A stretch of 64,000 nucleotides of DNA from Candidatus Kerfeldbacteria bacterium (GTDB taxonomy: Bacteria; Patescibacteriota; Patescibacteriia; UBA9570; XYC2-FULL-38-9). The DNA lies in NCBI GenBank assembly GCA_016182555.1, contig JACPGJ010000007.1, positions 53 through 64,052 on the forward strand, read 5' to 3'. Both the position numbers and the translations under genes were made by a program. Below the pieces are notes generated by a model. It was not told the DNA's origin. It saw nothing but the letters and a program-made list of their open reading frames with translations, and searched no databases. Shown in pieces: positions 1 through 64,000 of the stretch (within the stretch, counting starts at the first letter, position 1; each line of letters starts with the position of its first letter).

Positions 1-2776
1 TGGTTGCTTTGATCAACAATCCATCAGTCATTGAAGCAACGGTTTCTTCAGCATTGTCAATCACGATACCAGCCTCGTATGAACCTGCCGCAGCATTCGT
101 TGTTGCTGCTCCAGTAATCGTCAAACCAAACATGTCTCCATCAGCATCATTACCAGTGAGTAAAATCTCTGCTGCTGTTGCGTCTACAGCTGCTGTTGCT
201 CCATCATTTTGTGTTAATGCCACATTGATACCATCAACTGCTGCATTTCCTGCATTCACATCCAAGTCAACGATACCAGCAGTTTCTGTCATTGCTGCGC
301 TTGCATTCACGACCAAACCTTGTGAAGCTCCTGCGGCTAATGTCATGGTCTGCGCATCTCCTGCTGCATCTGGCGCTTGAGTGACGTTGCCATCAGCATC
401 CACATCAAAGTCGGTTAAATCAATCACGCCGGTGGTACCCGTAATGGTATTTGCACCGATATTCAATGCATTGGTGATATTGGAATCTGACACATCAATT
501 GCATCCACAATATCTGCATCTGTTGAAGATGTACTGTCAATCAAGATACCATCGGTCACAACGCTTGCCGTATTCTCAGCATTCACTAATTTCAACAATG
601 ATTCAGTTACTGTTGTTGAAGAAGTTGCTGCATTGGTCAACACCATTACATTTTGCGCATTTGAAGTGGTCGATTCAGTGTTCGTTAATGAAAAACTTGC
701 TAAATCAAATGCCACATCACCTTGACCAGCATTGGTCATGGCAAAATTTTCTGTGGTCAAGAACGACATATCAACGTCGCTGTTGAAAGCGGATGTTGAA
801 TTACTGGTCACTGTACCATTAAATGTGTTGTTTCCATTTCCAGTCAAACCTCCAGAAACCGTTAAGTTCGAGTTTGTTGTTGTTGCTGCACCTAACACAA
901 TCGATGATGCATTTGTTGCACCAATATTTAATTGGGCTGAAGATGCTCGGTCAAGACCACCGTCTGCATACATCACACCATCTGCTTCCAAATTACCTTC
1001 AATCATGACATCTTCACCATTGAGCGTGCTAGTTTCTGTTGCGTTACCAATTTCTAAGTTACCAGTGGTAATTGTTGTTAAATCAGTTCCTGTATCATGA
1101 GAAACGGTCATTCCACTATTTGCGGTAATTGTTCCACCAGAAGCGGAAAGTGTTAATCCACCGGCTACATCAAGTGTTGTACCACTATTGATAGTGAGCG
1201 TTCCAGAAGTAAAGGCATCTGACGCATCTGAACGTAAGAACGAAGTACTATCTACAGCATCCAGTGTTCCAGCATCTGTAATTGCTCCACTAAATGTTCC
1301 ATTGACAGTTAAATTCCCATCAAACACAGCATTTCCATCAAATTCCGATGTTCCTTCAACATAAAAATCTTCACCATTTTGGGTTGTACCGGGAGTTCCA
1401 TTACCCACTTTTAAATTGCCAGTAGAAACAACGAAATCATCGGTGGCTGCAGCAAGAGTGAGGGTATAATCACCAGCACCATCAGTAATACCACCATCTG
1501 CGTATGTCGTACCGCTATTTCCAGCAACGAATGACCCATCAGAAAACACATTGCCTTCTACACCAACAGTTCCGGCAACAAAGAGATCGTCGCCACCCAT
1601 GGTGAAACTCGCATTTGACAATGTTTCTGTGGTTGATGTTGAACCACCAACAACTAAATCTTCATCAATACGACCATCACCAGCATCCAGAATCAATCCA
1701 CCTGTAGAAACAGTTAAACCATCACTGAGTAAAAATAAACCCAATCCATCGTCATACGTTAATGAATGCGCTGTTGTGCTACCATCATCAGCAAAATTGA
1801 GCGCAACATCTTGATCTGCTGCTGTGGAGCTTGAATCTGAATCGAGTGTAAGAGAAGTAGAAGTACTACCAGAAAGATTCATGTCAGCAACTGCACCAGC
1901 AACATTAAGAGCACCGTCTACTTCCAACCCACCTTCAATATAGACATCTTCACCATCGAGCGCAGTACTTGGCGTACCATCTCCAACTGAAATATTTCCA
2001 GCCACTTGTGCGGAACCGTCGGCATAAATTGTTCCTTCAACACCTGCATCACCCGCAACAAAAATCTCACCACCATTCACGTTAAAATCAGAATCAGAAA
2101 TTGTTTCAGCAGAATCTCCAACTAATACATCAGAATCAAAAACGCCATCTCCTGAAGCGGAAACGGTCGTGAATGAACCAGCAGCGGCAGTTGTACCACC
2201 GATAACCGTATTGTTAATTGTTCCAGACGACACGGTCAGCGCATTCACTACCTCAGCATCACCAATAGCATCATCATCCAAGGCAAGGCCACCAGCAACG
2301 GTGACATCACCATCAAATGTTGCATCATCGGCAACCGTTAATGTGGTTGCGCCAACTTCACTCTCTGAAATAGTTCCACCAGTAATAGTGAGTGCGTCGA
2401 CAACCGCTGCATCAGTAATGGAATTTTCTGGTAAAGAAATAGTGCCTGCTTCGACTGTTAACCCATTTTTCGCCACGACTTCACCGGTAAAAGTTGCTTT
2501 CTTTCCACCTTTTACAATAAGAGCATCAGCAATTTTGACTGAGCCTTTACTGTTATACAGTGAACCTTGCAAATTAATGCCGTCCACGAACACTGGGGCG
2601 GCGGCGTTAATTAAACGTTGCTGCGCACCGCGCACGCTTGCTCCTTGCAAGTTTGTTGCGACTCCCTGGATAGGGGCCGCATTAGCGAGAGAGGGGAGTG
2701 CAATAAAAAACCCACCAATAAGAATGGTGGCAATCATTGCCCAAACTACTCCTCGCAATCCTCCGGTTGCACTCAT
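1..2776 (-). CDS. Large repetitive secreted surface protein (adhesin / beta-helix-like Thr-Gly-Val-Asp-rich repeats), truncated by the window edge
   Basis: The minus-strand frame is open from ATG at 2776 to position 1. N-terminus MSATGGLRGVVWAMIATILIGGFFIALPSLANA looks like a signal peptide. A spot-check mid-gene gives GGTITANSGMTVSHDTGTDL repeats. Plus-strand ORFs 9..2792 in three frames are compositional shadows. The ORF track lacks it because there is no stop inside the window. Confidence 0.6.
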   Translation of the reverse strand, partial: MSATGGLRGVVWAMIATILIGGFFIALPSLANAAPIQGVATNLQGASVRGAQQRLINAAAPVFVDGINLQGSLYNSKGSVKIADALIVKGGKKATFTGEVVAKNGLTVEAGTISLPENSITDAAVVDALTITGGTISESEVGATTLTVADDATFDGDVTVAGGLALDDDAIGDAEVVNALTVSSGTINNTVIGGTTAAAGSFTTVSASGDGVFDSDVLVGDSAETISDSDFNVNGGEIFVAGDAGVEGTIYADGSAQVAGNISVGDGTPSTALDGEDVYIEGGLEVDGALNVAGAVADMNLSGSTSTSLTLDSDSSSTAADQDVALNFADDGSTTAHSLTYDDGLGLFLLSDGLTVSTGGLILDAGDGRIDEDLVVGGSTSTTETLSNASFTMGGDDLFVAGTVGVEGNVFSDGSFVAGNSGTTYADGGITDGAGDYTLTLAAATDDFVVSTGNLKVGNGTPGTTQNGEDFYVEGTSEFDGNAVFDGNLTVNGTFSGAITDAGTLDAVDSTSFLRSDASDAFTSGTLTINSGTTLDVAGGLTLSASGGTITANSGMTVSHDTGTDLTTITTGNLEIGNATETSTLNGEDVMIEGNLEADGVMYADGGLDRASSAQLNIGATNASSIVLGAATTTNSNLTVSGGLTGNGNNTFNGTVTSNSTSAFNSDVDMSFLTTENFAMTNAGQGDVAFDLASFSLTNTESTTSNAQNVMVLTNAATSSTTVTESLLKLVNAENTASVVTDGILIDSTSSTDADIVDAIDVSDSNITNALNIGANTITGTTGVIDLTDFDVDADGNVTQAPDAAGDAQTMTLAAGASQGLVVNASAAMTETAGIVDLDVNAGNAAVDGINVALTQNDGATAAVDATAAEILLTGNDADGDMFGLTITGAATTNAAAGSYEAGIVIDNAEETVASMTDGLLIKAT

Positions 2777-2975
2777 AGGTTTTGGATTTTAAGTTTTGTT
2801 AATCTTTTTATTAGATAATTTTTCCAAAATATATTTTGGAAAACTATTTCGATGATAACACAATTGTTGAGTGTTGTCATAGGGTTAGTTATCCACAGAA
2901 AAAATTTCAACACACGCAAACATAAAAAAAATTTCTGAATGGGGGAAGAAAATAATATCGAAGAGAGAAAAAATG

Positions 2976-3386
2976 TTATTGCGTTCGTGTCGCGCGATCA
3001 ATCGCTTGGTTGACGAGCGCATCAGCCGCTGCATTGCGTTCACGAGGGATGTGGAAAAATTTTACCGCACCCATTGTGGAAATGAGTTGATGGATTTGGA
3101 GAAAAATTTTCGCTAAGTGTTGATCTTTTACACGATACTCTCGATTCATTTGTTTCACCACTAATTCACTATCTAAATAACAATCCACAGTTTGTGCACC
3201 GATGTTTTTTGCTGTGGATAACGTTTTCCACAGGGCAGTATACTCCGCTTGATTGTTCGTTGCCGTACCAATATATTCTGAAACTTGTGCCAGCACAGAC
3301 CCGGCATCATCATAAACAATACCACCAATTCCCGCTGGGCCTGGGTTTCCGCGCGCACCCCCATCGGTAAAAATTTTTACATTCAT
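2976..3386 (-). CDS. rnhA: Ribonuclease HI
   Basis: TDGGARGNPGPAGIG ... NNQAEYTAL ... HIPRERN..AD.LVNQA motifs. ATGA overlap with upstream recJ. Confidence 0.9.
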   Translation of the reverse strand: MNVKIFTDGGARGNPGPAGIGGIVYDDAGSVLAQVSEYIGTATNNQAEYTALWKTLSTAKNIGAQTVDCYLDSELVVKQMNREYRVKDQHLAKIFLQIHQLISTMGAVKFFHIPRERNAAADALVNQAIDRATRTQ

Positions 3387-5083
3387 GATTTTCGTAAATC
3401 TTTTAGCACTAATTGAATTTCACGGTTACCGTTCCATTCGTTCACTCCCACTGTGTACACGATGTCCACGTGGTCACCAGATTTTAATTGCTCGGCATAT
3501 TCACCTAAGCCAAAACCGATACACGAACGTCGCGTACCGTTATGAGATATTTTCAAACGAAGATGGTCACCCTTTTTTCCAATCGCGGAAATATCATCTA
3601 TGACCAAATCCATACTGGCAAACACGGGCTCTGGATTCCCTTCTCCAAACGGGGCAAACTGCTCCAGTGTTTCTATCAACGTCCAATCCACTGCCGGCAA
3701 GGCTAATGTGCATTCAATGTGCACACTCTTTCGTAAATCTACATCCTTCAACTGTTCAGTCGCCCGCGCACGCATGCGCTGCCGAAACGCTTCCAATGCT
3801 TCAGGATTTTTGAGCGAAAATCCACAGGCCATGGGGTGGCCACCATACTTACGAAATAACTCATCCATCGACTGCAACGCATCCACTAAATTGAATTGTT
3901 CAATCGACCGCCCAGAACCAACAATCTCCCCTCCCATATTCGTGATTACAAATGTGGGCCGGTAAAATGCCGATGCAATTTTGCCCGCAACCAAGCCCAC
4001 CAAACCTACCGGGCATTCGTTCGCTTCTACTACAATCACCGATTCATTCTGCTGCTGCTCTGCTTGCACCATTGCTATTTTCGAAATACGTTCAGAAATT
4101 TGTTGACGTTCGCGGTTGGTTTTTCCTAAATTTTCTGCCATCTCCGCAGCACGTTGCGCATCTTCTTCCACGAGCATATCAAAAGCCATGTTCGCATGTT
4201 TCACCCGACCAGCCGCATTGATATGCGGGCCAATTTTAAACGCAATCGTTTCTGTAGTCGCGGTTTGCGGCTCTACACCCATGACGGTAAATAATTCACG
4301 CAAACCCAAACGTTGGTTTCGGCGCAACACCACTAACCCATATTTCACAAATACTCTATTCTCGCCAGTAAGTGAGACGAAATCGGTAATGGTACTAATC
4401 GCTACCATATCTAACATCCATTTTTCAAAGGCTTCTCCCAAATTGTGCTTGCGAATGAGCGCCTGCGACAACTTAAACGACACACCAACGCCAGCGAGAT
4501 ATTTAAACGGATATGTTTCTTCAACCAGTTTGGGGTTCAACACGGCGCACGCACGCTCAGGTAATACCGGTGGCTGGGAATGATGATCCGTGACGATTAC
4601 TTGCATTCCCAATTGCACCGCTTCGTCAATTTCGGGCGCATTCGAAATACCGCAATCAACCGTAATAATAAGGTTCGTGCCAATATCATGCAACGACTGC
4701 ACGGTATGCATATTCAATCCATACCCTTCAGTGTCGCGGTGCGGCAAATACACATCAACTTCGGCACCAAGGGCTTGCAACGTTTTATACAATACGGCAG
4801 ACCCACAAACACCGTCAGCATCGTAATCACCATGAATGACAATTTTTTCGTGGCGTCGGATGGCCTGTTCAATGCGCGCAACTGCTTTGTGCATATCACG
4901 AAACAAGTAAGGATCGTGCTGGTCTTGGCCATAATCTGGTAATAAAAAACGATCTACCTGTTCTTGCGTGGTCATATCACGATTCGCTAACAATTGTACA
5001 ACCGTTGGATGCAATTCGGGAAAACGCGCCAACAATTCTGGTGCGGCGGGTTCAGCCATTTTCCATTGATAGTGTTCGTTCAT
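3383..5083 (-). CDS. recJ: Single-stranded-DNA-specific exonuclease RecJ (DHH/DHHA1)
   Basis: IHGDYDADGVCG and VTDHH motifs. Length 566 aa. Confidence 0.9.
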   Translation of the reverse strand: MNEHYQWKMAEPAAPELLARFPELHPTVVQLLANRDMTTQEQVDRFLLPDYGQDQHDPYLFRDMHKAVARIEQAIRRHEKIVIHGDYDADGVCGSAVLYKTLQALGAEVDVYLPHRDTEGYGLNMHTVQSLHDIGTNLIITVDCGISNAPEIDEAVQLGMQVIVTDHHSQPPVLPERACAVLNPKLVEETYPFKYLAGVGVSFKLSQALIRKHNLGEAFEKWMLDMVAISTITDFVSLTGENRVFVKYGLVVLRRNQRLGLRELFTVMGVEPQTATTETIAFKIGPHINAAGRVKHANMAFDMLVEEDAQRAAEMAENLGKTNRERQQISERISKIAMVQAEQQQNESVIVVEANECPVGLVGLVAGKIASAFYRPTFVITNMGGEIVGSGRSIEQFNLVDALQSMDELFRKYGGHPMACGFSLKNPEALEAFRQRMRARATEQLKDVDLRKSVHIECTLALPAVDWTLIETLEQFAPFGEGNPEPVFASMDLVIDDISAIGKKGDHLRLKISHNGTRRSCIGFGLGEYAEQLKSGDHVDIVYTVGVNEWNGNREIQLVLKDLRKS

Positions 5084-5520
5084 TGTTGAGCTGCTGTTCG
5101 TTGTTGATGAGTCAAAAGTTGTTTCACTTCATCTAGTAAATCACGTTGGTTCTGATGTTTCAAGCGGCGTTTGGCTTTTTCAATGGGGAGCCATGCATAA
5201 CGCGTATGTTCATGAGAAATGCGCACACGGTCGCGTGTTTGAATCAAAAAATAAACTACTTTTCGGCGAATCAGTTCGCCTTGATAATGAAAATCATAAT
5301 GCATGGAACGACGAAATCCTTCCACTAAGTGAAACCGTTTAATTCCCGTTTCTTCATAAATTTCACGGGTAAGCGTATCAATCTCTCGTTCGCCCTGCTC
5401 CACTTTCCCTTTCGGAAATTCCCAATATTGATTAAGCTGTTGAAATACTAATAAAATATGTCCACGAGTATTCACAACAATGGCGCCAACGCTTTTAGAG
5501 TTTTGTGGTGTCTGTTTCAT
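5080..5520 (-). CDS. NUDIX hydrolase
   Basis: Nudix box GKVEQGEREIDTLTREIYEETG. The ORF track extends to 5658 but that would overlap prs by 58 nt. The internal ATG at 5520 (MKQTPQN) has AAGGAG upstream. Confidence 0.75.
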   Translation of the reverse strand: MKQTPQNSKSVGAIVVNTRGHILLVFQQLNQYWEFPKGKVEQGEREIDTLTREIYEETGIKRFHLVEGFRRSMHYDFHYQGELIRRKVVYFLIQTRDRVRISHEHTRYAWLPIEKAKRRLKHQNQRDLLDEVKQLLTHQQRTAAQQ

Positions 5521-5599
5521 AGATCGAAAAATGACTCCTTTGTATGAGCCTGGGACAACGCAAGAGTCTATACTATTTATTCTACCGCTCCGAAGAATA

Positions 5600-6535
5600 T
5601 CACAATCTGGACCAACGAGCAATAGTATTCGCAAATAGAGATGAAACCGAGAGAACACGAATTTTATGCAATCGTTTTTTCTGTGGCAGGAAAATCGTAT
5701 CTGTCACAATAACCTGACGAATGCGTGCATTGGCAAGTCGTTCAATCGCCGGTCCAGAGAGAACGGCGTGTGTGCAAGCAAAATAGATATTTCGCGCTTT
5801 TTTCTTTTTGAGAATATCCACAATGCCCATCAGCGTACCAGCGGTATTAATTTCATCATCGATAATGAGAATATCTTTTCCTGCGACACCGCCTTCAAAA
5901 CGGTCAATCGTCACTTGATCGCGCTTAGAGAATACTCGGTGTTTAAATACCTTCACCAATGGAACCTGCAGCGCTTTGGCATAGCGTTCAGATTCTGGAA
6001 CAGCGCCTTTATCTGGCGCAAGTACCACGAAATTCTGTAATTTCTTTCCACGAAAATATTCAATAATGACATCAAACGCCCGTAACTCTTTCGATATCAT
6101 CTTTTCTTCTAAGAAAAATTTGCTGCTGCGATGTTTATGCAAGTCCATAACCAGTACACGAGTCACACCAGCCGCTCGTAACAATTTTGCAATGAGTTGA
6201 AACGACAACGACTCACCAGGCTTTGTTTGTTTTTCTTGGCGACGATACCCAAAAAACGGCATCACCGCAGTGATCCGTTTCGGTTTACCAGATTTTATTG
6301 CATGCACCATTAACAACAATTCCATCAAGTGCTCATTCGCTGGCATGCTTGTTGGTTGAATGATATAGACATCACGCCCAACAACATCTTCGTGTACAAT
6401 AACGTGCGTTTCTTCGTCCGAAAATTTCACTACTTCAATATTCCCCAACTTCAGATTCAATTCTTTCGCGACACGTCGAGCAAATGAACGATTCGCGGTT
6501 CCGGAAAAGAGCAGCGGTTGTGGGTTTTGACGCAT
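5600..6535 (-). CDS. prs: Ribose-phosphate pyrophosphokinase (PRPP synthetase)
   Basis: LLFSGTANRSFARRVAKEL, PRPP-binding ILIIDDEINTAGTL and MDLHKHRSS motifs. Confidence 0.9.
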   Translation of the reverse strand: MRQNPQPLLFSGTANRSFARRVAKELNLKLGNIEVVKFSDEETHVIVHEDVVGRDVYIIQPTSMPANEHLMELLLMVHAIKSGKPKRITAVMPFFGYRRQEKQTKPGESLSFQLIAKLLRAAGVTRVLVMDLHKHRSSKFFLEEKMISKELRAFDVIIEYFRGKKLQNFVVLAPDKGAVPESERYAKALQVPLVKVFKHRVFSKRDQVTIDRFEGGVAGKDILIIDDEINTAGTLMGIVDILKKKKARNIYFACTHAVLSGPAIERLANARIRQVIVTDTIFLPQKKRLHKIRVLSVSSLFANTIARWSRL

Positions 6536-6580
6536 GGGATATAACTAGTAATCTTTCAAAAAAGATAGCACAAGAGCGGT

Positions 6581-6907
6581 TTATTGTGAAGAGTAGTACG
6601 CCAGCCAACGAACCAAACGCTGTGCCTCTTCTTCAACGAGCGGGCCCGTATATTCCCCGGAATGTGCTGTGTGGCCTTCATAACTGGCTTGTTTTTGGTC
6701 AATGTGAATATCCATTTCGCATACAGGCGTTTGTGCGTGCGGATCGAAGCGGTTAATGTATAGATGATAGCGCGGATAAAATTCACGGCCAATACGTTGA
6801 ACGTAACTCGTTTTGCCGGTATTCGGATCAAGAAATTCATGATACCCCGCTTCTTCTAAAATCAATCGTGGTTGCTGCGTGAGTATTTTTGGCCAAACAA
6901 TTTTCAT
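6581..6907 (-). CDS. Hypothetical small protein, translationally coupled to upstream pfkB-family kinase
   Basis: Internal ATG at 6907 overlaps the kinase stop (ATGA). The longer ORF-track start at 7066 would overlap the kinase gene by 160 nt. Confidence 0.45.
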   Translation of the reverse strand: MKIVWPKILTQQPRLILEEAGYHEFLDPNTGKTSYVQRIGREFYPRYHLYINRFDPHAQTPVCEMDIHIDQKQASYEGHTAHSGEYTGPLVEEEAQRLVRWLAYYSSQ

Positions 6908-7899
6908 TCTTGTAATCGTTTCGGAAGATCGTTCCATTTTAATAATCCATTTTGCGCACCGATCTGTTGCACTAAGTGAGAAGCATTCAGTGTAGCCAAG
7001 CGCATCGATTTTTGTATATCTCCTTTGTAGCGAATCATGCCTGCCACAAATGATGAACCATAACAATCACCCGCTCCTGTGGTGTCTTTCGGGTGATCTT
7101 GCGGCGTATTCAAATGGTAGTGCTGTTTGCCATCATACGCATATGACCCTCCTCGGCCATTGGTGAGCAGCACGATACGTGGTCCAAAACCATGAATATA
7201 TTCAACCATCTCTTCCATACTATGGGCACCATACGATTGTGGCGATGTAAGTAGCAGCTCAATCGCTTCATCACGGTTGAGAATAAGAATGTCGGTTTCA
7301 CGAATGTAGGGTTTCAGTGTTCGAAAGCCCGCACTAATCTGTGTGGCACCCGGGTTCCATGCAATCTGTGACTGCTCATGCTTGTCAGAAAAGATGGTTC
7401 GCAAAATCTGTTTCCATTTCGGCGTATTCAGTGAGCCAAGATACAACCATTTCGTTTGTAATTGTGCATACTGTGTTGAGGTGAGTTGTAAATCTTGCAC
7501 GGCACCATAATAGACGTATGCCACATGATCACCGGTTTTCTCATCGATGGTTAAAAATGAAAAACCGGTTTGGTGCTTACTCGTTTTTTGCAGATAGCGT
7601 ATATCTACTCCCGCGGTTTGCAATTGCCGCTCAATACTTTGCCCATCAAAATCATCTCCGATGGCGGTAACGACAGCGGTACGCAACCCTAAACCGGCAA
7701 AATTCACTGCGGTATTGGCTGCACCACCACCAAATTCAAAATGCACATTTTCACTGCGAATTTTTGCTCCATATTCTACACAAATCAATTGTGAACGTGC
7801 AGGGTCTTTCGCGGGGTTATTCATTACACACGCTTGGTCTGTATAAAACATCACATCTCGTAGCGCACTACCGATGGTGATGACGTCAAATTTTTTCAT
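6904..7899 (-). CDS. PfkB-family carbohydrate kinase (ribokinase-like)
   Basis: GGGAANTA and DTTGAGD motifs. Confidence 0.85.
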   Translation of the reverse strand: MKKFDVITIGSALRDVMFYTDQACVMNNPAKDPARSQLICVEYGAKIRSENVHFEFGGGAANTAVNFAGLGLRTAVVTAIGDDFDGQSIERQLQTAGVDIRYLQKTSKHQTGFSFLTIDEKTGDHVAYVYYGAVQDLQLTSTQYAQLQTKWLYLGSLNTPKWKQILRTIFSDKHEQSQIAWNPGATQISAGFRTLKPYIRETDILILNRDEAIELLLTSPQSYGAHSMEEMVEYIHGFGPRIVLLTNGRGGSYAYDGKQHYHLNTPQDHPKDTTGAGDCYGSSFVAGMIRYKGDIQKSMRLATLNASHLVQQIGAQNGLLKWNDLPKRLQE

Positions 7900-7925
7900 A
7901 TCTGTTCGAATTTTTGTGGCTTGTA

Positions 7926-9521
7926 TTAATGAATTAAGCTTCGTGAAGTCATATCTGGTGGAATGGACAAACCCATCAGTGTTAAAATCGTCGGAGCTGC
8001 ATCAGAGAGTACACCAACCGGTTGCATGCGAGAGAGATCACCATCCGGAACAGGTGGCCACATCATCCGTTGTTGCCGCAACGTGGCATTCGCCATAATA
8101 AACGGTACAGGATTAGTCGAATGCTCCTTAATCATTTCTCCTGTTTGCAAATTCAATTTTTCTTCGGCGTTGCCGTGGTCGGCCGTTACAATGAGCGTAC
8201 CGTTCATCTGCAACACCGCGGCAGCCACCTTTCCAATAGCCACATCTTCTTCTTCAATCGCTTTGATCGTTGCTTGTAAGTTGCCGGTGTGCCCGACCAT
8301 GTCGGCGTTGGCAAAATTGGCCACCACAAATTGATACTGTTTGGTAGTCAGTTCAGTAACCATGCGATCAGCAATGCCATGCACAGACATGGCTGGCGTT
8401 TGATCATAAGACGTCACACGCGGTGAGGGAATTAAGACGCGTTCTTCATTTGGGTATTGTTCCTCTGTTCCTCCATTAAAGAAAAACGTGACGTGCGCAT
8501 ATTTTTCGGTTTCCGCAATATGGAGTTGGTGCATGCCCGCATCCGCAACAACTTTCGCAATGGGTGATTTCACATGATCGGGTTGAAAAGCGATTTTGAG
8601 CGGTAAGTTACTTTCATATTCCGTCATGGAAACAAACATCAAATTTTCAATCTGCCGGCCACGATCAAATTTTTGAAAACCCGGAAGAATAAATGTTTTT
8701 GTGAGTTGCCGTGCACGGTCTGCACGAAAATTGAAAAAGATAATTGCGTCATTATCGTTCATCGAACCGATCGGCGTGCCATCTTGCCCAATAATAACGG
8801 TCGGCTGAAATTCTTCATCAAATACCTGCTGGCCATACGCCACTTCAATGGCTTTGAGTGGACTATCAGAAACATGTTCCGATTTTCCATGGCGCATCGC
8901 GTTGTATGCCAATTGTGTTCTGTCCCAATGATTGTCACGGTCCATAGCGTAAAAGCGGCCCGAAAGTGAAGCAATTTTCCCCACATTCAGTTCGTGCATT
9001 TTTGTTTCCAGTGCCGCAATAAACCCAAGACCAGCATTGCGTGCTGTATCGCGGCCATCCAAAATTGGGTGAATGCGCACATGCTCACCAAGACCATTTT
9101 TCTGGCACATTTCGAGCAGTGCGTACAAATGTTGAATGCTGGAGTGAATTCCTCCATCGCTGACCATGCCCACCAGGTGCAAACGTGATTTGCGTTCTTT
9201 GACGGCATTCATGATACTCAAAAAGGCTTCATTACGAAAAAAAGATCCATCCGCAATGGATTTATTAATGAGCGGTAAATTTTGATAAATAATTTTTCCA
9301 GAACCAAGGTTCAAGTGTCCCACTTCCGAATTACCCATCTCGGCCCACGGCAATCCCACCACTTCGCCGGATGCATGCAACGTTACCGATGGATACTCTT
9401 GCATCAATTTATTCATATTTGGTGTGCGGGCAAGAGAGATTGCATTACCACGTGATGGTGCCGCAACACCCCAACCATCTAAAACGAGCAATACTAATGG
9501 AAGTAAAGCGGTGTTTGTCAT
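7926..9521 (-). CDS. gpmI: 2,3-bisphosphoglycerate-independent phosphoglycerate mutase
   Basis: LLVLDGWG, NSEVGHLNLG and VSDGGIHS motifs. Length 531 aa. Confidence 0.9.
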   Translation of the reverse strand: MTNTALLPLVLLVLDGWGVAAPSRGNAISLARTPNMNKLMQEYPSVTLHASGEVVGLPWAEMGNSEVGHLNLGSGKIIYQNLPLINKSIADGSFFRNEAFLSIMNAVKERKSRLHLVGMVSDGGIHSSIQHLYALLEMCQKNGLGEHVRIHPILDGRDTARNAGLGFIAALETKMHELNVGKIASLSGRFYAMDRDNHWDRTQLAYNAMRHGKSEHVSDSPLKAIEVAYGQQVFDEEFQPTVIIGQDGTPIGSMNDNDAIIFFNFRADRARQLTKTFILPGFQKFDRGRQIENLMFVSMTEYESNLPLKIAFQPDHVKSPIAKVVADAGMHQLHIAETEKYAHVTFFFNGGTEEQYPNEERVLIPSPRVTSYDQTPAMSVHGIADRMVTELTTKQYQFVVANFANADMVGHTGNLQATIKAIEEEDVAIGKVAAAVLQMNGTLIVTADHGNAEEKLNLQTGEMIKEHSTNPVPFIMANATLRQQRMMWPPVPDGDLSRMQPVGVLSDAAPTILTLMGLSIPPDMTSRSLIH

Positions 9522-11590
9522 ATCATCATACGGACATCAAGAATATCTGCGCCACTGCCCTGCCCATGCACGACAACGGGATTCAAATCCATTTCAGAAA
9601 TTTCCGGGTATTCGATGGCAATGCGTGCGGCAGTCATCAAAATATGCACAAGGGCATCAATGTCATGGTGTTTCAATAATGGTGACATACGCAGTTGGGT
9701 AATCATTTCATGCGCTTGTTGCCGGCTGACCGGTGCAATAGCAAATGCCACATCTTGCATCAGTTCAACATACGAACCACCAAGGCCAATCATCATCATT
9801 GGACCAAACGACGAATCACGTTTCATGCCAATAATCACTTCCCGGCTCGCGTGAGTGCTGATGAGTTGTGGTTGCACCAATAGGCCTTCCACCTCTGCCC
9901 GGTGATGCGTTTTTGCTACATGGTGGGTAATTTTTCGGAATGCCGCTTTTGCTTCGATCACGTTCTGGATATTCAAAATAATGCCGCCAGCTGCTGCTTT
10001 GTGGACAATATCGCGTGAAGCAATTTTAGCAACAACGGGAAAGTGAGTGAGGCGCTCACAATCGCGTTCGGTTTTGACAAGGCGAGATTTGAGTACAGGT
10101 AAATGATAGCGTTGTAAAATATGTTCAGCATCAATGGTGCGTAATTGCAGTGCATGGCCATTTTTTCCAACGGTGTGCGTTTTTGCGGGCACTGAAAAAC
10201 GCATTGGTGCAGCAGGATGAGTGCTCCACTGAGTAAGAATATTCAACGCGTTTACCGCACGTTCCGGCGTATCATATTGCGGAATGCCGCCGGTTTCTAA
10301 TATCATACGGCCAGAGTGAATGGCTTGACCACCCATAAAGCTGGCAATCACTGGTTTGCCATATTTTTGCCGTAACCGAATGATACTCTGCGCAATCGTA
10401 TCATCATCTGTCATCACTTGCGGAGTAAGAATACAAATCACACTATCAACTTCACGCGAGGCCAGCGCGGTTTTCAGTGCATATTCAAAGCGTTGTGGTG
10501 TCGCGTCACCAATCACATCGATCGGGTTTTTGACACTAGCGGAATTCGGTAAATGAAAAGCTAATTTTTTTTGTAACGTTTTGCTTGGTTGAATGAGGTG
10601 AAGGGTGGTCGAGGCAGCAGCATCAACAGCCATAATCCCCGGACCACCAGCATTGGTAATAATCGCCACACGGTTCCCTTTCGGTTGTGGAGCTTGGCTA
10701 CAGATAAGTGCGTAATCAAAAAATTCCTGAATGGTGTGTGCTTGAATTACTCCGGCTTGGCGAAGGCCAGTGCGAATTGCTTCTTCGCTACCCGCGAGTG
10801 AACCGGTATGTGAACTCACCGCCATTTGGGCACGCAATGAGGTACCGGCCTTGAGAACAATAATGGGTTTTCGGCGTGCAATACGTGAAGCGGCTTCCAT
10901 AAATGCCCGACCACTGGTGAGGCTTTCCAGATAGAACATGATAACGTTTGTTGCCTTGTCTTGCCCAAGATAATCCAAACAGTCTATTTCATCGATATCC
11001 GCTTTGTTACCGATCGATAACACTTTTGCAAAACCCAACTTACTTTCGTATGCCCAGTCAAGCATAGCCACACCCATCGCACCAGATTGTGATACCAGTG
11101 AAATATTGCCTGGTGCTGGTATGCCTGCAGCAAAGGAAGCATTCAATCGATTATGCGCGTTAATAAACCCTAAACAATTCGGTCCAACAAGACGAATATG
11201 ATATTTCGCCGCAAGTTTCACCAGCGCTTCTTCCGCTGCGTGGCCTTCTTCGCCAATTTCTTTAAAGCCAGCAGTGATAATAATGGCAAATGGAATGCGT
11301 TTTTTTCCACAATCACGAAGAACACCCGCAACCGCTTCACGCGGAACAACGATGAGTGCTACATCAATTGGTTTTTTAATTTTAGTGACACTTGGCCACG
11401 CGTGGAGCCCTTCAATGTCTGTTGCGGCTGGATTGACTGGATAGATCGCGCCAGTATAGCCAAATTGTTTCACATTGAGTAGCACATCGTGACCCAGTTT
11501 TCCTGGCGTGCGCGAAGCACCAATAACCGCGATTGATTTTGGGTATAATAAAAAATGAAGTACATGCATATTACACACACTATACCACAA
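9518..11590 (-). CDS. Acetyl-CoA synthetase (ADP-forming), fused alpha/beta (CoA-binding + ATP-grasp)
   Basis: YPKSIAVIGAS CoA-binding N-terminus, succinyl-CoA-synthetase-like middle and ATP-grasp C-terminus. Length 690 aa. The true start may be the internal ATG at 11569 (MHVLHF). Confidence 0.8.
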   Translation of the reverse strand: MWYSVCNMHVLHFLLYPKSIAVIGASRTPGKLGHDVLLNVKQFGYTGAIYPVNPAATDIEGLHAWPSVTKIKKPIDVALIVVPREAVAGVLRDCGKKRIPFAIIITAGFKEIGEEGHAAEEALVKLAAKYHIRLVGPNCLGFINAHNRLNASFAAGIPAPGNISLVSQSGAMGVAMLDWAYESKLGFAKVLSIGNKADIDEIDCLDYLGQDKATNVIMFYLESLTSGRAFMEAASRIARRKPIIVLKAGTSLRAQMAVSSHTGSLAGSEEAIRTGLRQAGVIQAHTIQEFFDYALICSQAPQPKGNRVAIITNAGGPGIMAVDAAASTTLHLIQPSKTLQKKLAFHLPNSASVKNPIDVIGDATPQRFEYALKTALASREVDSVICILTPQVMTDDDTIAQSIIRLRQKYGKPVIASFMGGQAIHSGRMILETGGIPQYDTPERAVNALNILTQWSTHPAAPMRFSVPAKTHTVGKNGHALQLRTIDAEHILQRYHLPVLKSRLVKTERDCERLTHFPVVAKIASRDIVHKAAAGGIILNIQNVIEAKAAFRKITHHVAKTHHRAEVEGLLVQPQLISTHASREVIIGMKRDSSFGPMMMIGLGGSYVELMQDVAFAIAPVSRQQAHEMITQLRMSPLLKHHDIDALVHILMTAARIAIEYPEISEMDLNPVVVHGQGSGADILDVRMMI

Positions 11591-11638
11591 ATGATGATAT
11601 TATTCTAAAAAAATTTATGCTGGGGGCGAAGGCACCAT

Positions 11639-11899
11639 TCAATGAGAGAATACGCGCATTTCAGCGGCGACAATTTCATGAAAATCTTTAACCTTCTTTT
11701 GCAGCGCGTCGGCTTTCTTGAGTACGATTTCTAAAAAGTGATGGATGACTTCTGGCTGGTGTTCAAATAACTGAATGAGTTGAATACGTTGGGTTGGGGA
11801 GAGTTTATCAAAAACCGTTAACCACTTGTCGTAGTGTTTACGGGGTACTGAGCTCTGCCCTAATAATTGAATGAATTGGAGTTCAATAAATGGAAGCAT
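11639..11899 (-). CDS. Hypothetical protein (86 aa)
   Basis: ORF only, packed 3 nt after the next gene. Confidence 0.35.
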   Translation of the reverse strand: MLPFIELQFIQLLGQSSVPRKHYDKWLTVFDKLSPTQRIQLIQLFEHQPEVIHHFLEIVLKKADALQKKVKDFHEIVAAEMRVFSH

Positions 11900-11902
11900 A
11901 AT

Positions 11903-12715
11903 TTATGGTTTGAGTCGTCCTTCTTGTGCAGTTATCGTTACTGACCAATATTCTCCCTCGCGGTGAGGTGGCTGGTCTAGAGTGTAACTAGCAATTATTC
12001 CCCGAGTCGTCAAACTATTTGATACTTCTGTTCCATTCGATTCTTCTATTTTTTTGCTAAAATTAGTCATTTTTGTGTCAACTCTTGTCTCGGTATCGAT
12101 ATGGGATTCAAAGTATTCTGCTGCGCCACGCAACGCTTTAGCAATTGCTTCATCTGCAGTGAAACCAAGAGCCGTATAGGTCGTTGTTCTTCCTATTTTT
12201 TCAATAGAAAGAGCTGGTTGTATTTCAAAAATTTCCACATGCTCTGTACGTATCGCCCTGGCTGTTGTTCTCTTTGGTGTACGAACATCTGCAGTATAAT
12301 ATCCTGTGGAAGCAGAAACAATAATATTACGCTCCGGCCAGTGAGCAATTGATTTTGCAGAAATAGGAATAAGCTCCGCTGAGCCGATTATTTCAATCCG
12401 TTGATTAAACACTTGTCTCCCACCAATGCCCTCAACTGATGGTGGTTGCAGTTCGCGAACAGTTTTTTCCAAGCCGGTATTCTCCGTCCCATATTCAGCA
12501 CTCTGTTCTTGGCGACCAGATTCTTGTGCGTGTGCAGCAACGGGAGCAACCATTTCTCCGGCTAGCAAGGTGCTCAACGTCATCCATGCAGCCGCACGTC
12601 TGCGACGTTCAGGGGCAACGGTTTGTAACGCTTTTTCTTCCTGTGCAGCCAATACACGTAATGGGGAATGTTCTTGCTGTTCTACTTGACGCGAACGTGA
12701 TACTTCAAGCGACAT
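11903..12715 (-). CDS. Hypothetical secreted/membrane-anchored protein
   Basis: Internal signal/TM-like RRRRAAAWMTLSTLLAGEMVAPVAAHA. Start uncertain; the ORF track gives 12796, overlapping eno. Confidence 0.45.
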   Translation of the reverse strand: MSLEVSRSRQVEQQEHSPLRVLAAQEEKALQTVAPERRRRAAAWMTLSTLLAGEMVAPVAAHAQESGRQEQSAEYGTENTGLEKTVRELQPPSVEGIGGRQVFNQRIEIIGSAELIPISAKSIAHWPERNIIVSASTGYYTADVRTPKRTTARAIRTEHVEIFEIQPALSIEKIGRTTTYTALGFTADEAIAKALRGAAEYFESHIDTETRVDTKMTNFSKKIEESNGTEVSNSLTTRGIIASYTLDQPPHREGEYWSVTITAQEGRLKP

Positions 12716-13946
12716 AGTGTTCAATAGCCATGAGGCGATTATATTTAGCCACGCGTTCAGAGCGCGATAATGAACCGGTTTTGATATATTCCGCATTCAC
12801 CGCTACAGCAAGGTCGGCAATCGTTGTGTCTTCGGTTTCACCGGAGCGATGAGAAATAATGACAGTATATTTGTATTGTTGCGCAAGCTGAATTGCATCA
12901 ATGGTTTCGGTGAGTGTACCAATTTGATTGACTTTAATCAAAATAGCATTTGCCACGCCTCGATCTATCCCCTGTTGCAACCGTTTCACATTGGTGACAA
13001 ACAGATCATCGCCGACTAACCGAATTCGCCCGCCCAACTGCTTCGTCAGCATTTGCCATCCATCCCAATCATCTTCCGCTAATCCATCTTCAATAGAAAT
13101 GATCGCATATTTTTCAATCCATGCATCATAGACGGCAATCAACTCTTGCGCCGTAAGCATCTTGCCATCAAATGCATACTGGCCGTCACGGAAAAATTCT
13201 GAAGCAGCGGCATCAAAGGCAATACAAACATCTTGCCCGAGCGTATAACCAGCCTGGGTGACTGCTTCCACAATGGCTTCTAGTGCGGCTTCGTTACTCC
13301 GAAGGTGCGGTGCGAACCCACCTTCATCACCCACACTCACCACTTGCTTCTGTTTTTTCAAAATATCTTTTAACGCATGAAAAATTTCTGCTCCAGCACG
13401 AACACGTTCACTCAACTGTTGTTGTTGCGGCACAATCATAAATTCTTGAATATCGAGGCCGCTATCTGCATGGACTCCACCATTGATAATATTCATCATC
13501 GGGTAGGGCAACCGATATTCGCTAGCGGAAAACCGAAAACCACGCCGAATAGATTCATATAATTCCACGCCTTGCACCTGCGCAGCGAGGCGTGCAACAG
13601 CAAGCGATACTGCTAAAATTGCGTTTGCTCCAAGTTTTGATTTATTTTCCGTACCATCGAGTAAAATCATCGCTTCATCAATGGCCCGTTGATTCATGAT
13701 ATCCAAATCTTTTACTGCCGAAAAAATGAGTTCTTCGACATTTTTGCATGCAGTCAACACCCCTGTGCCACCATATCGATTTTTATCACCATCACGCAGT
13801 TCGTGCGCTTCGTGTACACCCGTGGAGGCACCAGAAGGCACCATTGCTTCAGCGTTGAACCCATTTTCAGCAACAGCGCGTACCGCGATGGTCGGGTTCC
13901 CACGTGAATCTAAAATTTCTCGAGCTTGTAATTTTTGAATTTTCAT
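12705..13946 (-). CDS. eno: Enolase
   Basis: EILDSRGNPTIAV, SGASTG.HEA.ELRDGDK and IKVNQIGTLTET motifs. Confidence 0.95.
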   Translation of the reverse strand: MKIQKLQAREILDSRGNPTIAVRAVAENGFNAEAMVPSGASTGVHEAHELRDGDKNRYGGTGVLTACKNVEELIFSAVKDLDIMNQRAIDEAMILLDGTENKSKLGANAILAVSLAVARLAAQVQGVELYESIRRGFRFSASEYRLPYPMMNIINGGVHADSGLDIQEFMIVPQQQQLSERVRAGAEIFHALKDILKKQKQVVSVGDEGGFAPHLRSNEAALEAIVEAVTQAGYTLGQDVCIAFDAAASEFFRDGQYAFDGKMLTAQELIAVYDAWIEKYAIISIEDGLAEDDWDGWQMLTKQLGGRIRLVGDDLFVTNVKRLQQGIDRGVANAILIKVNQIGTLTETIDAIQLAQQYKYTVIISHRSGETEDTTIADLAVAVNAEYIKTGSLSRSERVAKYNRLMAIEHYVA

Positions 13947-13958
13947 ATTCTTATTATA

Positions 13959-15173
13959 CTACTCCATCGCTGCGAGTCCAGGCAGAGTTTCTTGTGCAAG
14001 ATAGGCAAGGCTCGCCCCACCACCGGTCGACACATGCCGAAACCGCCCTTGCAAATGGAATTTTTCGACAACACTTTCCGTATCACCACCACCGAGCACC
14101 GCATACCCCGCCGATTCGGCAATAGCGACTGCCACCGCACGCGAGCCACCGGAGTAGGCCTCTTGTTCGAATAACCCCATGGGCCCGTTCCAAAAAATTG
14201 TTTTCGCTTGGGCCAATACATCACGATACAACGCTTGAGTTTTCGGACCAATATCTAACAACAGCCAACCCTCAGGCACGCGTTCTTTTTCAATATCAAT
14301 AATTTGCGTTGGCGCACCGGGTGTGGTATTCGGAGCCGCAATATAATCGAGCGGTAACTGTACTTTATGCAATTTTCCACTAGGAATATTCACATGAATT
14401 TTCGGCTGCTGCGAAGAAAAACGCTGCCAGAGGTCATGCGCGACTGTTGCCGCATCTTTTTCCATGAGCGAACCGCCGACATCGTATCCCAAACCGTGCA
14501 AAAAGGTATTTGCAATTCCGCCACCAACCAATACCACATCTGCCAATGGCGCCAAGTGTTGAATCACTGGCACTTTATCCGAAATTTTTGCGCCACCAAC
14601 CACAATCACCAGTGGCTGTTCGGGTTGGTGTGCAATCTTGTCCAAAGCTTCCAACTCTTCTTGAATAAGAAAACCGATGCCTTTATCAAAAATAAGTGAC
14701 GGCAAGGCAGAAGTAGATGCGTGTGCTCGATGCAGAGCGCCAAACGCATCAGTGATATACACATCAATACCAGCAGCGAGTTGTTCGGCAAAGTGTAAGT
14801 CGTTTTTTTCTTCTTGTGGGTAAAAACGAACATTTTCGAGCAAGAGCACTTCACCGGGTTTCAAAGCATTTTTTTGTTCTTCTACTTGGGGCCCGACACA
14901 ATCATCGACATAGCGCACTTGTTGACCAAGTAATTCACTTAACCGTTTCGCCACGGGCTGCAGGCGCAACTCCGGTACCACTTTTCCGCCCGGCCGACCG
15001 AGATGCGATGCTAGCACCACTGCTGCGCCTTTTTGTAAACAGTATTCAATCGTCGGCAACACTGCTTTGATGCGTGTATCATCAGTAATGCGCCCATTGT
15101 CGAGCGGTACATTAAAATCAGCACGCAAAAAAACTTTTTGATTGTGCAAAGGAATATCTCTAACAGTTCTCAT
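13959..15173 (-). CDS. pgk: Phosphoglycerate kinase
   Basis: VFLRADFNVPLD and LASHLGRP motifs. Length 404 aa. Confidence 0.95.
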   Translation of the reverse strand: MRTVRDIPLHNQKVFLRADFNVPLDNGRITDDTRIKAVLPTIEYCLQKGAAVVLASHLGRPGGKVVPELRLQPVAKRLSELLGQQVRYVDDCVGPQVEEQKNALKPGEVLLLENVRFYPQEEKNDLHFAEQLAAGIDVYITDAFGALHRAHASTSALPSLIFDKGIGFLIQEELEALDKIAHQPEQPLVIVVGGAKISDKVPVIQHLAPLADVVLVGGGIANTFLHGLGYDVGGSLMEKDAATVAHDLWQRFSSQQPKIHVNIPSGKLHKVQLPLDYIAAPNTTPGAPTQIIDIEKERVPEGWLLLDIGPKTQALYRDVLAQAKTIFWNGPMGLFEQEAYSGGSRAVAVAIAESAGYAVLGGGDTESVVEKFHLQGRFRHVSTGGGASLAYLAQETLPGLAAME

Positions 15174-15193
15174 AAGTGTACCAAACGCGTAAT

Positions 15194-16435
15194 TTATAAT
15201 GAGTCATTTTTTATCATCATACGCAAACCACGATACCAAAGTGAACACGCCTGCATAAAGGGTAACACAGATTTGAAATGACGAAAATCGACAAATTTGC
15301 GAACAAACCAGCCGATCATTCCTGTCAGCACCCATCCATTCGGAAGTTCCACAATACCATTTTTGCCACCCATGGTAATCACTATACCTTCATTTTTCAT
15401 GGTATAGTTTTCCAATGCTTCTTTTCGCAATAGATGCATGACATTCGCTGCAGCGATTGGTCCTTGATGCACCGCTTCATGGGCGGTTTGTGGCGCATAT
15501 TGTTTTTCGCCCACAGAACATTCTGCTGAATCTCCAATAGCAAATACATTATCTTGTTGTTCCAACTGTAACGTTGATCGCACCGTCAGTTGTCCCCGCT
15601 TCGTTAACACAAAATCAGTTTTCCGTAATATACTGTTTGCGCCAATGCCACCAGTCCAAATAATCATATCACCTTCTAATACCTCACCAGTCGTCGAAAT
15701 GACTTTGCCTTTTTCCGCCTGAGCAATTAAAAAATTGGTCTTCATCCGAATGCCTAATTTTTTCAAACGTTGTGCTGCAGCGGTTTGCGTTTTTTTACTA
15801 AACGGTGGCAATACGGTGTCGCGACCTTCCACAATGGTAATCGCAAAACAGTTCTTTTTCACCTGTGCAATACAGGCTTGTCGCATCTCGGCGGCGAGCT
15901 CCACCCCAGCCGCACCAGCACCACAAATAATAACATGCACCTGCGGTTGAGCTTCCATAAGGGCATACACGGTTTTACGAATATTCACGGCATGGTCGAT
16001 CCATTTAAATGGTATTGAATGTTCTTGCATACCTGGAATGCCAAAATAAAATGGTTCGCTACCCAGTGCAAAAATGAGGTAATCGTAATCAACTTCCCCC
16101 TTACTCGTCATCACCTGTTTGTGTTTGGAATCTACCGATTGTATGTCTGCTTGAATAAATCCAACTGATTGTTTACCCAAAACTGTGCGAATATTCAACG
16201 TGACGGTCTGTTTCAGTTGCTCTTCATTTTCAATCTCTTTTGCAGCTGAAGCAATTTCATAGAGGTCTGGAGTGAAGAGTTGAAAATCATTGCGATCAAT
16301 GAGAACAATATCGATATCTTCTTGAGTTCGGCGTTCGCTTTGGCGTTGCCGATGCTGGCGTTTCAACTTCCCCAATTCCAATGCCGCCGATAACCCAGCA
16401 AACCCTGCTCCTAAAATAACTACTCGTTTTGACAT
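15194..16435 (-). CDS. ndh: Type II NADH dehydrogenase (NDH-2) / FAD-dependent pyridine nucleotide-disulfide oxidoreductase
   Basis: VVILGAGFAGL and ICGAGAAGVELAAE dinucleotide folds, plus FAIGD. Confidence 0.8.
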   Translation of the reverse strand: MSKRVVILGAGFAGLSAALELGKLKRQHRQRQSERRTQEDIDIVLIDRNDFQLFTPDLYEIASAAKEIENEEQLKQTVTLNIRTVLGKQSVGFIQADIQSVDSKHKQVMTSKGEVDYDYLIFALGSEPFYFGIPGMQEHSIPFKWIDHAVNIRKTVYALMEAQPQVHVIICGAGAAGVELAAEMRQACIAQVKKNCFAITIVEGRDTVLPPFSKKTQTAAAQRLKKLGIRMKTNFLIAQAEKGKVISTTGEVLEGDMIIWTGGIGANSILRKTDFVLTKRGQLTVRSTLQLEQQDNVFAIGDSAECSVGEKQYAPQTAHEAVHQGPIAAANVMHLLRKEALENYTMKNEGIVITMGGKNGIVELPNGWVLTGMIGWFVRKFVDFRHFKSVLPFMQACSLWYRGLRMMIKNDSL

Positions 16436-16902
16436 ACGCTACGTATTATAGCGCAATCTGAACAGTATTTCAATAGCCACACATACTATCTGTAACACAA
16501 CGCCATTCTAACCGCATGCGTAGCGACGGCTCTTTTTTTTGTGACTTGCCTAATATTAGGCAAAATATTGTTGGCGAATTTGAGACGGCTAAAAAATCTG
16601 TGGATAACTTTGATAAAAATCATTTTTCTTACTTGCATAAAAAAATATTCGATCTATACTGCATGATAGATACTATTTTTTCAACACTAACTGAACAGAT
16701 TATTTTTTAAAGCACCTTCTCCAATCACCATGCATTGATTCCACCCAACCAGCGGTAAGGCGATGCCTCGTTAAGAGCATCCACCCAAATCTCCTTTCCT
16801 CTGGTGAATCATTCTGCATTGTGCAGATGAATAATCAGAATCTTTGGTTGTTGGATAGATCCACCAACAAGGATATTCATTGAATTGGAAAGGAGAAGGA
16901 TC

Positions 16903-17973
16903 ATGTATGGGAACAGGTGTACTTTCAAAAATCATCATCCAAGGTGGCGCATTACGACACTCGTAACCATTTCTGCCCTACTGTTACAGCTCATGGTAAT
17001 CATGGGTTGCGGCAATGAGGAAGACGCCAACGATACGCTCGATGAAACGATGTTCGGTGAAGGGGGCGTTGATCAACCGACACTGAACAAAACCACCGCC
17101 ACTTACACTTACCACCTCCCCTACTTCAGCGGTGAGAGCTACGTCGCAACCACCTACAGCGGCCACAACGCCTGGGACTTCAACCTTTCTGGTACTTCGG
17201 GCGATGGGGACTGTGGTGAGCCTGTTGTCGCTGTCACCAGCGGGAAAATTATTGGTGTGGTCAGCACCTCAGACGCGAACTGCGAAGGGTGTACGAATAG
17301 CCCTGGTAATTACGTGAAGCTGGACCACGACATCGATAGTAATACCTCGTACTACTATCATCTGCGGGATGTGTATGTGGTCAGCGGCCAGTGGGTGCAG
17401 CAGGGTCAGGCACTGGGAACGTTGGGTGATAGCGGAAATGCGAGTGCGTGCCATCTGCATTACGAAATTCGTAATTCGTCTGGAACGCAGATCACCCAGA
17501 GCACCAAGTTCTACTTCTACAAGAACGGTGCCTACACCTCGAACACGCTCTCCAGCGGTTCCACATATACCAGCTACAACCACTACATCATCAGCAATGC
17601 CGCAAGCCGAAATGGTGGCAGCAGTAAGGTCGGCACAGCCACCACCAAGGTTGCTTACCCCGCAGACGTCGAGGGGGAAGGCTTCGTGATGTATTACAGC
17701 GGCGGCAGCTACGGAACCTGCGGCATCTACTACGAAGCGAAAGGCTGCAAGGGTGGAGACTTCTGTCCCAGCTACAACAACACCAACAGCGCCTGGCTGG
17801 TGCGCACGGGGTTCTACGCGTGGTACGATGCCTGTGGTGAAGCAGACACCTGCTGGGTAGGCTTTCCCACTGGCGATGAATTCAGCGTCTCTGGTGGCGC
17901 GAAGCAGACCTTTGAGTACGGCTACCTGGTGTATAGTACCTCCACCGGCCAGGTCACGGCCTATTCCTACTGA
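16903..17973 (+). CDS. M23 (LytM-type) metallopeptidase lipoprotein, GC-rich gene
   Basis: HNAWD (HxxxD) and SACHLHYEI (HxH) zinc motifs. Lipobox VIMGC. The ORF track starts at TTG 16885; ATG 16903 follows GGAAAGGAGAAGGA. GC is visibly higher than the flanks and a 243-aa antisense ORF is open. Confidence 0.8.
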   Translation: MYGNRCTFKNHHPRWRITTLVTISALLLQLMVIMGCGNEEDANDTLDETMFGEGGVDQPTLNKTTATYTYHLPYFSGESYVATTYSGHNAWDFNLSGTSGDGDCGEPVVAVTSGKIIGVVSTSDANCEGCTNSPGNYVKLDHDIDSNTSYYYHLRDVYVVSGQWVQQGQALGTLGDSGNASACHLHYEIRNSSGTQITQSTKFYFYKNGAYTSNTLSSGSTYTSYNHYIISNAASRNGGSSKVGTATTKVAYPADVEGEGFVMYYSGGSYGTCGIYYEAKGCKGGDFCPSYNNTNSAWLVRTGFYAWYDACGEADTCWVGFPTGDEFSVSGGAKQTFEYGYLVYSTSTGQVTAYSY

Positions 17974-18036
17974 ATCAACCTGCCACAATATCATCGCCAT
18001 TCTCCTTGCGAATCAATTTTCCTTTCCTACCTGCAG

Positions 18037-18070
18037 GGGGATAGCTATGAAAACGAATATAGCTATCCCC
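18037..18070 (+). terminator. Perfect 12-bp hairpin (GGGGATAGCTAT...ATAGCTATCCCC) just after the M23 gene
   Basis: Inverted repeat seen directly. There is no clean U-tract after it. Confidence 0.3.
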
Positions 18071-18112
18071 TCTCATCTCCCCCCTGTATCAAAAAATTAT
18101 TAAAACGATACC

Positions 18113-19402
18113 ATGAAAAAAATCATCGCACTCTTATTCGTCGCCACCTTTGCCACAACTGGTTGCGCATGGAATACAACCGCGAACCAAAATGAACCAT
18201 CTGTTACGGCACAAACAAACACCGCAACAGTGGATCTTGTCGCACGTGTTCCCGATATTTACATCGAAGAACAAAATGGACAAAAGATATATCGCAACCT
18301 TGAAAAAGAACTTGCGATCGCTTTTCCCGCAGATTGGAGTTATTCCCTACCCTGGATGTATGGCACAAACACTGCGAAAGATGGATTATTAGATATCACC
18401 CATGCCGACCCTGAACGCGGTTTTCGGGAGAGTGAGATCGTCTATGAAAATGAAGGGGTAGTGTCATTCAAAATGATTTCCGATTCCGAACAGCCAGATC
18501 AATTTCAAACCTATCGCGAACTGTTTGAAGGAACAACCGAACTACCATTGGATACATCGGGTTTTGCCAATTTAACTCATACACTCACCAAAGAAGAATC
18601 GCTTATAGTTGCCGGTTATCCTGCAAAACAGTACGTAGTTGCTTCACGATCAATGAATACAGAAACACCCGTAGGAGATGATAATATGACGATCATTGTG
18701 AAAGTAGATTCGTTTCGTTTTGCCGTGTTTCAAGCAAAAATCGGTATAGGTTCTTCCCACGATACTCTCCAAGCAGATGTCATCGCTATTGCAAATTCGT
18801 TTATATTACAAACCGGCAACAATGAACCTCCGGCATTAACGATCAATAGAATAGACAAGGCTCCTGTTCGTGTTGAAGAAGGAGCAACAACGATCGGTAA
18901 AAAAAGATACGTGAACGAAACTGAGCATATCGCGCTTGAATTTCCATTTAATTGGTATCATTCTGTCCTGCGAACATATCCTCCAATCATAGAAACATTT
19001 CCACTACGATTAAGTTTAATGCGCTTTAATTCCGATTCAACACAACAGATCGGCAAAACCACACTTTCATTGTATATACAGGGTGAAACGGAGCCGGAAA
19101 CATTTGAAAAATTGCAAAAACAATTGAACACGGAAATAATTGAACAAGCGGAGAATGATCCATTACATTTGCAGATGGTATCAGTAGAAGATTTGAAAAT
19201 AGATGAAAAAAGCGGTAAACAATTTGTGTATACAAAATCAACAACGGCTGATAATACCGTAAAACAATATGGTCGTGAAATTATTGTTGCATTGAATGAA
19301 GATACGTTGCTGCAATTGCAAACATCTTATGCTGCTGGTGCAGAAATAGCCGCCATCCAAGAAGAGATCGAATTCATTGAACAAAGCATTTCGTTAGAAT
19401 AA
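18113..19402 (+). CDS. Hypothetical lipoprotein (429 aa)
   Basis: MKKIIALLFVATFATTGC signal peptide and lipobox. No recognised domain. Confidence 0.6.
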   Translation: MKKIIALLFVATFATTGCAWNTTANQNEPSVTAQTNTATVDLVARVPDIYIEEQNGQKIYRNLEKELAIAFPADWSYSLPWMYGTNTAKDGLLDITHADPERGFRESEIVYENEGVVSFKMISDSEQPDQFQTYRELFEGTTELPLDTSGFANLTHTLTKEESLIVAGYPAKQYVVASRSMNTETPVGDDNMTIIVKVDSFRFAVFQAKIGIGSSHDTLQADVIAIANSFILQTGNNEPPALTINRIDKAPVRVEEGATTIGKKRYVNETEHIALEFPFNWYHSVLRTYPPIIETFPLRLSLMRFNSDSTQQIGKTTLSLYIQGETEPETFEKLQKQLNTEIIEQAENDPLHLQMVSVEDLKIDEKSGKQFVYTKSTTADNTVKQYGREIIVALNEDTLLQLQTSYAAGAEIAAIQEEIEFIEQSISLE

Positions 19403-19523
19403 ATATTTCATTGTTACTTTTCCACCCTTCCAGAAGTAAGGAAACACCTGGCCGTTTCTTTACTTCTGATACGTTGAATTTTCACGTTTCAGATTTCACT
19501 ACCGAACAAATGAGGAGGGAAAA

Positions 19524-19820
19524 ATGTTCACAGAATTGTTTTGGCTTTGGTGGCTCGTATTTTCGCATTCAACTTCTCTAACGCAGGAAACAATACTGCA
19601 AGACTGTTTGTTGCCGCCCACTGTGCGAATCGAGCGGCTGATGGATGTGGCGTTGACCATCCATCCCGTTTCCGGACGGCTATATTGGTTCATTCTGGAA
19701 GAAGATTGCGAGTACGATACACGCTTGACGGTTCTCGATGCCAAGAGTTGCAAAACCGTGTTGATGTTGCATGGAGCAATGGATATTCCGTTGCAGCAAC
19801 TCGTGGTACACCGTTGGTGA
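19524..19820 (+). CDS. Hypothetical small protein (98 aa, Trp-rich N-terminus)
   Basis: AGGAGGG 6 nt upstream of ATG. Otherwise ORF only. Confidence 0.35.
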   Translation: MFTELFWLWWLVFSHSTSLTQETILQDCLLPPTVRIERLMDVALTIHPVSGRLYWFILEEDCEYDTRLTVLDAKSCKTVLMLHGAMDIPLQQLVVHRW

Positions 19821-19869
19821 ACATGTGCAGAGGCAGAGGTTGTGCATGGCGCTATGTGGCCAACCTCTG

Positions 19870-22161
19870 CTATTTCTTTTTCTTCTTCGTTGGTGTTTTT
19901 TTGGCTGGAGTAACCGTATCGGGGGCAATTGGCGTAGCCACCCCTTTCGCTCGATCCTGAAATTCCTTGGCTTTCTGCTTGGCAGCGGAATCGGCAACAA
20001 TGGGTATCTCAAAATGGAATGTCGTACCCTTACTTTCCCCCGGGGACTCGGCCCAAATCTTTCCACCATGACCTTCAACAATTTTCTTTGCAATAAACAG
20101 GCCCAAACCAGAGCCATTGGGATTCACGCGGGCAATTTCAGAGCCACGCACAAATTTGTTGAATAAATTTTTCGCCTCACCGTTGGCAATTCCCACACCC
20201 GTATCCGCAACACGCACATGAATTTTCTTGGAATTAGCCTCAGCGCTTATGGTCACCGACCCCTGTGGCGTGTATTTAATGGCATTGTCCACCAGGTTCA
20301 AAATAACATCTTTAATCTTATCTACATCAACTTCAGCTTCTGGGAGCGCCGTCTTCTTATAAATGAGTTTGACCTGTTTTTTATCCGCAGTGGGTTTCAG
20401 CTCCTTATACATCGCTTCAATGACTTGATCGAATGGCGCTGTAGTGAAATTCATCACAAAACGACCGGCCTCGATACGCGTGACGTTGAGGAAAGTGTTG
20501 ACGAGGCGAGAGAGTCGCTGAGATGCATCCAACACGTCTGAAATAACCGGCGTTTTTTCTTTATCCAAAACGCCGTAGTCCCCGTCTTTGATCATGGACA
20601 GATACCCAATAATGCCTGCCAGTGGTGTGCGCAGTTGATGCGACGCAATGGACATAAACTCAGACTTTGCTTGGTCGAGTTCTGTAAGTTTTTCGTTTGC
20701 GTGTTTTAATTCGGACGTTGCTCGCTCCACTTCACGTTCCAATTTGACGGTAAATTCTTTTGCTTCTTGGTAAAGGCGAGCTTTCTGGATACCCGAGGCC
20801 ATCTGAGGCGCGATGACTTCAAGTAGTTGAATATCATTGATTGAAAATGTATCTCCAGAACGTTTACGCGAAAGCACTAATATAGCGTCAAGTTTATCAC
20901 CAACGGCTATTGGAACAATCGCGTATGCTTTCATATTTTCGATATTGTCTCGGATTGTATCAAATTTTTTTCGCTCTTCTTTAGTTTTTGCATCTGCCAC
21001 TTTTCTATCCAATTCATCGAGAATAAGAATTTTCTTACTTTTTATTAAGTATTGAATGAGAATCGAATTATTATATATATCTATTTTATTTTTAGTATGT
21101 TGATCGGAATGATCAAGTTCTTCCGGTGAAATAAATGTATTGTTTCCTACAGGTAACAACAGTATTACATGCTCTAAGCGCAGTTGCTGCTCTAAAGCAA
21201 GAGAAAAATGTTCAATTAATTTGCCCAACTCTACTTCCTCATTAATAACATCCGTAAGATTTTTAGTAACTTGCGGATAATTAATTGCTGCTTTGAAAAA
21301 TATTTTGTTTGTGGCTTTTGCAATAAACCGTTTTATTGGATCAAGTAAGGTAACAATAATTAAAGAGGTGATAGCCAAGACTCCAATTTGACCAATACGC
21401 GAATTTTCAGAAAAATAGGTTGAACTAAGGAAAGTGATGAGTCCAAAAGTACTCATCACAATAGAAATTAATAAAGCATAAACCAGTGATCTAGTAAGCA
21501 CTGTTCGTATATCCATCAATCTATACCTAATAATGGCATACGAAGTAAAACCCAAAAATACAATTGTAGCCAAAGGGCCAATACCATTAAAACTTCTATC
21601 ATTAAAAAAGATTGGAAAAATTAAATTTGTTGTTGAAGCTATTATAACGGTTATTAAAAGACCTATAAAAAAATACTGTACTTGTCGTCTAATTAATCCT
21701 TGAAATTTAATATAACTTTTGATTAATTTAGCAAATCCCCAGAATATAAAAGTAAAAAAATATAGAGGAAATAATATTGTAATGAGCCATGATTCTATTC
21801 TTTCGCCCGATTCTGAAAAAGATACTGAAAATGGCCAAGTTGTTGTAAAAATTATTGCTACCGATGATAAAAAATAAAATAACCACTTTTTGTTTAATTG
21901 CCTTATTGGAAAATAATAAGAAAATAATACGAATAACGCAGGAAAAGCAAAGGGACCTGCAAAAACTAATTTATTAAAAAGTTTATAGTCTGGTGCAATT
22001 GTAAACATTGCAATACACATTGACCACAAGGACAAACTCGATCCAATAAGAAAAAAAGTAATATTAGTTGGATTTTTATAATTTTGTTTTAACACAAAAA
22101 ATCCCAATAAAAATAAACTTACGCTACTTAATAATTGTAAAATCTGATCAATTTTGAACAT
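19870..22161 (-). CDS. Sensor histidine kinase with N-terminal 7TM receptor domain and GAF-like middle domain
   Basis: Multi-TM N-terminus with YAIIRYRLMDIR motif. HisKA H-box SHQLRTPL. HATPase_c NLVDNAIKYT ... DTGVGI ... GSGLGL. Lys-rich C-terminal tail. No response regulator nearby. Confidence 0.85.
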   Translation of the reverse strand: MFKIDQILQLLSSVSLFLLGFFVLKQNYKNPTNITFFLIGSSLSLWSMCIAMFTIAPDYKLFNKLVFAGPFAFPALFVLFSYYFPIRQLNKKWLFYFLSSVAIIFTTTWPFSVSFSESGERIESWLITILFPLYFFTFIFWGFAKLIKSYIKFQGLIRRQVQYFFIGLLITVIIASTTNLIFPIFFNDRSFNGIGPLATIVFLGFTSYAIIRYRLMDIRTVLTRSLVYALLISIVMSTFGLITFLSSTYFSENSRIGQIGVLAITSLIIVTLLDPIKRFIAKATNKIFFKAAINYPQVTKNLTDVINEEVELGKLIEHFSLALEQQLRLEHVILLLPVGNNTFISPEELDHSDQHTKNKIDIYNNSILIQYLIKSKKILILDELDRKVADAKTKEERKKFDTIRDNIENMKAYAIVPIAVGDKLDAILVLSRKRSGDTFSINDIQLLEVIAPQMASGIQKARLYQEAKEFTVKLEREVERATSELKHANEKLTELDQAKSEFMSIASHQLRTPLAGIIGYLSMIKDGDYGVLDKEKTPVISDVLDASQRLSRLVNTFLNVTRIEAGRFVMNFTTAPFDQVIEAMYKELKPTADKKQVKLIYKKTALPEAEVDVDKIKDVILNLVDNAIKYTPQGSVTISAEANSKKIHVRVADTGVGIANGEAKNLFNKFVRGSEIARVNPNGSGLGLFIAKKIVEGHGGKIWAESPGESKGTTFHFEIPIVADSAAKQKAKEFQDRAKGVATPIAPDTVTPAKKTPTKKKKK

Positions 22162-22241
22162 AATATATTATTATTTTACATGAAACTCCTTTTGGCAGCA
22201 AAGGTGTTTATCCTTTGCTGCCAAAAATCTGCTGAATTCTA

Positions 22242-22952
22242 TCAAAATGGAAGAATGAAAAAAAACCTTCTCGGGTTACAAGGGTCCTCCCTAATTCTTC
22301 TAAACCCCATATATTTAAGATGCTTCACCAGCGTGTGTGCATCTATCAAAGTTCTACACATAACTCCGCTTTTCTGATTGCGATCTGCATTCTCTGCAGC
22401 CGCAATCAGAAAATTAACTGCTGGTAACCCCCTTACCGAAAAGAAAAAATCCAGATAACCCCTTTGATTAAGTTTATACTTAATCTTGTAACGCAATGCC
22501 AATGTTATAAGAATGCTCTCCCATCGGCTTCTGCGCAATCTAGGGTCCACTCCTATAAAATCAATATACCAATATTGATCCCCGTCAAAATTTTTATCAA
22601 ACCCCCATATCCAACCGACCAATGATCCCCCGACCGCAAAAGCAGCATACATCCAAAAGCCGGGAAACCCTTGTATGTGTAGAAGATACTCTCTAATTCT
22701 ATCACCTGACCAAAATTTAACCAATTCGGATTGACAGATAGGGCATCTACCTGGAATCCAGAACCGGGATTCCGATCTAATTCCTAGGCTCGGGTCAGTC
22801 GGAGGGGAACACTGATTACATACCCAATGATCCTCATTGAAAGGTGGTTTGCCATAAAAAGATTGAAAAAAACCTGCCAGTACGTTTGCGAAAATTTCTG
22901 GATTGAAAACCTGAGAATATACGATTGTTCTTCTCATTTTTTTCTCCTTCAA
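22242..22952 (-). CDS. Hypothetical protein with CxxC...CxxC zinc ribbon and possible GNAT-like core
   Basis: CNQC ... CPIC pairs. IDFIGVDPRLRRSRWESILITLAL is loosely GNAT-like. This is a weak call. Confidence 0.4.
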   Translation of the reverse strand: MKEKKMRRTIVYSQVFNPEIFANVLAGFFQSFYGKPPFNEDHWVCNQCSPPTDPSLGIRSESRFWIPGRCPICQSELVKFWSGDRIREYLLHIQGFPGFWMYAAFAVGGSLVGWIWGFDKNFDGDQYWYIDFIGVDPRLRRSRWESILITLALRYKIKYKLNQRGYLDFFFSVRGLPAVNFLIAAAENADRNQKSGVMCRTLIDAHTLVKHLKYMGFRRIREDPCNPRRFFFILPF

Positions 22953-23031
22953 AATTTCAAAGTCAGCATTGAAACCCCGAGGATATTATACACAAAAATA
23001 AGTACTAGTAATAGTGTGCGTAGGCAGAGAA

Positions 23032-24150
23032 TTATATTTTCATTTTGTCAAGCAGGCTGAGTAATTTTGATCTATTATACTCATCAAATGGTAACGATAA
23101 TTTTATACTATGATTATTCGCACTAGGGTATGTAATCTTATAACTTGATAAAGGCTCAGCTAAAATCCCATATTTCATAAAATACTGAAACAAATTTTTT
23201 TCTTTAAGATGATCATGTATCACAATTAATGGAACTGCATCATGTGTATTATACCAATATAAACCTATCGCACTTAATTTCGTATAAATTTTTTCTTTAT
23301 ACTTTTTTACATCCCTTCTAACGTCATTTAAACGAAAAAAAACATTATTTGCACATAACGCAACATTTGTAGAATATAAAGAGGGTTCAAATGGGGGGAA
23401 AATATTTTTTATATATGGGGCTATATTATTTGAAAAAATGCCATAGCCTACTCGAAATGAAGCCAAACCGAATCCTTTAGAAAAAGATCTAATCACCGCT
23501 ATATTATTATATTGTTTTATGAGATGTATGATTGATTCTGAATCATCTATAAAATCCCCAAATGCTTCATCAATGAATAATAAAATATTTCTTTTGTGAC
23601 AAAGAATAGCTAGTTTGTGAATATCTTTTATAGGCATCACCCAACCAGTAGGATTATTGGGTCTATCAATATATATTACAGTTGGATTTAAAAAATCAAC
23701 TTTTTTAATAACACTATCAACTATATTAGAAAAATTATTAAATCGGGAAATAAATACTAATTTTCCACCGGCAGATTGAAATTCTGAAGGTATTTCATTA
23801 AACTGCGGTCCTACTCCTAATAATAATCCTGGAGTAAGCAGCTTATGTATAATTCTTTCTGCAATATTGAAGGATCCATGTCCTAAAAAAATATTATCTT
23901 CTAACTCATCTACATTAAATCTTTGTATTATGGAATTTTTTAGATCATTATAAATTTTTATATCTGGATACTTATTTGGATGAAAATTATTTTTTAAAAT
24001 TACAAAAGCTTTATCAATACAATCAAAAAAAATTTCTGGCCCCGAACTCATTCGACAATCCAAATAATTTAAATTATACGAATAATTACTAGCATAAGAG
24101 TCTCTCTTATAATCACAAATAGATTCTTTAATGAAATTATTAGGTTTCAC
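23032..24150 (-). CDS. PLP-dependent aminotransferase, class I/II (HisC / CobD-like)
   Basis: YIDRPNNPTG and RSFSKGFGLASFRVGY motifs. Strongly AT-rich gene. Confidence 0.75.
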   Translation of the reverse strand: MKPNNFIKESICDYKRDSYASNYSYNLNYLDCRMSSGPEIFFDCIDKAFVILKNNFHPNKYPDIKIYNDLKNSIIQRFNVDELEDNIFLGHGSFNIAERIIHKLLTPGLLLGVGPQFNEIPSEFQSAGGKLVFISRFNNFSNIVDSVIKKVDFLNPTVIYIDRPNNPTGWVMPIKDIHKLAILCHKRNILLFIDEAFGDFIDDSESIIHLIKQYNNIAVIRSFSKGFGLASFRVGYGIFSNNIAPYIKNIFPPFEPSLYSTNVALCANNVFFRLNDVRRDVKKYKEKIYTKLSAIGLYWYNTHDAVPLIVIHDHLKEKNLFQYFMKYGILAEPLSSYKITYPSANNHSIKLSLPFDEYNRSKLLSLLDKMKI

Positions 24151-24217
24151 TGTTCTGTAAAAAAATAAACCCCAATTTCTTATACATTAAAAGAAACGTA
24201 TTTGCAATATCAATAGA

Positions 24218-25039
24218 TTATTTATTTTTTATCTCAACTATACGGTCAAAATGTAAAATAGCAATACACATTAAAAAATAAGCAGATAAATAAAGCATAT
24301 CCCCAAACCCATGCGCTATCCATGCTCCGCGATTAACCTGAAAAAGAAAATTAAAATCGGCAAAATATTGGACAACGAGAGCAACAAGAAACAACTGTAA
24401 TTGGGCAAAAACAGCCGAATCTTTAATATTTTTGGAAAAAATCCACAATATCAATGCTAAACCAACGTATGTCGCTTGGCCGAGTGGGTATCCGAGGTCA
24501 AAAAATAATTTGAATGGATGAGCTAAGTCGATATGATAACCGTGTAAAAAAAATCGATATGACAATACATACATCACCAATAACACCGTCCCCATTTGAA
24601 ACTTTTCCACAGGCGTTTTCATGACATCTACAATCCCTGAGCCACGCATCAACTGCATCACCCCATAAATATAAAACGGAATACTTCCGAAATAGCCAAT
24701 ATCGGGCAATGAAGGATATGGCACAGGAATATGCCAAACAATAATATACACACTAAAAAGAGTCTGGCCCAAATTTTGTAATAGCAACCCAACACTAAAT
24801 GCAAAAACAGCTCTTCGTAATAAATGATTCTCTCCTTTCCATGAATATACGATATTCAAACCGCATACACCGCCAAATAAGGCAACCAATTGATAGAATA
24901 CGCCCCAAACCATTTCACTTCGAGGTATGGTAAAAAATGGTGGGAATAACCACCAGATAAAAAAAATCATAAATAGCCCAAAGGCAACACGTGCAGAGCG
25001 ATCTTTTTTTATGAGTGCTATGATAGTATAGAGAATCAT
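24218..25039 (-). CDS. Polytopic membrane protein
   Basis: Multiple hydrophobic helices. Start re-set to ATG 25039 (MILYTIIAL), 2 nt from the upstream stop; the ORF-track start 25138 overlaps the upstream gene by 98 nt. Confidence 0.5.
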   Translation of the reverse strand: MILYTIIALIKKDRSARVAFGLFMIFFIWWLFPPFFTIPRSEMVWGVFYQLVALFGGVCGLNIVYSWKGENHLLRRAVFAFSVGLLLQNLGQTLFSVYIIVWHIPVPYPSLPDIGYFGSIPFYIYGVMQLMRGSGIVDVMKTPVEKFQMGTVLLVMYVLSYRFFLHGYHIDLAHPFKLFFDLGYPLGQATYVGLALILWIFSKNIKDSAVFAQLQLFLVALVVQYFADFNFLFQVNRGAWIAHGFGDMLYLSAYFLMCIAILHFDRIVEIKNK

Positions 25040-25040
25040 A

Positions 25041-26450
25041 TTATGAAGTATGATTTTTTTGTTGCAAAAATACTTTTGTGCCTTCAATCGTTTTTTGCCA
25101 ATAGAGCAAATGCGGTAAATTATGCTGAATGGAGTCATGAAACTCTTTCAAGCCGCGAATATCTCGGCGAGTGAATTGTTTATGGTTTTTATGTTGCCCA
25201 ATGAATACGAGCACCAACAAACGCGACTGCTTCATCACCACCATACAAATCTCTGCTTTCTTTTTCTTCATCAACCTCTGCACAGACGGTGCCATATTTC
25301 GTTCTTGTAACTCATCAAGGAACAGATACCCGCGACGGAGCGCGATGAGTTCTGCAATCACCGGTTCATCAAAAGCCACATACCATTTTGAGTGCGTGGG
25401 GAAAAAACTCTTCAACCGATGCATGTGCTCTTGCTGTACCAAGATCTCTTCCACCGGAGCCTGAATCACCTCTTGAATTGACCCCGCCAATTTAATAATA
25501 AACGATTCCAGCTCATGTGTAGAGTTCAACACGAGATTGGATTCGTGGATGAGCTTAAAAAAATCGATCTCTTCGCGGAAGAAAATGCCATCGAGAAAAT
25601 GTTTTATACGTACCTTCCCCCGTTCGAACAACCACAAAAATAACAACATAGCTACAATTAACCAAATAAATGGATGAATGTGCGCTTCCGATTCTACAAC
25701 GCGATAGACAGAAAAAATACTAACAATATAGAGCGAAGCGAATATAAACAACAAACCACCATAGACAATCGATTTTTTGAAAACAATCCGTACATCCAAA
25801 AATCTATAGCGAGTCATTGCGTATGCGGAACAGGATACAATCCCTAGTGTGGAGAGCATGGTTAATGGGAAAAATTTACGTGTGTGCAATATATCTACAG
25901 CATATAAATTGGTAAAAATCAGTGTACCAAAAGTAATCAGAAACCCATACAGAATAAATTGCGTTTGAGTACGTTTAACAACGTCATTGACTCGCAAATT
26001 TTTAAATAATAATACGCAAGAGCCGAAAATAGCTCCAAGACAATATACAGCAAAAATAATCATTCCCCACCCAGGCATAGGCATAATAATGCCATTAATC
26101 ATTTCTGAATGAGTAAATTGAAATGGTGAAAGTGCAAGTACTGCATTTACTATTGCAAAGGTGGTAAGAAAACGAAATACTCTTTTTGATAGTTTTTCAA
26201 AAACAAAAGAGTACACAAAGAGAAATGTGTACAATAAAAATAACACGATAATAAACATAGTAAGACGAACCAAAAATATATGGTAGTGCAGCAGACTGAT
26301 ATAAAAAACCAGCACCCACAATGCCAAAAAACCACTCATCAACGCAAAATAACGATTCGCCAGCTTCTCGCGGTTAAATTTCCAAGCGTATATCGCAAGC
26401 GTCGAACACCCAATGCAACTAATAATTGTGGCAATCAATAGAATATTCAT
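25041..26450 (-). CDS. 7TM receptor + GAF-like protein, paralog of the histidine-kinase sensor region but lacking HisKA/HATPase
   Basis: YAMTRYRFLDVRIVFKKSIVYGGLLFIFASLYIVSIF aligns to HK YAIIRYRLMDIRTVLTRSLVYALLISIVMSTFGLITF. C-terminus is GAF-like. No kinase motifs. Confidence 0.6.
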   Translation of the reverse strand: MNILLIATIISCIGCSTLAIYAWKFNREKLANRYFALMSGFLALWVLVFYISLLHYHIFLVRLTMFIIVLFLLYTFLFVYSFVFEKLSKRVFRFLTTFAIVNAVLALSPFQFTHSEMINGIIMPMPGWGMIIFAVYCLGAIFGSCVLLFKNLRVNDVVKRTQTQFILYGFLITFGTLIFTNLYAVDILHTRKFFPLTMLSTLGIVSCSAYAMTRYRFLDVRIVFKKSIVYGGLLFIFASLYIVSIFSVYRVVESEAHIHPFIWLIVAMLLFLWLFERGKVRIKHFLDGIFFREEIDFFKLIHESNLVLNSTHELESFIIKLAGSIQEVIQAPVEEILVQQEHMHRLKSFFPTHSKWYVAFDEPVIAELIALRRGYLFLDELQERNMAPSVQRLMKKKKAEICMVVMKQSRLLVLVFIGQHKNHKQFTRRDIRGLKEFHDSIQHNLPHLLYWQKTIEGTKVFLQQKNHTS

Positions 26451-26746
26451 AAATTCATTGTATCATACACCCTCTAAACGATCATTCGAGCCCTACTGCT
26501 TAGGGACGGGCCGAGGTGGAACCCCCACCCAACTCGGCCCGCGACGTCCCCTGTGCATATTCAGTTGTATATCCATACAACACCCCATCCGTGGGGCTGT
26601 CAAATAGCAAAAATTGGCGAAATACAGCCGTCAAACGGTCGCCAAAATACTTTAGCTCTATCCTTAGCCAAAAATACAAAAAAATACGTTATCCACAGAC
26701 GGCTCTTCATCAAACCAAATTCACAAAAAAGCCTAAGAAAACGCTA

Positions 26747-27556
26747 CTATTCACCAAACACAAACCCTTTCTGCCGAGATTCCACAGAGGCATAATCATC
26801 ATTAAAATGCGCAATGACTGTATACTGATATCGCTCTCCAGCGCGCAGCCCACCAACTTCTACCGCAGACCGGCGCACACGACGCAAGGTTTTCACCACG
26901 CGTTCACCGGACGCATCATAAATATTCACGGTATAATACCGAATTTTCCCAGCGGGTTTGCGCCAATCCAATTGCGCTACATACTTTCCGCCATCTGCGT
27001 CACCACGCCCAATCGGTTCATTGCTAAAAATATCATGCCGCACTTGATATTCATCACTCATAGCCACCAACAAACGCGGAACTGGAGGAATCGTTCGCCC
27101 CACAAGCTCCACCACATCTGAAAGAACACCATCACGTTCTGCAACCAGACGAATCGTATATCCCATGTTCTCATCTAACTCGTCAATCACTGCCGACTGC
27201 GCGAGCGTCGTCACACTCGTCACCAACACGCCACTTTTTTTCTCAAATACCTGCAACGTATAGCTCGTTTGCGAAACCCCACTGGTCATATACCGTACAT
27301 CAGAATACCATTCCACTTGCAGCGATGTTGGCGAAGGAGAAACCACATATTTTGGCTCTGGTGCAGCAACAGCTTCCACATTCTGGCCAGTGACATCTGG
27401 TATACCATACGTCACCGACGATGAACCAAGCTCCGGAATACCATAATTCGCTGCCTGCACCGGTGCCCCAGAAACACAAAATACGAAAATACTCACGATA
27501 GCTGCGCTACAGCCGAGTATAGCCACCAAGAATCGATTTGTATTGATAGATTTCAT
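26747..27556 (-). CDS. Hypothetical secreted protein (269 aa)
   Basis: N-terminal signal peptide MKSINTNRFLVAILGCSAAIVSIFVF. No recognised catalytic motif. Confidence 0.5.
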   Translation of the reverse strand: MKSINTNRFLVAILGCSAAIVSIFVFCVSGAPVQAANYGIPELGSSSVTYGIPDVTGQNVEAVAAPEPKYVVSPSPTSLQVEWYSDVRYMTSGVSQTSYTLQVFEKKSGVLVTSVTTLAQSAVIDELDENMGYTIRLVAERDGVLSDVVELVGRTIPPVPRLLVAMSDEYQVRHDIFSNEPIGRGDADGGKYVAQLDWRKPAGKIRYYTVNIYDASGERVVKTLRRVRRSAVEVGGLRAGERYQYTVIAHFNDDYASVESRQKGFVFGE

Positions 27557-27680
27557 ATATTCCTCCGTATATCATTATATTATCATAGAAACAATATAAT
27601 ATACAGCAAAAATGCCCTTTTGTCAATGCTTCCACTTGTGCACAATTGAATCAAATTTTTTGGCTAATATTAGCCTAAAT

Positions 27681-27905
27681 TTATTTCCAATGTTGCCAAT
27701 CAAACCGCGTAATAGATTTTTGAAAAACTGCTGGGTCAAACGACCCGCCCAATAGAACATACATTTTTGACGAAACAAACCCAACCACTGCAAAGAGAAT
27801 CAATACCAATATAGTAAGTCGTATGCGCGTTGCTCGCTCTTTGCGCTGTAATGCGGTGGTGGAATTCCGCTCAGCGCCCGCTGCCATTTTTTTTTGCTCG
27901 TTCAT
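27681..27905 (-). CDS. Small membrane protein (74 aa)
   Basis: Single TM helix ILVLILFAVVGFV. ORF only. Confidence 0.3.
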   Translation of the reverse strand: MNEQKKMAAGAERNSTTALQRKERATRIRLTILVLILFAVVGFVSSKMYVLLGGSFDPAVFQKSITRFDWQHWK

Positions 27906-28101
27906 GATATACTAAGCCAATATCTATAGATTGAGTGTAACACAATGTACCGACCCAAGCGAAAAAATATTTTCGTGGAGCGCCGGCAGCGGTGACGAAT
28001 CCAGTACCGGCACACTTTCTCTCACACGAATTCAGTAATTATCCACATGCACTAAAATTTGACAGAGAACAGGAAAAGATGTATTGTCTATTTATAATAC
28101 T

Positions 28102-28653
28102 TCAAAGAGGATTCACCCCGCGGTGCGTCCTCTTTATTTTATACTCAAGTTTTCGTTTCAAATGATTGATATCTGTAAAATGTGCTCCGACAAGCTGCTT
28201 AATATTTCTAGCCGTTTTCTGTGTGTTGGCAATAACCCGCACCGTTCTATTTTTTTCCAGGAGATACTCCAGCAGAATACAAAAATCTCCATCACCACTC
28301 ATCAGAATCATTCCGCTATATTGCCCTAACGTTCTCATAGCATAAAATGTCAAATCAACATCGCAATTTGCTTTTCTTCTCACCTGACCATTGCTCTGCT
28401 TGTGGTAAATAACTGGTTTCAATACGGTGATATACCCCATTTCATCGAGCTTTGTATAAAATTTTTGTTGCTTAATATTTTTTTCGTCTAAGCCACCGAA
28501 ATAAAAAATTTTCTCTACCTGGTATCTTTCTTGTAAATACTGATACAGTTTTTCAAAATCGAGCTTCCAGTCTTCACCATCTCGTGTGACTGTGCCATAA
28601 ATGATATTTGATGCGTCAATAAATGCGTAAATCGGTCTGTGATTATTATTCAT
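28102..28653 (-). CDS. NYN-domain (LabA-like) putative RNase
   Basis: AFIDASNI ... CDVD ... SGDGDF acidic catalytic residues typical of NYN/LabA. Confidence 0.7.
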   Translation of the reverse strand: MNNNHRPIYAFIDASNIIYGTVTRDGEDWKLDFEKLYQYLQERYQVEKIFYFGGLDEKNIKQQKFYTKLDEMGYITVLKPVIYHKQSNGQVRRKANCDVDLTFYAMRTLGQYSGMILMSGDGDFCILLEYLLEKNRTVRVIANTQKTARNIKQLVGAHFTDINHLKRKLEYKIKRTHRGVNPL

Positions 28654-28758
28654 ATATTTGAACTACCGCGGAGGGAGAATGTGGCCCACCCAAACGCAAA
28701 CCATTCTCTCGCCCCACGGCAGCAGACGATGCATTCATCTGCCACCACTACGCCCGAC

Positions 28759-29166
28759 TTACGCAACCGTCACTTCTTCTTCCAAGAACGGAATGGTTTC
28801 TAGCTCTTCCGCATCCATTTCATTCTTCGCTTTCTTCACCACCAACACACGGTCGATGGAACGCACCACCACCTCGGTGAGGTATTTTTTTGTTCCGTCT
28901 TCCCCAACCCAGCTCCGAGAATGCAGTTTGCCTTCCAGCACCACTTGGTCGCCTTTCTTGCAATGCTCTTCCACAAAGACCGCAGAGTTCGTCCATGCGA
29001 CGCATTTATGGTAGTCCACGCCTTTATTCCACTCTCCATCCTTGCCTTTCCAGGAAAAATTAGTGGCGATACTAAACGTTGCCTTTTTCTGCCCCGACGG
29101 CAAAATTTTTGCTTCCGGATCAGCCGTAAGTTGGCCAATCATCGTGACACGATTCAAATTGCGCAT
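28759..29166 (-). CDS. ssb: Single-stranded DNA-binding protein
   Basis: NRVTMIGQLTADPE ... FSIATNFSW.GKDGEW ... HKCVAW OB-fold pattern. Acidic tail with IPF. Confidence 0.85.
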   Translation of the reverse strand: MRNLNRVTMIGQLTADPEAKILPSGQKKATFSIATNFSWKGKDGEWNKGVDYHKCVAWTNSAVFVEEHCKKGDQVVLEGKLHSRSWVGEDGTKKYLTEVVVRSIDRVLVVKKAKNEMDAEELETIPFLEEEVTVA

Positions 29167-29440
29167 AATGATTATGCTTAAGAATTAAATCAGGGCGCGG
29201 CGCCTAGTTACGGAGGAGGGTACCAAGCGCACACGACACCCGTGAGCCACACACGCAGCTCACCACGAGAAGGTTCTTCAATTTAAGAATAAAGTAGAGT
29301 TGTTGGACACCCCTCTCCTTTCAAAACAAGCTCAATATAGAACCTTCCCGATGGTAAATTGTCAACAGCTTTTTTTAGACGGCGGTAAAATAACCAAATT
29401 TATTTCTCAATAAATAGAGGTATTTTATGCCTATTGAACG

Positions 29441-29489
29441 CTGTTAAAAAAATAGAGACGTCGCCAAAAAATTGGGGACGTCTCTATTT
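29441..29489 (-). terminator. Perfect 13-bp hairpin (AAATAGAGACGTC / GACGTCTCTATTT) with an A-run on the plus side, giving a U-run on the minus strand. Terminator-like with no annotated gene to terminate.
   Basis: Inverted repeat and flanking homopolymer seen directly. Confidence 0.4.
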
Positions 29490-29625
29490 CCGCCTATGAG
29501 TATATACCAACAGAAAACTCTGTCAAACACGATAAGTGGCATCGTCTGTGGATATCTCTATTATTCTGTTTATTGAGTTGAACTGGATTTGATTTTTCCA
29601 TTCATATAGTATATACTCAATTTAT

Positions 29626-29877
29626 ATGAATAATGAGAAGAAAAATTTAGAATATGCCAATCAAGAAGCGTTGCTTGCCCAACCGATGAGCAGCGTTCCA
29701 AAATTTGCAACAAACGTTAATTTCAATAAATTAACGAATGGCAGTATCATTATCTCCTTCTTTACTCAAGCATTTCCAGATGCTCCAGCTGTACTGATTG
29801 AAACCATCATTGTTGATGAACAGCACGCGAAAGACATTGTAAAAATTTTACAAGAAGTTATTGATAAAAAAATATGA
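29626..29877 (+). CDS. Small hypothetical protein (83 aa), first of three coupled small ORFs; possibly DUF3467-like
   Basis: EYANQ ... F.TQAF pattern is weak. ATGA overlap with the next ORF. Confidence 0.4.
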   Translation: MNNEKKNLEYANQEALLAQPMSSVPKFATNVNFNKLTNGSIIISFFTQAFPDAPAVLIETIIVDEQHAKDIVKILQEVIDKKI

Positions 29878-30062
29878 ACACAACACCTATCGTGATTGAA
29901 CAATCATATCGTGCTACCTCTTCTGTAAAATCAAGTTATTCCGCTGGTACGTTGAAAAACAACCATAAGAATAGTATAAAAGAGGCGCTTCAACATGGTA
30001 TTTCGCTGTTGAGAAATGCAAGGAAAAAATCCCATGCGACACACAAGGAGTTGTTTAGATAA
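29874..30062 (+). CDS. Small hypothetical protein (62 aa)
   Basis: Translationally coupled on both sides. Confidence 0.35.
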   Translation: MNTTPIVIEQSYRATSSVKSSYSAGTLKNNHKNSIKEALQHGISLLRNARKKSHATHKELFR

Positions 30063-30337
30063 TGTCATCTATGGATGAAAAAGAAAAGGAACTTATTGAA
30101 TTGATGAAAGAATGGAAGGATGAGGTCAAGGGAATTGCTACTGATTATAATACAGCCATCGCAACACTGGATGAAAATAATAAAAAATGGTGGGTAGTGT
30201 ATAAACCATTCATTATTACTATAATCTCATTTTTCTTCCTTATTTTTGGATTTATTATCGTGAGTAAAACTACCCAATGGTGTGAATTAACCATGAGCTT
30301 TCCGAATGGTGTAGTGGCTTCAAGCAGGTGCGAATAA
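30062..30337 (+). CDS. Small hypothetical membrane protein (91 aa)
   Basis: TM helix IITIISFFFLIFGFIIV. TAATG coupling with the previous ORF. Confidence 0.4.
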   Translation: MSSMDEKEKELIELMKEWKDEVKGIATDYNTAIATLDENNKKWWVVYKPFIITIISFFFLIFGFIIVSKTTQWCELTMSFPNGVVASSRCE

Positions 30338-30383
30338 TTTTTTGCCTCAAATTTTGCCCTGCAGAAACGAGTGTATATAAAAC

Positions 30384-30941
30384 CTATTCCATCAGTGGAT
30401 CGCGATACTTGCGATCTTCTTTTGCTTTACGTGCTAACAATTCACGAATAAAATCCGCTTTATTCATCTTCTGCTTCTCGCTGCGCCAGGTTAAATAGCG
30501 GTCCACCCGCGGGGACAAACGCAATGTGTATTTTATTGATACCGCTTCATCATGCTCTTGCCGCAACGGGTCATGCATACCAATAAAATGATTCACCGCT
30601 TCCGCCAAGCTCGTTTCCATATACGAAAATGTTTTAACCGGTTTGGGTGTCGCTTTTTTCCGAATATATTTCAATAACAAACGCGGAGATTGATTCTTTG
30701 CATACAAACACAATGTCGGCTTATCGGCTAAAATAGCTTGAGCCAAAATAAAATGCATCAACGGATTCGGTTTCGTAATTTCAATAATGAGTAAATCTAC
30801 CTGGTCCAGGAAAAATGCAACGCCTTCGGGCAAGCGTTTTCGTTTGCGAATTTTTTCGGGCGTCAATACCGAAACACCAGCCTCACGACAGGCGCGAAGG
30901 ATAGCACCACCAGTTTTTTCATCATGAATGTAGACTCTCAT
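30384..30941 (-). CDS. Nucleoside 2-deoxyribosyltransferase-like domain fused to C-terminal ribbon-helix-helix-like segment
   Basis: FFLDQVDLLIIEITKPNPLMHFILAQAILADKPTLCLY resembles the PF05014 core. C-terminal RLSPRVDRYLTWRSEKQKMNKADFIRELL is RHH-like. Confidence 0.45.
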   Translation of the reverse strand: MRVYIHDEKTGGAILRACREAGVSVLTPEKIRKRKRLPEGVAFFLDQVDLLIIEITKPNPLMHFILAQAILADKPTLCLYAKNQSPRLLLKYIRKKATPKPVKTFSYMETSLAEAVNHFIGMHDPLRQEHDEAVSIKYTLRLSPRVDRYLTWRSEKQKMNKADFIRELLARKAKEDRKYRDPLME

Positions 30942-31930
30942 CGCCGTTTTTTTATTGATTTTGCTCGTTTCACTGGTTTAACTCGCCTCAAATGTTCTCC
31001 AATAAAATCCTGATCCATGGCGTTTTTTAACTTTGCCAGCACAGATCGCTGACCAGAAAGCCAGGTGAATTTTGCGGCAGCACAATCAGGCGTTAACCCG
31101 GTGATCTTCGTTACTCGGCCATTGGTATACAACAAAACAGCAGCAGAGGTTAATACCAATGTTGGCACCTTTTTCGGCAGCAAGCGCGCCGCAGACACAG
31201 GCAGAGAAATGTGGCGACTATCCAAAATAAGGCCACGCGTTTTCTTTTCAACTTGCAGATCTTTGATATCCCCAGCCGTTAACACTTGATATAAGACGCG
31301 TTCACCGTATGCGACGTAAATCTCTGGCTTAACCCGTTCAAGCGCGTGCTGATTTTCTAATAGCTGAATGCCAAAATCAATATACCCGCCACCCACGCTG
31401 CCATGAGCACTACTGGCTGGATAAATACCCGGATGATCTTTGTCTTCACTCACCAATGCATGGGTGACCGGAATAATGGAAGAACCAAACGCGATAAAAC
31501 TGCCGGCCGCCTGAGCCGTGACCATTTGTGTGGCATTCACAATACTCGCTTTCAAACCAATATCTGGATATTTCGCTCCTGCAGCAATGGTAGCCAGATC
31601 ATCGTGTGAAATGGTGCTAATGACGATCGGTTTGCTGAGACGGCCCAACATAAACGCGAGCAAGTTCGCGTTATAGAGCACGTGCGCATAATCCATGGTG
31701 ACAATAAACCCATCGTAGCGGTTCCATTCGCGCTGAATACGCCGAGCTATGCGTTGTAAAATTTGCGGTTGGTCGGGTGCGGTGTGGCCAGCAATAAACA
31801 TCGGCTCTGCGGTGGCGACCATTTCTAATTCAATAAACTCCTTGTTCCACCGGTTCAAGGCATTTTGGTTTTTTAATGGATGTTGTCGACCGCCGGCATA
31901 CAGCAAGGCAATCTGGTGCTTTTCAAGCAT
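30938..31930 (-). CDS. Divergent asparaginase/glutaminase-family-like protein
   Basis: IALLYAGG and IVTMDYAH occupy the positions of the TGGTIAG and HGTDTM motifs but are degenerate. Confidence 0.45.
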   Translation of the reverse strand: MLEKHQIALLYAGGRQHPLKNQNALNRWNKEFIELEMVATAEPMFIAGHTAPDQPQILQRIARRIQREWNRYDGFIVTMDYAHVLYNANLLAFMLGRLSKPIVISTISHDDLATIAAGAKYPDIGLKASIVNATQMVTAQAAGSFIAFGSSIIPVTHALVSEDKDHPGIYPASSAHGSVGGGYIDFGIQLLENQHALERVKPEIYVAYGERVLYQVLTAGDIKDLQVEKKTRGLILDSRHISLPVSAARLLPKKVPTLVLTSAAVLLYTNGRVTKITGLTPDCAAAKFTWLSGQRSVLAKLKNAMDQDFIGEHLRRVKPVKRAKSIKKRR

Positions 31931-31994
31931 GCAGTGATGATACTGTGTTTTTTGATGTAATGCAACATTTTTCTGGTTTTATACAGTTGACAAA

Positions 31995-32040
31995 TAGTAT
32001 ACTTTAGATTATACTGATTACGAGTATACTATTTATAACC
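31995..32040. promoter_or_regulatory. Array of TATACT boxes (~12-bp phasing) in the divergent promoter region
   Basis: TAGTATACTTTAGATTATACTGATTACGAGTATACTATTTA seen directly. Near-identical copy at 33471-33512. Confidence 0.5.
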
Positions 32041-32049
32041 GCTAAAAAT

Positions 32050-33444
32050 ATGAAATTCATTAATAGGCACAATGAGCTCTCCGCATTAGAAGATCGTTTT
32101 CGAAAAAATCAATCCGAATTCTTTATTGTGTATGGAAAACGACGTGTCGGAAAAACAGAACTGATTAAACAATTCATAAAAGATAAGCCATCAGCATACT
32201 TTTTAGCTGATAAACGAAGCATGAAACTGCAATTACAAGAAGTGGGACGAATTATTGGTGAGCAATTCAACGATGAAGTGCTGATGCGTGCCGGTTTTGA
32301 AGAATGGTTGGAGGTATTTCAATATTTGGGAAAACATGTGCGCCCAAACAAACCGTTTATTTTCGCGATTGATGAATATCCGTATCTGGTGGAAATAGAC
32401 AAATCGATCAGCTCCATATTTCAAAAAGGGTGGGATGAGTATCTGAAAAACAGTGGAGTGTGCTTTATTCTCTCTGGTTCGAGTATCGCCATGATGGAAT
32501 CTGAAACGCTCATCTACACTGCCCCGCTCTATGGACGAAGAACCGGTCAGCTGCTGTTGACTCCCCTATCGTTTACCCAAGCCCATGAATTTTTTCCTGC
32601 CACATCATTCCAAGAATTTTTATCGATATTTACCATTATGGGTGGCATGCCCGCCTATCTACTTCAATACCATGCGCATAAAAGCAGGCAAGAAAATATG
32701 AGGGATGCTATTTTTGAAAAAACAGCATTTTTACACAATGAAGTGGAGTTTACCTTGAAAGAAGAACTGCGTGAACCAAAACAATATATGGCGATTATTG
32801 AAGCGATTGCCAAGGGTTGTGCGCAATTTGGTCATATTTCGAACGCAACTGGTTTAGAAAAAAATACACTCACAAAATATCTGCATGTATTACAGAAGTT
32901 ACAATTGATCGCGCGTGAGGTTCCGGTGAGCGAAAAACACCCACAGAAGTCACGTAAAAGTATCTATACTATTTCTGATCAATTCTTTCGTTTTTGGTTT
33001 CGGTTTGTGTATCCATATAAAAGTGACATTGAAATTGGACGCTTGAATGAAGTAGAAAAAAAATTACATGAAGAATTTTCGCTATTAGAAAGTGTCACGC
33101 ATGAACAAATCTGTCGTGATGATTTGGTGAATCAGTATAGCAAACAGTTATTTCCCTTTGAACGCGTGGGGCGTTGGTGGAATAATGACGAAGAAATTGA
33201 TATTGTGGCGCTCAATACACCAACAGATTCCGTGCTCTTTGCCGAATGTAAGTGGTCAAATAAGGCCGTGGGGACAAATGTATATGACGATTTGAAACGG
33301 AAAGCTGCGCTGGTGGATTTTGGAAGCATGAATCGAAAAGAATATTACGCGTTATTTAGCAAAAGTGGTTTTACGAAAGCGATGATTGAAAAAGCCAAAA
33401 AGGAGAAAGTGCTGCTCATTGAAGAAGATCGCTTACTGAAATAA
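32050..33444 (+). CDS. AAA+ ATPase (archaeal-ATPase PF01637-like + DUF234)
   Basis: FINRHNELSALEDRF ... YGKRRVGKTEL Walker A. Length 464 aa. Confidence 0.8.
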   Translation: MKFINRHNELSALEDRFRKNQSEFFIVYGKRRVGKTELIKQFIKDKPSAYFLADKRSMKLQLQEVGRIIGEQFNDEVLMRAGFEEWLEVFQYLGKHVRPNKPFIFAIDEYPYLVEIDKSISSIFQKGWDEYLKNSGVCFILSGSSIAMMESETLIYTAPLYGRRTGQLLLTPLSFTQAHEFFPATSFQEFLSIFTIMGGMPAYLLQYHAHKSRQENMRDAIFEKTAFLHNEVEFTLKEELREPKQYMAIIEAIAKGCAQFGHISNATGLEKNTLTKYLHVLQKLQLIAREVPVSEKHPQKSRKSIYTISDQFFRFWFRFVYPYKSDIEIGRLNEVEKKLHEEFSLLESVTHEQICRDDLVNQYSKQLFPFERVGRWWNNDEEIDIVALNTPTDSVLFAECKWSNKAVGTNVYDDLKRKAALVDFGSMNRKEYYALFSKSGFTKAMIEKAKKEKVLLIEEDRLLK

Positions 33445-33470
33445 ATGATATGTGGCTATTTATCATTTTT

Positions 33471-33512
33471 TATACTATTTAGTATACTTTCGATTATACT
33501 GTTTACATACTG
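33471..33512. repeat. Second phased TATACT box array (TATACTATTTAGTATACTTTCGATTATACTGTTTACATACTG)
   Basis: 22 of 24 core positions match the array at 31995-32040. Confidence 0.5.
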
Positions 33513-33537
33513 ATGCTTGTTGCTGGTGGGTATTTTC

Positions 33538-33589
33538 TTGATATTCTAAATAACAACATAAGCACACATCTTGTTATTTAGAATATCAA
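33538..33589. repeat. Perfect 19-bp inverted repeat TTGATATTCTAAATAACAA / TTGTTATTTAGAATATCAA with a 14-nt spacer
   Basis: Seen directly. No U-tract follows. Operator- or MITE-end-like. Confidence 0.5.
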
Positions 33590-33970
33590 TTGCGTTAGAT
33601 TAATGATGAATGGCATTTGGTGCCTGCCCCGGTGTCGGCGACAAAACAGATGATTGACTATCAAGAACGCATTGCGGCAAAGCGCAAAAAAACCAGTGTG
33701 CCCTATTACGACGAATATGGCTCGCGCCTGGTTGCTATGCAGAAAAGTTTAAATAATACCATTTTGAATATTTGATAAGGAATTTATAGAAAAACAGACT
33801 TCTACTGATTTTTATTTTGGCTAATATTAGATAAATAATAACAGACTGTGCATAAAATTCATTGAAAAGTATGATGAAGTATGATAAATTAGATGAGCAA
33901 AAATTCGTTTTTTGAAAATTTTTTGGTTTTACCACCTAAGCCACCCAGCAAAGGTGGAAGGAGCAGACAA

Positions 33971-35713
33971 ATGAATTCGAATGAAATCGCCCAGATTCTG
34001 GGCAGCGGTAAAAGTGAGACCCAGCCCTTCGGTTTCCGGGTGCTCGTTGACCCGACCGAGGGTTTTGAGCGTTATGAAACCGTATGGGCGGAGAACGGAG
34101 GCCTGCGGGCCTTCTTGAGGAAGCTGGAAGAGATCGTTGCTCATTATGGTTGGGGCGCAGTCAAGCACCACAACCATAACAACGATTTCGCCAGTTACTT
34201 CACACACCTGGGAGTGCAATCCCAGGGTTCGGCCCTTCATCAGATACAGGCGCTCGTGCGGAATCTGGAAACACAGACGCAGGGTCCATCTCGGTGGGCC
34301 CGAACTGCAAATGTGTATCAGATCTTTCCGAGAGCGTTCAACCTCTCGGGCTGGAGGGAATTCCACGACAGACCACCCGGCACCGCAAAACCGTTTTTCG
34401 AAGAATGGGCTGCGGAGGACTTCGAAACCCTCAACGACCTCGGCTTCGATACGGTCTGGCTGATGGGGACTTTCCCTATCGGCAAGCGCGGCGCCAAGGG
34501 TGGCGAGACCGGAAATGCCGGCTCGCCCTATGCAACTACCGACCACCAGGCGCTGGAACTCAGCCTGGGGACCGAAGCGGACTTCAAACGCTTCGTTGAC
34601 ATGGCCCACGAGTGTGGAGTTCGGGTGATCCTCGACATCATCCCGAACCACACCTCGCTGGACTCGCGGCTCCTGCGCGAGCATCCAGAGTGGTTCCTTC
34701 ACCACACAAACCCGGTCGCCGGAGAGACCGCGCCCTTCGGTTCGTTCGAGCATATCGACGGAGAAGGCAAACTCTGGTGGATCCGACTCGCAGGATGCGA
34801 GTACTACGGCAAACTCACGCCGTGGTGGGATGTTGCTCAGTTGAACCTGGCACATCCTGCCGTGCGGGAGTACGTCGTAACTACGGCCTGCCGCTGGATT
34901 CGAGACTTCGGCATCGATGGGTACAGAATCGACATGGCCTATCAGCTCCTCAACAGCTACTACTCTCGCAACTGGAAGGTCCAGATGCCAGAGCGGGAAC
35001 TGCTTGAGCAGATGATCACGGCCGTGCGCGAACTGCGCCCCGATGCCGGCTTCTTCGGAGAAGCCTACGGCCGCGAAGAAGACCTTTTTCTTTGCGGATG
35101 TGACACGACACTGCAGAAATGCACGTGGTTGGACGGGCTTCGGTGGCACCAGGGCCGTGGATGCAACGTGGAGCGGATCCGAAAGGAAATTCGCAACGCG
35201 GCAACAATCCACGCCCAAACCGACGGCCCGGGTGGCTACATCTTCGTGGGAAACCACGATGAAATGCCACACACGGAGGCGTACGGTCCGTGGACACGAG
35301 GCTGCGCAGTCCTCACGATATGCCAGCCAAACGGACTGCTGATCTTCAACGGTCAGGAGATCGAATTCAGCCAGCAGTCGAAGGACGACTGGCCGAAACC
35401 GATTCCGTTCACGCGGCCGGTCAAGATCGACTGGGCAGGTGCTGACCCGGAAACCGCAAGGTTCTACCGGTGGGTGTTTCGTACTTCGAAGAGCATTAGA
35501 GAAGAGCTCGGAGATGTACAGATGCACCCGCTGGAAGATCTCAACGGCAACTGGGTGGGCTACGCGCTCACCGGCAAAGACACCACGACGCGGTACCTCG
35601 TCATCGCCAACCCAACGGACCGGGCAACGATGGCGCATGTGTACCACACCGATCTCGGGATCAATCACTCGACACCACTCATGCCATACGGCTACAAAGT
35701 GGTTCGGGTCTGA
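33971..35713 (+). CDS. GH13 alpha-amylase-family glycoside hydrolase, GC-rich gene
   Basis: GH13 regions DIIPNHTS, GYRIDMAYQ, GEAYG and FVGNHDE. ATG 33971 follows GGAAGGAG. ORF-track start 33893 lies in AT-rich flank. A 579-aa open antisense frame reflects high GC. Confidence 0.85.
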   Translation: MNSNEIAQILGSGKSETQPFGFRVLVDPTEGFERYETVWAENGGLRAFLRKLEEIVAHYGWGAVKHHNHNNDFASYFTHLGVQSQGSALHQIQALVRNLETQTQGPSRWARTANVYQIFPRAFNLSGWREFHDRPPGTAKPFFEEWAAEDFETLNDLGFDTVWLMGTFPIGKRGAKGGETGNAGSPYATTDHQALELSLGTEADFKRFVDMAHECGVRVILDIIPNHTSLDSRLLREHPEWFLHHTNPVAGETAPFGSFEHIDGEGKLWWIRLAGCEYYGKLTPWWDVAQLNLAHPAVREYVVTTACRWIRDFGIDGYRIDMAYQLLNSYYSRNWKVQMPERELLEQMITAVRELRPDAGFFGEAYGREEDLFLCGCDTTLQKCTWLDGLRWHQGRGCNVERIRKEIRNAATIHAQTDGPGGYIFVGNHDEMPHTEAYGPWTRGCAVLTICQPNGLLIFNGQEIEFSQQSKDDWPKPIPFTRPVKIDWAGADPETARFYRWVFRTSKSIREELGDVQMHPLEDLNGNWVGYALTGKDTTTRYLVIANPTDRATMAHVYHTDLGINHSTPLMPYGYKVVRV

Positions 35714-35786
35714 AACCGAGACAACGACTCCGGGTCACGCAAGGAAACCCGGAGGTCCCCGTTCGCCACACAAAGGCAACGGGAGA

Positions 35787-35826
35787 GGGCGGCACATGCA
35801 TCTGCAATGGCTGCCCTGTTTTTTTA
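35787..35826 (+). terminator. Imperfect GC hairpin (GGGCGGCA...TGGCTGCCC) followed by T7
   Basis: Seen directly after the GH13 stop. Confidence 0.45.
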
Positions 35827-35887
35827 CTTTTTTATTTACCTTTGCTAGAGTTGTTAAGTTCAAGAAAAAATTATTCACAAATTTTTT

Positions 35888-37120
35888 ATGGAAGACAAAC
35901 AATTACTCATTGAAGAAGGATACAAGCACAGCACCGCGCTGTTGCGAGAAAATGCTACGGAATACGGTATGCTGGCCGCTTCACCAAAAAGCGAAGAAGG
36001 AAAACGCAAAGAATACACTTCCCTCTTCAGCCGCGACATTGGTGTGTCTTGTTTAGGCATGTTTGCCTCTGGCGACGAAGAACTGATCAGCATTGGTGAG
36101 CGGTCTTTAGAAAACCTCGCCAAAGCGCAATCTAAACTTGGCCAATTTCCTTTCTTCTCTGAACCAGGAAAACAGCAAATTCAATGGTGGATGCCAGGTT
36201 CACTTGATAGCACAATTTGGTGGTGCATTGCGGTATTGAAAAATTTAGAACTCACTGGCAAGCGCGATTTCTACGAAAAATATAAAGAAAATCTAGAAAA
36301 AGCATTTACCTGGTTGCAATATCAAGATACGAATAATGATGGATTAGTGGAACAAGGTGAATGTTCGGATTGGGCAGATGAAATGCCTCGCATGGGCGCA
36401 GTGCTCTATTCGAATGCGCTGTGGTATTGGTTGGTGCGTTTGCGAGTGGAAGTAGAAGGGCGAACCGATTTAGAACCGATGCGGCAGCGTGTGTATGAAG
36501 CGGCCAACACCATGTTGTGGGTGCATAAACGAAATGATAGTGCGTTGAATTATGTGCCGGATAACAATTATGTACGTGATAACTTTTTTGCGGCGAATAT
36601 TATTGAATGGACAAATACGCGTGCAGTTTTTTTACCATACTACCTTGGTTTTGTTTCTCATAAATCGTTTGAAATGCGTTGCGATGTGTATGGAAATATT
36701 CTTGCATGCATTAGCGGGCTTGCAGACGCAGAAAAAGCAAAAGAGATTACGGATTTTGTTGTCCGCTCCGGAATTAACTTGCCCTATCCGGTGAAGGTAT
36801 TGTATCCACCTATTTACCCCGGTGAACAAGACTGGCGCGATTATATGTCTAAAGGTCGTCAGAATTATCCATGGCAATATCATAACGCCGGTATCTGGCC
36901 ATATGTTGGTGGGTTCTGGGTGTATTGGTTAGCAGAGCATAACCCCACACTCGCAAAAGAAGAACTGTATCGCCTGGCACTGGCAAATAAAGTGGGTGAT
37001 TGGGAATTTAATGAATACCTCCATGGTCAACACGGCACTGCCATGGGAATCTCATTTCAGTCTTGGAACATGGGTATGTATATTGCCGCGTATACTGCGG
37101 TGCAGAAAACAGCGGCATAA
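35888..37120 (+). CDS. Six-hairpin glycosidase (GDE_C / GH100 / GH63-like amylo-alpha-1,6-glucosidase family)
   Basis: YHNAGIWPYVGGFW resembles the YHNG.VWP signature. DWADEMPR also present. Confidence 0.65.
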   Translation: MEDKQLLIEEGYKHSTALLRENATEYGMLAASPKSEEGKRKEYTSLFSRDIGVSCLGMFASGDEELISIGERSLENLAKAQSKLGQFPFFSEPGKQQIQWWMPGSLDSTIWWCIAVLKNLELTGKRDFYEKYKENLEKAFTWLQYQDTNNDGLVEQGECSDWADEMPRMGAVLYSNALWYWLVRLRVEVEGRTDLEPMRQRVYEAANTMLWVHKRNDSALNYVPDNNYVRDNFFAANIIEWTNTRAVFLPYYLGFVSHKSFEMRCDVYGNILACISGLADAEKAKEITDFVVRSGINLPYPVKVLYPPIYPGEQDWRDYMSKGRQNYPWQYHNAGIWPYVGGFWVYWLAEHNPTLAKEELYRLALANKVGDWEFNEYLHGQHGTAMGISFQSWNMGMYIAAYTAVQKTAA

Positions 37121-37212
37121 AAAAGCCCATTCGGGTCATCTGCTTGACAGGTCAGGAAGTTAATCATATACTTACATAAGTAAGAATATCTTACAATTTA
37201 CCCCACCCATTT

Positions 37213-37485
37213 ATGATCAAAACCATGCAAGTGACTAGCCTTTCTTCTAAGGGTCAAGTCGTTATTCCCGCTACTGTTCGCCAAGCGTTAAATATTTCCA
37301 GTGGTTCAAAGCTACTTATTTTTAGTGATGGCGGAAATATTTTACTCAAACCGATCATGGCACCAAAAGCCAAAGAATTTGATACACTTATTCAAGAAAG
37401 CCGAAAAATAGCAAAAAAAACGAAACTGAACAAGAAGGATATAACAAAAACGATAAAAAACATTCGTCATGCGCGTAGTTCTTGA
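37213..37485 (+). CDS. vapB: AbrB/SpoVT-family antitoxin (VapB-like)
   Basis: SKGQVVIPATVRQALNISSGSKLLI swapped-hairpin motif. Confidence 0.7.
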   Translation: MIKTMQVTSLSSKGQVVIPATVRQALNISSGSKLLIFSDGGNILLKPIMAPKAKEFDTLIQESRKIAKKTKLNKKDITKTIKNIRHARSS

Positions 37486-37879
37486 CACGAATGTACTCAT
37501 TTCAGGAATCTTTTGGGCAGGAACACCTTTCCGTATTCTTGAATTATGGAATAACAAAAAAATCAATCTTATAGTCACTGAGGAAATACTACAAAAATAT
37601 GTTGCTGTTCTTCGGAGGCATGAGGACCATTCAGGAATAGCAGATGAATGGTTGATGTTATTTTCCCAAAGATTTCAGATAATAGAGAACCAACATCATT
37701 TGCGACTTTCACGCGACCCCTATGATGACATGTTTATTAATGGCGCGATAACTGGCCGGGCAAAATATATTATTAGTGGCGATAAAGATTTGTTGACGCT
37801 TCATTCTGTAAAAAATATTCGTATCGTTTCCCCTGCGCAATTTTTAAAAATATTCACGGAAGAGACAAGCAAAAAATAA
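37469..37879 (+). CDS. vapC: PIN-domain toxin (VapC-like)
   Basis: MRVVLDTNVLISGIF ... acidic residues. Overlaps vapB by 17 nt. Confidence 0.8.
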   Translation: MRVVLDTNVLISGIFWAGTPFRILELWNNKKINLIVTEEILQKYVAVLRRHEDHSGIADEWLMLFSQRFQIIENQHHLRLSRDPYDDMFINGAITGRAKYIISGDKDLLTLHSVKNIRIVSPAQFLKIFTEETSKK

Positions 37880-37899
37880 AACAGCTTACCCATCAAAAC

Positions 37900-38748
37900 T
37901 TATGCAGATAGTGAATCCAAACAACTAATCTTTTTTACTTTTGCAAAACTTTCCCAGGATAAAAAATGTGTTCCCTTCAAAATTTTCTTCTGTTCTTCGT
38001 GTGGCAAAAAATAATTTGAACCAATGTCATATCGCGGCACGGTGAGTGAAGGAAAACGGCGAACAAAACGTAATTCATTTTTTTCTGTGTACACAAAAAG
38101 ATATGAAGGCACGGGCTGTCGTTGATTGATAATGGAAAAACCAAAAATACACAGGCTATTGGATTCACGCTGAGACGAACCACCGCTTCCTCCACGACGA
38201 ACATATTTTTTATCCTTCTCTGTCCAGATAAACAGATTGTCGTACGGGTTCCTCCAATCCAGATGGTTGATTGGCGCTGGCAAACGATAATAGCGTTCTC
38301 GATCGATTCGATAACGCGGCTTCATGAGGTTCGTTTTCTTTCTATATTTTTGAAGAATCTGTTTTTTGTATCGCGGTTCTAGCTCGCATTGAATAATATA
38401 CTCATCAATTTCTTTTTTCTCTCCTTCTTTTTTGCGTAGAATCTGATACTTTTTCAACCACTGCAGGTACAAATTACTTCTGTTCCACTGGTCATACTCT
38501 TGAGTGAAAAACTGATAGAGTGCTTCATGATAGAGCGAAAGACGAGGAGTGCGTGTGTGCTGTACATATTCTTTTTTACTCCTTAATTCACTGCGCAAAT
38601 TATCAATAATAATAGTAACCGTGTATGGCTGCTGACTGCGAACACGTTTTGCTATATCCGTGTGCGAACGATCGTGACGCGACTCCCATTGTATTCCCTT
38701 CAATAAAACAGGATCATACAAAACATATTTGAGCGGAATATTTTTCAT
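37900..38748 (-). CDS. Hypothetical protein (282 aa), basic, between two TA modules
   Basis: ORF only, no recognisable motif. Confidence 0.4.
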   Translation of the reverse strand: MKNIPLKYVLYDPVLLKGIQWESRHDRSHTDIAKRVRSQQPYTVTIIIDNLRSELRSKKEYVQHTRTPRLSLYHEALYQFFTQEYDQWNRSNLYLQWLKKYQILRKKEGEKKEIDEYIIQCELEPRYKKQILQKYRKKTNLMKPRYRIDRERYYRLPAPINHLDWRNPYDNLFIWTEKDKKYVRRGGSGGSSQRESNSLCIFGFSIINQRQPVPSYLFVYTEKNELRFVRRFPSLTVPRYDIGSNYFLPHEEQKKILKGTHFLSWESFAKVKKISCLDSLSA

Positions 38749-38767
38749 AGCAGAGAATGAAAAACTG

Positions 38768-39205
38768 TTATTTTTTGGCGAATCGTTTATACGTATTCGC
38801 TAACTGTTTGTCGAGAGTAACTAAATCAAGTTTGGCATGTTCTGTAAGAAATAAGAGTGACCAATCAGTGAAAGATAATTTTGGTCGAAATTGATGTTTC
38901 TTCATATATACAGTAATTTTTTCAAGCAAACTTTCATCTACGGACAAAATAGATATCGTTGGTTGACGTTGAATATACTCCATGAAATCCTGTGCCAAGG
39001 TATGTTTATTTTTGTACAACAACACGGTCATCACTTCTTGAATAACCAATGAAGAGATAATAATTGGATAATATTGTTCAATCATAAATTCAAGAAATTC
39101 CTTTGCCAGTTCAGATTGTGTTTCACCCTTGTCAAAATACGCTATCCAAATATTCGCATCGGTCAAGTATGGTTTATCGTCCGATGCCATAGACAATTTT
39201 GTCAA
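38768..39205 (-). CDS. PIN-domain toxin
   Basis: LTDANIWIAYF ... FTDWSLLFLTEHAKLDLVTLDKQL. Confidence 0.7.
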   Translation of the reverse strand: MTKLSMASDDKPYLTDANIWIAYFDKGETQSELAKEFLEFMIEQYYPIIISSLVIQEVMTVLLYKNKHTLAQDFMEYIQRQPTISILSVDESLLEKITVYMKKHQFRPKLSFTDWSLLFLTEHAKLDLVTLDKQLANTYKRFAKK

Positions 39206-39437
39206 TTTGCTCGCTCAAATTTGTCGTTCGGCTTCGGAAACGTCGTTTTTCTAAATCTGCAAGGGTGATAGATTTTTTTAAACGCTTAGTGGGAGCATTC
39301 AACGGCATAAATATACCGATCGGCTTGCCATGCTTCACGACCGTATATGTCTTTTGCAATGGCTTTTGCGTGATATCGGCAAAATGACGAATAAATTCAC
39401 GAGTGGATATAATAGTTTCTTGTTGTTGTGTGTGCAT
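39174..39437 (-). CDS. Phd/YefM-like antitoxin
   Basis: TISTREFIRHFADI ... TYTVVKHGKPIGIF. Overlaps the PIN gene by 32 nt. Confidence 0.55.
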   Translation of the reverse strand: MHTQQQETIISTREFIRHFADITQKPLQKTYTVVKHGKPIGIFMPLNAPTKRLKKSITLADLEKRRFRSRTTNLSEQIDKIVYGIGR

Positions 39438-39538
39438 AGATAGAAAATAAATTATTGAGTCTACTAACGATAAAACTCTGTCATATTATTGTCAAATTTT
39501 TGTATGACAAAATAGTAACGAAACGATTGTCAACAAAA

Positions 39539-40666
39539 TTAATATTCAAGACCACTCAAATAGCTGGTCGCATTTCGAATATCAATGCCTCCAACAGATC
39601 GTTCCTGTGCTAACTCTTTTACCAGTTGAATACTCGGAACGCCATATTTTTTGTGAAAATAGTGTAGAGAACGTGAGAGATTTTTTTCTTTCCATTTTGT
39701 TTCAAGAAATAATTGCGGTTCGCCATTGCGTACAATACAAAAATCAACCTCTTGCCCCTGTTTTGTTCTCAGATAATGGAGCGCATGCAGCTTACCCGTG
39801 TAATCTGTTTTTCCACACACATATTTTAATAAACTAAGTGCAACCATGTTTTCAAAACGCGCACCATTATCACCCTCAACAAGCCCTGTGTCATAAAAAT
39901 AAATCTTCGGCTCTTTTAAAATAGAGCGCGCAATATTTTTTGAATACGGCGTGACGCGAAAAATAATATACAACGCTTCTAATATATCTATATATCTTTT
40001 CACTGTTGCTGGGGATGCTTGAACATCGCGGGCAATGGAAGAATACGATACACTTGAACCAACGGAGCGACGTAACAAATCAAAAATAATTTGCATTGTT
40101 TGAATGTCATTAACGCGTTCAAAGTCTAAAACATCTTCACGAATCAATCCGTCTGTATATTGCTTACGCCAACGTTGCGCCTCTTCATCGGTTTGAGCAA
40201 GCAGTGGTTCCGGGAAACCACCACGTTGTATTAACGCATCAATGTCATTGGCATAGGGTGTACCTCGTAATTCAGCAAGAGAAAATGGCAACAGACGATG
40301 CACAAAAAAACGCCCGGCCATAGAATCGCCTGTTTGTCGAAATGTGTTCAAGCGTGCACTTCCCGTAACCAAAATATGCAATTGTTCTGGTTTGGTATCG
40401 TATACACCTTTCAAAAAATTTTTCCACCCCTTCAACTTATGCAGCTCATCAAGAATCAACAAATCGGTTTGTTGCGGCCACTCTATACGTTGAATAACGC
40501 GACGATGATCAATATTATCGACATTTAAATAGGTCACCATCGAAAATGAACCTTGTGTACCAATATGTTTTGCCAGCCATGTTTTTCCTGCTTGACGTGG
40601 ACCAACAAGAAACACCATCTTTTTTTGCAAATCTTGGAGGATAAGCTGCTCTTGTACTCTTTTCAT
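39539..40666 (-). CDS. AAA ATPase (AAA_14 + DUF4143)
   Basis: VFLVGPRQAGKTWL Walker A. DUF4143-like C-terminus. Confidence 0.8.
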   Translation of the reverse strand: MKRVQEQLILQDLQKKMVFLVGPRQAGKTWLAKHIGTQGSFSMVTYLNVDNIDHRRVIQRIEWPQQTDLLILDELHKLKGWKNFLKGVYDTKPEQLHILVTGSARLNTFRQTGDSMAGRFFVHRLLPFSLAELRGTPYANDIDALIQRGGFPEPLLAQTDEEAQRWRKQYTDGLIREDVLDFERVNDIQTMQIIFDLLRRSVGSSVSYSSIARDVQASPATVKRYIDILEALYIIFRVTPYSKNIARSILKEPKIYFYDTGLVEGDNGARFENMVALSLLKYVCGKTDYTGKLHALHYLRTKQGQEVDFCIVRNGEPQLFLETKWKEKNLSRSLHYFHKKYGVPSIQLVKELAQERSVGGIDIRNATSYLSGLEY

Positions 40667-40743
40667 ATATGACTATTATACACTATATTGCAAAATAGTC
40701 AATACTTTTTATCAAAACACTTCAAAATAGTCACTTTTGTGTA

Positions 40744-42084
40744 TTAGAGTGACCGAACCATCGCCAACTTTGCCACACCAACCATACCAGAGGCTTTGTA
40801 GGGCTCGATGACTCCCCCGTTCAACAAGAGGCGCGCTGTTTCGTCTGCCGCATCTTTCACGCCATAGCCTTTTAATAACAACGATCCTTCAAACGGAACG
40901 CGGGCATGACCGCCATCTGGAAAACCCGCAGCATGGGCAACAGCAGCCATCATCACACCCATCAACTGCCCGGCTTGTGTTAACACCAACCGCGCACATT
41001 CTTGCAACAATTTATATTCCGAAGGGCCAACGGGCAATTCATTTTTCCGGCGAGATTTTCCTTGTGCAATATCGCTCATAATACCTTGGTTTCGGGAATT
41101 CATAATGGTGTCTGCCAATTGCTTCGCATTGGAAAAATATTCTTGCAAATACAACACCGCCGCGGCTAAACGGCTGGGCAAAAACCCACCGCCCACAAAA
41201 CATTCTAAGTCTACTCCGTGCCCTGGCAACCATCCATGGGTATCGATAATCTGCAACAAGGAATCTTTTGGAATAACGTGCGCATGCCCCGCTTCTAAGT
41301 TCACCATTCCTCGCTCCGGGCCACCATACATAGCGCCATTCGTACCCGTGCCAAACACAAACCCCATTGGCAATGCGGCCACACCGTCTGCAGCAGTTTG
41401 CATATCAAGCGCCACCGCAACCGTATCATTCACAAATACAATCGCACCAACAGATGGAACGCCACGTTTTTTGAGTTCTACGCGAAGCAATTCTGATAAC
41501 GACGGCTGATCTTGTGGAAGCAAAGATTCATCTAGGTCAACAATTTTCCAAAACTTCGGTAAATTTTGTTTATTCAATCGCGCGTCCACATCACCATTCG
41601 GCATAATAATATTTGTTTGCGGGAAACCAAACGATATACCAATCGGGATATCTGCTAGTGCCTCTAAACCATATTCTTTCATCGCGCGAATAATTTCTTG
41701 TGCAATGAGTTCCATTAAACTCACAAACGTATGCTGACGTTCATTTTCTGGAATCGGGCGAATGAACGGTTCTTCTAATACTACACTGCCATCGGCTTTT
41801 TTCCGCGCCACCGTAAATATCCAATTTGTTCCACCGCAAGCGCAGGTAATCGCGGCGCTCTCTGCCGGCACCTGGTCCATCGCTTCCTGGGTGACCGCAT
41901 TGATGTTAGTCGGAAAAGCGAGTAAGCCGCCATCGGTGCTGGTTGGTGACGTGATGCGCGTCAATCCAATCTGGATTGCTTTGGATAAATCGGCATAAAA
42001 AATGCCGAGTTCTGATGCGGTAAAACGGTGGAGCCCAGCATCATTGATTTTGCCGTGAGCTTGCGGTAATTGCGATTCTTTCAT
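40744..42084 (-). CDS. Hexokinase-family sugar kinase
   Basis: CGGTNWIF, VNDTVAVALD and GTGTNGAMY align with hexokinase signatures (LDLGGTNFRV, VNDTVGTL, GTGTNAAY). Confidence 0.65.
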   Translation of the reverse strand: MKESQLPQAHGKINDAGLHRFTASELGIFYADLSKAIQIGLTRITSPTSTDGGLLAFPTNINAVTQEAMDQVPAESAAITCACGGTNWIFTVARKKADGSVVLEEPFIRPIPENERQHTFVSLMELIAQEIIRAMKEYGLEALADIPIGISFGFPQTNIIMPNGDVDARLNKQNLPKFWKIVDLDESLLPQDQPSLSELLRVELKKRGVPSVGAIVFVNDTVAVALDMQTAADGVAALPMGFVFGTGTNGAMYGGPERGMVNLEAGHAHVIPKDSLLQIIDTHGWLPGHGVDLECFVGGGFLPSRLAAAVLYLQEYFSNAKQLADTIMNSRNQGIMSDIAQGKSRRKNELPVGPSEYKLLQECARLVLTQAGQLMGVMMAAVAHAAGFPDGGHARVPFEGSLLLKGYGVKDAADETARLLLNGGVIEPYKASGMVGVAKLAMVRSL

Positions 42085-42136
42085 AAATAAAAATAAGCCA
42101 GTTAACTCTCATACTTTATCATATTTCCCTTGCTCA

Positions 42137-42889
42137 TCACAATGGCTGAAGTAGGGTAAATAATACGGCCTCGGATTTGAGCGGCGTATCCAGGTGATAA
42201 CGCAACAGCGCATGAATCAGCTGGGTGAATTCTTGCCACTGCGCGATGGGAATTTGCAATTTTGTTGATTCCTCTAAAGAACGCTCGTGAATGAAACGCA
42301 GAGCTTTGATGGTATTCTCGTGAACGGACATCGTATCGTCGGTGCTTTGGCAATTTGCGCATTCGACGCTCCATAATTTGAAATTGAATTTGGTGCCTTC
42401 GGAAGTAATGGGATTGTTACACGCATGGCAGGTGTAAAGCTCGAGGCGAAAACCTAAAATAGAGAGCAGTTGAATAACCGCGGCATACAAGGCAAGGAGG
42501 TGCGCGTTATTTTGGTTCAACCACGTATAAAAACCGTGGACATGTTCAAACAACGCTGTGTCTTGCTCTTCCTCTTGCGTAAACCGATCCACGATTTCAG
42601 AAAAAAAACTGGCCAGTGCGGAATGCGGAAGGGACTGCCGGAGTTGCGTATGCGGCGCGAGTGTATTGGAACCGGCGACAATATCGATCGTGCGAGAACG
42701 GGCAATAAAAAAATCAGCGTAGATAAATGGTTCGAGGTGACCGGCAAGTTTTGAGGTAATTTTTCGTGCACTAATTGCCCGCGTGGTCAATTTGCCGTAA
42801 TCACGCGTAAGCAAGCGCACCATCTTATCTTGGTCTTTATAATTCCAGCGCTTCAGAATAATGCCATCAGACTTATAGGTATAGGCCAT
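42137..42889 (-). CDS. recO: DNA repair protein RecO
   Basis: GIILKRWNYKDQDKMVRLLTRDYGKL OB-fold N-terminus and CHACNN...CANCQ zinc finger. Confidence 0.85.
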   Translation of the reverse strand: MAYTYKSDGIILKRWNYKDQDKMVRLLTRDYGKLTTRAISARKITSKLAGHLEPFIYADFFIARSRTIDIVAGSNTLAPHTQLRQSLPHSALASFFSEIVDRFTQEEEQDTALFEHVHGFYTWLNQNNAHLLALYAAVIQLLSILGFRLELYTCHACNNPITSEGTKFNFKLWSVECANCQSTDDTMSVHENTIKALRFIHERSLEESTKLQIPIAQWQEFTQLIHALLRYHLDTPLKSEAVLFTLLQPL

Positions 42890-42915
42890 GGAAAATCTGC
42901 CTGAACATAGGCGGT

Positions 42916-45861
42916 TTATTGTCCTAAAGAAATGGTCATCAGTTCACCGTCAATCTTGAATTCGTGCTGTTGTGGTTCATTCACCGTGGTGATACTTTTT
43001 GCCAATACCGAACGTTGATATTCTTCAGCATATATACTGAACACTTTTTGTATACGCTCGCTTTCTGTGGAAATGGTGATGTCGATGAGGTCGTTGATGC
43101 TCAACTTTGCTTGTTTGCGGAGTGCGTTTGTTTGGCGAATCAGTTCACGCAACATGCCTTCCAAGCGCAGCTCTTCGGTGAGGGTGGTATCAAGCGCAAA
43201 TGCTTCTCCAAATTTCACCTCTTTGACATTCAATTCCTCTTTCATCATTTGAATATACCCGCTCTCCAAATCTTTTTCTGTAATAGTAACCGATTGCAGC
43301 GGTTGACGAACTTTTATGCCTGCTTGCGCGCGAAGAGCAAGCGCTTGCTCAATCATTTTACGCACGCGGTCCATATTCTGGAGTACTCGTTCATCCATAA
43401 ATGCTTCGTTTTCATCAAGCCAGTCGGTGTGGTGTACAGAAAGAAGCATATCATTCGTGCGCAATTGTTGATAGATATATTCGGTCATAAACGGTGTTAC
43501 GGGTGCGGCAACTTTTATAAAACTCACGAGCACCGTGTAGAGTGTGCGCAACGCCATCGTACTATCTGCGCTCGTTTCTCCTTTAAAACGGTTTCGCGCC
43601 CGGCGTACATACCAGGTGGATAATTCTTGAACAAAATCTACTAATGGCAACGCCGTTTCACGCAACATATAGGTGTTATATCCTGTAGTCACCTGCGCAA
43701 TGAGTGTATGGAGTTTTGCAAAAATCCATTTGTCTAATACGTTCGACAGTTCGGCCGGATCAGTAATTTCTTTGATTTCTCCGTGGTATTTTTCCGCAAA
43801 CATGTGATAAAAGGTAAACACATTCCACAACGTATTGGTGTACTTACGGTAAATTTCTGCCACATCTTTTTGAGAAAAATTCAAATTTTCTGCGGCCATC
43901 ACTGGAGAAGCGGCGAGGTATAGGCGCATCGCATCAGCCCCGTATTGGTCAACCATTTCCAATGGGTCGGGGTAATTTTTCAATTTTTTACTCATCTTTT
44001 TCCCATCTTCTGCCAACACAATACCATTCACAATGACATTACGAAATGCCGGAACACTTTCTTGCGTAGGAATAGAGCGGTCTTGATCGCGCGTGAGTGC
44101 TGTGGCTAACACATGCAATGTATAAAACCATCCACGTGTTTGATCTTGTCCTTCGGCAATAAATTCTGCAGGGAAACCATTTTCAAATTTTTCAACATTT
44201 TCAAATGGATAATGCATTTGCGCATACGGCATAGCGCCAGATTCAAACCAACAATCTAATACTTCTGGGATACGACGATACGTTTTACCGTTCTGCGTGA
44301 TTTTAATATTATCGATAATATGTTTGTGCAGGTCTTCTACTTTTTGACCGGAAAGCTCTTCCAACTGTTGCGCACTTTCAACGCAGAGCACATCACCGTC
44401 TTCGTTCATCCATATTGGTAATGGTGCACCCCAATAACGGTTACGCGAAATCGCCCAGTCGTGCGCGTTCTCCAGCCACTTGCCAAAACGCCCATCTTTC
44501 ATGTGCTCCGGCACCCAGTGAATTTTTTGGTTATTGGCTAGGAGCTGTTCTTTTATTTCTGTGACGCGAACAAACCAACTCGAAGTCGCGTAATTCAACA
44601 GCGGCGTATCGCACCGCCAACAATGTGGATAGCTATGTTCAATTTTTTTCTTTGAAAAAAGTTTTCCATTGTGCGCTAACCATTTTACAATTTCGATATC
44701 TGTTTCTTGTGGAGTCTCTTTTGGTTTTGCTTGGCGGCCCGCAAAATCTGTTACGGCTTCTACAAATTCACCGTTCATCTGTACATGCTGGATGAGTGGC
44801 ACTCCTTCGCGAGCGCCGACGTGATAATCGTCATCACCAAAGGCTGGAGCGATATGTACAATACCTGTTCCCTCTTCCGTGCTCACAAAATCGGCAGCGA
44901 TCACACGAAATGCATTTGGGGTATCTGCAAAATAGGTAAACAGCGGTTCATAAGTAAGACCCTCTACATCTTGCAGGGTGAGTTCACGCACCACGGTATA
45001 GGGTTTGTCTGCAAACACTTCAGCAACGCGGTCTTTAGCAAGCACAAAATAAGTGGTCACACCCTCTTCTTCTTGCTTCACTAATACGTAGGCAATTTCT
45101 GGCCCCACTGCTAGCAACACATTACCGGGCAATGTCCATGGAGTCGTGGTCCAAGCAAGAATGTTCACTGGGTCAGTGCCTGTATGTAAACGTTCTTCTG
45201 CGTTGGTCACACGAAATTTTGCCACCACGGAAATATCTTTCACCTCTTTATACTCCAGTGTGACTTCAAAATTCGACAGTGTTGTTTCGCAACGAGGACA
45301 AATATGCATTGCTTTATGGCCTTGGTAGATCAGCCCCTTTTTCCAAAGCTGTGAAAACACCCACCAGACACTTTCCATGTAGTTACGATCCATCGTTTTG
45401 TAATCGTTCTCCATCTCTACCCAACGACCCATACGGTGAATGACCTGTTTCCAATCATTGGCATATTGCAATACCGTCGCGCGGCAGGCTTCGTTAAATT
45501 TGTCCACGCCAAATGCTTCAATATCTTTTTTCGTTTTTAGATTCTGTTCTTTTTCAATAATATTTTCAATCGGCAGACCATGGCAATCCCATCCCCATTT
45601 TCTCTCCACGCGAAAACCACGCATGGTCCAGTACCGCGGCACCATGTCTTTCATGAGTGAAGCTACAATATGACCATAGTGCGGCATGCCGGTGGCAAAT
45701 GGCGGGCCATCATAAAACACATATTGCTTGTTCTCCGGCCGTTGGCGCACCGATTCTTCAAAACACTTATTCTCTTCCCAAAATGCGACAATCTCTTCTT
45801 CGAATTGGGCAAACTGATTTTTTTTGTTCTCTTTGTTGTGATCTGGTTCTGCCATAGACAT
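42916..45861 (-). CDS. ileS: Isoleucyl-tRNA synthetase, type 2
   Basis: FYDGPPFATGMPHYGHI (HIGH region) and GKKMSKKLKNYPDP (KMSKS). About 980 aa. Start set at ATG 45861 (MSMAEPD); the ORF track gives 45915. Confidence 0.9.
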   Translation of the reverse strand: MSMAEPDHNKENKKNQFAQFEEEIVAFWEENKCFEESVRQRPENKQYVFYDGPPFATGMPHYGHIVASLMKDMVPRYWTMRGFRVERKWGWDCHGLPIENIIEKEQNLKTKKDIEAFGVDKFNEACRATVLQYANDWKQVIHRMGRWVEMENDYKTMDRNYMESVWWVFSQLWKKGLIYQGHKAMHICPRCETTLSNFEVTLEYKEVKDISVVAKFRVTNAEERLHTGTDPVNILAWTTTPWTLPGNVLLAVGPEIAYVLVKQEEEGVTTYFVLAKDRVAEVFADKPYTVVRELTLQDVEGLTYEPLFTYFADTPNAFRVIAADFVSTEEGTGIVHIAPAFGDDDYHVGAREGVPLIQHVQMNGEFVEAVTDFAGRQAKPKETPQETDIEIVKWLAHNGKLFSKKKIEHSYPHCWRCDTPLLNYATSSWFVRVTEIKEQLLANNQKIHWVPEHMKDGRFGKWLENAHDWAISRNRYWGAPLPIWMNEDGDVLCVESAQQLEELSGQKVEDLHKHIIDNIKITQNGKTYRRIPEVLDCWFESGAMPYAQMHYPFENVEKFENGFPAEFIAEGQDQTRGWFYTLHVLATALTRDQDRSIPTQESVPAFRNVIVNGIVLAEDGKKMSKKLKNYPDPLEMVDQYGADAMRLYLAASPVMAAENLNFSQKDVAEIYRKYTNTLWNVFTFYHMFAEKYHGEIKEITDPAELSNVLDKWIFAKLHTLIAQVTTGYNTYMLRETALPLVDFVQELSTWYVRRARNRFKGETSADSTMALRTLYTVLVSFIKVAAPVTPFMTEYIYQQLRTNDMLLSVHHTDWLDENEAFMDERVLQNMDRVRKMIEQALALRAQAGIKVRQPLQSVTITEKDLESGYIQMMKEELNVKEVKFGEAFALDTTLTEELRLEGMLRELIRQTNALRKQAKLSINDLIDITISTESERIQKVFSIYAEEYQRSVLAKSITTVNEPQQHEFKIDGELMTISLGQ

Positions 45862-46018
45862 GCTTTTATAGCGTAAAATATTGAAAAGTATAACGTTTTT
45901 TTGAAAAAAAAGCAAAAATAAAAGGTGTTTTGATTATCAAGCGCGAAGACACCTGAACGCGCGTTGCTGCAAGCGGCCGCTTCTTGCGCGGCCTCTGTGG
46001 CAGCAGCCGTGGAGCCGG

Positions 46019-46330
46019 TTAGAATACCTGGATAATTTTTCCGGATACTAACCGACATTTGTCGGCTGCCTGGACGATACGAAGCGCCTCTTCGGCGCTC
46101 CAAGCCAACGCATAGAGAGCGCTCAAGGGAGAGCCCTCTACTGGCGGAACCTCATAAAAGAGTCTCCACATGAGGTCGATGTCTATGCCGTCCAGCATCA
46201 GCACAACCGGCCTCTTGTCTAGCAGACGAGGTTTAGGACTTCGAAGAACCCCCTTCTCTTCTAGAAGCCTCACAAACCGCCGTATGGATATCCATGCGGC
46301 AATTTCATCGTCTAAAAATACAGCTATCAT
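46019..46330 (-). CDS. Hypothetical small protein (104 aa), GC-rich gene
   Basis: ATG 46330 is immediately preceded by AAAGGAGAAGG. The ORF-track N-extension to 46408 is probably not translated. Confidence 0.4.
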   Translation of the reverse strand: MIAVFLDDEIAAWISIRRFVRLLEEKGVLRSPKPRLLDKRPVVLMLDGIDIDLMWRLFYEVPPVEGSPLSALYALAWSAEEALRIVQAADKCRLVSGKIIQVF

Positions 46331-46442
46331 CCTTCTCCTTTCCCCGCTGCATGCGGGAAAAAAACATAAAGTGACCCGGCTACAACATCGATATTTATTC
46401 ATGAACAAGAAAAAAAGTCAAGCTACACCTGGAACCTCCAAT

Positions 46443-46757
46443 CTAAACCTTCCGCTGTGTTGCAGGAAGAGCGCGCAACAACGCTGCTGTAGTAATACCC
46501 GCGATATGCACCGTTTTGTAACGCGCAGCTTTTCCATGAGTCATCTGAATAGCAGCTGGTGAACAGTTCAATACTTCAGCTAAAAATTTGACCAGTGCTG
46601 CGTTTGCCCTACCTTCAAGCGCTGGAGCTGTCAGCTTTATTTTTAAACGGTTGGCCTGCACACCAACGACCTGGTTCCGTGATGAGTTGGGAACCACTCG
46701 GATATATAACAGCACTCCATTGGAAGCCGGAGCATAAAAAGTGTTTATGGCATGCAT
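46443..46757 (-). CDS. DUF167 / YggU-family protein
   Basis: LYIRVVPNSSRNQVVG ... LKIKLTAPALEGRANAAL.KFLAEVL. Confidence 0.75.
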   Translation of the reverse strand: MHAINTFYAPASNGVLLYIRVVPNSSRNQVVGVQANRLKIKLTAPALEGRANAALVKFLAEVLNCSPAAIQMTHGKAARYKTVHIAGITTAALLRALPATQRKV

Positions 46758-46761
46758 ATTT

Positions 46762-47385
46762 TTATCGAACCTGTTGAATGAATGCGATGTTACGCTGCTC
46801 GCGGTCGCCGCGGCGAAACGAATAGAGGCGCGGTGATTCTACCGTACAAACCCGCATGACTTCTATATTATTTTCGGGAATGCCCAGCTCCAAGCATTGG
46901 TTCACATTTGCTTGCCACAAGTCCAGATGAAAAATTCCCTCGCGGGTTTCAGATTCACGCACTACTGCGGGGTCAAACTGCCTTGCGACCTCTTCACCAA
47001 CCACAAAACAATTTGGGCAGATCGCCGGACCAATACCGACCTTCAACCCAAACGGTTTCATTTTTAAAAATTCAATTGATTTACGCGTGATGTCGAGCGC
47101 GGTTCCGCGCCACCCAGCGTGTACGGCACCTACCACACCAACGCGCGGTTCCGCAAACAAGACTGGCACGCAATCTGCCACGCGCACCGCCACACCAACT
47201 TTTTTTTGCCGCGTGACCAATGCATCCACACCACGAAGCTGCTGTTGCGCCGTATCTTCCACCCAAACGGTTTTATCTTTATGAACCTGTTCGCCAAATA
47301 CTAACCCCGTCGGCACCGCATCCCCTATTTCCGTAATACCATGCGTGATGTATGAACATTTTGCTAAGTTTGAAAATTGAAGCAT
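46762..47385 (-). CDS. pgeF: Peptidoglycan editing factor PgeF / YfiH (DUF152, laccase-domain)
   Basis: VADCVPVLF ... VHAGWRGT motifs. Confidence 0.85.
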   Translation of the reverse strand: MLQFSNLAKCSYITHGITEIGDAVPTGLVFGEQVHKDKTVWVEDTAQQQLRGVDALVTRQKKVGVAVRVADCVPVLFAEPRVGVVGAVHAGWRGTALDITRKSIEFLKMKPFGLKVGIGPAICPNCFVVGEEVARQFDPAVVRESETREGIFHLDLWQANVNQCLELGIPENNIEVMRVCTVESPRLYSFRRGDREQRNIAFIQQVR

Positions 47386-47393
47386 ACAATCTA

Positions 47394-48563
47394 CTATACA
47401 GCAGAATCTTCAATAACATCAAGGTAACAATCATAGGTTTCGCGGGCACAGTGCTTCCAAGAAAATTTGCGGGCGTGTGTGCGGCCAGCGGCACCAAGTT
47501 GTGCGCGCTTCACCGGGCTGCGCATAAGAGTGGCAATTCCTTGTTGAATAGAGAGAATATTCCGTGGGTTCACATACAACGCACCAGGCCCACCCACTTC
47601 CGGAAGCGAAGAAATTTTAGATGTCAACACCGGTATACCCATACTCGCCGCTTCCAACACCGGCAACCCAAACCCTTCCCATAATGACGGAAAAACAAAC
47701 GCGGTACACGATTGCATCAGCGCCATTTTTTCTTCATGGGTCACATAGCCAATGACGCGAACATTGCCAGACCAGCGAGCTCGCGAAATCGTTTGAAACA
47801 CTTGCTCGTACTTCCAGCCACGCGCACCAGCAATGACTAATTGGACATCACGAAAACGACGATGATGTTCATTCATAAACTGGTCAAATGCTTTCACCAA
47901 ACGTTCCAAATTTTTGCGTGGTTCAAGCGTGCCAATGAAAAATAAAAACTGTTCATTCACGCCAAACTGTGCACGAATTTCTGCACAACGAGCAGCTGGC
48001 AAACGTGGCTCACGAGTGACCCCTTCATAAATTAAGGCCATGCGCGAATCCGGTACACGAAATAACTGCGTAATCATTTTTTCTGTGGCGCGGGAAACCG
48101 CAATCACCTTCGCGGCTTTTCGTACCGACTGCGGCACCAGCACTTTTTGTGAAAAACCAGACTCTTCACGAAACCATTCCGGATGACGATAAATAGCCAA
48201 GTCATGAATCGTCACTACCGATGGCCGCGAATAACCGAGCGGTATACCATACGCCGGAGAATGAAAAATATCCAAACGTTGCCGCTCCAACACCTTCGCC
48301 ACAAAATAATGAGAATAGGCAAACGGAAGATAACGTTTATATTTGCTCAGCGGCAAACGTACCACTTGTACATTCGGCCGCGCTGTATATTCTTGTGTCA
48401 CCTCTTCTGGCATCTGGTGGTCTACAAACAACACAAATTCATCTTTTGCGGCAGGGTTGTATGCCAGCAGCGCCTTCACTAATTGCGTCGTGTAATGGCC
48501 CACTCCTGCGCGTTCTCCGGAAGCGGGATTCAGCATCGTTCGGCAATCTATTCCTATACGCAT
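47394..48563 (-). CDS. Glycosyltransferase family 4 (GT-B, GT1 clan)
   Basis: FPSLWEGFGLPVLEAASMGIPVLTS E-x7-E region. Confidence 0.85.
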   Translation of the reverse strand: MRIGIDCRTMLNPASGERAGVGHYTTQLVKALLAYNPAAKDEFVLFVDHQMPEEVTQEYTARPNVQVVRLPLSKYKRYLPFAYSHYFVAKVLERQRLDIFHSPAYGIPLGYSRPSVVTIHDLAIYRHPEWFREESGFSQKVLVPQSVRKAAKVIAVSRATEKMITQLFRVPDSRMALIYEGVTREPRLPAARCAEIRAQFGVNEQFLFFIGTLEPRKNLERLVKAFDQFMNEHHRRFRDVQLVIAGARGWKYEQVFQTISRARWSGNVRVIGYVTHEEKMALMQSCTAFVFPSLWEGFGLPVLEAASMGIPVLTSKISSLPEVGGPGALYVNPRNILSIQQGIATLMRSPVKRAQLGAAGRTHARKFSWKHCARETYDCYLDVIEDSAV

Positions 48564-48567
48564 ATCA

Positions 48568-50217
48568 TTACATTTTTTCTGGTGCGCTCACGCCCAACAG
48601 CTTCAACACGCTGTGCAACACGGTTTGAGTGGCCACCACCAGCGCATACCGCGTCACCTGCACTTCTCCATTATCAATCACCCGGCACTGGCCGTAAAAA
48701 TGGTGAAACGATCGCGCAAGATCTAAGGCATACGTGGGCAAGCGGTGCACTTCATACGTGCGGGCAATGTCTTTTAATAACTCTGGTAATACCATCAGCT
48801 CTTTCAACAACGCTTTTTCGGCAGCGTGTTCCACGAGCAACCCTTTCAGCGGCGGAGCGCCCAATTGCCCCACCTCTCGCAAAATACTGCACATTCGCGC
48901 ATGGGCGTACTGTACATAATAGACCGGGTTTTTGTCCGACTGTTCTTTTGCCAAGCCCAAATCAAAATTCATGTGGCTGTTGGCCGAATACAGTAAAAAG
49001 AAAAACCGCGCGGCGTCGTTACCGACTTCATCAATGAGTTCTTCAATCGTCACAAAATTTCCTTGCCGCTTACTCATACGCATCTCTTTGCCGTCGCGGA
49101 TCAACGTGACCATTTGCGTAAACAGAATATCGAATTCCGTATCAGCATTCAACAATTTCGGCACGGCTTTGAGGCGGTGCTCATAGCCGTGGTGATCTGC
49201 ACCCAAAATAAGCACCACTTTACGTACATGTCGGCGAAATGCCCGGTCATAAAACAGTGCTATATCGCCTTGCATATATGCACCATCTCCCGTGCTCTTC
49301 ACAATCACTCGGTCTTTGTCATCACCATACGCACTTGTCCGTACCCACAACGCGCCGTTCTGTTCGTACACATTTCCCGCTTCACGCAATTTCGCCAGCA
49401 TCTTCTCTGGTACGCCATCATCATACAACGATTTTTCAGAAAACCAGTTGTCATAATGAATTTGCATTTTTTCTTCAACCACACGTTTGATATCCGCAAT
49501 CATCAACCGCAATGCTAATACTGTTATGCGCTGCCGAATCCACTCGGCTTTTTTGCCGTGGTTCAACTTGTAATCTTTCAATGCGAGCTTTGTGGCGAGC
49601 TCACTAATATATTCACCTTGGTACAATTCGTCGGCATAATCCACCTTAATCCCTTGATTCTGCAAATAGCGCCGCATCACGGATTCGCCCAATACCTCCA
49701 CCTGCTTGCCGCGGTCATTCATATAATATTCACGCAGCACCGTAAAACCCGTGGCCGCCAGAATATTCGACAACACATCTCCCAAATATCCCCCGCGCCC
49801 ATTTGGCAGCGTGAGTGGCCCGGTGGGGTTAGCAGACAAAAATTCCACCAACACTTTTTTTCGTTTACCTATGCTGCTGCGACCATACGCTTCTTTCTTT
49901 CGCAGAATCTGTTTCAAGCTTTCGGCATACTGCTGCGTCGAAAGAAAAAAATTCAAAAAACCGGGTGGTGCCACTTGAATATCCGCATACGCACTATCAC
50001 CAGCGAGTAAATGCTGTTTCAATTCTTCCGCAATCATGAGTGGGGGTTTTTTCAGCACACGTGCCAGCTGCATCGCAATATTACTGGCAAAATCTCCGTG
50101 TTCAGGCAGTTCAGGCAAATCAATTGGCAATGGCGGAATATCAAAAACCGGCCAATCACCACTCTGTTGACGCGCAATAATAGCTTCTTGAATATCTTTC
50201 TGAATGCTATCCTTCAT
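48568..50217 (-). CDS. argS: Arginyl-tRNA synthetase
   Basis: FLSANPTGPLTLPNGRGG and MSKRQGNFVTIEELI. Confidence 0.9.
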   Translation of the reverse strand: MKDSIQKDIQEAIIARQQSGDWPVFDIPPLPIDLPELPEHGDFASNIAMQLARVLKKPPLMIAEELKQHLLAGDSAYADIQVAPPGFLNFFLSTQQYAESLKQILRKKEAYGRSSIGKRKKVLVEFLSANPTGPLTLPNGRGGYLGDVLSNILAATGFTVLREYYMNDRGKQVEVLGESVMRRYLQNQGIKVDYADELYQGEYISELATKLALKDYKLNHGKKAEWIRQRITVLALRLMIADIKRVVEEKMQIHYDNWFSEKSLYDDGVPEKMLAKLREAGNVYEQNGALWVRTSAYGDDKDRVIVKSTGDGAYMQGDIALFYDRAFRRHVRKVVLILGADHHGYEHRLKAVPKLLNADTEFDILFTQMVTLIRDGKEMRMSKRQGNFVTIEELIDEVGNDAARFFFLLYSANSHMNFDLGLAKEQSDKNPVYYVQYAHARMCSILREVGQLGAPPLKGLLVEHAAEKALLKELMVLPELLKDIARTYEVHRLPTYALDLARSFHHFYGQCRVIDNGEVQVTRYALVVATQTVLHSVLKLLGVSAPEKM

Positions 50218-50374
50218 TACAATAAATTAGCACAAAATATGAAAAAGACCAATCCACACCAATAAAAAAGGAGTTACCTCGGGGCGTCGAAAAAGAGGCA
50301 ACTCCTTCAATAGAAACGATAGATGAAAACAAAGAGTTTGTCAATAGAGTAAATCTCTCGTAGACTATCTCTAT

Positions 50375-50824
50375 ATGGAATCCATCGTGAACAAATATGC
50401 CCGGTCGAAATATGAAATGCTCGAGTCGTTCGAAGCGGGTTTAGTATTGACCGGCGCTGAAGTGAAGTCTGTGAAAAAAGGGGCAGTGAACCTGAAAAGC
50501 GCCTATATTGGCATTGAACAGGGTGAGTTATGGCTGAAAAACATGCATATTTCTCCGTATCAGCAAGCCAACCAGCCGGGCTATGAACCCGAACGCCCAC
50601 GAAAAATTCTGCTTCGCCGCAGCGAAATTGCGACACTCATGGGAAAATTGCAACAAGAAGGCTTGACATTGATACCAGAAAAAGTGTATAGTAAGCACGG
50701 TATTGTGAAAGTAAATGTCACGCTTGCTCGCGGTTTGAAATTGCATGATAAGCGTCAAAAAATAAAAAAACGGGATACCGAGCGCCAAATGCAACGCATG
50801 ATGAAGCAAAAAATGCATTCATAA
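50375..50824 (+). CDS. smpB: SsrA-binding protein
   Basis: YEMLESFEAGLVLTGAEVKS ... NMHISPY ... RKILLRRSEI. Confidence 0.9.
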   Translation: MESIVNKYARSKYEMLESFEAGLVLTGAEVKSVKKGAVNLKSAYIGIEQGELWLKNMHISPYQQANQPGYEPERPRKILLRRSEIATLMGKLQQEGLTLIPEKVYSKHGIVKVNVTLARGLKLHDKRQKIKKRDTERQMQRMMKQKMHS

Positions 50825-50890
50825 CCTTCACAAACACCGTTTTAACACCCGCTGGTAGCAGCTGCCTGAACCATTTCAGGGCTTCTATAT

Positions 50891-51284
50891 GGGGATGTTA
50901 AACGTTGATGGTCCATTTCAAAAACGAATTGCGTACTGAGTTTATAGTCTCATCAAAACTATCAAATTCTAAGTGCAAACTTAGTGAGCCGCGCAAAGAA
51001 CGCATTTGCCAACGCATTTGCTCCTTCTTTGAATGCGGTACCTGTTGTCGCTTAAATCCGACATCCGTCGCCTGAGTTGATGTCTCATAGGCTCTCTGCG
51101 GCGCAACTTCATGAGACTCACGTTGCCGAGGTGTTTGGCTCGGAAGCGAACATTTGAACAAACTGGGAGTTGCCGTGTTTGGCTCGCTTCAAGCGGCTGT
51201 TCCGAGAATATCAAGCGAGATACGTACGTAGAAATTCGTTCTTTGGGTGACCAGACGCGGGTGTGAGGCCCGCCATCTCCACCA
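50891..51284 (+). ncRNA. ssrA: tmRNA (ssrA), ~394 nt
   Basis: Immediately downstream of smpB. 5' GGGGAUG pairs with 3' CAUCUCC-ACCA; the G3:U wobble is the AlaRS identity pair. T-arm-like GCGGG-UGUGAGG-CCCGC. One candidate tag frame reads ...ANAFAPSLNAVPVVA then TAA at 51053-51055. Confidence 0.7.
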
Positions 51285-51354
51285 ATAATTGTGCCGGCTG
51301 CCGCGCTGCTGGCACTCCCCTCACAGCGTATTTAATCAGTAATTCTCTACACCC

Positions 51355-51873
51355 ATTTCAAACAAAGAATTTCGCAAGAACGAAGAGATTCGCTCGCCAC
51401 AGGTATTCGTGATTAGTGAACAAGGCGAGAAATTAGGCGTCATGTCTATTCAAAGCGCCCTCGATCTTGCACGCGAATCGTTCCTGGATCTTGTCGAAGT
51501 CGGGCCCCAAGCCACACCGCCGGTTGTCAAAATTGTCGATTTTGGCAAGTTACAATACGAGAAAGAGAAACAAGACCGAAAAAATCGCGCTCGATCCAAA
51601 AAAGGTGGCGAGATTAAAGGCATTCGTCTCACGGTGGCAATTAGCGAGCATGACATGAACGTACGTGTGGCATCTGCACAAAAATTTTTGGATAAAGGCG
51701 ATAAGATTAAAGTGGAAATGCGTATGCGTGGGCGTGAAAAAGCTCATCCAGAAGTCGCGCAGAAAACGATTCAGCGCTTTATTGATACACTGGGTCGCGA
51801 CACGGTGCTGGAACAACCGATTAAACGCATGGGCGGCCAGTTCACGGCAATGCTCACACTCAAGAAAAAATAA
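51355..51873 (+). CDS. infC: Translation initiation factor IF-3, probable AUU start
   Basis: Conserved KNEEIRSPQVFVISEQGEKLGVMS lies upstream of the ORF-track GTG (51409) in the same frame. The only start-like codon after in-frame TAA (51340-51342) is ATT at 51355. Confidence 0.8.
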   Translation: MSNKEFRKNEEIRSPQVFVISEQGEKLGVMSIQSALDLARESFLDLVEVGPQATPPVVKIVDFGKLQYEKEKQDRKNRARSKKGGEIKGIRLTVAISEHDMNVRVASAQKFLDKGDKIKVEMRMRGREKAHPEVAQKTIQRFIDTLGRDTVLEQPIKRMGGQFTAMLTLKKK

Positions 51874-51899
51874 TTGAATTTGTAGATATTAACGTATTT

Positions 51900-52106
51900 A
51901 TGCCAAAACGAAAGCACAAAACACATCAAGTCATCGCCAAACGTGTTCGGCGAACAAAGAACGGAAAACGGTCAGGAAAATTGATCATCCGCAAAGCCGG
52001 TCAAGACCATTTCAACGCTCGCGAAAGTGGGAAAACCACTCGCAACAAACGAAAAGATGGTACGGCATCGAAAACGATTACGAAAAATATTCAACGAGTA
52101 ATTTAA
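51900..52106 (+). CDS. rpmI: 50S ribosomal protein L35
   Basis: MPKRKHKTHQVIAKRVRRTKNGK. Confidence 0.9.
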   Translation: MPKRKHKTHQVIAKRVRRTKNGKRSGKLIIRKAGQDHFNARESGKTTRNKRKDGTASKTITKNIQRVI

Positions 52107-52125
52107 CGGCTACCAGAGCAAATAT

Positions 52126-52476
52126 ATGGCAAGAGTAAAACGAGGATCATCTCACACAAAACATCGCAGTGGTATTTTAAAACAAGCGAAAGGATACTAT
52201 GCTGGCCGCAAAAATTTAATTCGCCAGGCGAAAAACGCGGTACGCAAATCTGGCCAACGCGCATACGACCACCGCAAACAGAAGAAACGCACACGCCGCG
52301 CATTATGGCAAGTGAAGATTAACGCTGCTGCCCGCGCTGCAGGCATAAACTACAGCACATTCATGAACGCATTGACCAAGAAAAACATTTTGGTGGACCG
52401 CAAAATTCTGGCAACGCTGGCAGAACACCACCCCGCATTGTTTGATAAAATTGTTGCTGAAGTAAAAAAGAAATAG
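52126..52476 (+). CDS. rplT: 50S ribosomal protein L20
   Basis: MARVKRGSSHTKHR ... typical L20. Confidence 0.9.
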   Translation: MARVKRGSSHTKHRSGILKQAKGYYAGRKNLIRQAKNAVRKSGQRAYDHRKQKKRTRRALWQVKINAAARAAGINYSTFMNALTKKNILVDRKILATLAEHHPALFDKIVAEVKKK

Positions 52477-52493
52477 AGAATAGACAACCCATC

Positions 52494-52539
52494 GGCAATA
52501 CGATATACTCTGTGGTGCGTCATCGTATATCGTATTGCC
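52494..52539 (+). terminator. Perfect 14-15-bp hairpin (GGCAATACGATATA...TATATCGTATTGCC) between rplT and tRNA-Asp
   Basis: Seen directly. Only a short TTT follows. Terminator or processing structure. Confidence 0.4.
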
Positions 52540-52545
52540 CCATTT

Positions 52546-52619
52546 GGGGGTGTAGCTCAGTTGGTTAGAGCGCTTCCCTGTCACGGAAGAGGCCGCGGGT
52601 TCGAGTCCCGTCACTCCCG
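52546..52619 (+). tRNA. tRNA-Asp (anticodon GTC)
   Basis: Cloverleaf: acceptor GGGGGUG/CACUCCC with G73, U8-A9, D-arm GCUCAGUUGGUUAGAGC, anticodon stem CUUCC/GGAAG, loop CUGUCAC, T-arm GCGGG-UUCGAGU-CCCGU. CCA not encoded. Confidence 0.9.
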
Positions 52620-52650
52620 CAAACGGAACCTTGTTCGAACGAAAAAAGAA
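52611..52650 (+). repeat. attL-like direct repeat: tRNA-Asp 3' end plus downstream flank (core CTCCCGCAAACGGAA)
   Basis: Copied imperfectly at 57411-57450: 15-nt identical core and about 36 of 42 positions overall. Confidence 0.6.
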
Positions 52651-52737
52651 AGCCGCTAGTCATAACGATTTTTCTTGTTGGAAAGACAAAGCAACATTAC
52701 TCTATTCAAAACAGAGTGATTTAGGTATTATAGGATT

Positions 52738-53002
52738 ATGACTTTTACTGAAAAAGAAAATATTATTAAACAAGCAGCTAAGCAGTATACTCGAGAGCAT
52801 AAGAAAGAATTTTATGAAAAAGTTGTTATCAAAAATATTTTCCCAGAAAGAAACAAAAACAGATCCGTTTTCAGATTTTTTTAGAAACACAGATTCTCGT
52901 CACAAAACCAAAGTATTAAAAAAAGTGGCAAGAAAGGCAAATGAAGATCAGCGAAAATTAATAGAAAAAAATCATCGCTTATCTGGCGATTCTGCAATAT
53001 AA
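52738..53002 (+). pseudogene. Two overlapping small ORFs (48 and 62 aa) just 3' of tRNA-Asp; possibly one frameshifted gene
   Basis: ORF 52738..52884 and ORF 52814..53002 are in different frames and overlap by about 70 nt. Confidence 0.25.
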
Positions 53003-53163
53003 TATTGGTGTTGCAATACATCCACTCAGAGAACGAAATATATTATTGATTATCATGTTCAAATAAAGACATATTCCTAGAATAATATGCATATTTAAAG
53101 TAAAAAAAGATCCGCCTATTGCCTCCACAATAGACGGATTTTATTACGTGAAAATGTGCGCTC

Positions 53164-53652
53164 TCACTTGCGGTCAAGCTCAATAATTGCTCGAGCGACC
53201 GCTTTGACAGCCGCATTGAGTGCGGCGCCTGTTTGCCCCACAGCGAGGAATGACCGGAGAAAGGACATCCCTCTCCCTATATCCTCCGCCGCACACGATC
53301 GCGTGTACGCCTGCTCTTTCCAGAGGAGAAAGTAGGCAAGATTTCCTCCTTCTCCTTTGTACTCTCCTGCTTTCGCCTTTCGCGCGGCAGCGGTCATGAG
53401 TGCTTCGAGGGACATCCGTGCTTCGCCCTCGAGCCTGAGCGTGTCTTCCAACACGAGCAGTCCGTTCCACATGACACTCCGCTTCTCTTGAGGCAGCCCA
53501 GCGAGGATCTGCTCTTTAGTGATCACAGCAAGCAACTTTTCTCGCCCATCACTTTCTTTCCTCACCTGTTCCGCAATTTCTGCAGGCGTCCCTTGATATG
53601 CCTGCCACACGTTCAAATCACCAGTCTCAACCGTACACTGAATCTGAAACAT
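53164..53652 (-). CDS. Hypothetical protein (162 aa), GC-rich, in the tRNA-Asp island
   Basis: ORF with clearly elevated GC. No recognisable motif. Confidence 0.45.
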   Translation of the reverse strand: MFQIQCTVETGDLNVWQAYQGTPAEIAEQVRKESDGREKLLAVITKEQILAGLPQEKRSVMWNGLLVLEDTLRLEGEARMSLEALMTAAARKAKAGEYKGEGGNLAYFLLWKEQAYTRSCAAEDIGRGMSFLRSFLAVGQTGAALNAAVKAVARAIIELDRK

Positions 53653-53836
53653 ATTTTCTCCTCCTTCTTCGAATTCCTCTTCGTAAGGTTTCCGCCAGCG
53701 AGACCACCCCGCCTACGCTACCTGCCAAAAATTAATTGCCTATTTTAGAATTCTGTAATGCACCCACCAGAGGATGGTGAACGACTTCCCGGTTACCATG
53801 TGAACACCGGGCATTTGGTAGGGACGAAAGGCTAAA

Positions 53837-54388
53837 CTAGAGATATCGTCTTGGAATCCAGTCGTCCTTTACGAATTCTCGACTTCCTTTCGGAAGCAGA
53901 ATTTCATAATCGAACTCGGAATCCATGTAAGAGAACACTGTCGGTTTTTCACCAACAATTATCTCTTCGTGGCCGATACGCTGCTTCCCTTTTGGAAAAG
54001 CAAAGTACCGTTCGATGGTACCGCCATGGTTGTGGTTGGTTATATCGAATACCACCAAACCATGGGTTGATGGAATACGACGAGCTGCAGCTTGCACTTC
54101 AGAAGGAATCTCCTCATCGAGAGTAACAGCTTCCTTTTTCCCCTCAGTCACGAACAGCTGTACGAGCTTGTCCACGTCTTTGGGAAGATTGCAAGTTCTT
54201 CGGCATTTCCCGTCACATTTCCCTTCCACCCTGTACCTGTGCTGGCGGTGCCCAGCATAGAGGTCGTGTGCGATGTGGACATTTCCCACACAGATGTATT
54301 CCACCACGAGAGCGGACTCACCACGCTCCGTCTCATATTCCCTCTCATAGACGAAACCACGGATTGCAGTAATCTTCGAGGTCTTCAT
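53837..54388 (-). CDS. Hypothetical protein (183 aa), GC-rich, His/Cys-rich segment VHIAHDLYAGHRQHRY...GKCDGKC..C
   Basis: ORF with elevated GC. Possible metal-binding cluster. No family assigned. Confidence 0.45.
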   Translation of the reverse strand: MKTSKITAIRGFVYEREYETERGESALVVEYICVGNVHIAHDLYAGHRQHRYRVEGKCDGKCRRTCNLPKDVDKLVQLFVTEGKKEAVTLDEEIPSEVQAAARRIPSTHGLVVFDITNHNHGGTIERYFAFPKGKQRIGHEEIIVGEKPTVFSYMDSEFDYEILLPKGSREFVKDDWIPRRYL

Positions 54389-54589
54389 AGCGTCCTCCTT
54401 CAGTTGTCAAATTTCTTTCTTCAATGTCGAGCTCATCCCGTCACTGAAGAACTGGATATAGTATCCCAAATGCGTAAAAAAGTGAATACAAGTTATTTCA
54501 AAATTTATACATTTTTATTTTATATTTGATTTATTTATAAAAAAATGATATAATTTAAATTGACAAAATAATCAAAAACATTCAAATTT

Positions 54590-55339
54590 ATGAATATCCA
54601 CAAACGTTTACAAAGCATTGGCCTGACTCAATCAGAAACCGACATCTACCTCTTTCTCCTCCAAAATAGCCTTTCCTCTCCCCCTGTCATTGCAAAAGGC
54701 ACCGGAATTGCCCGCACCAATTGCTATCACATTCTCCAAAGTCTCAAAGAAAAACAATTGATATCCGAACAATCCATCTCAAAAGGAAAACGCAAAGCCT
54801 ATGTTGCTTGCGATCCACAGGCGCTCATCGAATCAATGAACCGAAAAACTGCAGCAGCGCAAGAATTGCTTCCTGATCTAAGAGCCCTATATACCGTACA
54901 AAAAAATAAACCGCTTATCCGATTCTTTGATGGATTTGAAGAGGTAAAGCAGATCTATGATCAATCGCTCACAGCAAAAAAAATTATGGGAATTGGTTCA
55001 ACAAAGCGCTTACAAGAACTCGATCCGCAATTCTATACGCATTATCTAAAACAAGTGCAAAAAAAAGGAATTGTATTTTATGATATTCTTTCACATCCAT
55101 CTGGCGAACATGCCGGCCCACACATGAAACAAATTGTGAAAGGATTATATGATATGAAACTAATCCCAAAGCAGTATGGCGATTTTGCAACAGATATATT
55201 AATTTGGGAAGATACAATCGCTCTCCTTACACTCGAAGAACCCATTTTTGGCACTACACTCACCAATCCTCTTCTTGCCAACACATTTTTGCTTCTCTTT
55301 AAAGTGTTCTGGGAACAATTGTCGAATTTTGATAATTGA
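54590..55339 (+). CDS. TrmB-family transcriptional regulator
   Basis: N-terminal wHTH LTQSETDIYLFLLQNS...IAKGTGIARTNCYHILQSLKEKQLI. TTGACA about 30 nt upstream. Confidence 0.65.
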   Translation: MNIHKRLQSIGLTQSETDIYLFLLQNSLSSPPVIAKGTGIARTNCYHILQSLKEKQLISEQSISKGKRKAYVACDPQALIESMNRKTAAAQELLPDLRALYTVQKNKPLIRFFDGFEEVKQIYDQSLTAKKIMGIGSTKRLQELDPQFYTHYLKQVQKKGIVFYDILSHPSGEHAGPHMKQIVKGLYDMKLIPKQYGDFATDILIWEDTIALLTLEEPIFGTTLTNPLLANTFLLLFKVFWEQLSNFDN

Positions 55340-55479
55340 TTTTTATGGTAATGAGAAGGAAGGCAGCGGTTGCTTCCCCCGCGCCAACAATGCCTTCCTT
55401 TCCTTCACTCATTTCGCAATTTTTCTATATAACACATTCGAGCAGCAGATAATAAGTTCCGAAAATTTCGGAAAGAAAA

Positions 55480-55549
55480 ATATAGTGTAAACAGGGTGGG
55501 GTTAATCTATGTTCATTTGAGGCACCACCCCTTACACACTATATTTTTT
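55480..55549. terminator. Bidirectional terminator-like long hairpin (ATATAGTGT..GGGTGG / CCACCC..ACACTATAT), A-run before and T6 after, between convergent TrmB genes
   Basis: Inverted repeat and flanking runs seen directly. Confidence 0.5.
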
Positions 55550-55637
55550 GTAACACCCATCTCATCTGTCCTATTGCTAATAAAGTGCTAGATTCAGGTG
55601 TTTAGCTTGAGTTTCATAGCTTTATAAAATTATCTTC

Positions 55638-56432
55638 TTATTTTTGCAATCGCTTACGAATATCTTGATCAAATTTTTCTGAATATTCAAAGGCGAATTC
55701 AAACATTTTTTGTAAGCAATCGGCTATGGGTTTACTTTTAATGACAAGTGCGAAATTTTCTTCGTAAGAAAAAAATATCACCGTGTGCTTATATACATTC
55801 ACTTCAATAGGATAATTACATTCGGCAGGAATAAGTCTAGAATGACGAATATGTTTCTGTTCTGTTTCAAGAGTATGTTGAATATTAAATAGTGTCGCAG
55901 GAATAATAGCTTTCACAGAAATTTTCTTTGCAACACGTTTTTTATAATAATCGGGATATAGGGATGGTAAATATTTCAATTCATCTTCATTACTTCCATA
56001 CCCAATAATGTGATCTGCTTCTTCCAATACTTGTAAAAACGCTTTCTTCATTCCTTCTTTTCCTTCATAGTAATACATTTTCGGTTTTACGGTTTCATAT
56101 TGCTGCATGGCGCGCAATTCTGGCAGCGCTGACTGAATTTTTTGTTCTTGATCTTTCAGTTGTTGCTGACGCTGTTGCACAAAACGGAGAATTTCAGTTG
56201 GATCATCAACAGAAAAGAGATACGTATTTTTTCTTTTCATGCGCTTCACAATATGAAACTCATTACTCAATTTCTGTAGCGCAAGTAATACAGTTGTTTT
56301 AGGAATTTCTAATCTTCGCGCTATTTCTGACGCCTTCTGTGGACTTTTTTTAAGCAATTGTATATAGCAGTGTATTTCCAACTCATCGAGTCCGATATTT
56401 TGTAGAAGGTTGGAAATTGATTGTTCTTTCAT
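55638..56432 (-). CDS. TrmB-family transcriptional regulator (second copy)
   Basis: wHTH LDELEIHCYIQLLKKSPQKASEIARRLEIPKTTVLLALQKL. Confidence 0.65.
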   Translation of the reverse strand: MKEQSISNLLQNIGLDELEIHCYIQLLKKSPQKASEIARRLEIPKTTVLLALQKLSNEFHIVKRMKRKNTYLFSVDDPTEILRFVQQRQQQLKDQEQKIQSALPELRAMQQYETVKPKMYYYEGKEGMKKAFLQVLEEADHIIGYGSNEDELKYLPSLYPDYYKKRVAKKISVKAIIPATLFNIQHTLETEQKHIRHSRLIPAECNYPIEVNVYKHTVIFFSYEENFALVIKSKPIADCLQKMFEFAFEYSEKFDQDIRKRLQK

Positions 56433-56573
56433 ATATCGTCAAAAATTGTTGATGTTTTTTTATCTTTCTTTAGCAAAAATAATGAATATAAATATAAAAT
56501 AAATATACATTATTGTTACCCTATACAGTTATAGTATGTTTGTAAAGCACCTATACAATTCGTGGGGTAACAT

Positions 56574-56795
56574 ATGACATTCCACACTCTTCTTCTTGCA
56601 TTGCTCTATGGTTTTGGTATCACATTCATCAGCTATCCATTGAACGCATGGGAGTACAAATGTCCACGAAGAAAAGCTCTATTCTTTTGTGTAGGAGTAA
56701 TTCTACTGGGTATATATCTGTATTACGATACAATTTCTATACCCGCGCAAACTGATAAACCGCATAAGAAAGGAAATGTACAATGTCAGGAATAA
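56574..56795 (+). CDS. Small membrane protein (73 aa)
   Basis: Two hydrophobic helices. ORF only. Confidence 0.35.
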   Translation: MTFHTLLLALLYGFGITFISYPLNAWEYKCPRRKALFFCVGVILLGIYLYYDTISIPAQTDKPHKKGNVQCQE

Positions 56796-57229
56796 CATTC
56801 CTCATCATTATGTGTGTATATGCCATACACATTGGGATCGCACTCAAGGTTGCAGAGTACATGCGCAAACACCAAACTCCGGAAGGCGCAAAAGAATGGT
56901 CAGTATTTAGCATCATGGGAGCGTTTGGGATAATTGTTCTGTTAGCTCCCAGCGATTCACCTTATTCAGCTCTCTGGCAAATGGATATAGGCGATATCGC
57001 GCTTATCGCATTCTCCGTAACCTATGCGATGATGTATCTTGGTTGGGGCATGATGCAGTGGCATCTCTACAAGATGAACAAATTGTGGAGAGCTCGTTTC
57101 AAACGGAGCATCTTTCTGAGTATCAGTGTCGGACTATTCCTTATATCTGGACTATACACCACCGCACTGCTCAAAAATGCTCCTCACTACTCTCCACCCA
57201 AAAAAGTATGTACTTGTGATTGTTCATAA
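56783..57229 (+). CDS. Small membrane protein (148 aa, 4 TM)
   Basis: Hydrophobic helices. Overlaps the previous ORF by 13 nt. Confidence 0.4.
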   Translation: MSGITFLIIMCVYAIHIGIALKVAEYMRKHQTPEGAKEWSVFSIMGAFGIIVLLAPSDSPYSALWQMDIGDIALIAFSVTYAMMYLGWGMMQWHLYKMNKLWRARFKRSIFLSISVGLFLISGLYTTALLKNAPHYSPPKKVCTCDCS

Positions 57230-57320
57230 GTAGTGATGAAATGGTTCGGCAGTACCAGTTGCGTTGAGAGCTTAGGAGGAGCTTTCCGCACAAAACTGCC
57301 TTTTTTATTTTAAACAGGAT

Positions 57321-57352
57321 GAAAGATATAGTGTGAAGGGGGTGGGGTTAAT
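57321..57352. repeat. Second copy of GAAAGA-ATAGTGT-GGG-GTGGGGTTAAT motif (first copy at 55471-55506)
   Basis: About 27 of 32 positions shared. Sits about 60 bp before the attR-like repeat. Confidence 0.45.
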
Positions 57353-57410
57353 ACAAAAAACTAGACTCCCATTTATTAATATTCTCCACCCAAAATGTTC
57401 AAACAGCGTT

Positions 57411-57450
57411 CACTTGCTCCCGCAAACGGAATATTATTCGAACAAAACAT
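57411..57450 (+). repeat. attR-like direct repeat of the tRNA-Asp 3' end/flank
   Basis: CACTTGCTCCCGCAAACGGAATATTATTCGAACAAAACAT versus tRNA-flank TCACTCCCGCAAACGGAACCTTGTTCGAACGAAAAAAG. Confidence 0.6.
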
Positions 57451-57509
57451 GAAACATACGCTATCTTTTTGACAATGAAGCTATTTTTAGGTATCTTCTA
57501 TATATTCAT

Positions 57510-57689
57510 ATGTCAAAAAAAGATATCGTAAAAGCTTTACAGAAGTATCAAAAATCTCGTCCGAATAGCACCCTGCGACGCAATTATTTGCGTTCATTCA
57601 CACCGAAGATGATTTATCGTACAACAAAAACAGAAAATCCAACCACAACAAAGGCATTAGTGAAAAAAATCTTAGATCAACTCTCATAA
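57510..57689 (+). CDS. Small ORF (59 aa) upstream of fic; candidate FicA-like antitoxin
   Basis: TTKTEN matches the inhibitory [ST]xxxE[GN] motif. Ends 3 nt before the fic ATG. Below the ORF-track size cutoff. Confidence 0.45.
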   Translation: MSKKDIVKALQKYQKSRPNSTLRRNYLRSFTPKMIYRTTKTENPTTTKALVKKILDQLS

Positions 57690-57692
57690 GGT

Positions 57693-58310
57693 ATGCCAAA
57701 AGGCAGGGGTGAAACGAGTTATAAAGATACTGCTTTTGGCATCATTCCTCGTTCAAAACTCATTCCATTAGAAATAGAGGGTATTAAACGTGTCTGGGAT
57801 TTTGTTTTACAGAAACGCCAACAATCTAAAATTCCACTTACTCCAGAATTTCTCAAAAAAATTCATCACGTGGGTTTTGCATGGATATTTCCAGAGATAG
57901 GAGGAAAATTTAGAACTATTGATGTTGAAGTCTCTTTACATACTCCTCCGAAATTTTATCTTGTACCCCAACTCATGAAAGATTTTTGTAATGACTTAAA
58001 AGAACGACTGAAGCATCTTCCATCTATTCAAGAAGAAAACTATCTTGATGAATTAAGTGAATTACTGGCATGGACGCATCACCGATTCCTGTGGATTCAT
58101 CCATTTGCAGATTATAATGGTCGTATTGGTCGTTTGTTAATAAACATTGTGTTATTGAACTTAGATTTGCCAACGATTGAACTACAAGTAGAAACTCCAG
58201 CTGCAAGAAAACGCTATGTGAAAGCGCTACAGGCTGCTGACGAGTATAATCTTGCGCCATTGAAAAAAATAATTGAAAAAGCAATTGAAGAAGCTGTTAA
58301 AGAAATTTAG
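57693..58310 (+). CDS. fic: Fic/Doc-family protein (AMPylator-type)
   Basis: Fic motif HPFADYNGRIGR (HPFx[DE]GNGRxxR). Confidence 0.85.
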   Translation: MPKGRGETSYKDTAFGIIPRSKLIPLEIEGIKRVWDFVLQKRQQSKIPLTPEFLKKIHHVGFAWIFPEIGGKFRTIDVEVSLHTPPKFYLVPQLMKDFCNDLKERLKHLPSIQEENYLDELSELLAWTHHRFLWIHPFADYNGRIGRLLINIVLLNLDLPTIELQVETPAARKRYVKALQAADEYNLAPLKKIIEKAIEEAVKEI

Positions 58311-58430
58311 CCCAGGGTTTAATCATTAAAACCAAAAAACTAAATTCCCACGGATTACCATGCTGCATCCAAAAAGTTCGAAAAACGGAGTACTTGCCAC
58401 GCCACTGCTTCAATTCTAACTTCTTGCGCG

Positions 58431-59492
58431 CTAATCAATGACAGTAATATCTTTAATAGGGCTTTGGGTTTTATTGTCGTTTGCTTTTTTCAACACTGCT
58501 CGAAATGAAGCGTCATCACTTCCCATCTTCACCAATGTATCAAAACGTCCATTCTTTTTTGTTTTTAAGATTTTAAATTTTTGAAATTTTCCTTCAGCAT
58601 TCTTTTTCATTAATACAATACGTTTCCCCTTTTTACCGTTGTGTAACCAGCCATATAAACGCACTTTTGTGCCGGCTTCCACCCGCTCCTTGTTTGCACC
58701 CAAACTTAACGGTTGAGCTTCTCCTGCAGCAAAAGTTTTTGTAATCGTGGTGGTATCATCTTCGGCTGTGGTTTGGATTGCGTCTGTATCTGCCACTGTT
58801 TCTTCTGTAAATTGTGTTTGAATTCGGAATAACGCACCGTCACCTGTATCAGTCAATGAAATGCTTCTTTGATCATCATCTTCAAATAACACTAAATCTT
58901 CTTTTGTTGTCCCAAGAAAATCTATAAGAGCATTTGGTACAAAAAAATCAAAAAATCCAGTCGTGCCTTCCGAACCACTTAAACGAAACCCGAATTGCAT
59001 GTTCCCTTCTGAAGGTGGGATCATTTCCCATTGCATCAAATTTGTCGCCATATACATCCCTGCGGCTTCATTCGGTGGACCATCTTGCCCTTCTTCTGCG
59101 GCTTCTGCCATAGCAAGCATAATAATATTTATGCCTTCCGGTACTTGCCCCTCTGGCAACACCGCGCTTAAATCAGCGCTACTAACGTGTGCAGTCAATA
59201 GACTTGTTTCTGCATCATATTCCCATCCGGTCATGGAACCAATGGTCACCATAACAACAGGCACAAATCCGTGCGTGTCATACACCAAATCATATGTCGT
59301 GCCAACCGAATCACTCGTATAATAAGAAAAGATATACGTCGTTGATCCTTGTTCTTGTTCCTGGGGGTCCTCAGTGAGCGTGAGTGTATCTCCTCCGCTA
59401 ACGAGATCTACATTGACCTCGGCAAATGCCGAAGCGGGGAACAGCCAACCTGCAATACACAGGGTGGCAATGAGAGAATAAAATAATTTCAT
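58431..59492 (-). CDS. Hypothetical secreted protein with Lys-rich C-terminal domain
   Basis: Signal peptide MKLFYSLIATLCIAGWLFPASAFA from ATG 59492. The ORF track extends to 59585. Confidence 0.5.
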   Translation of the reverse strand: MKLFYSLIATLCIAGWLFPASAFAEVNVDLVSGGDTLTLTEDPQEQEQGSTTYIFSYYTSDSVGTTYDLVYDTHGFVPVVMVTIGSMTGWEYDAETSLLTAHVSSADLSAVLPEGQVPEGINIIMLAMAEAAEEGQDGPPNEAAGMYMATNLMQWEMIPPSEGNMQFGFRLSGSEGTTGFFDFFVPNALIDFLGTTKEDLVLFEDDDQRSISLTDTGDGALFRIQTQFTEETVADTDAIQTTAEDDTTTITKTFAAGEAQPLSLGANKERVEAGTKVRLYGWLHNGKKGKRIVLMKKNAEGKFQKFKILKTKKNGRFDTLVKMGSDDASFRAVLKKANDNKTQSPIKDITVID

Positions 59493-59527
59493 AGTTAACA
59501 TCTCAAACGAGAGATAAGTTCGCAGAA

Positions 59528-61006
59528 TCAGAGCTCTTGCAACAACTTCAACGCTCGAGCACGTGCGAAGTTTGCTGATTGCCAATGAGCACTCTGTTTT
59601 TCCAACCTCGCTTTCTGGTTCTGAAACAATTCTCGTAAAAATTCTGTATCTTCATCTGCTATTGTCTTATATAACTCAATTTTTTCAGATTCTGCATCGC
59701 TAGAAAGTGCCCCAACATACATCACATCAATTTTGCCTGTGCGGTGATATGCTTTCATATTATATCTCGCTATAAAAACGTCAGGATTCACTATGTTGAC
59801 TAGAATCAAAAAAGCAGCGAGTGAAAGCAGTGTACCAAAAGCGAAAAACTGTTCCGGTTTCGACTGTATGAATTTCACCGCCAGCACAACAAACAACACG
59901 AAGAGCAGCAGAATGAACCCAGCCACATAAAAACGCAATGTGGTCATGCCATACGCATCGATATACAAAGATAACCGTTTGAACGCTGAAACGATAATCA
60001 CAACGACTTCGATAATCAATACAAGTGCAGGTATCAAAAATTGTGTGTGGCGTTTTTGTTCACTACCTATTGATTCAGCCCCAGCATACTTTTCAGAAAC
60101 CAGCAACACAACCAAAGAAAGCAATGCGACCACCAGCAATTCCCAAAAACCCCGTCGCGCATATTCAGCATACGTGAACCCGGCATTCACAATGTTGGCT
60201 TCACCACCGAAGAGGTAGGTGATTTGGAAACCAATGAACACGAGAAACAGCACGGAGATAAGACCTAAAAACACGAGCACCTCTATCCCCTTGCCCGACT
60301 GCACAGCTGCTGCAGTATGAGATTGCTCACGGGACAACCCTGATTGATACTGTTTGGGAAAAAATATATAAGACAAAAAACACAACGCAGCGATAAACGC
60401 CATGAATAATAATACAAGATATTGCACCGACCTCTCCGAAATAGTGATATCGACAAAACGATTGATAAATTGTGAAAACGCCAAGTCTGCTTGTGAAAAC
60501 AGCGCGCCAAAAATAATCAATATCGGTACTGCCATGATCACTCCTTTCACGACACGGAGCCACATATCGCGGTGCTTGCTATTGCTATGAATCTGATTCA
60601 TTTGAGAGACAGTGAACAACACCCTGCCAAGCATTCGGAACGGCACAAAAATCATCAGCACAAGATAATCGCGCAGCTTCATGACGAACGCTGGTGTACC
60701 GGCGAGTCCATGAGCCAACAAGATCAATAAAGCGAATGTTGCACACACATTGAGGAATGTTAAAAATTCATTTGCACGTATGCCCGGCATGAGAGCAAAG
60801 AAGAGAATGAGCGCAAACAACCACCAGCTTTTTTTCAATAGTGCTCGCTGCTGCATACCAAGAAGCACTACCGCAACAAAAAGAGTGAACACAAAAATAG
60901 CAAACGAAATGCCAAGCGTCTTTTGAAAAAACAGGTAGTTAAAAATAAAAGCGAGAGCGAGGCTGGTGAGCATAATGTGTAACGCTTTACGCATGGTGGA
61001 GTTCAT
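59528..61006 (-). CDS. DUF4153/DUF4173-like polytopic membrane protein
   Basis: More than 10 TM helices. Start set to MNSTMRK (61006) to avoid a 50-nt overlap with the HTH gene; the ORF track gives 61084. Confidence 0.55.
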   Translation of the reverse strand: MNSTMRKALHIMLTSLALAFIFNYLFFQKTLGISFAIFVFTLFVAVVLLGMQQRALLKKSWWLFALILFFALMPGIRANEFLTFLNVCATFALLILLAHGLAGTPAFVMKLRDYLVLMIFVPFRMLGRVLFTVSQMNQIHSNSKHRDMWLRVVKGVIMAVPILIIFGALFSQADLAFSQFINRFVDITISERSVQYLVLLFMAFIAALCFLSYIFFPKQYQSGLSREQSHTAAAVQSGKGIEVLVFLGLISVLFLVFIGFQITYLFGGEANIVNAGFTYAEYARRGFWELLVVALLSLVVLLVSEKYAGAESIGSEQKRHTQFLIPALVLIIEVVVIIVSAFKRLSLYIDAYGMTTLRFYVAGFILLLFVLFVVLAVKFIQSKPEQFFAFGTLLSLAAFLILVNIVNPDVFIARYNMKAYHRTGKIDVMYVGALSSDAESEKIELYKTIADEDTEFLRELFQNQKARLEKQSAHWQSANFARARALKLLQEL

Positions 61007-61034
61007 AGTGGTGTCTATGTTAATTGATCGATAT

Positions 61035-61238
61035 CTATTTTTTATATTCCAAAATGTCTCCAGGCTGACAACCAAGTGCCTCACAAATGGCTTCCAATGT
61101 TGAAAATCGAATCGCGCGTGCTTTTCCGTTTTTGAGAATAGAAATATTTGCCATGGTAATTCCCACCTTCTCGGCCAGCTCTGTCACGCTCATTTTCCGC
61201 TTGGCCAGCATCACATCAATGTTGATAACAATTGCCAT
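61035..61238 (-). CDS. XRE/Cro-family HTH transcriptional regulator (67 aa)
   Basis: MSVTELAEKVGITMANISILKNGKARAIRFSTLEAICEAL. Confidence 0.75.
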   Translation of the reverse strand: MAIVINIDVMLAKRKMSVTELAEKVGITMANISILKNGKARAIRFSTLEAICEALGCQPGDILEYKK

Positions 61239-61247
61239 ATCCTTCTT

Positions 61248-61712
61248 TTACACCGTTAAATCATTCTCTGCCTTGATATCTACCGCATACTGTATGAGCC
61301 GTTGTAACACCGCCGCTGCAGTGGCGATAACAAATGAAGCAATAATAATAACCAGCGCGATGACTATTACACCTGGTGCGTCGTCTTTGTCAGCAACATA
61401 AAATATGTACGGCAGACCAACTGAATACAACCCACTGATGATAAGCGCGCAATATTTTATTACCCGCAACCCCTTCACCGATAATTCTGAAAAGACTGTA
61501 TTGTTGTCGATATAACTCAACAACTGTAACGTTTGATAGAGCGCAATAAAAAATGGAATTGCTGGTAGATACATCCCAATAAAAATAGGGCGATAACTTT
61601 CAAAATTTCCCCCAATAATTGCAGGGGGTAAGGCAAAAATGCACAACGCAAGGACGACAAGCCCAAGCAAGACCACGGCTCCACGTAAGATAATTGTTGA
61701 CCCGTGTTTCAT
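61248..61712 (-). CDS. DUF2975-like membrane protein
   Basis: 4 TM helices. The gene order DUF2975-HTH-DUF4153 is a known conserved triad. Confidence 0.55.
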   Translation of the reverse strand: MKHGSTIILRGAVVLLGLVVLALCIFALPPAIIGGNFESYRPIFIGMYLPAIPFFIALYQTLQLLSYIDNNTVFSELSVKGLRVIKYCALIISGLYSVGLPYIFYVADKDDAPGVIVIALVIIIASFVIATAAAVLQRLIQYAVDIKAENDLTV

Positions 61713-61985
61713 AGTAAAAAAGTCTTATCTATTTTTAATAAGCCTACAGTATACTATTATTTATTGTTTGTCAATAAATTATTATTGTTTCTTAATCTAT
61801 CTCCTCCATCTCATAAAATTTCAGATGAATCCTGTGCTAGACAGATATAGTATACATAAAAATTAGACAAATTATTAACTCTACACCTATGGCTGCAACA
61901 TATTACACACATTCCTACCCAGCAGATGCTGCGATAGCGTCAAGCTTTTGTGTGTAAGCGAATGAAGATAATTTCAACTCAACGT

Positions 61986-63221
61986 TTATTGCGCGCGTTG
62001 AGCTATGTTCAGGAACAGAATGGTTCGTTCATGAACCGGTTTTGGAAAGGTGAGTTGAATACTCTCCTGCTTACCGCCATGTACAGAGTTCACCCGCTGG
62101 CCAGAATTGGCAAGAATCAACGCATCGACCGGCAGTGTATATTCATCATCAGGAGTCATCACATACACCTCTTCACCTGCATATAACTCATTGTGTATCG
62201 TAAAGGTGGCGGTGTGTTCATCTATTTTTTTCTCCAGAATACCAACAAAGCGATACGCCGTTTTTTGTTTTCGGTTTTCCAAATTTTGCATCGGTGCGCC
62301 AAGAAAAAACCCCGTATCAAATGGACGAGAAGATGCCGCGAGCAGTCGTTCTCTCAATGCCGCAAGACGCTCTTGAATGTTTGGAGCATTCTGTTCAATC
62401 AAGTTCAGTGCGGCGCGATACGCTTTTACCACAAACGCCACATAAAATGGACTGCGACCACGACCTTCAATTTTGAGCGACACCACACCAGATTCAATAA
62501 TTTTTTGCACATGCTCGATCATGCACATATCGTGTGCATTAAAAATATAGGTTCCAAATTCATCTTCTTCTACACGCATTTTTTCACCCGGCCGTTGTGT
62601 TTCTTCTACTTCAATATATTTCCACCTGCAGGTATTCGAACAAGAACCAATATTTGCTCGACGAGGATAATTCATATACGAAGACAACATGCACCGTCCA
62701 GAATAGGCCATACATTGTGCTCCGTGAATGAAAGTTTCAATTTCAATATCCGGAACCGCTTCATGAATTTCTCGTATTTCTTTTATGCTTAATTCGCGAG
62801 CAAGAATAACCCGTTCGGCTCCGAGTTTTTTCCAAAACTGTACACCCGATGCATTCGTCACATTCGCTTGGGTAGAAATGTGAACAGGAAGTTCTGGTGC
62901 ATGCTCACGTACCAACATGAAAATACCGGGGTCTGAAACAATAAGCGCATCCGGTTGTAATTCGCGCAACTTGATCAATGCTTTTTTGACCGTGTCTAAA
63001 TGATAATTATGCGCAAAAATATTCATGGTCACGTAGACTTTTTTATGACGTGCATGAGCGTAGCGCACCACTTCTTCCAAATCTTCATAGGTGAAATTGC
63101 CTTTATGCTGACGCATGGCAAAAAAATTGGTACCACAATACACAGCATCTGCACCAAAATCAAGGGCATACTGGGCTTTTTGCAAATCCCCTCCTGGCGC
63201 TAATAATTCAATCTTTTTCAT
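61986..63221 (-). CDS. Peptidase U32 family (RlhA/YhbU-like)
   Basis: MKKIELLAPGGDLQKAQYALDFGADAVY ... Cys cluster CSNTC. Confidence 0.85.
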   Translation of the reverse strand: MKKIELLAPGGDLQKAQYALDFGADAVYCGTNFFAMRQHKGNFTYEDLEEVVRYAHARHKKVYVTMNIFAHNYHLDTVKKALIKLRELQPDALIVSDPGIFMLVREHAPELPVHISTQANVTNASGVQFWKKLGAERVILARELSIKEIREIHEAVPDIEIETFIHGAQCMAYSGRCMLSSYMNYPRRANIGSCSNTCRWKYIEVEETQRPGEKMRVEEDEFGTYIFNAHDMCMIEHVQKIIESGVVSLKIEGRGRSPFYVAFVVKAYRAALNLIEQNAPNIQERLAALRERLLAASSRPFDTGFFLGAPMQNLENRKQKTAYRFVGILEKKIDEHTATFTIHNELYAGEEVYVMTPDDEYTLPVDALILANSGQRVNSVHGGKQESIQLTFPKPVHERTILFLNIAQRAQ

Positions 63222-63322
63222 GTTCTGTAGTATGGCACAGCATGAACATAAGGTCTAGGTACCTGAACTCGCTCCACCATGTGCTTGCTTTTTTAGTCAT
63301 AGCTATGTACAGTCTATACACT

Positions 63323-63667
63323 ATGAAAAATTTCAATCGAGCGAGTAGCGGAAGCGGTAACACAAAAAAAAATTTCAACCGATTTGCAAAGAAAGATAGC
63401 AGAAAACAGCCGTTTGACCACCAGCTGTATGAAGCCACCTGCGAATCCTGTGGAAAAACCTGCGGCGTACCATTTAAACCAAACGGGAAAAAACCAGTGT
63501 ATTGTAGCCTCTGTTTTAAGAAAGGAAAGCGGGAAGAGCTCCAGAGTGCCTATGGGAAAAATACTTTTCAAAAACCATCGTTATCAACATCGGATTCTTA
63601 TAAAACCGCATTTGATGAATTGAACAGAAAGTTGGATAAAATACTGAAGATGTTAGCAGAAAAATAG
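63323..63667 (+). CDS. Small basic zinc-ribbon protein (CxxC-x17-CxxC)
   Basis: ATCESCGKTCGVPFKPNGKKPVYCSLCFKK. Start re-set to ATG 63323. Confidence 0.5.
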   Translation: MKNFNRASSGSGNTKKNFNRFAKKDSRKQPFDHQLYEATCESCGKTCGVPFKPNGKKPVYCSLCFKKGKREELQSAYGKNTFQKPSLSTSDSYKTAFDELNRKLDKILKMLAEK

Positions 63668-64000
63668 ACGAATAACACATTCGCGTCATGAAATATTGTT
63701 TCTATAGCTAACGCAAGTCGCCCAACACACAACAACAACGGCTGATGTGGTAGGTAATATTTTTTATACAAATATTCTCCGTGGATATTTGGGTTGAAAC
63801 GCTGAATATCAATTCCGCACGAAACGGTTTGAACAGGTTTCGTGAAACCAATGCGATGTGACCAGACATAGTATTTATAGTAGCATATTTTACTACATCG
63901 TGTTACAAGGCTTCAGTCACTTTGCCAATGATGAAGAGGAAGATATACTACAAGTATAATTCGTTAAACATATTGTATGAAATATCACCAACTGACGAAA

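Follow-up and report, generated by a model that had tools for sequence, protein, structure and literature searches.

We give a little better than an even chance to the reading that the five genes described here are the Kerfeldbacteria version of a signalling locus specific to Patescibacteria, in which one transmitter is served by several detachable sensors. It was reached as the best explanation of gene neighbourhoods, gene fusions and homology in the window (the whole 64 kb stretch of DNA analysed) and in eight related Patescibacteria loci. The first-pass annotation had suggested an uncharacterised membrane-associated sensing or small-molecule-modifying system; the sensing system has stood, but the idea of five genes forming one co-conserved unit has not.

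The minus strand holds five co-oriented ORFs, at coordinates on which the ORF list and an independent gene call for the same contig agreed, as follows.

25041–26450, minus strand: g5, 469 aa, kinase-less HisKA_7TM paralog
24218–25039, minus strand: g4, 273 aa, polytopic membrane protein of a putative, undescribed sensor-domain family
23032–24150, minus strand: g3, 372 aa, class I/II PLP-dependent enzyme of the HisC/CobD clade
22242–22937 or 22952, minus strand: g2, 231–236 aa, Zn-ribbon protein with a GNAT-like acyltransferase core
19870–22161, minus strand: g1, 763 aa, HisKA_7TM-GAF-HisKA-HATPase sensor histidine kinase

The order of transcription is g5, g4, g3, g2, g1, with spacers of 1, 67, ~94 (79 with a TTG start) and 80 nt. 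All five genes had been described as markedly AT-rich, which held for g3 and, within g1, for the sensor half, but not for g2, g4, g5 or the g1 kinase core. The GC3 of g3 (0.169; GC 27%) was the lowest among the window's 43 genes (mean 0.41, sd 0.10), and that of g1 codons 1–470 was 0.22, whereas the g1 kinase core was above average (0.49) and g2 (0.37), g4 (0.33) and g5 (0.41) were ordinary.

The domains of the kinase g1 were located as follows, with a Lys-rich tail after the last of them.

21508–22134, minus strand: HisKA_7TM, residues 10–218 (Pfam, 35.1 bits; cutoff 28.6)
20794–21201, minus strand: GAF, residues 321–456 (Pfam, 27.7 bits; cutoff 22.4)
20464–20670, minus strand: HisKA, residues 498–566 (domain scan)
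19999–20328, minus strand: HATPase_c, residues 612–721 (domain scan)

The H-box (SHQLRTPL) and the N, G1, F and G2 boxes were readable in the translation and, judged by these motifs, g1 is a class-I histidine kinase with its catalytic machinery intact. A full-length ortholog (53% identity) was found in locus L002. The core of g1 (residues 471–740) was 68–80% identical across all five loci compared, with third codon positions saturated. This amino acid identity, together with a third-position identity of 34–50%, indicates an old divergence and strong constraint, and on these comparisons the DHp and CA core is orthologous between lineages and has been held under strong purifying selection. The sensor parts were far less alike: between the window and L002 the 7TM region was 33% and the GAF domain 61% identical, and between the two architecture types of kinase described below the sensor parts were 12–22% identical.

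The product of g5 consists of a HisKA_7TM domain (residues 8–220), a long helix, a divergent GAF-like alpha/beta domain (residues ~310–420) and a C-terminal helix, and it ends at the point where the DHp domain begins in g1. That g1 and g5 share a 7TM segment was borne out by an alignment over 477 residues (23% identity, E=3e-15) covering the segments YAIIRYRLMDIRTV and YAMTRYRFLDVRIV, and by both proteins exceeding the HisKA_7TM cutoff. The Pfam scan of g5 returned HisKA_7TM (42.5 bits) and no other domain, in agreement with the reported lack of HisKA and HATPase. The GAF-like domain also attributed to g5 was not recovered pairwise (E=0.24) but was found by profile-profile comparison (hhalign probability 89.6%, E=1.9e-6, 169 columns) and in the AF2 model, where the C-terminal domain is alpha/beta; the assignment therefore holds only at profile level. 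A truncated pseudogene was considered and ruled out, because the 10 orthologs (36–45% identity) are all ~466 aa long with a common end point. The kinase-less paralog is thus genuine, conserved and partner-like. Its orthologs keep strongly conserved motifs of their own (AMTRYRFLDVR, LNSTHELE, SFFP and HKN); these set them apart from g1 and suggest a specific role. The 7TM bundle of g5 in the predicted structure resembles GPCR and rhodopsin folds; g5 matched no rhodopsin family. In the literature, we found no paper describing stand-alone HisKA_7TM members or this locus.

The window had been said to contain no response regulator, and we found none either, whether with a home-made receiver HMM on the six-frame translation of the 64 kb or in Pfam scans of 36 window ORFs, among them the tested ORFs of response regulator size. 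The loci examined, about ten in number, yielded none either.

Upstream of g5 lies a conserved, non-coding regulatory leader, which the first-pass annotation had overlooked. Its features are listed here.

26500–26709, minus strand: leader/promoter region, non-coding, conserved, upstream of g5
26692–26703, minus strand: landmark GCCGTCTGTGGA
26626–26635, minus strand: landmark TTTGACGGCT
26598–26603, minus strand: TTGACA, 17 nt from TTGTAT
26575–26580, minus strand: TTGTAT
26558–26568, minus strand: landmark ACAACTGAATA
26540–26550, minus strand: landmark GGGACGTCGCG
26503–26551, minus strand: GC-rich hairpin with one compensatory pair

The leader was 77% identical to that of L002, although the proteins of the two genomes are only 41–55% identical. 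The exact motifs occurred once within the window and were also present in L002, L003, L005 and L007, and an nhmmer profile built with L006 left out detected the L006 element at E=2.5e-16. Matches always lay directly 5' of the first kinase-less 7TM gene. The ~200-nt element was present in all six lineages with kinase-less 7TM genes (6/6), and no occurrence was found elsewhere; an Rfam search gave no match. From this conservation, the operon is taken to begin at a leader/promoter shared by those six lineages.

The g4 protein matched nothing in the Pfam scan or PDB search. Its family comprised 445 clusters at E<=1e-3, with invariant PYPSxxD, YP and D..Y motifs and no invariant lysine. Members were found fused to recognisable output domains: with a 90-aa domain, coiled coil, GAF, HisKA and HATPase in P0154, as two copies with a TrmB HTH in P0141, and with NB-ARC (a STAND NTPase) in P0152 and P0224; P0143 joins g4 to the 90-aa domain. 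These fusions lead us to infer that g4, a member of an undescribed family, is a sensor input domain. Previously it had been listed merely as another polytopic membrane protein, its sensor-module nature passing unnoticed. A 306-aa version of the ORF overlapping g5 was rejected as an over-extension, because the gene in fact starts with the ATG at 25039, 1 nt downstream of the g5 stop codon. The corresponding junction of g4 and 7TM genes is a 4-nt overlap in L003 and L007, and by this arrangement g5 and g4 are translationally coupled.

Comparison of the related loci separated a conserved core from a variable slot. Conserved are the orthologous kinase core, the g4 family, the leader and between one and three 7TM proteins that lack a kinase. 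The window, L002, L003, L005 and L006 each have such 7TM copies next to the kinase, so that the pairing recurs in at least four lineages besides the window; L007 carries such genes and ends before any kinase. Homologs of g4 adjoin kinase or 7TM genes in L003, L005, L006, L007 and L017, yet L002, the closest syntenic locus, has none. Two architectures were seen. In the window, L002 and L023, HisKA_7TM and GAF are attached in cis to the shared kinase core, whereas in L003, L005, L006 and L017 a cytoplasmic coiled-coil and GAF kinase is encoded beside a membrane protein of the g4 type and a 90-aa connector, the trio that is a single polypeptide in P0154. The window copy lacks this connector, which is found with g4 in every locus where the kinase is soluble. 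From these neighbourhoods, different input modules are evidently joined to one orthologous kinase core. The slot holds PvlArgDC/EamA/LPG-synthase-C or PaaK-like/ThiF/nitroreductase/hydrolase sets in sister loci, and an aminotransferase with a GNAT protein in the window. Its recurring chemistry includes decarboxylases, aminotransferases, amino-acid dehydrogenases, DAO, GNAT-fold proteins, amide ligases and an N-methyltransferase, and an exporter accompanies the cassettes in L005, L006 and L017.

The identification of g3 as a HisC/CobD-like PLP aminotransferase was upheld by a Pfam Aminotran_1_2 match (3e-35), by PDB matches to HisC (2.7e-20) and a CobD-like protein (2e-11), and by apparently intact NNPTG, DEAF and SFSK motifs, including the PLP lysine. 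The best models, TIGR01141 hisC (131 bits; cutoff 277) and TIGR01140 CobD (122 bits; cutoff 291), score it at under half of either equivalog cutoff. It has ~120 Patescibacteria homologs (roughly 27–42% identity) and belongs to a Patescibacteria-specific subfamily that usually adjoins amide ligases, racemases and deacylases. The reported CxxC zinc ribbon of g2 is present (C40xxC43...C65xxC68), with cysteines invariant in P0019 (46% identity), its one homolog in 5.8 billion clusters. The possible acyltransferase core gave a borderline match to Acetyltransf_1 (E=5.8e-4, 20.6 bits; cutoff 20.7), and all 50 top Foldseek PDB matches of a low-confidence AF2 model (pLDDT 50) were GNAT acetyltransferases; the Zn-ribbon insert and the non-canonical acyl-CoA loop set g2 apart from other GNAT N-acyltransferases. 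When co-occurrence of the kinase-less paralog with the aminotransferase was tested, neither g2 nor g3 had a homolog in any locus bearing a g5 ortholog (L002–L010 compared). On this evidence, g3 and g2 are a swappable cassette and not a fixed partner of the kinase-less paralog.

Under the detachable-sensor reading, g5 and g4 are sensor or input modules that carry no output domain themselves, since g5 lacks DHp and CA and g4 is fused elsewhere to outputs. Placed in the membrane alongside g1, they may form hetero-oligomers with it, held together by the 7TM bundle, the signalling helix or the GAF domain, and would tune its autophosphorylation upon additional membrane or extracellular cues. The kinase would then phosphorylate a conserved, unlinked response regulator, which may act back on the leader. 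The g3 and g2 enzymes would be a laterally exchanged cassette of a PLP aminotransferase/decarboxylase-type enzyme and a GNAT acyltransferase, probably making or converting an N-acylated amino acid or amine, and so analogous in function to the sister-locus set of pyruvoyl decarboxylase, GNAT-fold LPG-synthase-C and EamA. The product may be the ligand of the sensors or the output that they control. Several observations count against this reading: the window copy has no connector to couple g4 to g1, L002 has no g4 homolog, the GAF domain of g5 is seen at profile level only, no locus yielded a response regulator, and g2 and g3 are missing from the sister loci that bear g5.

A link of the enzymes to the sensors is plausible, but it may be accidental, because g3 is a compositional outlier and its family is usually found in sensor-free metabolic operons (AT-GCS2-MR_MLE-AstE_AspA/M20/GNAT type, in L018, L020, L021 and L022). 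We consider it somewhat unlikely that the signalling module consists of g5, g4 and g1 alone, with g3 and g2 as unrelated, laterally acquired cargo. The cargo would be a piece of an amino-acid salvage operon, of the type that brings together an aminotransferase, a GNAT or amide ligase, an enolase-superfamily racemase and a deacylase, and it would have landed in a recombination-prone slot. The absence of g2 and g3 from L002–L010 and the complete difference in slot enzymes from lineage to lineage agree with cargo. Against it, the cassette lies inside the operon with spacers of 67–94 nt and no notable internal terminator-like site, the same kinase families adjoin g3 homologs in two independent loci (L014 and L017), and the cassettes share a theme, the making or derivatising of amines and amino acids, that would be unexpected of random cargo.

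A quorum-sensing-type circuit is improbable in our view. Here the cassette would make a lineage-specific amino-acid-derived molecule that leaves the cell (via EamA in sister loci) and is detected by co-diversifying 7TM, g4 and GAF modules that signal through the conserved kinase core. The fast divergence of the sensor parts (33% or less) beside a transmitter core at 68–80%, the biosynthetic-type cassettes with an exporter in L005, L006 and L017, the possibility of autoregulation through the leader and the GPCR-like predicted 7TM fold are consistent with such a circuit. The window has no exporter, complete pathway or response regulator, though, its cassette is two enzymes only, one of them nearly orphan, and ordinary membrane domains are likewise expected to diverge fast. 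We doubt about as strongly that g5 is a kinase-dead decoy, damping signalling through non-productive heteromers with g1 and adding no sensory input. Its paralogy to the g1 input region and its end at the DHp start would suit a decoy, but up to three g5-type copies adjoin soluble kinases with no 7TM to heterodimerise with (L003, L005 and L006), and the motifs held by g5 orthologs are unlike g1.

The locus has partial parallels among known systems. Like the HisKA_7TM (PF16927) kinases of haloarchaea and Firmicutes, g1 couples a 7TM domain to GAF and a HisKA/HATPase transmitter, and both g1 and g5 exceed the Pfam gathering threshold; a census of archaeal two-component systems (PMC5847659) counts HisKA_7TM among the sensor domains of unknown ligand. 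Unlike those kinases, g5 lacks a transmitter in a form conserved as a family, and 1–3 stand-alone 7TM proteins are encoded beside a kinase that is itself sometimes soluble. Separately encoded membrane receptors also feed a cytoplasmic kinase in chemoreceptor-CheW-CheA arrays, sensory rhodopsin-transducer pairs and heliorhodopsin-kinase neighbourhoods (PMC8612252), and the small connector of the sister loci recalls the first of these, as the predicted g5 bundle does the rhodopsins. There is no homology to MCPs, CheW, CheA or rhodopsins, and the kinase here is a class-I HisKA enzyme.

Accessory membrane proteins govern histidine kinases in LiaF-LiaS, BceAB-BceS, YycHI-WalK and transporter co-sensor systems. 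By analogy, sensing would here too be at least partly delegated to membrane proteins encoded beside the kinase. Neither g5 nor g4 is related to those families; g5 is instead paralogous to the input region of the kinase itself, the g4 domain recurs elsewhere in fusions with kinases, HTH regulators and STAND NTPases, and no response regulator is adjacent.

One further gene lies upstream of g5.

26747–27556, minus strand: signal-anchored protein with two fn3 domains (Pfam fn3, 8.7e-13)

It has a single, N-terminal TM segment, and its orthologs (41% identity) occupy the same position in L002 and L007. The protein is a syntenic neighbour and a possible candidate for an extracellular partner. A TTGACA-17-TATATT site was observed at 27598–27626.

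The five-gene sensor block described in the first-pass annotation was confirmed, and the interpretation attached to it was supported in part. In order of transcription, the genes are as follows:

25041-26450, minus strand: g5, a kinase-less HisKA_7TM paralog of g1 (469 aa), transcribed first
24218-25039, minus strand: g4, a polytopic membrane protein (273 aa), transcribed second
23032-24150, minus strand: g3, a PLP enzyme of the HisC/CobD class, transcribed third
22242-22937, minus strand: g2, a Zn-ribbon GNAT-like protein, transcribed fourth
19870-22161, minus strand: g1, the histidine kinase, transcribed fifth

The window is part of a metagenome-assembled genome of Candidatus Kerfeldbacteria (Patescibacteria/CPR). 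NCBI protein HYV32_02550 has the same sequence as the g5 product, and the gene order of the block was also seen on a Logan contig from SRR12113422. Ordinary chromosomal genes flank the block, among them those for SSB, an NYN-domain protein, an asparaginase-like protein, an M23 peptidase, PGK and enolase, and also iPGM, IleRS, RecO, tmRNA and tRNA-Asp. A 429-aa protein encoded convergently with g1 (18113-19402, plus strand) had no Pfam match and no homolog in related loci. All five genes had been described as markedly AT-rich; this holds for g3 (GC3 0.17), the strongest compositional outlier in the window, and for the sensor half of g1 (GC3 0.22), but the remaining genes are unremarkable in composition, and the kinase core of g1 is richer in GC than average. 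A possible role in defence was not supported by PADLOC, whose models returned only generic similarity to the HATPase of g1 among the block proteins.

The block was compared with related loci by all-against-all BLAST. These were the contigs carrying g5 orthologs (L002, L003 and L005), loci from a pattern scan of genomes and metagenomes that returned five, two of them distinct (L006-L010 from another Kerfeldbacteria, and L007 from a Microgenomatus), and further loci found by way of g3 homologs and a distant 7TM kinase (L014, L017 and L023).

As first annotated, g1 encodes a 7TM-GAF histidine kinase with the order HisKA_7TM-GAF-HisKA-HATPase_c, in which HisKA_7TM (35.1 bits) exceeds the Pfam gathering cutoff of 28.6 and GAF (27.7 bits) its cutoff of 22.4. 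The HisKA domain (residues 498-566, 3.6e-17) carries the H-box motif SIASHQLRTPL, and in the HATPase_c domain (residues 612-721, 1e-25) the N, G1, F and G2 boxes are readable as DNAIKYTP, DTGVGI, FNKFVRG and GSGLGL. The protein thus has both the H-box DHp and the ATP-binding domain of a class I sensor histidine kinase, and judged by its sequence the kinase is intact. After the ATPase domain, its C-terminus continues as a lysine-rich tail (PAKKTPTKKKKK; 19870-19920, minus strand).

The kinase core (g1 residues 471-740) is 68-80% identical to its orthologs in L002, L003, L005 and L006, and third codon positions are saturated, at 34-50% identity. Together these values indicate an old gene under strong constraint, and the third-position identity rules out a recent horizontal spread of the core, which might otherwise have accounted for its high GC and identity. 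Between the window and L002, the identity of the core is far above that of SSB (55%), g5 (45%) and the signal-anchored fn3 protein encoded upstream of g5 (41%); over its full length, g1 is 53% identical to the L002 kinase. The inputs vary. A HisKA_7TM and GAF input is found in the kinases of the window, L002 and the more distant L023 and L014, and L003, L005, L006 and L017 have a cytoplasmic kinase whose input is a coiled coil and GAF. The kinase core is orthologous across lineages, with exchangeable inputs. A step in GC3 occurs inside the kinase gene, from 0.22-0.44 in the sensor half to 0.49-0.61 in the core (window 19870-22161, minus strand; L002 12018-14276; L003 14344-15828; L005 13401-14828). 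Four of the five lineages examined share this step in their orthologs (it is weak in L006), so the gene is not a recent chimera.

The kinase is preceded by one to three kinase-less 7TM genes in the window, L002, L003 and L005; L007 also has such genes, and its contig stops ahead of any kinase. The similarity of g5 to g1 was borne out by pairwise alignment (477 residues, E=3e-15), its significance stemming from the 7TM part. HisKA_7TM, with its seven N-terminal transmembrane helices, is the sole Pfam domain of g5 (42.5 bits against the cutoff of 28.6), in keeping with the annotation of a second 7TM protein that lacks HisKA and HATPase; it is matched at E<=1 in six of ten g5 orthologs (best E 1.6e-11). 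In g1 the transmitter is attached to this module, whereas g5 and its nine orthologs stop after a GAF-like domain. The claim that this domain is GAF-like fails pairwise, the C-terminal 180 residues of g5 matching the g1 GAF at E=0.24, but finds support at the profile level: hhalign of ten g5 orthologs against seven kinase GAF regions gave a probability of 89.6% (E=1.9e-6). Pfam found no GAF in g5, and GAF_2 in just two of ten orthologs at E>=0.12. In the AF2 model of g5 (pLDDT 73), a seven-helix bundle is joined by a long helix to an alpha/beta domain, followed by a terminal helix. The approximately ten orthologs (36-45% identity) are all about 466 aa and share invariant AMTRYRF, LNSTHELE, SFFP and HK motifs; this uniform length and the conserved C-terminal motifs exclude a truncated pseudogene. 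A related form was observed at L006 1630-3918 (also in L008, L009 and L010), a 762-aa tandem fusion of two HisKA_7TM-type modules with approximately 15 TM segments and without a kinase domain.

Nothing in Pfam or the PDB matched g4. An exhaustive HMMER search recovered a family of 445 clusters, 87 of them below 1e-30, mostly stand-alone proteins of 270-290 aa; the two members with a source name are both "hypothetical protein", and the sources are Patescibacteria or unclassified bacterial MAGs. Neither a Pfam match nor an invariant lysine was found that would make g4 a heliorhodopsin or rhodopsin. Homologs occur in L003 and L007 (two copies each), L005, L006 and L017, and are often translationally coupled to 7TM genes. 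Between a g4-type gene and a gene for a soluble GAF kinase there is always encoded a protein of about 90 aa with the motif IIGPLAWEEA...YERLFG, which had no significant Pfam match. Its occurrences, and the fusions of the g4 domain, are:

L003 14059-14337; L005 13089-13358; L006 7295-7579; L017 14013-14294: 90-aa domain as a separate protein
P0143: g4 domain and 90-aa domain
P0154: g4 domain, 90-aa domain, coiled coil, GAF, HisKA and HATPase_c
P0141: TrmB HTH regulator followed by two g4 domains
P0152, P0224: NB-ARC/STAND NTPase with a C-terminal g4 domain

In P0154, the gene trio of L003, L005, L006 and L017 is joined in a single chain. That the g4 domain recurs before or behind kinase, HTH and STAND modules marks it as a signal-input domain and not a transporter or enzyme. 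The 90-aa domain is absent from the window, which fits g1 having its own membrane anchor but leaves g4 here without that connector to g1. The pairing of a g4-type membrane sensor with the C-terminus of STAND NTPases (P0152, P0224 and P0145) is unusual. Two soluble TrmB-family regulators in the window (54590-55339, plus strand; 55638-56432, minus strand) align over their full length to P0141 (E=2e-19 and 4e-33, respectively), specifically to its cytoplasmic N-terminal part, which in P0141 is fused to the two g4-type membrane domains. Based on this alignment, the TrmB proteins are a possible output route for g4 outside a two-component system.

The absence of a response regulator from the window, also claimed initially, was borne out by a receiver HMM run on the 64 kb and by Pfam scans of the ORFs tested, and the receiver HMM found no receiver domain in L001-L010 or L014-L019 either. 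A conserved element is present ahead of the operon. A spacer of 296 nt separates the fn3 gene from g5; it shares 77% identity with its counterpart in L002, and its motifs recur in L003, L005 and L007; a profile built from these five leaders detected the element in L006 (E=2.5e-16). Across the six lineages it always immediately precedes the first kinase-less 7TM gene, and it was found nowhere else in the window or the other loci. The leaders, of about 110-210 nt, are located at:

Window 26500-26709, minus strand
L002 3150-3356
L003 7125-7327
L005 5231-5429
L006 1478-1586
L007 2417-2630

The element is ordered as an inverted pair GCCGTC...GACGGC, the promoter-like TTGACA-17 nt-TT(N)(N)AT, ACAACTGAATA, GGGACGTCGCG and a GC-rich hairpin. 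Both ACAACTGAATA and GGGACGTCGCG are invariant, and the latter leads into the hairpin, which shows one compensatory pair. The folding z-score is only -1.9, and no match was found in Rfam, nor any known RNA family to which the leader could be assigned. We read the leader as the regulated promoter and 5' leader of the operon, and it is likely the target of the missing regulator.

The block is not co-conserved as a single unit: g2 and g3 have no homolog in any of L002-L010. Different enzymes occupy the slot between the sensors and the kinase in each lineage:

Window: g3 and g2
L005, L006: pyruvoyl arginine decarboxylase (PvlArgDC), EamA and stand-alone LPG_synthase_C
L003: PvlArgDC, a small 4-TM protein and an NNMT-type methyltransferase
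L017: AdoMet_dc, EamA and LPG_synthase_C; farther upstream, a g3 homolog, GCS2-like ligase, AstE/AspA and Trp dioxygenase
L002, L023, L014: PaaK-like adenylating ligase, ThiF, nitroreductase-like protein and alpha/beta hydrolase; in addition, ELFV dehydrogenase in L002, and DAO and a g3 homolog in L014

The PaaK-like cassette adjoins 7TM-GAF kinases at L002 6378-12002, L023 94-4597 and L014 1716-7448. Its protein of about 500 aa was considered as a YcaO cyclodehydratase of an azoline-RiPP cassette and is instead a PaaK-like adenylate-forming ligase (PDB 4r1l, 1.3e-9).

In the window, g3 matches PF00155, the class I/II PLP aminotransferase fold (122.5 bits against 19.7), with readable SFSKGFG (the Schiff-base lysine motif), NNPTG and DEAF. 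The annotation as HisC/CobD-like is right in that these are its nearest relatives, but it scores 131.4 against 276.55 for hisC TIGR01141 and 122 against 290.55 for CobD TIGR01140. For g2, the Zn-ribbon stood, with two invariant CxxC pairs, and the suggested acyltransferase is borderline: PF00583 reaches 20.6 bits, just short of its 20.7 cutoff, RLRRSRW replaces the canonical Q/RxxGxG/A loop, and a PDB sequence search gave no match, but the top 50 Foldseek matches in the PDB are all GNATs (E 4e-4 to 6e-3; query model pLDDT 50). In L011 (2422-3654), the only g2 homolog, P0019, is translationally coupled to a class I methyltransferase and adjoins a convergent protein of 131 aa whose match to the receiver domain is below threshold (Pfam 8e-5).

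The recurring chemistry of the slot is the making and derivatising of amines and amino acids, by decarboxylation, transamination or deamination followed by N-acylation, aminoacylation, ligation or methylation. CobD, one of the two closest characterised relatives of g3, acts as a decarboxylase, and the fold of LPG_synthase_C is that of GNATs; g3 and g2 could by analogy be a non-orthologous counterpart of the decarboxylase and acyltransferase pair. Several observations speak against a functional link between the enzymes and the sensors. The usual setting of the g3 family is a sensor-free AT-GCS2-MR_MLE-AstE_AspA/M20/GNAT operon, g2 is not orthologous to the GNATs of those operons (no significant similarity to those following g3 homologs in L020 and L021), and the composition of g3 is exceptional for the window. 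The g3-subfamily operons L018, L020, L021 and L022 encode a GCS2-like ligase, an MR_MLE enzyme, an AstE/AspA or M20 deacylase, a GNAT and a chorismate-mutase/methyltransferase fusion. They resemble the salvage operon of N-succinyl/acyl amino-acid racemase, which comprises a GNAT, an enolase-superfamily racemase and a deacylase, whereas the block in the window lacks the MR_MLE racemase and the M20 or AstE/AspA deacylase.

Overall, both g5 and g4 are conserved input modules that lack an output and are encoded together with the g1 kinase. We hypothesize that both act as co-sensors that modulate g1, that g1 would signal to an unlinked response regulator, and that the product of the enzyme cassette may be a ligand or an output. 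In its fullest form, the proposal is a modular, previously undescribed Patescibacteria architecture in which g4-family sensors and kinase-less, GPCR-like HisKA_7TM/GAF receptors feed one conserved kinase, the leader is autoregulatory, and the cassette makes a lineage-specific, amino-acid-derived signal sensed by the receptors; we consider this complete version rather unlikely. If true, it would be a circuit by which ultra-small episymbiotic bacteria sense a quorum or a host. The parts fall in known superfamilies (class I histidine kinases, HisKA_7TM, GAF, PLP fold type I and GNAT), and accessory-sensor kinases are an already known kind. What is new is the g4 family of sensor domains, the 90-aa connector and the fusions of both, the conserved family of kinase-less HisKA_7TM/GAF proteins, the conserved leader, and the use of one transmitter core with alternative split or fused inputs. 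In the literature searched, HisKA_7TM was mentioned just in passing, as a sensor domain, and this locus was not described.

Bacteria of the candidate phyla radiation have tiny genomes and depend on hosts, and their ways of sensing the environment are, to our knowledge, almost entirely uncharacterised. Here, several kilobases are given to multiple membrane sensors converging on a single, strongly conserved kinase. The locus offers three handles: a sensor-domain family (g4) with kinase, HTH and STAND fusions, a family of output-less 7TM/GAF receptors, and a conserved regulatory leader of about 200 nt to which the missing regulator is predicted to bind. Should the variable cassettes prove to make the cognate ligands, the locus would be the first system of signal and receptor to be defined in the candidate phyla radiation.

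Other compositional outliers were noted in the window. Two genes are GC-rich, those for an M23 peptidase (16885-17973, plus strand; GC3 0.675) and an alpha-amylase-family protein (33893-35713, plus strand; GC3 0.69). The latter is shadowed by an antisense ORF of 579 aa (33929-35668) that is probably an artefact of composition. A low-GC stretch at 55638-58310, with genes for a TrmB regulator and for a Fic/DOC protein (57693-58310, GC3 0.24), may be another patch gained laterally.

Follow-up and report, generated by a model that had tools for sequence, protein, structure and literature searches.

The gene for a 464-aa AAA+ ATPase of the DUF234 type in a Candidatus Kerfeldbacteria (CPR) genome is preceded by a 44-bp module, in which three short boxes are interlaced with a sigma-70-type promoter, and the same module precedes diverged homologues of this gene in unrelated gene neighborhoods. 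With a probability of about 0.55, the module is the ATPase gene's own compact promoter-operator, which travels with the gene and would be repressed by the gene's own product. A second array downstream of the gene is a local partial duplicate. The window, meaning the whole 64,000-nt (64-kb) stretch of DNA that was analyzed, is an ordinary part of a 293-kb CPR chromosome contig, giving the module a chromosomal context, and its cumulative GC skew shows no turn at the array site.

Architecture of the Promoter Module

The upstream array is located in a divergent intergenic region of the window, before the ATPase gene (32050-33444, plus strand). The -35 hexamer TTGACA (31987-31992, plus strand), a consensus match that is kept across arrays, is separated by 17 bp from the -10 hexamer TATACT (32010-32015). 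This TTGACA-N17-TATACT sequence lies 34 nt before the ATPase ATG and agrees with 11 of 12 sigma-70 consensus positions; with elements close to TTGACA and TATAAT, a distance within the 16-18 bp typical of such promoters and a gene on the same strand, it is predicted to be a promoter of the sigma-70 type. Box 1, the 8-bp palindrome AGTATACT (31996-32003), is situated inside the promoter spacer and is conserved across 12 arrays; box 2, ATTATACT (32008-32015, plus strand), contains the -10 hexamer; and box 3, again AGTATACT (32023-32030), follows box 2 at a fixed 15 bp and would lie at about +1 to +10 of the transcript, whose predicted start is near 32021-32024. Box 2 is enclosed by AAATAGTATACT (31992-32003) and AGTATACTATTT (32023-32034), which form a perfect inverted repeat of 12 bp, and this dyad (31992-32034) exists largely because each box is itself palindromic. 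A second promoter-like match, TTTAGA-16-TATACT, uses box 3 as its -10 element. As duplicated in this genome, the module extends over 31977-32030 (plus strand) and comprises TTTTATACA, the -35 hexamer and boxes 1-3, as delimited by a gapped alignment to 33468-33511.

A uniform 12-bp phasing of the hexamers was attributed to this region in the preliminary description. The array itself is present, but the phasing is not uniform, as TATACT begins at 31998, 32010 and 32025, giving intervals of 12 and 15 bp. Box centers at these distances do not lie on one helix face, which counts against an operator reading.

Bare TATACT is enriched throughout the window (49 occurrences versus 17.4 expected) because it is the favored -10 hexamer there, and many of its sites have TTGACA approximately 17 bp upstream; it is the array that is specific, not the hexamer alone. 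TATACT-N6-TATACT, with at most one mismatch, has seven matches in the 64 kb versus 0.13 expected, five of them inside the two arrays, and AGTATACT occurs six times versus 0.37 expected, including three places outside the arrays. No three-box array is found elsewhere in the 64 kb.

Conservation of the Module with One Gene Family

The 44-bp module, with box spacings of 12 and 15 bp invariant, precedes homologues that are approximately 49-77% identical in protein, and its consensus can be written as TTGAC[A/T]-A-N-TAGTATACTTT-NN-A-N-TATACT-N7-AGTATACT. Twelve aligned arrays contain no indels. Their mean pairwise identity is 84-86%; that of the coding DNA is 63-66%, and the 44 bp immediately preceding the array reach 24%. 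The apparent conservation is inflated by the 6 of the 12 arrays that came from a pattern fixing 24 of the 44 positions; the protein-sampled arrays alone are 75-91% identical to the window's array. TTGAC is invariant in all 12, and so is TAGT-TACTTT in box 1, whose fifth base is A in 11 of them. The TATACT of box 2 is likewise invariant and is preceded by G in most relatives and by T in the window and at locus L003, while the linker between boxes 2 and 3 varies in sequence and keeps its 15-bp spacing in all arrays. The AG preceding TATACT is invariant in boxes 1 and 3 and free in box 2, the true -10, indicating that boxes 1 and 3 are constrained as palindromes rather than as -10 hexamers. At the position of box 1, in the promoter spacer, sigma-70 promoter function requires no role. 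The earlier proposal that the upstream array goes beyond an ordinary promoter is supported by this conservation of boxes 1 and 3 as 8-bp palindromes at fixed spacing in diverged homologues.

All eight protein-sampled homologues (55-77% identity), which NCBI labels as Omnitrophota, Uhrbacteria, 'Flavobacterium' or 'Pacearchaeota' or which lie on unlabeled metagenome contigs, keep TTGAC[A/T]-N17-TATACT, with different neighbors at each. Six of the eight keep all three boxes; L049 lacks box 3 and L045 lacks boxes 1 and 2, suggesting that the boxes are dispensable. Additionally, a pattern scan of 241 million metagenome records returned 14 loci, and at all 12 that had enough downstream DNA to be assessed, a DUF234 ATPase gene (49-77% identity) starts 29-104 nt after the pattern. 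This metagenome-wide scan shows that the three-box module is tied exclusively to one ATPase gene family (12/12), and the ubiquity that had been raised as an objection to the motif does not apply to the array. Module-bearing homologues occupy unrelated gene neighborhoods, a different one in every lineage; between loci, conservation is confined to the array and the ORF, with unrelated 3' flanks, and the upstream neighbor is co-directional at most related loci.

The DUF4143 ATPase gene of the window (39539-40666), which corresponds to PADLOC PDC-S01, was considered as a second member of the arrangement; its promoter differs, and the TATACT array is absent.

Pairing between boxes 1 and 3, examined for a possible RNA element, shows a mirrored double change at L048 and a break at L006; 24 of 500 shuffles attained its covariation score, other measures were unremarkable, and covariation is weakly supported. 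At L003, two copies of AGTATACT lie in another promoter, 2.9 kb away from the ATPase homologue, and one of them is part of a perfect 18-bp palindrome, ACTTTAGTATACTAAAGT. A scan of genome contigs with AGTATACTTTNGATTATACTG, a pattern built from the window's two array copies, gave one chance match (Robiginitalea) and proved too strict even for a 77% homologue. In viral contigs, a loose 18-base pattern gave 18 matches, none with TTGAC directly upstream, box 3 or an adjoining ATPase.

The ATPase and Its Relatives

The ATPase protein consists of an AAA+ domain, a lid, a winged helix and a C-terminal DUF234 domain of the PD-(D/E)xK type. It matches Pfam ATPase_2 at 1.6e-22, DUF234 at 6.7e-25, and PDLC04984, a model of the PADLOC candidate PDC-S27, at 3.3e-47 over residues 2-444, so that both its profile match and its ATPase/PD-(D/E)xK architecture are those of PDC-S27. 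DUF234 is listed as a PD-(D/E)xK family (PMC3424549), and two residues of this domain, D384 and K401, never vary, while E399 almost never does. The winged helix, at approximately residues 243-308 with its recognition helix at about 271-283, gives weak matches to MCM_C, pRN, ORF80 and CasR/Csa3. The AF2 model (pLDDT 88.5) matches the folds of 2QEN, 2FNA, ORC and DNA-bound Orc1/Cdc6; as modeled, the protein combines an Orc1/Cdc6-like core of AAA+ and winged-helix domains with a PD-(D/E)xK tail.

In the accessible text of PMC12988326, PDC-S27 is presented as an unvalidated defense candidate that is abundant in archaea and bacteria, and our homologue search found DUF234 ATPases widespread among CPR bacteria. 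Members of distant clades (33-41% identity) carry other putative boxes at the corresponding place: AATAATTC is repeated around the -35 at L054, AGTAACT, AGTTACT and AGTATAAT occur at L057, a 17-bp perfect inverted repeat is present in Cetobacterium (L078), and TCATTATC appears twice in Haloferax (L079). Judged from these motifs, the differences between clades would fit co-evolving pairs of regulator and operator.

The Downstream Array and the Gene-End Palindrome

A near-identical array downstream of the gene, with spacings of 12, 12 and 11 bp, was already described and is present as such (33468-33511, plus strand). TATACT begins at 33471, 33483 and 33495, the boxes occupy 33471-33476, 33481-33488 and 33493-33500, and a truncated box, ATACT, follows at 33507-33511. 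The two arrays share a 27-bp core (31995-32021 and 33480-33506, 25/27 identical) that occurs only twice in 64 kb, with zero expected. When two gaps of 6 and 4 nt are admitted, the homology spans 31977-32030 and 33468-33511, with a local alignment score of 50 versus 19.8 +/- 3.0 for shuffles (maximum 35). The downstream array lacks a -35 element, which falls in the 6-nt gap, and its box 3 is truncated. The downstream array resembles the upstream array of the window most closely, and GATTATACTG and TTTTATAC are common to both and absent from the nearest relative, L003. Since it carries these window-specific bases, the downstream array is identified by its sequence as a local partial duplicate, found at the window locus only; the array does not recur downstream of the gene at any of the 12 other distinct homologous loci. 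The picture of two copies bracketing a gene like a cassette holds for the window, where the direct repeats enclose the ATPase gene at 1485-1491 bp, but not as a general property (0/12). Remains of a second, tandem ATPase gene were also looked for behind the downstream array, and tblastn gave no signal in 33445-33950. Rather than a second working promoter, the downstream array most likely represents a scar left when recombination installed or rearranged the gene.

The perfect 19-bp inverted repeat reported farther downstream (33538-33589) was confirmed and extends to arms of 22 nt with one mismatch (33538-33559 and 33568-33589, outer 19 bp perfect) around an 8-nt loop. No other local inverted repeat in the window is as long, and the palindrome has no second copy there or at any ATPase locus searched, which excludes a repeated element; the proposed association of the palindrome with the arrays or with ATPase loci was not found. 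Rfam returned only miRNA-like matches, far below threshold. Intrinsic terminators combine a G+C-rich stem with a T-run behind it, whereas this stem is A+T-rich and the T-run is absent, and no terminator-like sites were detected in 31800-34000. The palindrome is most simply an AT-rich gene-end hairpin.

Mobility of Promoter and Gene

Flanking direct repeats were found at 4 of 13 distinct ATPase loci versus approximately 5 of 650 control positions, suggesting that the unit has often been gained by duplicative recombination. They differ in sequence at each locus and range from 29 to 254 bp, and at loci other than the window they are target-derived. The ATPase unit of L040 has a complete glycosyltransferase gene on one side and, on the other, a diverged copy (105 aa) of that gene's C-terminus; the repeat, 254 bp long and 88% identical, looks in sequence like an allelic 3' gene end, as would be expected of homologous single-crossover integration. 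Promoter and gene together do behave as a movable unit, to judge from their different neighborhood in every lineage.

No integrase is present among the 10 ORFs scanned in 30.4-42.1 kb of the window, and no recombinase lies inside or adjoining the promoter-ATPase unit. The asparaginase-like neighbor of the ATPase gene has zero relatives among 5.8 billion proteins, and no empty site was found among relatives of RadC, the neighbor at L006. Of the RadC relatives, L075 is occupied, the contig of L074 starts 4 nt after the ATPase stop, and L076 has a different upstream gene. Integron gene cassettes are promoterless ORFs that stand in an array adjoining intI, each followed by attC, an imperfect palindrome of 57-141 bp. 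The present unit has its own promoter, of which its flanking repeats are direct copies, and other ATPase loci have no copy of the palindrome, so neither qualifies. Transposable elements have terminal repeats that their copies share and short target duplications that are always of one length; here, no terminal repeats are conserved between copies, and the flanking repeats (29-254 bp) differ in sequence.

Interpretation and Alternatives

In the favored reading of a self-repressed promoter-operator, RNA polymerase would use TTGACA (31987-31992) and the second TATACT (32010-32015), and the two AGTATACT copies, box 1 in the spacer and box 3 at the start site, would flank the -10 as putative protein-binding sites. 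Since no protein other than the gene's own product is certain to accompany the module to every new location, the ATPase is the most likely box binder and would repress its own transcription, holding a nuclease-tailed defense-candidate protein at a low, buffered level. AGTATACT in both the spacer and the start site, the invariant spacing and the inheritance of the boxes with the gene are the marks of an autoregulatory operator.

It is conceivable, though unlikely, that the three boxes are there for RNA polymerase and not for a dedicated regulator, whether as stacked or bidirectional -10 elements (TATACT can be read on either strand of AGTATACT), as the TTTAGA-16-TATACT promoter, or as a sigma-dependent pause element at the transcript start. 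The preference for TATACT as a -10 here, the many sites with TTGACA upstream, the second promoter-like match on box 3 and the divergent intergenic position are all compatible with this, and some homologues would appear from their sequences to function with one or two boxes. However, the palindrome-completing AG is invariant in boxes 1 and 3 and free in the true -10, the spacer is conserved at 11 of 11 positions that no promoter requires, and divergent transcription cannot explain the conservation, as the upstream neighbor is mostly co-directional. Rather doubtful is the possibility that a transcription factor encoded elsewhere in the host recognizes AGTATACT and controls a small regulon including the ATPase gene. 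The three further AGTATACT in the window and the other L003 promoter, with one of its two copies in ACTTTAGTATACTAAAGT, would suit such a regulon, whereas the module is kept in hosts labeled as different phyla with no other conserved neighbor, the full-array pattern is found only beside the DUF234 ATPase family, and the 64 kb hold no other three-box array.

The arrays might alternatively be recombination or recognition sites at the ends of a mobile single-gene cassette, used by the ATPase-nuclease or by a recombinase acting in trans. This idea, which we consider improbable, draws on the direct repeats around the gene, the excess of flanking repeats over controls (4/13 versus ~5/650), the changing neighborhoods, and the nuclease-type domain and initiator-like fold of the protein; it is opposed by the lack of a downstream array at every other locus, the target-derived and dissimilar repeats there (29-254 bp), the resemblance of the L040 repeat to an allelic 3' gene end, and the failure to find a recombinase in or adjoining the window unit or an empty site. 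A still bolder version, with a slimmer chance, is that the unit is a self-mobilizing single-gene element whose Orc1/Cdc6-like ATPase, with its PD-(D/E)xK domain, recognizes the AGTATACT boxes and promotes its own duplicative insertion; if so, the long direct repeats of varying length at 4 of 13 loci, the window's pair of arrays among them, would be insertion scars, and part of PDC-S27 would be a new kind of selfish mobile gene. Finally, the iteron-like character once ascribed to the array would make the boxes part of a replication origin bound by the Orc1/Cdc6-like ATPase as initiator, which is highly improbable. The fold does resemble Orc1/Cdc6 bound to origin DNA, and dyad-symmetric repeated boxes adjoin the gene, as archaeal ORB elements do. 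Plasmid iterons, however, are direct repeats of approximately 17-22 bp with ~22-bp spacing, adjoining a rep gene and an AT-rich unwinding element, whereas these boxes of 8-9 bp, spaced by 12 and 15 bp, overlap the -35 and -10 of a chromosomal gene within 44 bp, with no AT-rich unwinding region, rep gene, replicon context or turn in GC skew at the site.

As a self-repressed promoter-operator or otherwise, the 44-bp module is better conserved than the protein behind it and can serve as a DNA signature for finding this ATPase clade. It is, as far as its sequence indicates, a rare promoter that seems to function without change in different CPR classes and in other phyla, and a cross-phylum promoter would be useful for gene expression in uncultured groups. 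The recurrent flanking duplications, in turn, show how single-gene units shuffle between genomes.

Comparison with Known Systems

The accessible text on PDC-S27 (PMC12988326) does not mention a promoter or operator. The array is undescribed in the searchable literature on the DUF234/PDC-S27 family, within which a conserved promoter-operator module for one PDC-S27 clade appears to be new.

Archaeal Orc1/Cdc6 genes adjoin ORB or mini-ORB arrays, and plasmid Rep proteins act on iterons and on an inverted-repeat operator in their own promoter. The present case shares with them the AAA+ plus winged-helix fold and the dyad-symmetric boxes directly beside the gene. Unlike these systems, the array lacks an origin context, has much shorter boxes and coincides with a sigma-70-type promoter, and the protein adds a PD-(D/E)xK domain.

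Self-repressed promoters with operators over the -35, -10 or start site include dnaA P1/P2 with their DnaA boxes, toxin-antitoxin operators and the BrxR/CapW-type regulators of defense operons. As in these, short palindromic boxes lie in the core promoter of a gene that encodes a DNA-binding domain, and the two are co-inherited. The differences are that the putative regulator here is a 464-aa AAA+/winged-helix/nuclease-fold protein rather than a small dedicated repressor, and that three 8-bp boxes are spaced by 12 and 15 bp.

With regard to mobility, phage 21 and e14 integrate in icd and carry a replacement copy of the gene end, an arrangement similar to that at L040, where the ATPase unit stands between the complete glycosyltransferase gene and the diverged copy of its C-terminus. 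In contrast to these phages, the ATPase unit measures approximately 1.6-1.9 kb and contains one gene and no integrase, and the sequence repeated in the window is the unit's own promoter rather than the end of a target gene.

Promoter architecture

The ATPase gene (32050-33444, rightward; 464 aa, Pfam ATPase_2 and DUF234) is separated from the leftward asparaginase-like gene (30938-31930) by a region that reads directly, 5' to 3', as TTTTATACAG-TTGACA-AAT-AGTATACT-TTAG-ATTATACT-GATTACG-AGTATACT-ATTTATAACCGCTAAAAAT-ATG. A plus-strand promoter, TTGACA (31987-31992), 17-bp spacer and TATACT (32010-32015), shares 11 of 12 bases with the sigma-70 consensus. Three boxes are superimposed on it: box 1, AGTATACT (31996-32003), lies within the promoter spacer; box 2, ATTATACT (32008-32015), includes the -10 hexamer; and box 3, AGTATACT (32023-32030), sits near the predicted transcription start. 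The preliminary description placed TATACT hexamers phased at 12 bp here, and the array is present, but its hexamers start at 31998, 32010 and 32025, with spacings of 12 and 15 bp rather than a uniform 12. Together with their outer flanks (left of box 1, right of box 3), boxes 1 and 3 make up an inverted repeat that is perfect over 12 bp in the window and carries mirrored changes (AGTGTACT and AGTACACT) in the homologous locus L048. Formal covariation is weak, and the dyad is at most suggestive of symmetric recognition.

The TATACT hexamer by itself carries little meaning. It occurs 49 times in the window against 17.4 expected, and since many copies have TTGACA or a near match about 17 bp upstream (e.g. 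37167; 29499, minus strand; 16655), it is apparently the -10 hexamer that this CPR genome favours. The AGTATACT palindrome occurs at three further window positions, 3237, 52784 and 61748 (six in total versus 0.37 expected), the last inside the promoter region of gene 61248-61712. In L003, the contig of the nearest relative (77% ATPase identity), a separate promoter before an AstE/AspA-family gene (5090-5150) holds AGTATACT twice, one copy within the 18-bp perfect palindrome ACTTTAGTATACTAAAGT, hinting that the box perhaps serves at other sites in that genome too. A 15-bp perfect inverted repeat, GGCAATACGATATAC / GTATATCGTATTGCC (52494-52539), with an internal TATACT, lies directly upstream of tRNA-Asp (52546-52620). 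Another palindrome, TTGSCTAATATTAGSCAA, recurs at three intergenic positions (16546-16563, 27658-27679 and 33816-33835), one just upstream of the amylase gene, and may be the operator of another regulator; its 12-nt core pattern gives four matches against 2.25 expected by shuffling, which is not significant.

Conservation across homologous loci

Eight homologue contigs were picked by protein similarity alone (55-77% identity). Neighbours differ at all eight and include a Trp repressor with an acetyltransferase; AbiEii with an HTH protein; FtsX, a tRNA and RadC; IS110 with a cold-shock protein; release factor 2; and UDP-glucose dehydrogenase, among others, while NCBI labels include Omnitrophota, Uhrbacteria and 'Flavobacterium'. 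TTGAC[A/T]-N17-TATACT is kept in all eight, and array identity to the window is 75-91%. Three boxes at unchanged positions are found in six, with TAGACT as box 3 in L006 and altered boxes 1 and 3 in L048; box 3 is lost in L049, and boxes 1 and 2 in L045. The preliminary description had proposed a genome-wide motif search. Scanning a metagenome collection with the pattern TTGACNANTAGTATACTTTNNANTATACT returned 14 loci. Twelve of these extend far enough downstream to be judged, and in all twelve a DUF234 ATPase (49-77% identity) begins 29-104 nt past the pattern.

Twelve distinct arrays align over 44 bp with zero indels, although six were found by a pattern fixing 24 of the 44 positions, which inflates the apparent conservation. 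Invariant in them are TTGAC, TAGT-TACTTT (box 1), TATACT (box 2) and AGTA--CT (box 3), and in 11 of 12 box 1 has A as its fifth base. The sequence linking box 2 to box 3 changes freely (GATTAC, ATTTAT, AATCGT, ACCTAT, ACTCAC, ACTTTA, ACTTAC, ACTTGT). Mean pairwise identity is 84-86% in the array, subject to the same inflation, compared with 63-66% in coding DNA and 24% in the 44 bp directly upstream of the -35 hexamer; 3' of the stop codon, no conservation was found across the homologous loci. The array and the gene are thus conserved and their flanks are not, so that the conserved unit is exactly array plus ORF.

Certain loci carry features of their own. In L045 (3919-4015), a hairpin with a 13-bp stem lies about 30 nt past the ATPase stop; at 96-120 nt past the stop there is a perfect palindrome of 25 bp, ATAGTATACAAT-T-ATTGTATACTAT, which contains two GTATAC cores. 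The protein P0052 of L045-L047 is labelled 'Candidatus Pacearchaeota archaeon' by NCBI, yet the genes around it, for a PCRF/RF-1 release factor and FtsX/FtsE-type ABC proteins, are bacterial; the bin label is probably wrong, and the reported DPANN presence of this ATPase family should be viewed in that light.

Downstream copy, flanking repeats and mobility

The downstream array (33468-33511) reads TTTT-TATACT-ATTT-AGTATACT-TTCG-ATTATACT-GTTTAC-ATACT-G, in which TATACT starts at 33471, 33483 and 33495, and ATACT at 33507; here the spacings originally given, 12, 12 and 11 bp, are read directly, and the boxes proper are intact. Both arrays contain a 27-bp core, identical at 25 of 27 positions, that occurs nowhere else in the 64 kb (0 expected). 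Gapped homology between 31977-32030 and 33468-33511 (two gaps) scores 50 against 19.8 +/- 3.0 for shuffles; in the downstream copy a 6-nt gap drops GTTGAC, with the -35, a 4-nt gap truncates box 3, and two bases are substituted. As a promoter it scores poorly, the closest match being TTATCA-17-TATACT (9 of 12 positions). Because GATTATACTG and a leading TTTTATAC are common to the two window copies and missing in L003, the downstream copy is a local duplicate. As a general property, the proposed cassette-like bracketing of the gene by two arrays is not supported: at the other loci no second array was found, either within 200-260 bp of the stop or elsewhere in the flanks retrieved. Past the downstream array there is no remnant of ATPase coding sequence, and the array is regarded as a putative recombination scar; alternatively, it may act as a decoy or second operator.

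Flanking direct repeats occur at 4 of 13 distinct loci, the window and three others, with differing sequences. In the L006 type they comprise 29 bp at 97% plus 12 bp, spanning the RadC upstream region and first four codons. L040 (stored coordinates 1259-4283) has a 254-bp repeat at 88% identity: a complete GT4 glycosyltransferase gene precedes the ATPase unit, and a 105-aa ORF copying its C-terminus, identical over the first ~42 codons and diverged thereafter, follows the ATPase stop, which is consistent with a circular copy having integrated by a single crossover, or with homology-facilitated recombination. In L052, an Omnitrophota MAG locus (138-204, 1685-1892), a repeat of ~65-85 bp at 82-94% brackets the unit, its right-hand copy interrupted by an insertion of 132 bp whose ends are perfect 18-bp inverted repeats (1744-1761, 1858-1875). 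This insertion, which has an internal hairpin with 37-nt arms, looks like a MITE. Among 660 sliding 1395-bp pseudo-genes on the same DNA, about five ATPase-unrelated positions had such repeats, so the unit is often gained or rearranged by duplicative recombination.

A defined transposon or integron cassette is unsupported: the repeats are heterogeneous and target-derived, no conserved element ends were found among the ATPase loci compared, and no recombinase lies near the unit in the window. The features of the module do not match those that define iterons, integron cassettes or transposons; the arrays had initially been read as iteron- or operator-like. No empty site was found among the relatives of neighbour genes searched. 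That promoter and ATPase together form a self-mobilising single-gene element is improbable, though it would be of high interest if true. Separately, the ATPase array of L009 is immediately preceded by an IS110-family transposase gene, which lies between the two copies of a 40-bp direct repeat (90% identity; 1318-1357, 2797-2836); two further contigs, L011 and L012, break off about 450 bp before this ATPase gene.

Beyond the downstream array lies an inverted repeat (33538-33589) whose 22-nt arms contain a single mismatch; the outer 19 bp are perfect, as first reported, and no local inverted repeat of the window is longer. No other copy exists in the window or at related loci; it lacks a T-run and matches no Rfam family, and the 181-nt region holding it folds strongly (z-score -4.8). 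A gene-end hairpin, in a genome with uncharacterised terminators, is the simplest reading and the weakest part of this account. Further on (33893-36000), G+C is 55-59% in a gene of the GH13 alpha-amylase family and at the beginning of the gene after it, against 36-47% around, which suggests recent horizontal acquisition; the independent Logan assembly contig L001 stops at this step (~34002).

Predicted operator function

The spacer and first transcribed bases of a sigma-70 promoter are unconstrained. Here both bear a full 8-bp palindrome with flanking T/A at fixed distances, and the AG that makes the palindrome complete never varies in box 1 or box 3 but is unconstrained in box 2 (the true -10), T occurring there in the window and in L003. 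Palindromes constrained where a promoter needs none argue for an operator rather than a promoter alone. Divergent transcription does not explain the conservation, since at most related loci the gene upstream runs in the same direction.

The ATPase matches the PADLOC candidate profile PDC-S27 (3.3e-47), and the second ATPase (39539-40666) matches PDC-S01. NCBI assigns the identical DUF234 protein to a Candidatus Kerfeldbacteria (CPR) genome, on a contig of 293 kb. According to PMC12988326 and PMC3424549, both candidates are abundant, unvalidated single-gene defence candidates, ATPases fused to PD-(D/E)xK. The AlphaFold2 model (pLDDT 88.5) combines AAA+ and lid domains with a winged helix (residues ~243-308); it most resembles 2QEN and 2FNA, both archaeal ATPases, and next Orc1/Cdc6 and ORC subunits, some of them bound to DNA. 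D384, E399 and K401 are kept in the C-terminal domain. The second gene, of DUF4143 type (39539-40743, minus strand; PDC-S01 at 8e-60), has no TATACT array; its promoter, TTGACT-N16-TATAAT, ends 8 nt before the ATG, making it nearly leaderless, and a direct repeat TGACTATTTTG lies at 40731-40721 and 40702-40692 (minus strand).

Besides RNA polymerase, the sole factor guaranteed present in every host would be the ATPase itself. As hosts sharing no other neighbour keep the module, and the gene's product combines a winged helix with an initiator-like fold, the ATPase is the predicted binder of the boxes; sites covering spacer, -10 and start would imply repression. More distant DUF234 clades (L054, L057, L078, L079; 33-41% identity), from gut viral-sorted contigs and Cetobacterium and Haloferax plasmids, each show, in the promoter region, either repeated boxes peculiar to them or a long inverted repeat: AATAATTC-TTGACA-GAATTATT with two more copies in L054 (37%); AGTAACT, AGTTACT and AGTATAAT in L057 (34%); a 17-bp perfect inverted repeat on the Cetobacterium plasmid (41%); and TCATTATC twice, 15 bp apart, on the Haloferax plasmid (41%). 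Such clade-specific boxes would fit regulator-operator co-evolution.

The module is a predicted conserved promoter-operator on an uncharacterised, very widespread defence-candidate ATPase, with no earlier description in the searchable literature. It would act like self-repressed promoters, and in form it resembles the boxes beside Orc1/Cdc6 or Rep initiator genes.

Follow-up and report, generated by a model that had tools for sequence, protein, structure and literature searches.

A GC-rich, Elusimicrobiota-type GH13 gene in a Candidatus Kerfeldbacteria chromosome: a probable single-gene foreign segment

CPR bacteria keep few catabolic functions, carbohydrate-active enzymes being among them. 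The window studied here, a stretch of 64,000 nucleotides from the chromosome of a Candidatus Kerfeldbacteria bacterium, carries a gene of the GH13 alpha-amylase family that is far richer in GC than the CPR chromosome around it (43% GC). This raises the question of where the gene came from, what its product does and whether its neighbours belong with it. Our analysis indicates that positions 33932..35816 probably constitute a single-gene foreign segment, in which a GH13 gene of Elusimicrobiota type is accompanied by its own ribosome-binding site and terminator. The features of the locus, in window coordinates, are as follows.

32050..33444, plus strand: ATPase_2/DUF234 ATPase gene, the native upstream flank, on Logan contig L012
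33862..33890, plus strand: TTGAAA-17-TAAATT (with TG), resembling a promoter, within the AT-rich native spacer; consensus match only
33932..35816, plus strand: GC-rich, probably foreign segment (leader with Shine-Dalgarno, GH13 ORF, structured 3′ UTR); 1,885 bp, GC 0.586
33956..33963, plus strand: Shine-Dalgarno-like GGAAGGAG, 7 nt before ATG 33971 and within the GC-rich segment, read from the sequence
33971..35713, plus strand: GH13 alpha-amylase-family gene; 580 aa, without signal peptide; D321 (GYRIDMAYQ), E364 (FFGEAYG), D430 (FVGNHD)
35714..35825, plus strand: GC-rich 3′ UTR with three hairpins, from RNA folding

The segment is set off from its surroundings by a sharp compositional break. 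In 200-nt windows, GC stays at 0.56-0.62 from ~33950 to ~35800 and at ~0.30-0.47 in the flanks, and the maximum-likelihood change points that define the segment edges fall after 33931 and after 35816. The GC content of the island compares with 0.426 +/- 0.042 in 293 other 1.8-kb windows, the highest of which reaches 0.497 (z = 3.8). GC3 of the GH13 ORF is 0.709 when counted from 33971 and 0.694 for the long ORF counted from 33893, against 0.398 +/- 0.073 in 30 other ORFs (z = 4.2 from 33971), and the codon usage of the ORF deviates with z = -4.75 by synonymous-codon log-likelihood. The RSCU values of the ORF correlate at -0.08 with those of native genes and at 0.57 with those of genes of similar GC3 from relatives. 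The segment thus combines deviant composition and codon usage with sharp boundaries, as a horizontal island would, and the original prediction of a gene foreign by composition is borne out by windowed GC, GC3 and codon usage alike. Since the Shine-Dalgarno-like motif and the 3′ UTR hairpins are also GC-rich and the edges are sharp, an inserted fragment fits better than codon selection.

Translation from ATG 33971, the start first proposed, agrees with the position of GGAAGGAG and with the deposited Candidatus Kerfeldbacteria protein (MBI2410757.1, HYV32_02610), which begins there and is 100% identical over 580 aa. The promoter-like sequence in the upstream spacer is a possible driver of the gene. 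Downstream, the 3′ UTR folds with a dG of -51.3 kcal/mol (z = -3.84), a stability reached by 0/200 shuffles. The GC hairpin with T7 noted earlier after the stop codon is present as the third of the three hairpins (35786-35817, with T7 at 35819-35825) and is predicted to act as an intrinsic terminator; the three hairpins fold separately, not as a single attC-like structure. The island bears no signature of mobility. Integrase or transposase genes do not adjoin it, the neighbours being ATPases and toxin-antitoxin pairs, and the sole tRNA gene of the window lies at 52546, 17 kb away. We found no convincing direct repeats flanking the island and no Rfam match on it above gathering scores, and with the three-hairpin 3′ UTR these results led us to reject integron-cassette, MITE and att-site boundaries.

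The relatives of the GH13 protein lie in another phylum. In a search of 5.8 billion proteins, the best match besides the protein itself is 39% identical and the named matches are Elusimicrobia; the nearest relatives share 31-43% identity at 84-99% coverage. Of the best 80 among 248 species-level matches, 75 are MAGs of Elusimicrobia/Elusimicrobiota and the other 5 are MAGs with no title beyond 'bacterium'; no CPR- or Patescibacteria-labelled genome is among these 80. Nearest relatives in another lineage, together with absence from the relatives of the host chromosome, are consistent with a horizontal island. At 80 loci of relatives, the GC of the gene exceeds that of the locus by 0.017 +/- 0.015 (maximum 0.046), whereas the excess in the window is +0.160. 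Because the relatives are almost all Elusimicrobiota and the GC contrast is so marked, horizontal acquisition is most likely. Genome-like GC and codon usage, with best matches in the same lineage, had been named in advance as the outcome that would speak against acquisition, and both came out otherwise.

Members of the Elusimicrobiota clade (HY553_17350, HY611_09100, A2016_05320) are homologous to the window protein over the full length and share its motifs and C-terminal domain. They differ in being 645-750 aa long, with N-terminal signal or lipoprotein-like peptides downstream of which the window copy begins; a deletion of ~35 residues also shortens the N-domain of the window copy, whose loop at 383-399 is rewritten. 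Within the Elusimicrobiota clade, gene GC matches that of the respective genomes, unlike that of the window copy. The proposal that a homology search would identify the donor lineage held as far as the label 'Elusimicrobiota-type', with nothing more precise at 31-43% identity, a level at which there is no sampled donor. In a neighbour-joining tree with 100 bootstraps, the window protein falls within the Elusimicrobiota radiation in 47/100 replicates, so that naming a donor by phylogeny was abandoned, nested and basal positions not being separated. The protein joins three long-branch proteins (P0015-P0017, of which P0015 comes from GCA_964580395.1 and P0017 from GCA_040765395.1) in 97/100 replicates, a grouping that is possibly due to long-branch attraction. 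The source genomes of these three have ~42-45% GC, and there the gene has native composition.

The locus most likely reflects a clean, fairly ordinary gene transfer. A GH13 gene from an almost solely Elusimicrobiota clade would have entered the CPR chromosome together with its own ribosome-binding site, 3′ UTR and terminator. On transfer, the 5′ end encoding the signal peptide and ~60-80 N-terminal residues would have been lost, as the alignment with relatives suggests; with the signal peptide gone, the product is expected to be cytoplasmic rather than exported. Sugars from alpha-glucan hydrolysis may then feed the glycolytic genes of the same window. The window, a contig of a Candidatus Kerfeldbacteria MAG, carries typical core genes (RecJ, PRPP synthase, iPGM, enolase, PGK, IleRS, ArgRS, RecO and tmRNA), which together with the name under which the protein is deposited identify the host. 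We infer the direction and timing of this transfer, as we do expression from the native AT-rich promoter. Lateral transfers described in CPR bacteria (RuBisCO, hydrogenases, PFK, hexokinase) likewise involve a sparsely distributed metabolic gene with relatives outside the CPR (PMC7304191). The window gene differs from the transfers in Jaffe et al. 2020 (PMC7304191) in that it retains a strongly non-native composition and occurs in one genome only. It is a cleanly delimited case, one transcription unit that is still foreign in composition, and would show that a reduced, host-attached genome continues to gain genes.

Several other explanations of the GC-rich segment have to be weighed against transfer. 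Assembly or binning could have placed a fragment of an Elusimicrobiota-like genome within a CPR contig. The closest named relatives of the gene do come from Elusimicrobia MAGs named NC_groundwater, and the break between two Logan contigs, which overlap by just 17 nt (33986/34002), coincides exactly with the left edge of the GH13 gene, no further than 32 nt into the ORF. Such an artefact would, however, require two junctions that return to one genome, and both are recovered in independent Logan assemblies. L012, which corresponds to window 22050..34002 without interruption, spans the left junction (33932) and reaches 70 nt past it into the GC-rich DNA. The right junction is spanned by continuous contigs of two separate runs, L009 (window 33986..41505) and L010 (from the second run; window 35551..37274). 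Each of the three contigs is 100% identical to the window, and Logan contigs break at arbitrary sites as well, for example at 35551 and 41505. Elusimicrobiota sequences reach at most 43% identity to the gene, so that no contaminating source genome is evident. With both junctions independently recovered, a chimera is unlikely, and we regard an artefact of this kind as highly improbable. A second alternative is that the gene is an old resident of the CPR lineage, inherited vertically or gained anciently, with its GC content kept by selection or local bias. This reading draws on an M23 peptidase gene in the same window (16885..17973), which is as GC-rich as the GH13 gene and shows the same codon anomaly (GC3 0.69, codon z = -4.8). 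The syntenic orthologue of the M23 gene on a related CPR contig retains a GC3 of 0.66 at only 53% protein identity, next to neighbours with GC3 0.29-0.44. The comparison with the syntenic relative, L096, extended to the equivalent of window position ~24800; on JGI contig Ga0172278_1290 (318 kb), synteny spans window 7926-24829. A further related contig, L097, holds another GC-rich ORF.

The M23 gene being GC-rich in the syntenic relative too, high GC alone is no proof of recent arrival, and in scans of this lineage a transfer cannot be dated from nothing more than the high GC of one gene. The GH13 protein also has a long branch, with 31-43% identity to its nearest relatives, and its nesting in the Elusimicrobiota is not robust. 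Long residence is nevertheless unlikely in our judgement. No CPR homologue appeared among the 5.8 billion proteins, which included proteins from the syntenic relative's own JGI metagenome (P0183), nor did a CPR or Patescibacteria label appear among the best 80 of the 248 species-level matches, and the whole transcription unit is GC-rich with sharp edges. The remaining reading specifies the source. In groundwater, Candidatus Kerfeldbacteria is reported to be one of the CPR lineages most strongly attached to hosts (PMC7906910), and the relatives of the GH13 gene include Elusimicrobia MAGs named NC_groundwater. The GC-rich genes (the GH13 gene and possibly the M23 peptidase gene) may have passed from host to episymbiont, which we consider improbable. 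If this were true, the foreign gene would mark the host as Elusimicrobiota-like, and a GH13 enzyme without a signal peptide would let the symbiont digest host alpha-glucan in its own cytoplasm. In a sharper variant, GC-rich genes could be replaced repeatedly from the host at fixed loci, and this would account for the M23 gene staying GC-rich in two diverged genomes.

The gene product belongs to GH13. Pfam PF00128 matches at 81 bits (cut-off 22; E = 1.4e-22) and the catalytic triad D321/E364/D430, that is, nucleophile, acid/base and transition-state stabiliser, is intact, in agreement with the original prediction of a GH13 enzyme. The further active-site residues H227, R319 and H429 are present, and N226, H227, R319, D321, E364, H429 and D430 are invariant in a 16-sequence family alignment; the CSR-I motif reads DIIPNH (222-227). 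The AlphaFold2 model (pLDDT 77.9, pTM 0.79) shows the GH13 fold, in which the (beta/alpha)8 barrel, domain B and C-terminal beta-sandwich of the family are present. Foldseek matches the model to many GH13 structures with probability 1.00 at ~1e-22, with TM scores of at most 0.58 normalised to the query and at most 0.75 to the target.

By sequence, the best solved relatives of the window protein are 4GKL (6.7e-29) and 3DHU (4.5e-26); the family profile raises these to 3.1e-41 and 2.2e-35, and the two outscore the other listed solved GH13 chains by ~13 orders of magnitude. They are the GH13_48 maltogenic amylases of Thermotoga neapolitana (AmyB, 4GKL) and Lactiplantibacillus plantarum (3DHU), and the characterised members of this subfamily are exo-acting, releasing maltose from alpha-1,4-glucans (PMC11239784). 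The same study defines sequence features of GH13_48, namely CSR-V ending in L-[DN] and CSR-VII ending in G-Q, together with features of GH13_49. Both GH13_48 endings are matched by the window protein (VAQLN at 288-292 and ...IFNGQE), while its relatives show [LVIF]-[DN] in CSR-V and GSQ, GSA, GGQ or NGA in CSR-VII; the catalytic triad and the A-B-C fold are shared as well. The window protein departs from GH13_48 in the hallmark cysteine before the nucleophile, which is replaced by Ile320 (Val in 15 aligned relatives), and in an extra N-terminal region of ~105-145 residues that is modelled with low confidence. Identity to 4GKL is 18-19% over the fold aligned by Foldseek, and overall identity to characterised enzymes is ~20%. 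GH13_49, the group of the Haloarcula japonica alpha-amylase, was excluded because CSR-II ends in Y-Q rather than [WY]-[GA], Gly363 precedes E364 where Asp is required, and FVGNHD has Gly where Glu is required. The NCBIfam model MalA_Halo scores 58.5 bits against a cut-off of 875, and every NCBIfam equivalog scores far under its cut-off.

GlgE (GH13_3) provides second-tier sequence matches and the top Foldseek matches of the window protein (4U33, 3.7e-23), at an identity of 17-21% and with Foldseek scores no better than those of neopullulanase or TVAII. The N-terminal GlgE domains PF11896 and PF21702 are absent from the window protein and from 16 close relatives, and occur only in the second-tier matches. 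An exact function was not assigned from the fold, since the Foldseek scores of GlgE, TVAII/neopullulanase and AmyB cannot be told apart. By analogy with the exo-acting, maltose-forming GH13_48 amylases, the most likely substrates are alpha-1,4-linked glucans or malto-oligosaccharides, imported by the cell and hydrolysed by the enzyme; we infer both substrate and product from homology. Together with its relatives, the window protein draws attention to a GH13 clade that is uncharacterised, occurs almost only in Elusimicrobiota and is related to GH13_48; this clade could be a candidate new subfamily. A literature search found no report on Elusimicrobia GH13 enzymes in groundwater.

Downstream of the segment lies a second glycosidase gene, which had been proposed as a native partner for alpha-glucan use.

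35888..37120, plus strand: GH100-like (alpha/alpha)6 glycosidase, 410 aa, native neighbour outside the foreign segment

Its native status stands, with a GC of 0.443, a GC3 of 0.421 and homologues across Patescibacteria that are 55-81% identical. PF12899 matches the protein at 66.3 bits (cut-off 23.6) and GDE_C at 27.7 bits (cut-off 21). In a comparison of the family profile with the PDB, the best match is Anabaena Alr0819 (5Z73, 4.5e-21, query 17-403), and the protein aligns over its full length with GH100 invertases (Anabaena InvA/InvB, 5GOO/5Z73; Arabidopsis CINV1, 6TTJ). Together with the PF12899 match, this similarity to solved invertases points to a GH100-like enzyme. In the alignment, the invariant E376 falls on the Glu of the motif PEYYDG and the invariant D164 one position away from the Asp of the motif MIDRR; from the InvA structure work, we take this Glu and this Asp to be the catalytic residues. 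The relationship is distant, as Pfam covers only the C-terminal 40% of the model and the protein is ~50 residues shorter than GH100 invertases.

The two genes could in principle form an alpha-glucan module, in which a foreign GH13 4-alpha-glucanotransferase or amylase and a native neighbouring amylo-1,6-glucosidase carry out a split 'indirect' debranching like that of eukaryotic GDE. They are co-directional with 174 nt between them, the hDGE_amylase model (PF14701) weakly matches the GH13 protein while GDE_C matches its neighbour, and JGI labels homologues of the neighbour 'glycogen debranching enzyme'. The hDGE_amylase match, however, covers residues 205-267 only and at 25.8 bits stays below the Pfam cut-off of 27, and the neighbour, which resembles invertases throughout, is matched to the archaeal debranching enzyme marginally (0.006). 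A strong predicted terminator separates the genes, and the pairing is not conserved. No six-hairpin gene stands beside the GH13 gene in the contexts of three relatives (two Elusimicrobia and one JGI/Logan contig), nor is a GH13 gene found beside the GH100-like gene in five other contigs carrying CPR relatives of the latter. Upstream of the GH100 gene, these five contigs (L006, L097, L007, L008 and L098) show no other similarity to the window and so provide no empty site for comparison, and in L006 and L097, which hold the closest GH100 relatives, the upstream genes differ from those of the window. We consider the module very unlikely and rejected a split debranching enzyme of eukaryotic type; the proposed partnership in alpha-glucan use finds no support, and the adjacency of the GH13 gene to a separately terminated native GH100-like gene looks coincidental.

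Two further open frames at the locus were considered.

33599..33772, plus strand: 58-codon open frame containing a TTG-started 52-aa ORF (33617..33775); orphan, with native-level GC
33929..35668, minus strand: 579-aa antisense ORF in codon phase with the GH13 frame, regarded as a shadow ORF

The upstream frame had been taken for the GC-rich tail of an otherwise missing gene. Its GC of 0.39-0.41 (33600-33770) equals the background and exceeds only the adjoining spacers at 0.30. Searches of Pfam and NCBIfam gave no match, and HMMER against 1.84 billion representative proteins returned the frame itself and one repeat protein, a spurious match with a repeat-inflated score. Without a homologue, nothing supports the tail of a lost gene, and the frame was rejected as a remnant.

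The antisense frame is open over its 579 aa, as first described. The GH13 sense gene contains none of the codons TTA, CTA and TCA (0/581), of which eleven homologues with GC3 0.65-0.75 have 1-7; from these 4.6 would be expected (Poisson P(0) 0.011), and none of 28 homologues with GC3 0.6-0.8 lacks them entirely. Other codons ending in A are common in the gene, and Logan's gene caller picked the minus strand at this locus. These observations would suit a real overlapping gene, which we nonetheless find scarcely credible. The stop-codon statistic is post hoc, the antisense product has no Pfam match, and exact codon phasing with a strongly homologous sense gene that has an intact active site is the classic geometry of a shadow ORF. 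We regard the frame mainly as the shadow that a GC-rich gene casts in codon phase, and the antisense frame is likewise fully open in 6/45 homologues with GC3 of at least 0.8.

The GC-rich segment at 33932..35816 carries a real, well-delimited GH13 gene (33971..35713, plus strand, 580 aa) of Elusimicrobiota type, probably acquired horizontally, in a CPR genome. GC content of the window is ~0.43 overall and rises in 200-nt windows to 0.56-0.62 over ~33950 to ~35800, with two-segment likelihood placing the island edges after 33931 and after 35816. This 1,885-bp island has a GC content of 0.586, compared with 0.426 ± 0.042 in 293 other 1.8-kb windows (maximum 0.497). GC3 of the annotated GH13 ORF is 0.709 versus 0.398 ± 0.073 in 30 other ORFs, and its synonymous-codon log-likelihood under native usage gives z = -4.75. 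Windowed GC and codon usage thus bear out the original prediction of a GC-rich GH13 gene. The predicted start, ATG 33971, lies 7 nt downstream of GGAAGGAG and is where the deposited protein begins. The GC hairpin with T7 predicted after the stop is also present (35786-35817), as the last of three hairpins in the 3′ UTR (dG -51.3 kcal/mol, z = -3.84). Given these edges and signals, the anomalous segment constitutes a complete small transcription unit, with an SD-containing leader, the ORF and a terminator stem.

The stretch at 33600-33770 had been read as the GC-rich tail of a missing gene, a reading that did not hold. Its GC content, 0.39-0.41, is background, and its 58-codon frame has no recognisable relative: Pfam and NCBIfam searches gave no match, and among 1.84 billion representative proteins it retrieved only itself and one repeat protein, the latter with a repetition-inflated score. 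A 22-nt inverted repeat at 33538..33589 (arms 95% complementary, loop of 8 nt) folds as an AT-rich hairpin within the long spacer that precedes the island; it occurs once in the window, and its sole Rfam match (mir-234) is sub-threshold and shape-driven. The class I/II aminotransferase gene 23032..24150 (minus strand; GC 0.27, GC3 0.17) deviates in composition the other way, towards very low GC, within a 21-24 kb stretch of GC 0.28-0.37.

It is very improbable that an assembly artefact lies behind the GC-rich segment. In Logan assemblies, which are independent of the deposited MAG, run SRR12113422 yields one contig (L012, window 22050..34002) that spans the left edge and reaches 70 nt into the segment, and another (L009, 33986..41505) that spans the right edge, as does a contig from run SRR12113419 (L010, 35551..37274); each matches the window at 100% identity. 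At 33986/34002 the contigs break with an overlap of 17 nt, which would fit an artefact, but arbitrary breaks occur elsewhere in Logan contigs too, and a chimera would need two junctions, both leading back into the same genome.

The product of this genuine island gene is MBI2410757.1 (HYV32_02610; 100% identity over the full 580 aa), from a 293-kb contig of a Candidatus Kerfeldbacteria MAG. It matches PF00128 with 81 bits, and when it is aligned with 15 relatives the GH13 motifs prove intact and invariant: DIIPNH, GYRIDMAYQ (D321), FFGEAYG (E364) and FVGNHD (D430). An AlphaFold2 model (pLDDT 77.9) predicts the barrel and C-domain with high confidence, the N-terminal ~105 residues with low confidence; Foldseek matches it equally to many GH13 structures (~1e-22), including GlgE, TVAII/neopullulanase and AmyB. 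By sequence, the closest solved proteins are 4GKL (6.7e-29) and 3DHU (4.5e-26), the next reaching 3e-13, and the family profile gives 3e-41 and 2e-35 for these two GH13_48 maltogenic amylases, which release maltose in exo fashion (PMC11239784). As in GH13_48, CSR-V ends in L-[DN] and CSR-VII in G-Q, whereas the hallmark Cys before the nucleophile is missing (Ile here, Val in relatives) and none of the three GH13_49 markers is present (signatures from PMC11239784). We therefore place the protein beside GH13_48, not inside it. Its relatives carry signal or lipoprotein-like N-termini, and in the alignment the window protein starts just past that region, so it should be cytoplasmic. Its likely role is that of an alpha-1,4-glucan hydrolase working in the cytoplasm, and its enzyme clade is uncharacterised.

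In a search of 5.8 billion proteins, its best match other than itself is 39% identical, and the named matches are Elusimicrobia. With each GTDB species represented by one genome, a genome scan returned 248 relatives, the best 80 of which comprise 75 Elusimicrobia/Elusimicrobiota MAGs and five titled only "bacterium"; several bear NC_groundwater names and none a CPR label. In these 80, gene GC tracks the genome (0.34 to 0.72), with a gene-minus-locus difference of 0.017 ± 0.015 (maximum 0.046), compared with +0.160 in the window. This foreign composition, the Elusimicrobiota-type relatives and the lack of a CPR homologue in the protein search make the proposed horizontal acquisition probable, and transfer of this kind is already known (PMC7304191). 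The search for a donor lineage yielded Elusimicrobia relatives but no nameable donor: the protein falls inside the Elusimicrobiota radiation in only 47/100 NJ bootstraps, and groups with three long-branch proteins from low-GC genomes (P0015-P0017) in 97/100. The taxonomy of these three could alter the donor story. They come from ~42-45% GC genomes in which GH13 composition is native (L094 10001..12124; L093 142..1983), and P0017, like the window protein, has no signal peptide.

Outside the island, the window has the appearance of a CPR chromosome, encoding RecJ, PRPP synthase, PfkB kinase, iPGM, ADP-forming acyl-CoA synthetase, enolase, PGK, IleRS, ArgRS, RecO, tmRNA and tRNA-Asp. Around the island, genes for AAA ATPases and toxin-antitoxin pairs are numerous, and the GH13 gene appears to sit in a variable region. 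No integrase or transposase was found among the neighbouring genes and no flanking repeats around the island; the window's only tRNA gene is 17 kb away. A toxin-antitoxin cluster at 37213..39437 (MazE/PIN_3, and PIN preceded by a small ORF) is bordered by AAA_14/DUF4143 and ATPase_2/DUF234 ATPases.

The M23 peptidase gene at 16885..17973 (plus strand), whose product has an LGFP repeat, forms another single-gene GC island (GC 0.557, GC3 0.69, codon z = -4.8). On a JGI contig from a related CPR, syntenic with window 7926-24829, the orthologue (L096 8001..9011) is 53% identical and has a GC3 of 0.66, against 0.29-0.44 for its neighbours. Either the anomaly persists across deep divergence or the gene is replaced time and again at this locus. 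High GC can thus persist in this lineage, and the GH13 acquisition cannot be dated from composition alone; the lack of a CPR homologue in the protein search argues for lineage-specific gain.

The gene at 35888..37120 (plus strand, 410 aa) has native composition, as predicted (GC 0.443, GC3 0.421), and homologues 55-81% identical across Patescibacteria, including Levybacteria, Woesebacteria and Falkowbacteria. Its proposed partnership with GH13 in alpha-glucan use finds no support. Its family profile aligns over the full length to GH100 invertases (5Z73, 4.5e-21) with only a marginal alignment to an archaeal debranching enzyme (0.006); a terminator separates the two genes, and the pairing is not seen in the other contexts examined. 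Unrelated genes precede its homologue in five other contigs (FBP aldolase and PGK in one). In the three contexts examined for GH13 relatives (two Elusimicrobia, one JGI/Logan contig), the adjacent genes vary: GH1 together with PTS genes, or a further GH13, and in none a six-hairpin protein. The contig with this neighbour's closest relative (L097, 79% identity) shows two further features:

L097 16..447, GC-rich ORF (GC 0.61, GC3 0.70)
L097 6367..6684, another copy of the GH100-like gene, partial, at the contig end

The 579-aa antisense ORF (33929..35668, minus strand) is a shadow ORF of the kind usual for GC-rich genes. It is exactly codon-phased with the GH13 frame, has no Pfam match, and is open because the sense gene contains no TTA, CTA or TCA among 581 codons. 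Such complete openness is somewhat unusual, a minor unexplained point: homologues with GC3 of 0.65-0.75 have 1-7 of these codons (4.6 expected, P(0) ~0.011), and other A-ending codons are common in the gene (GCA 11, GGA 13, CCA 9). By contrast, the frame is fully open in 6/45 homologues whose GC3 is at least 0.8. The Logan gene caller chose the antisense ORF (561 aa; L009 1..1683, window 33986..35668, minus strand) over the GH13 gene, which shows how gene finders that were trained on the AT-richer host go wrong in the GC-rich segment.
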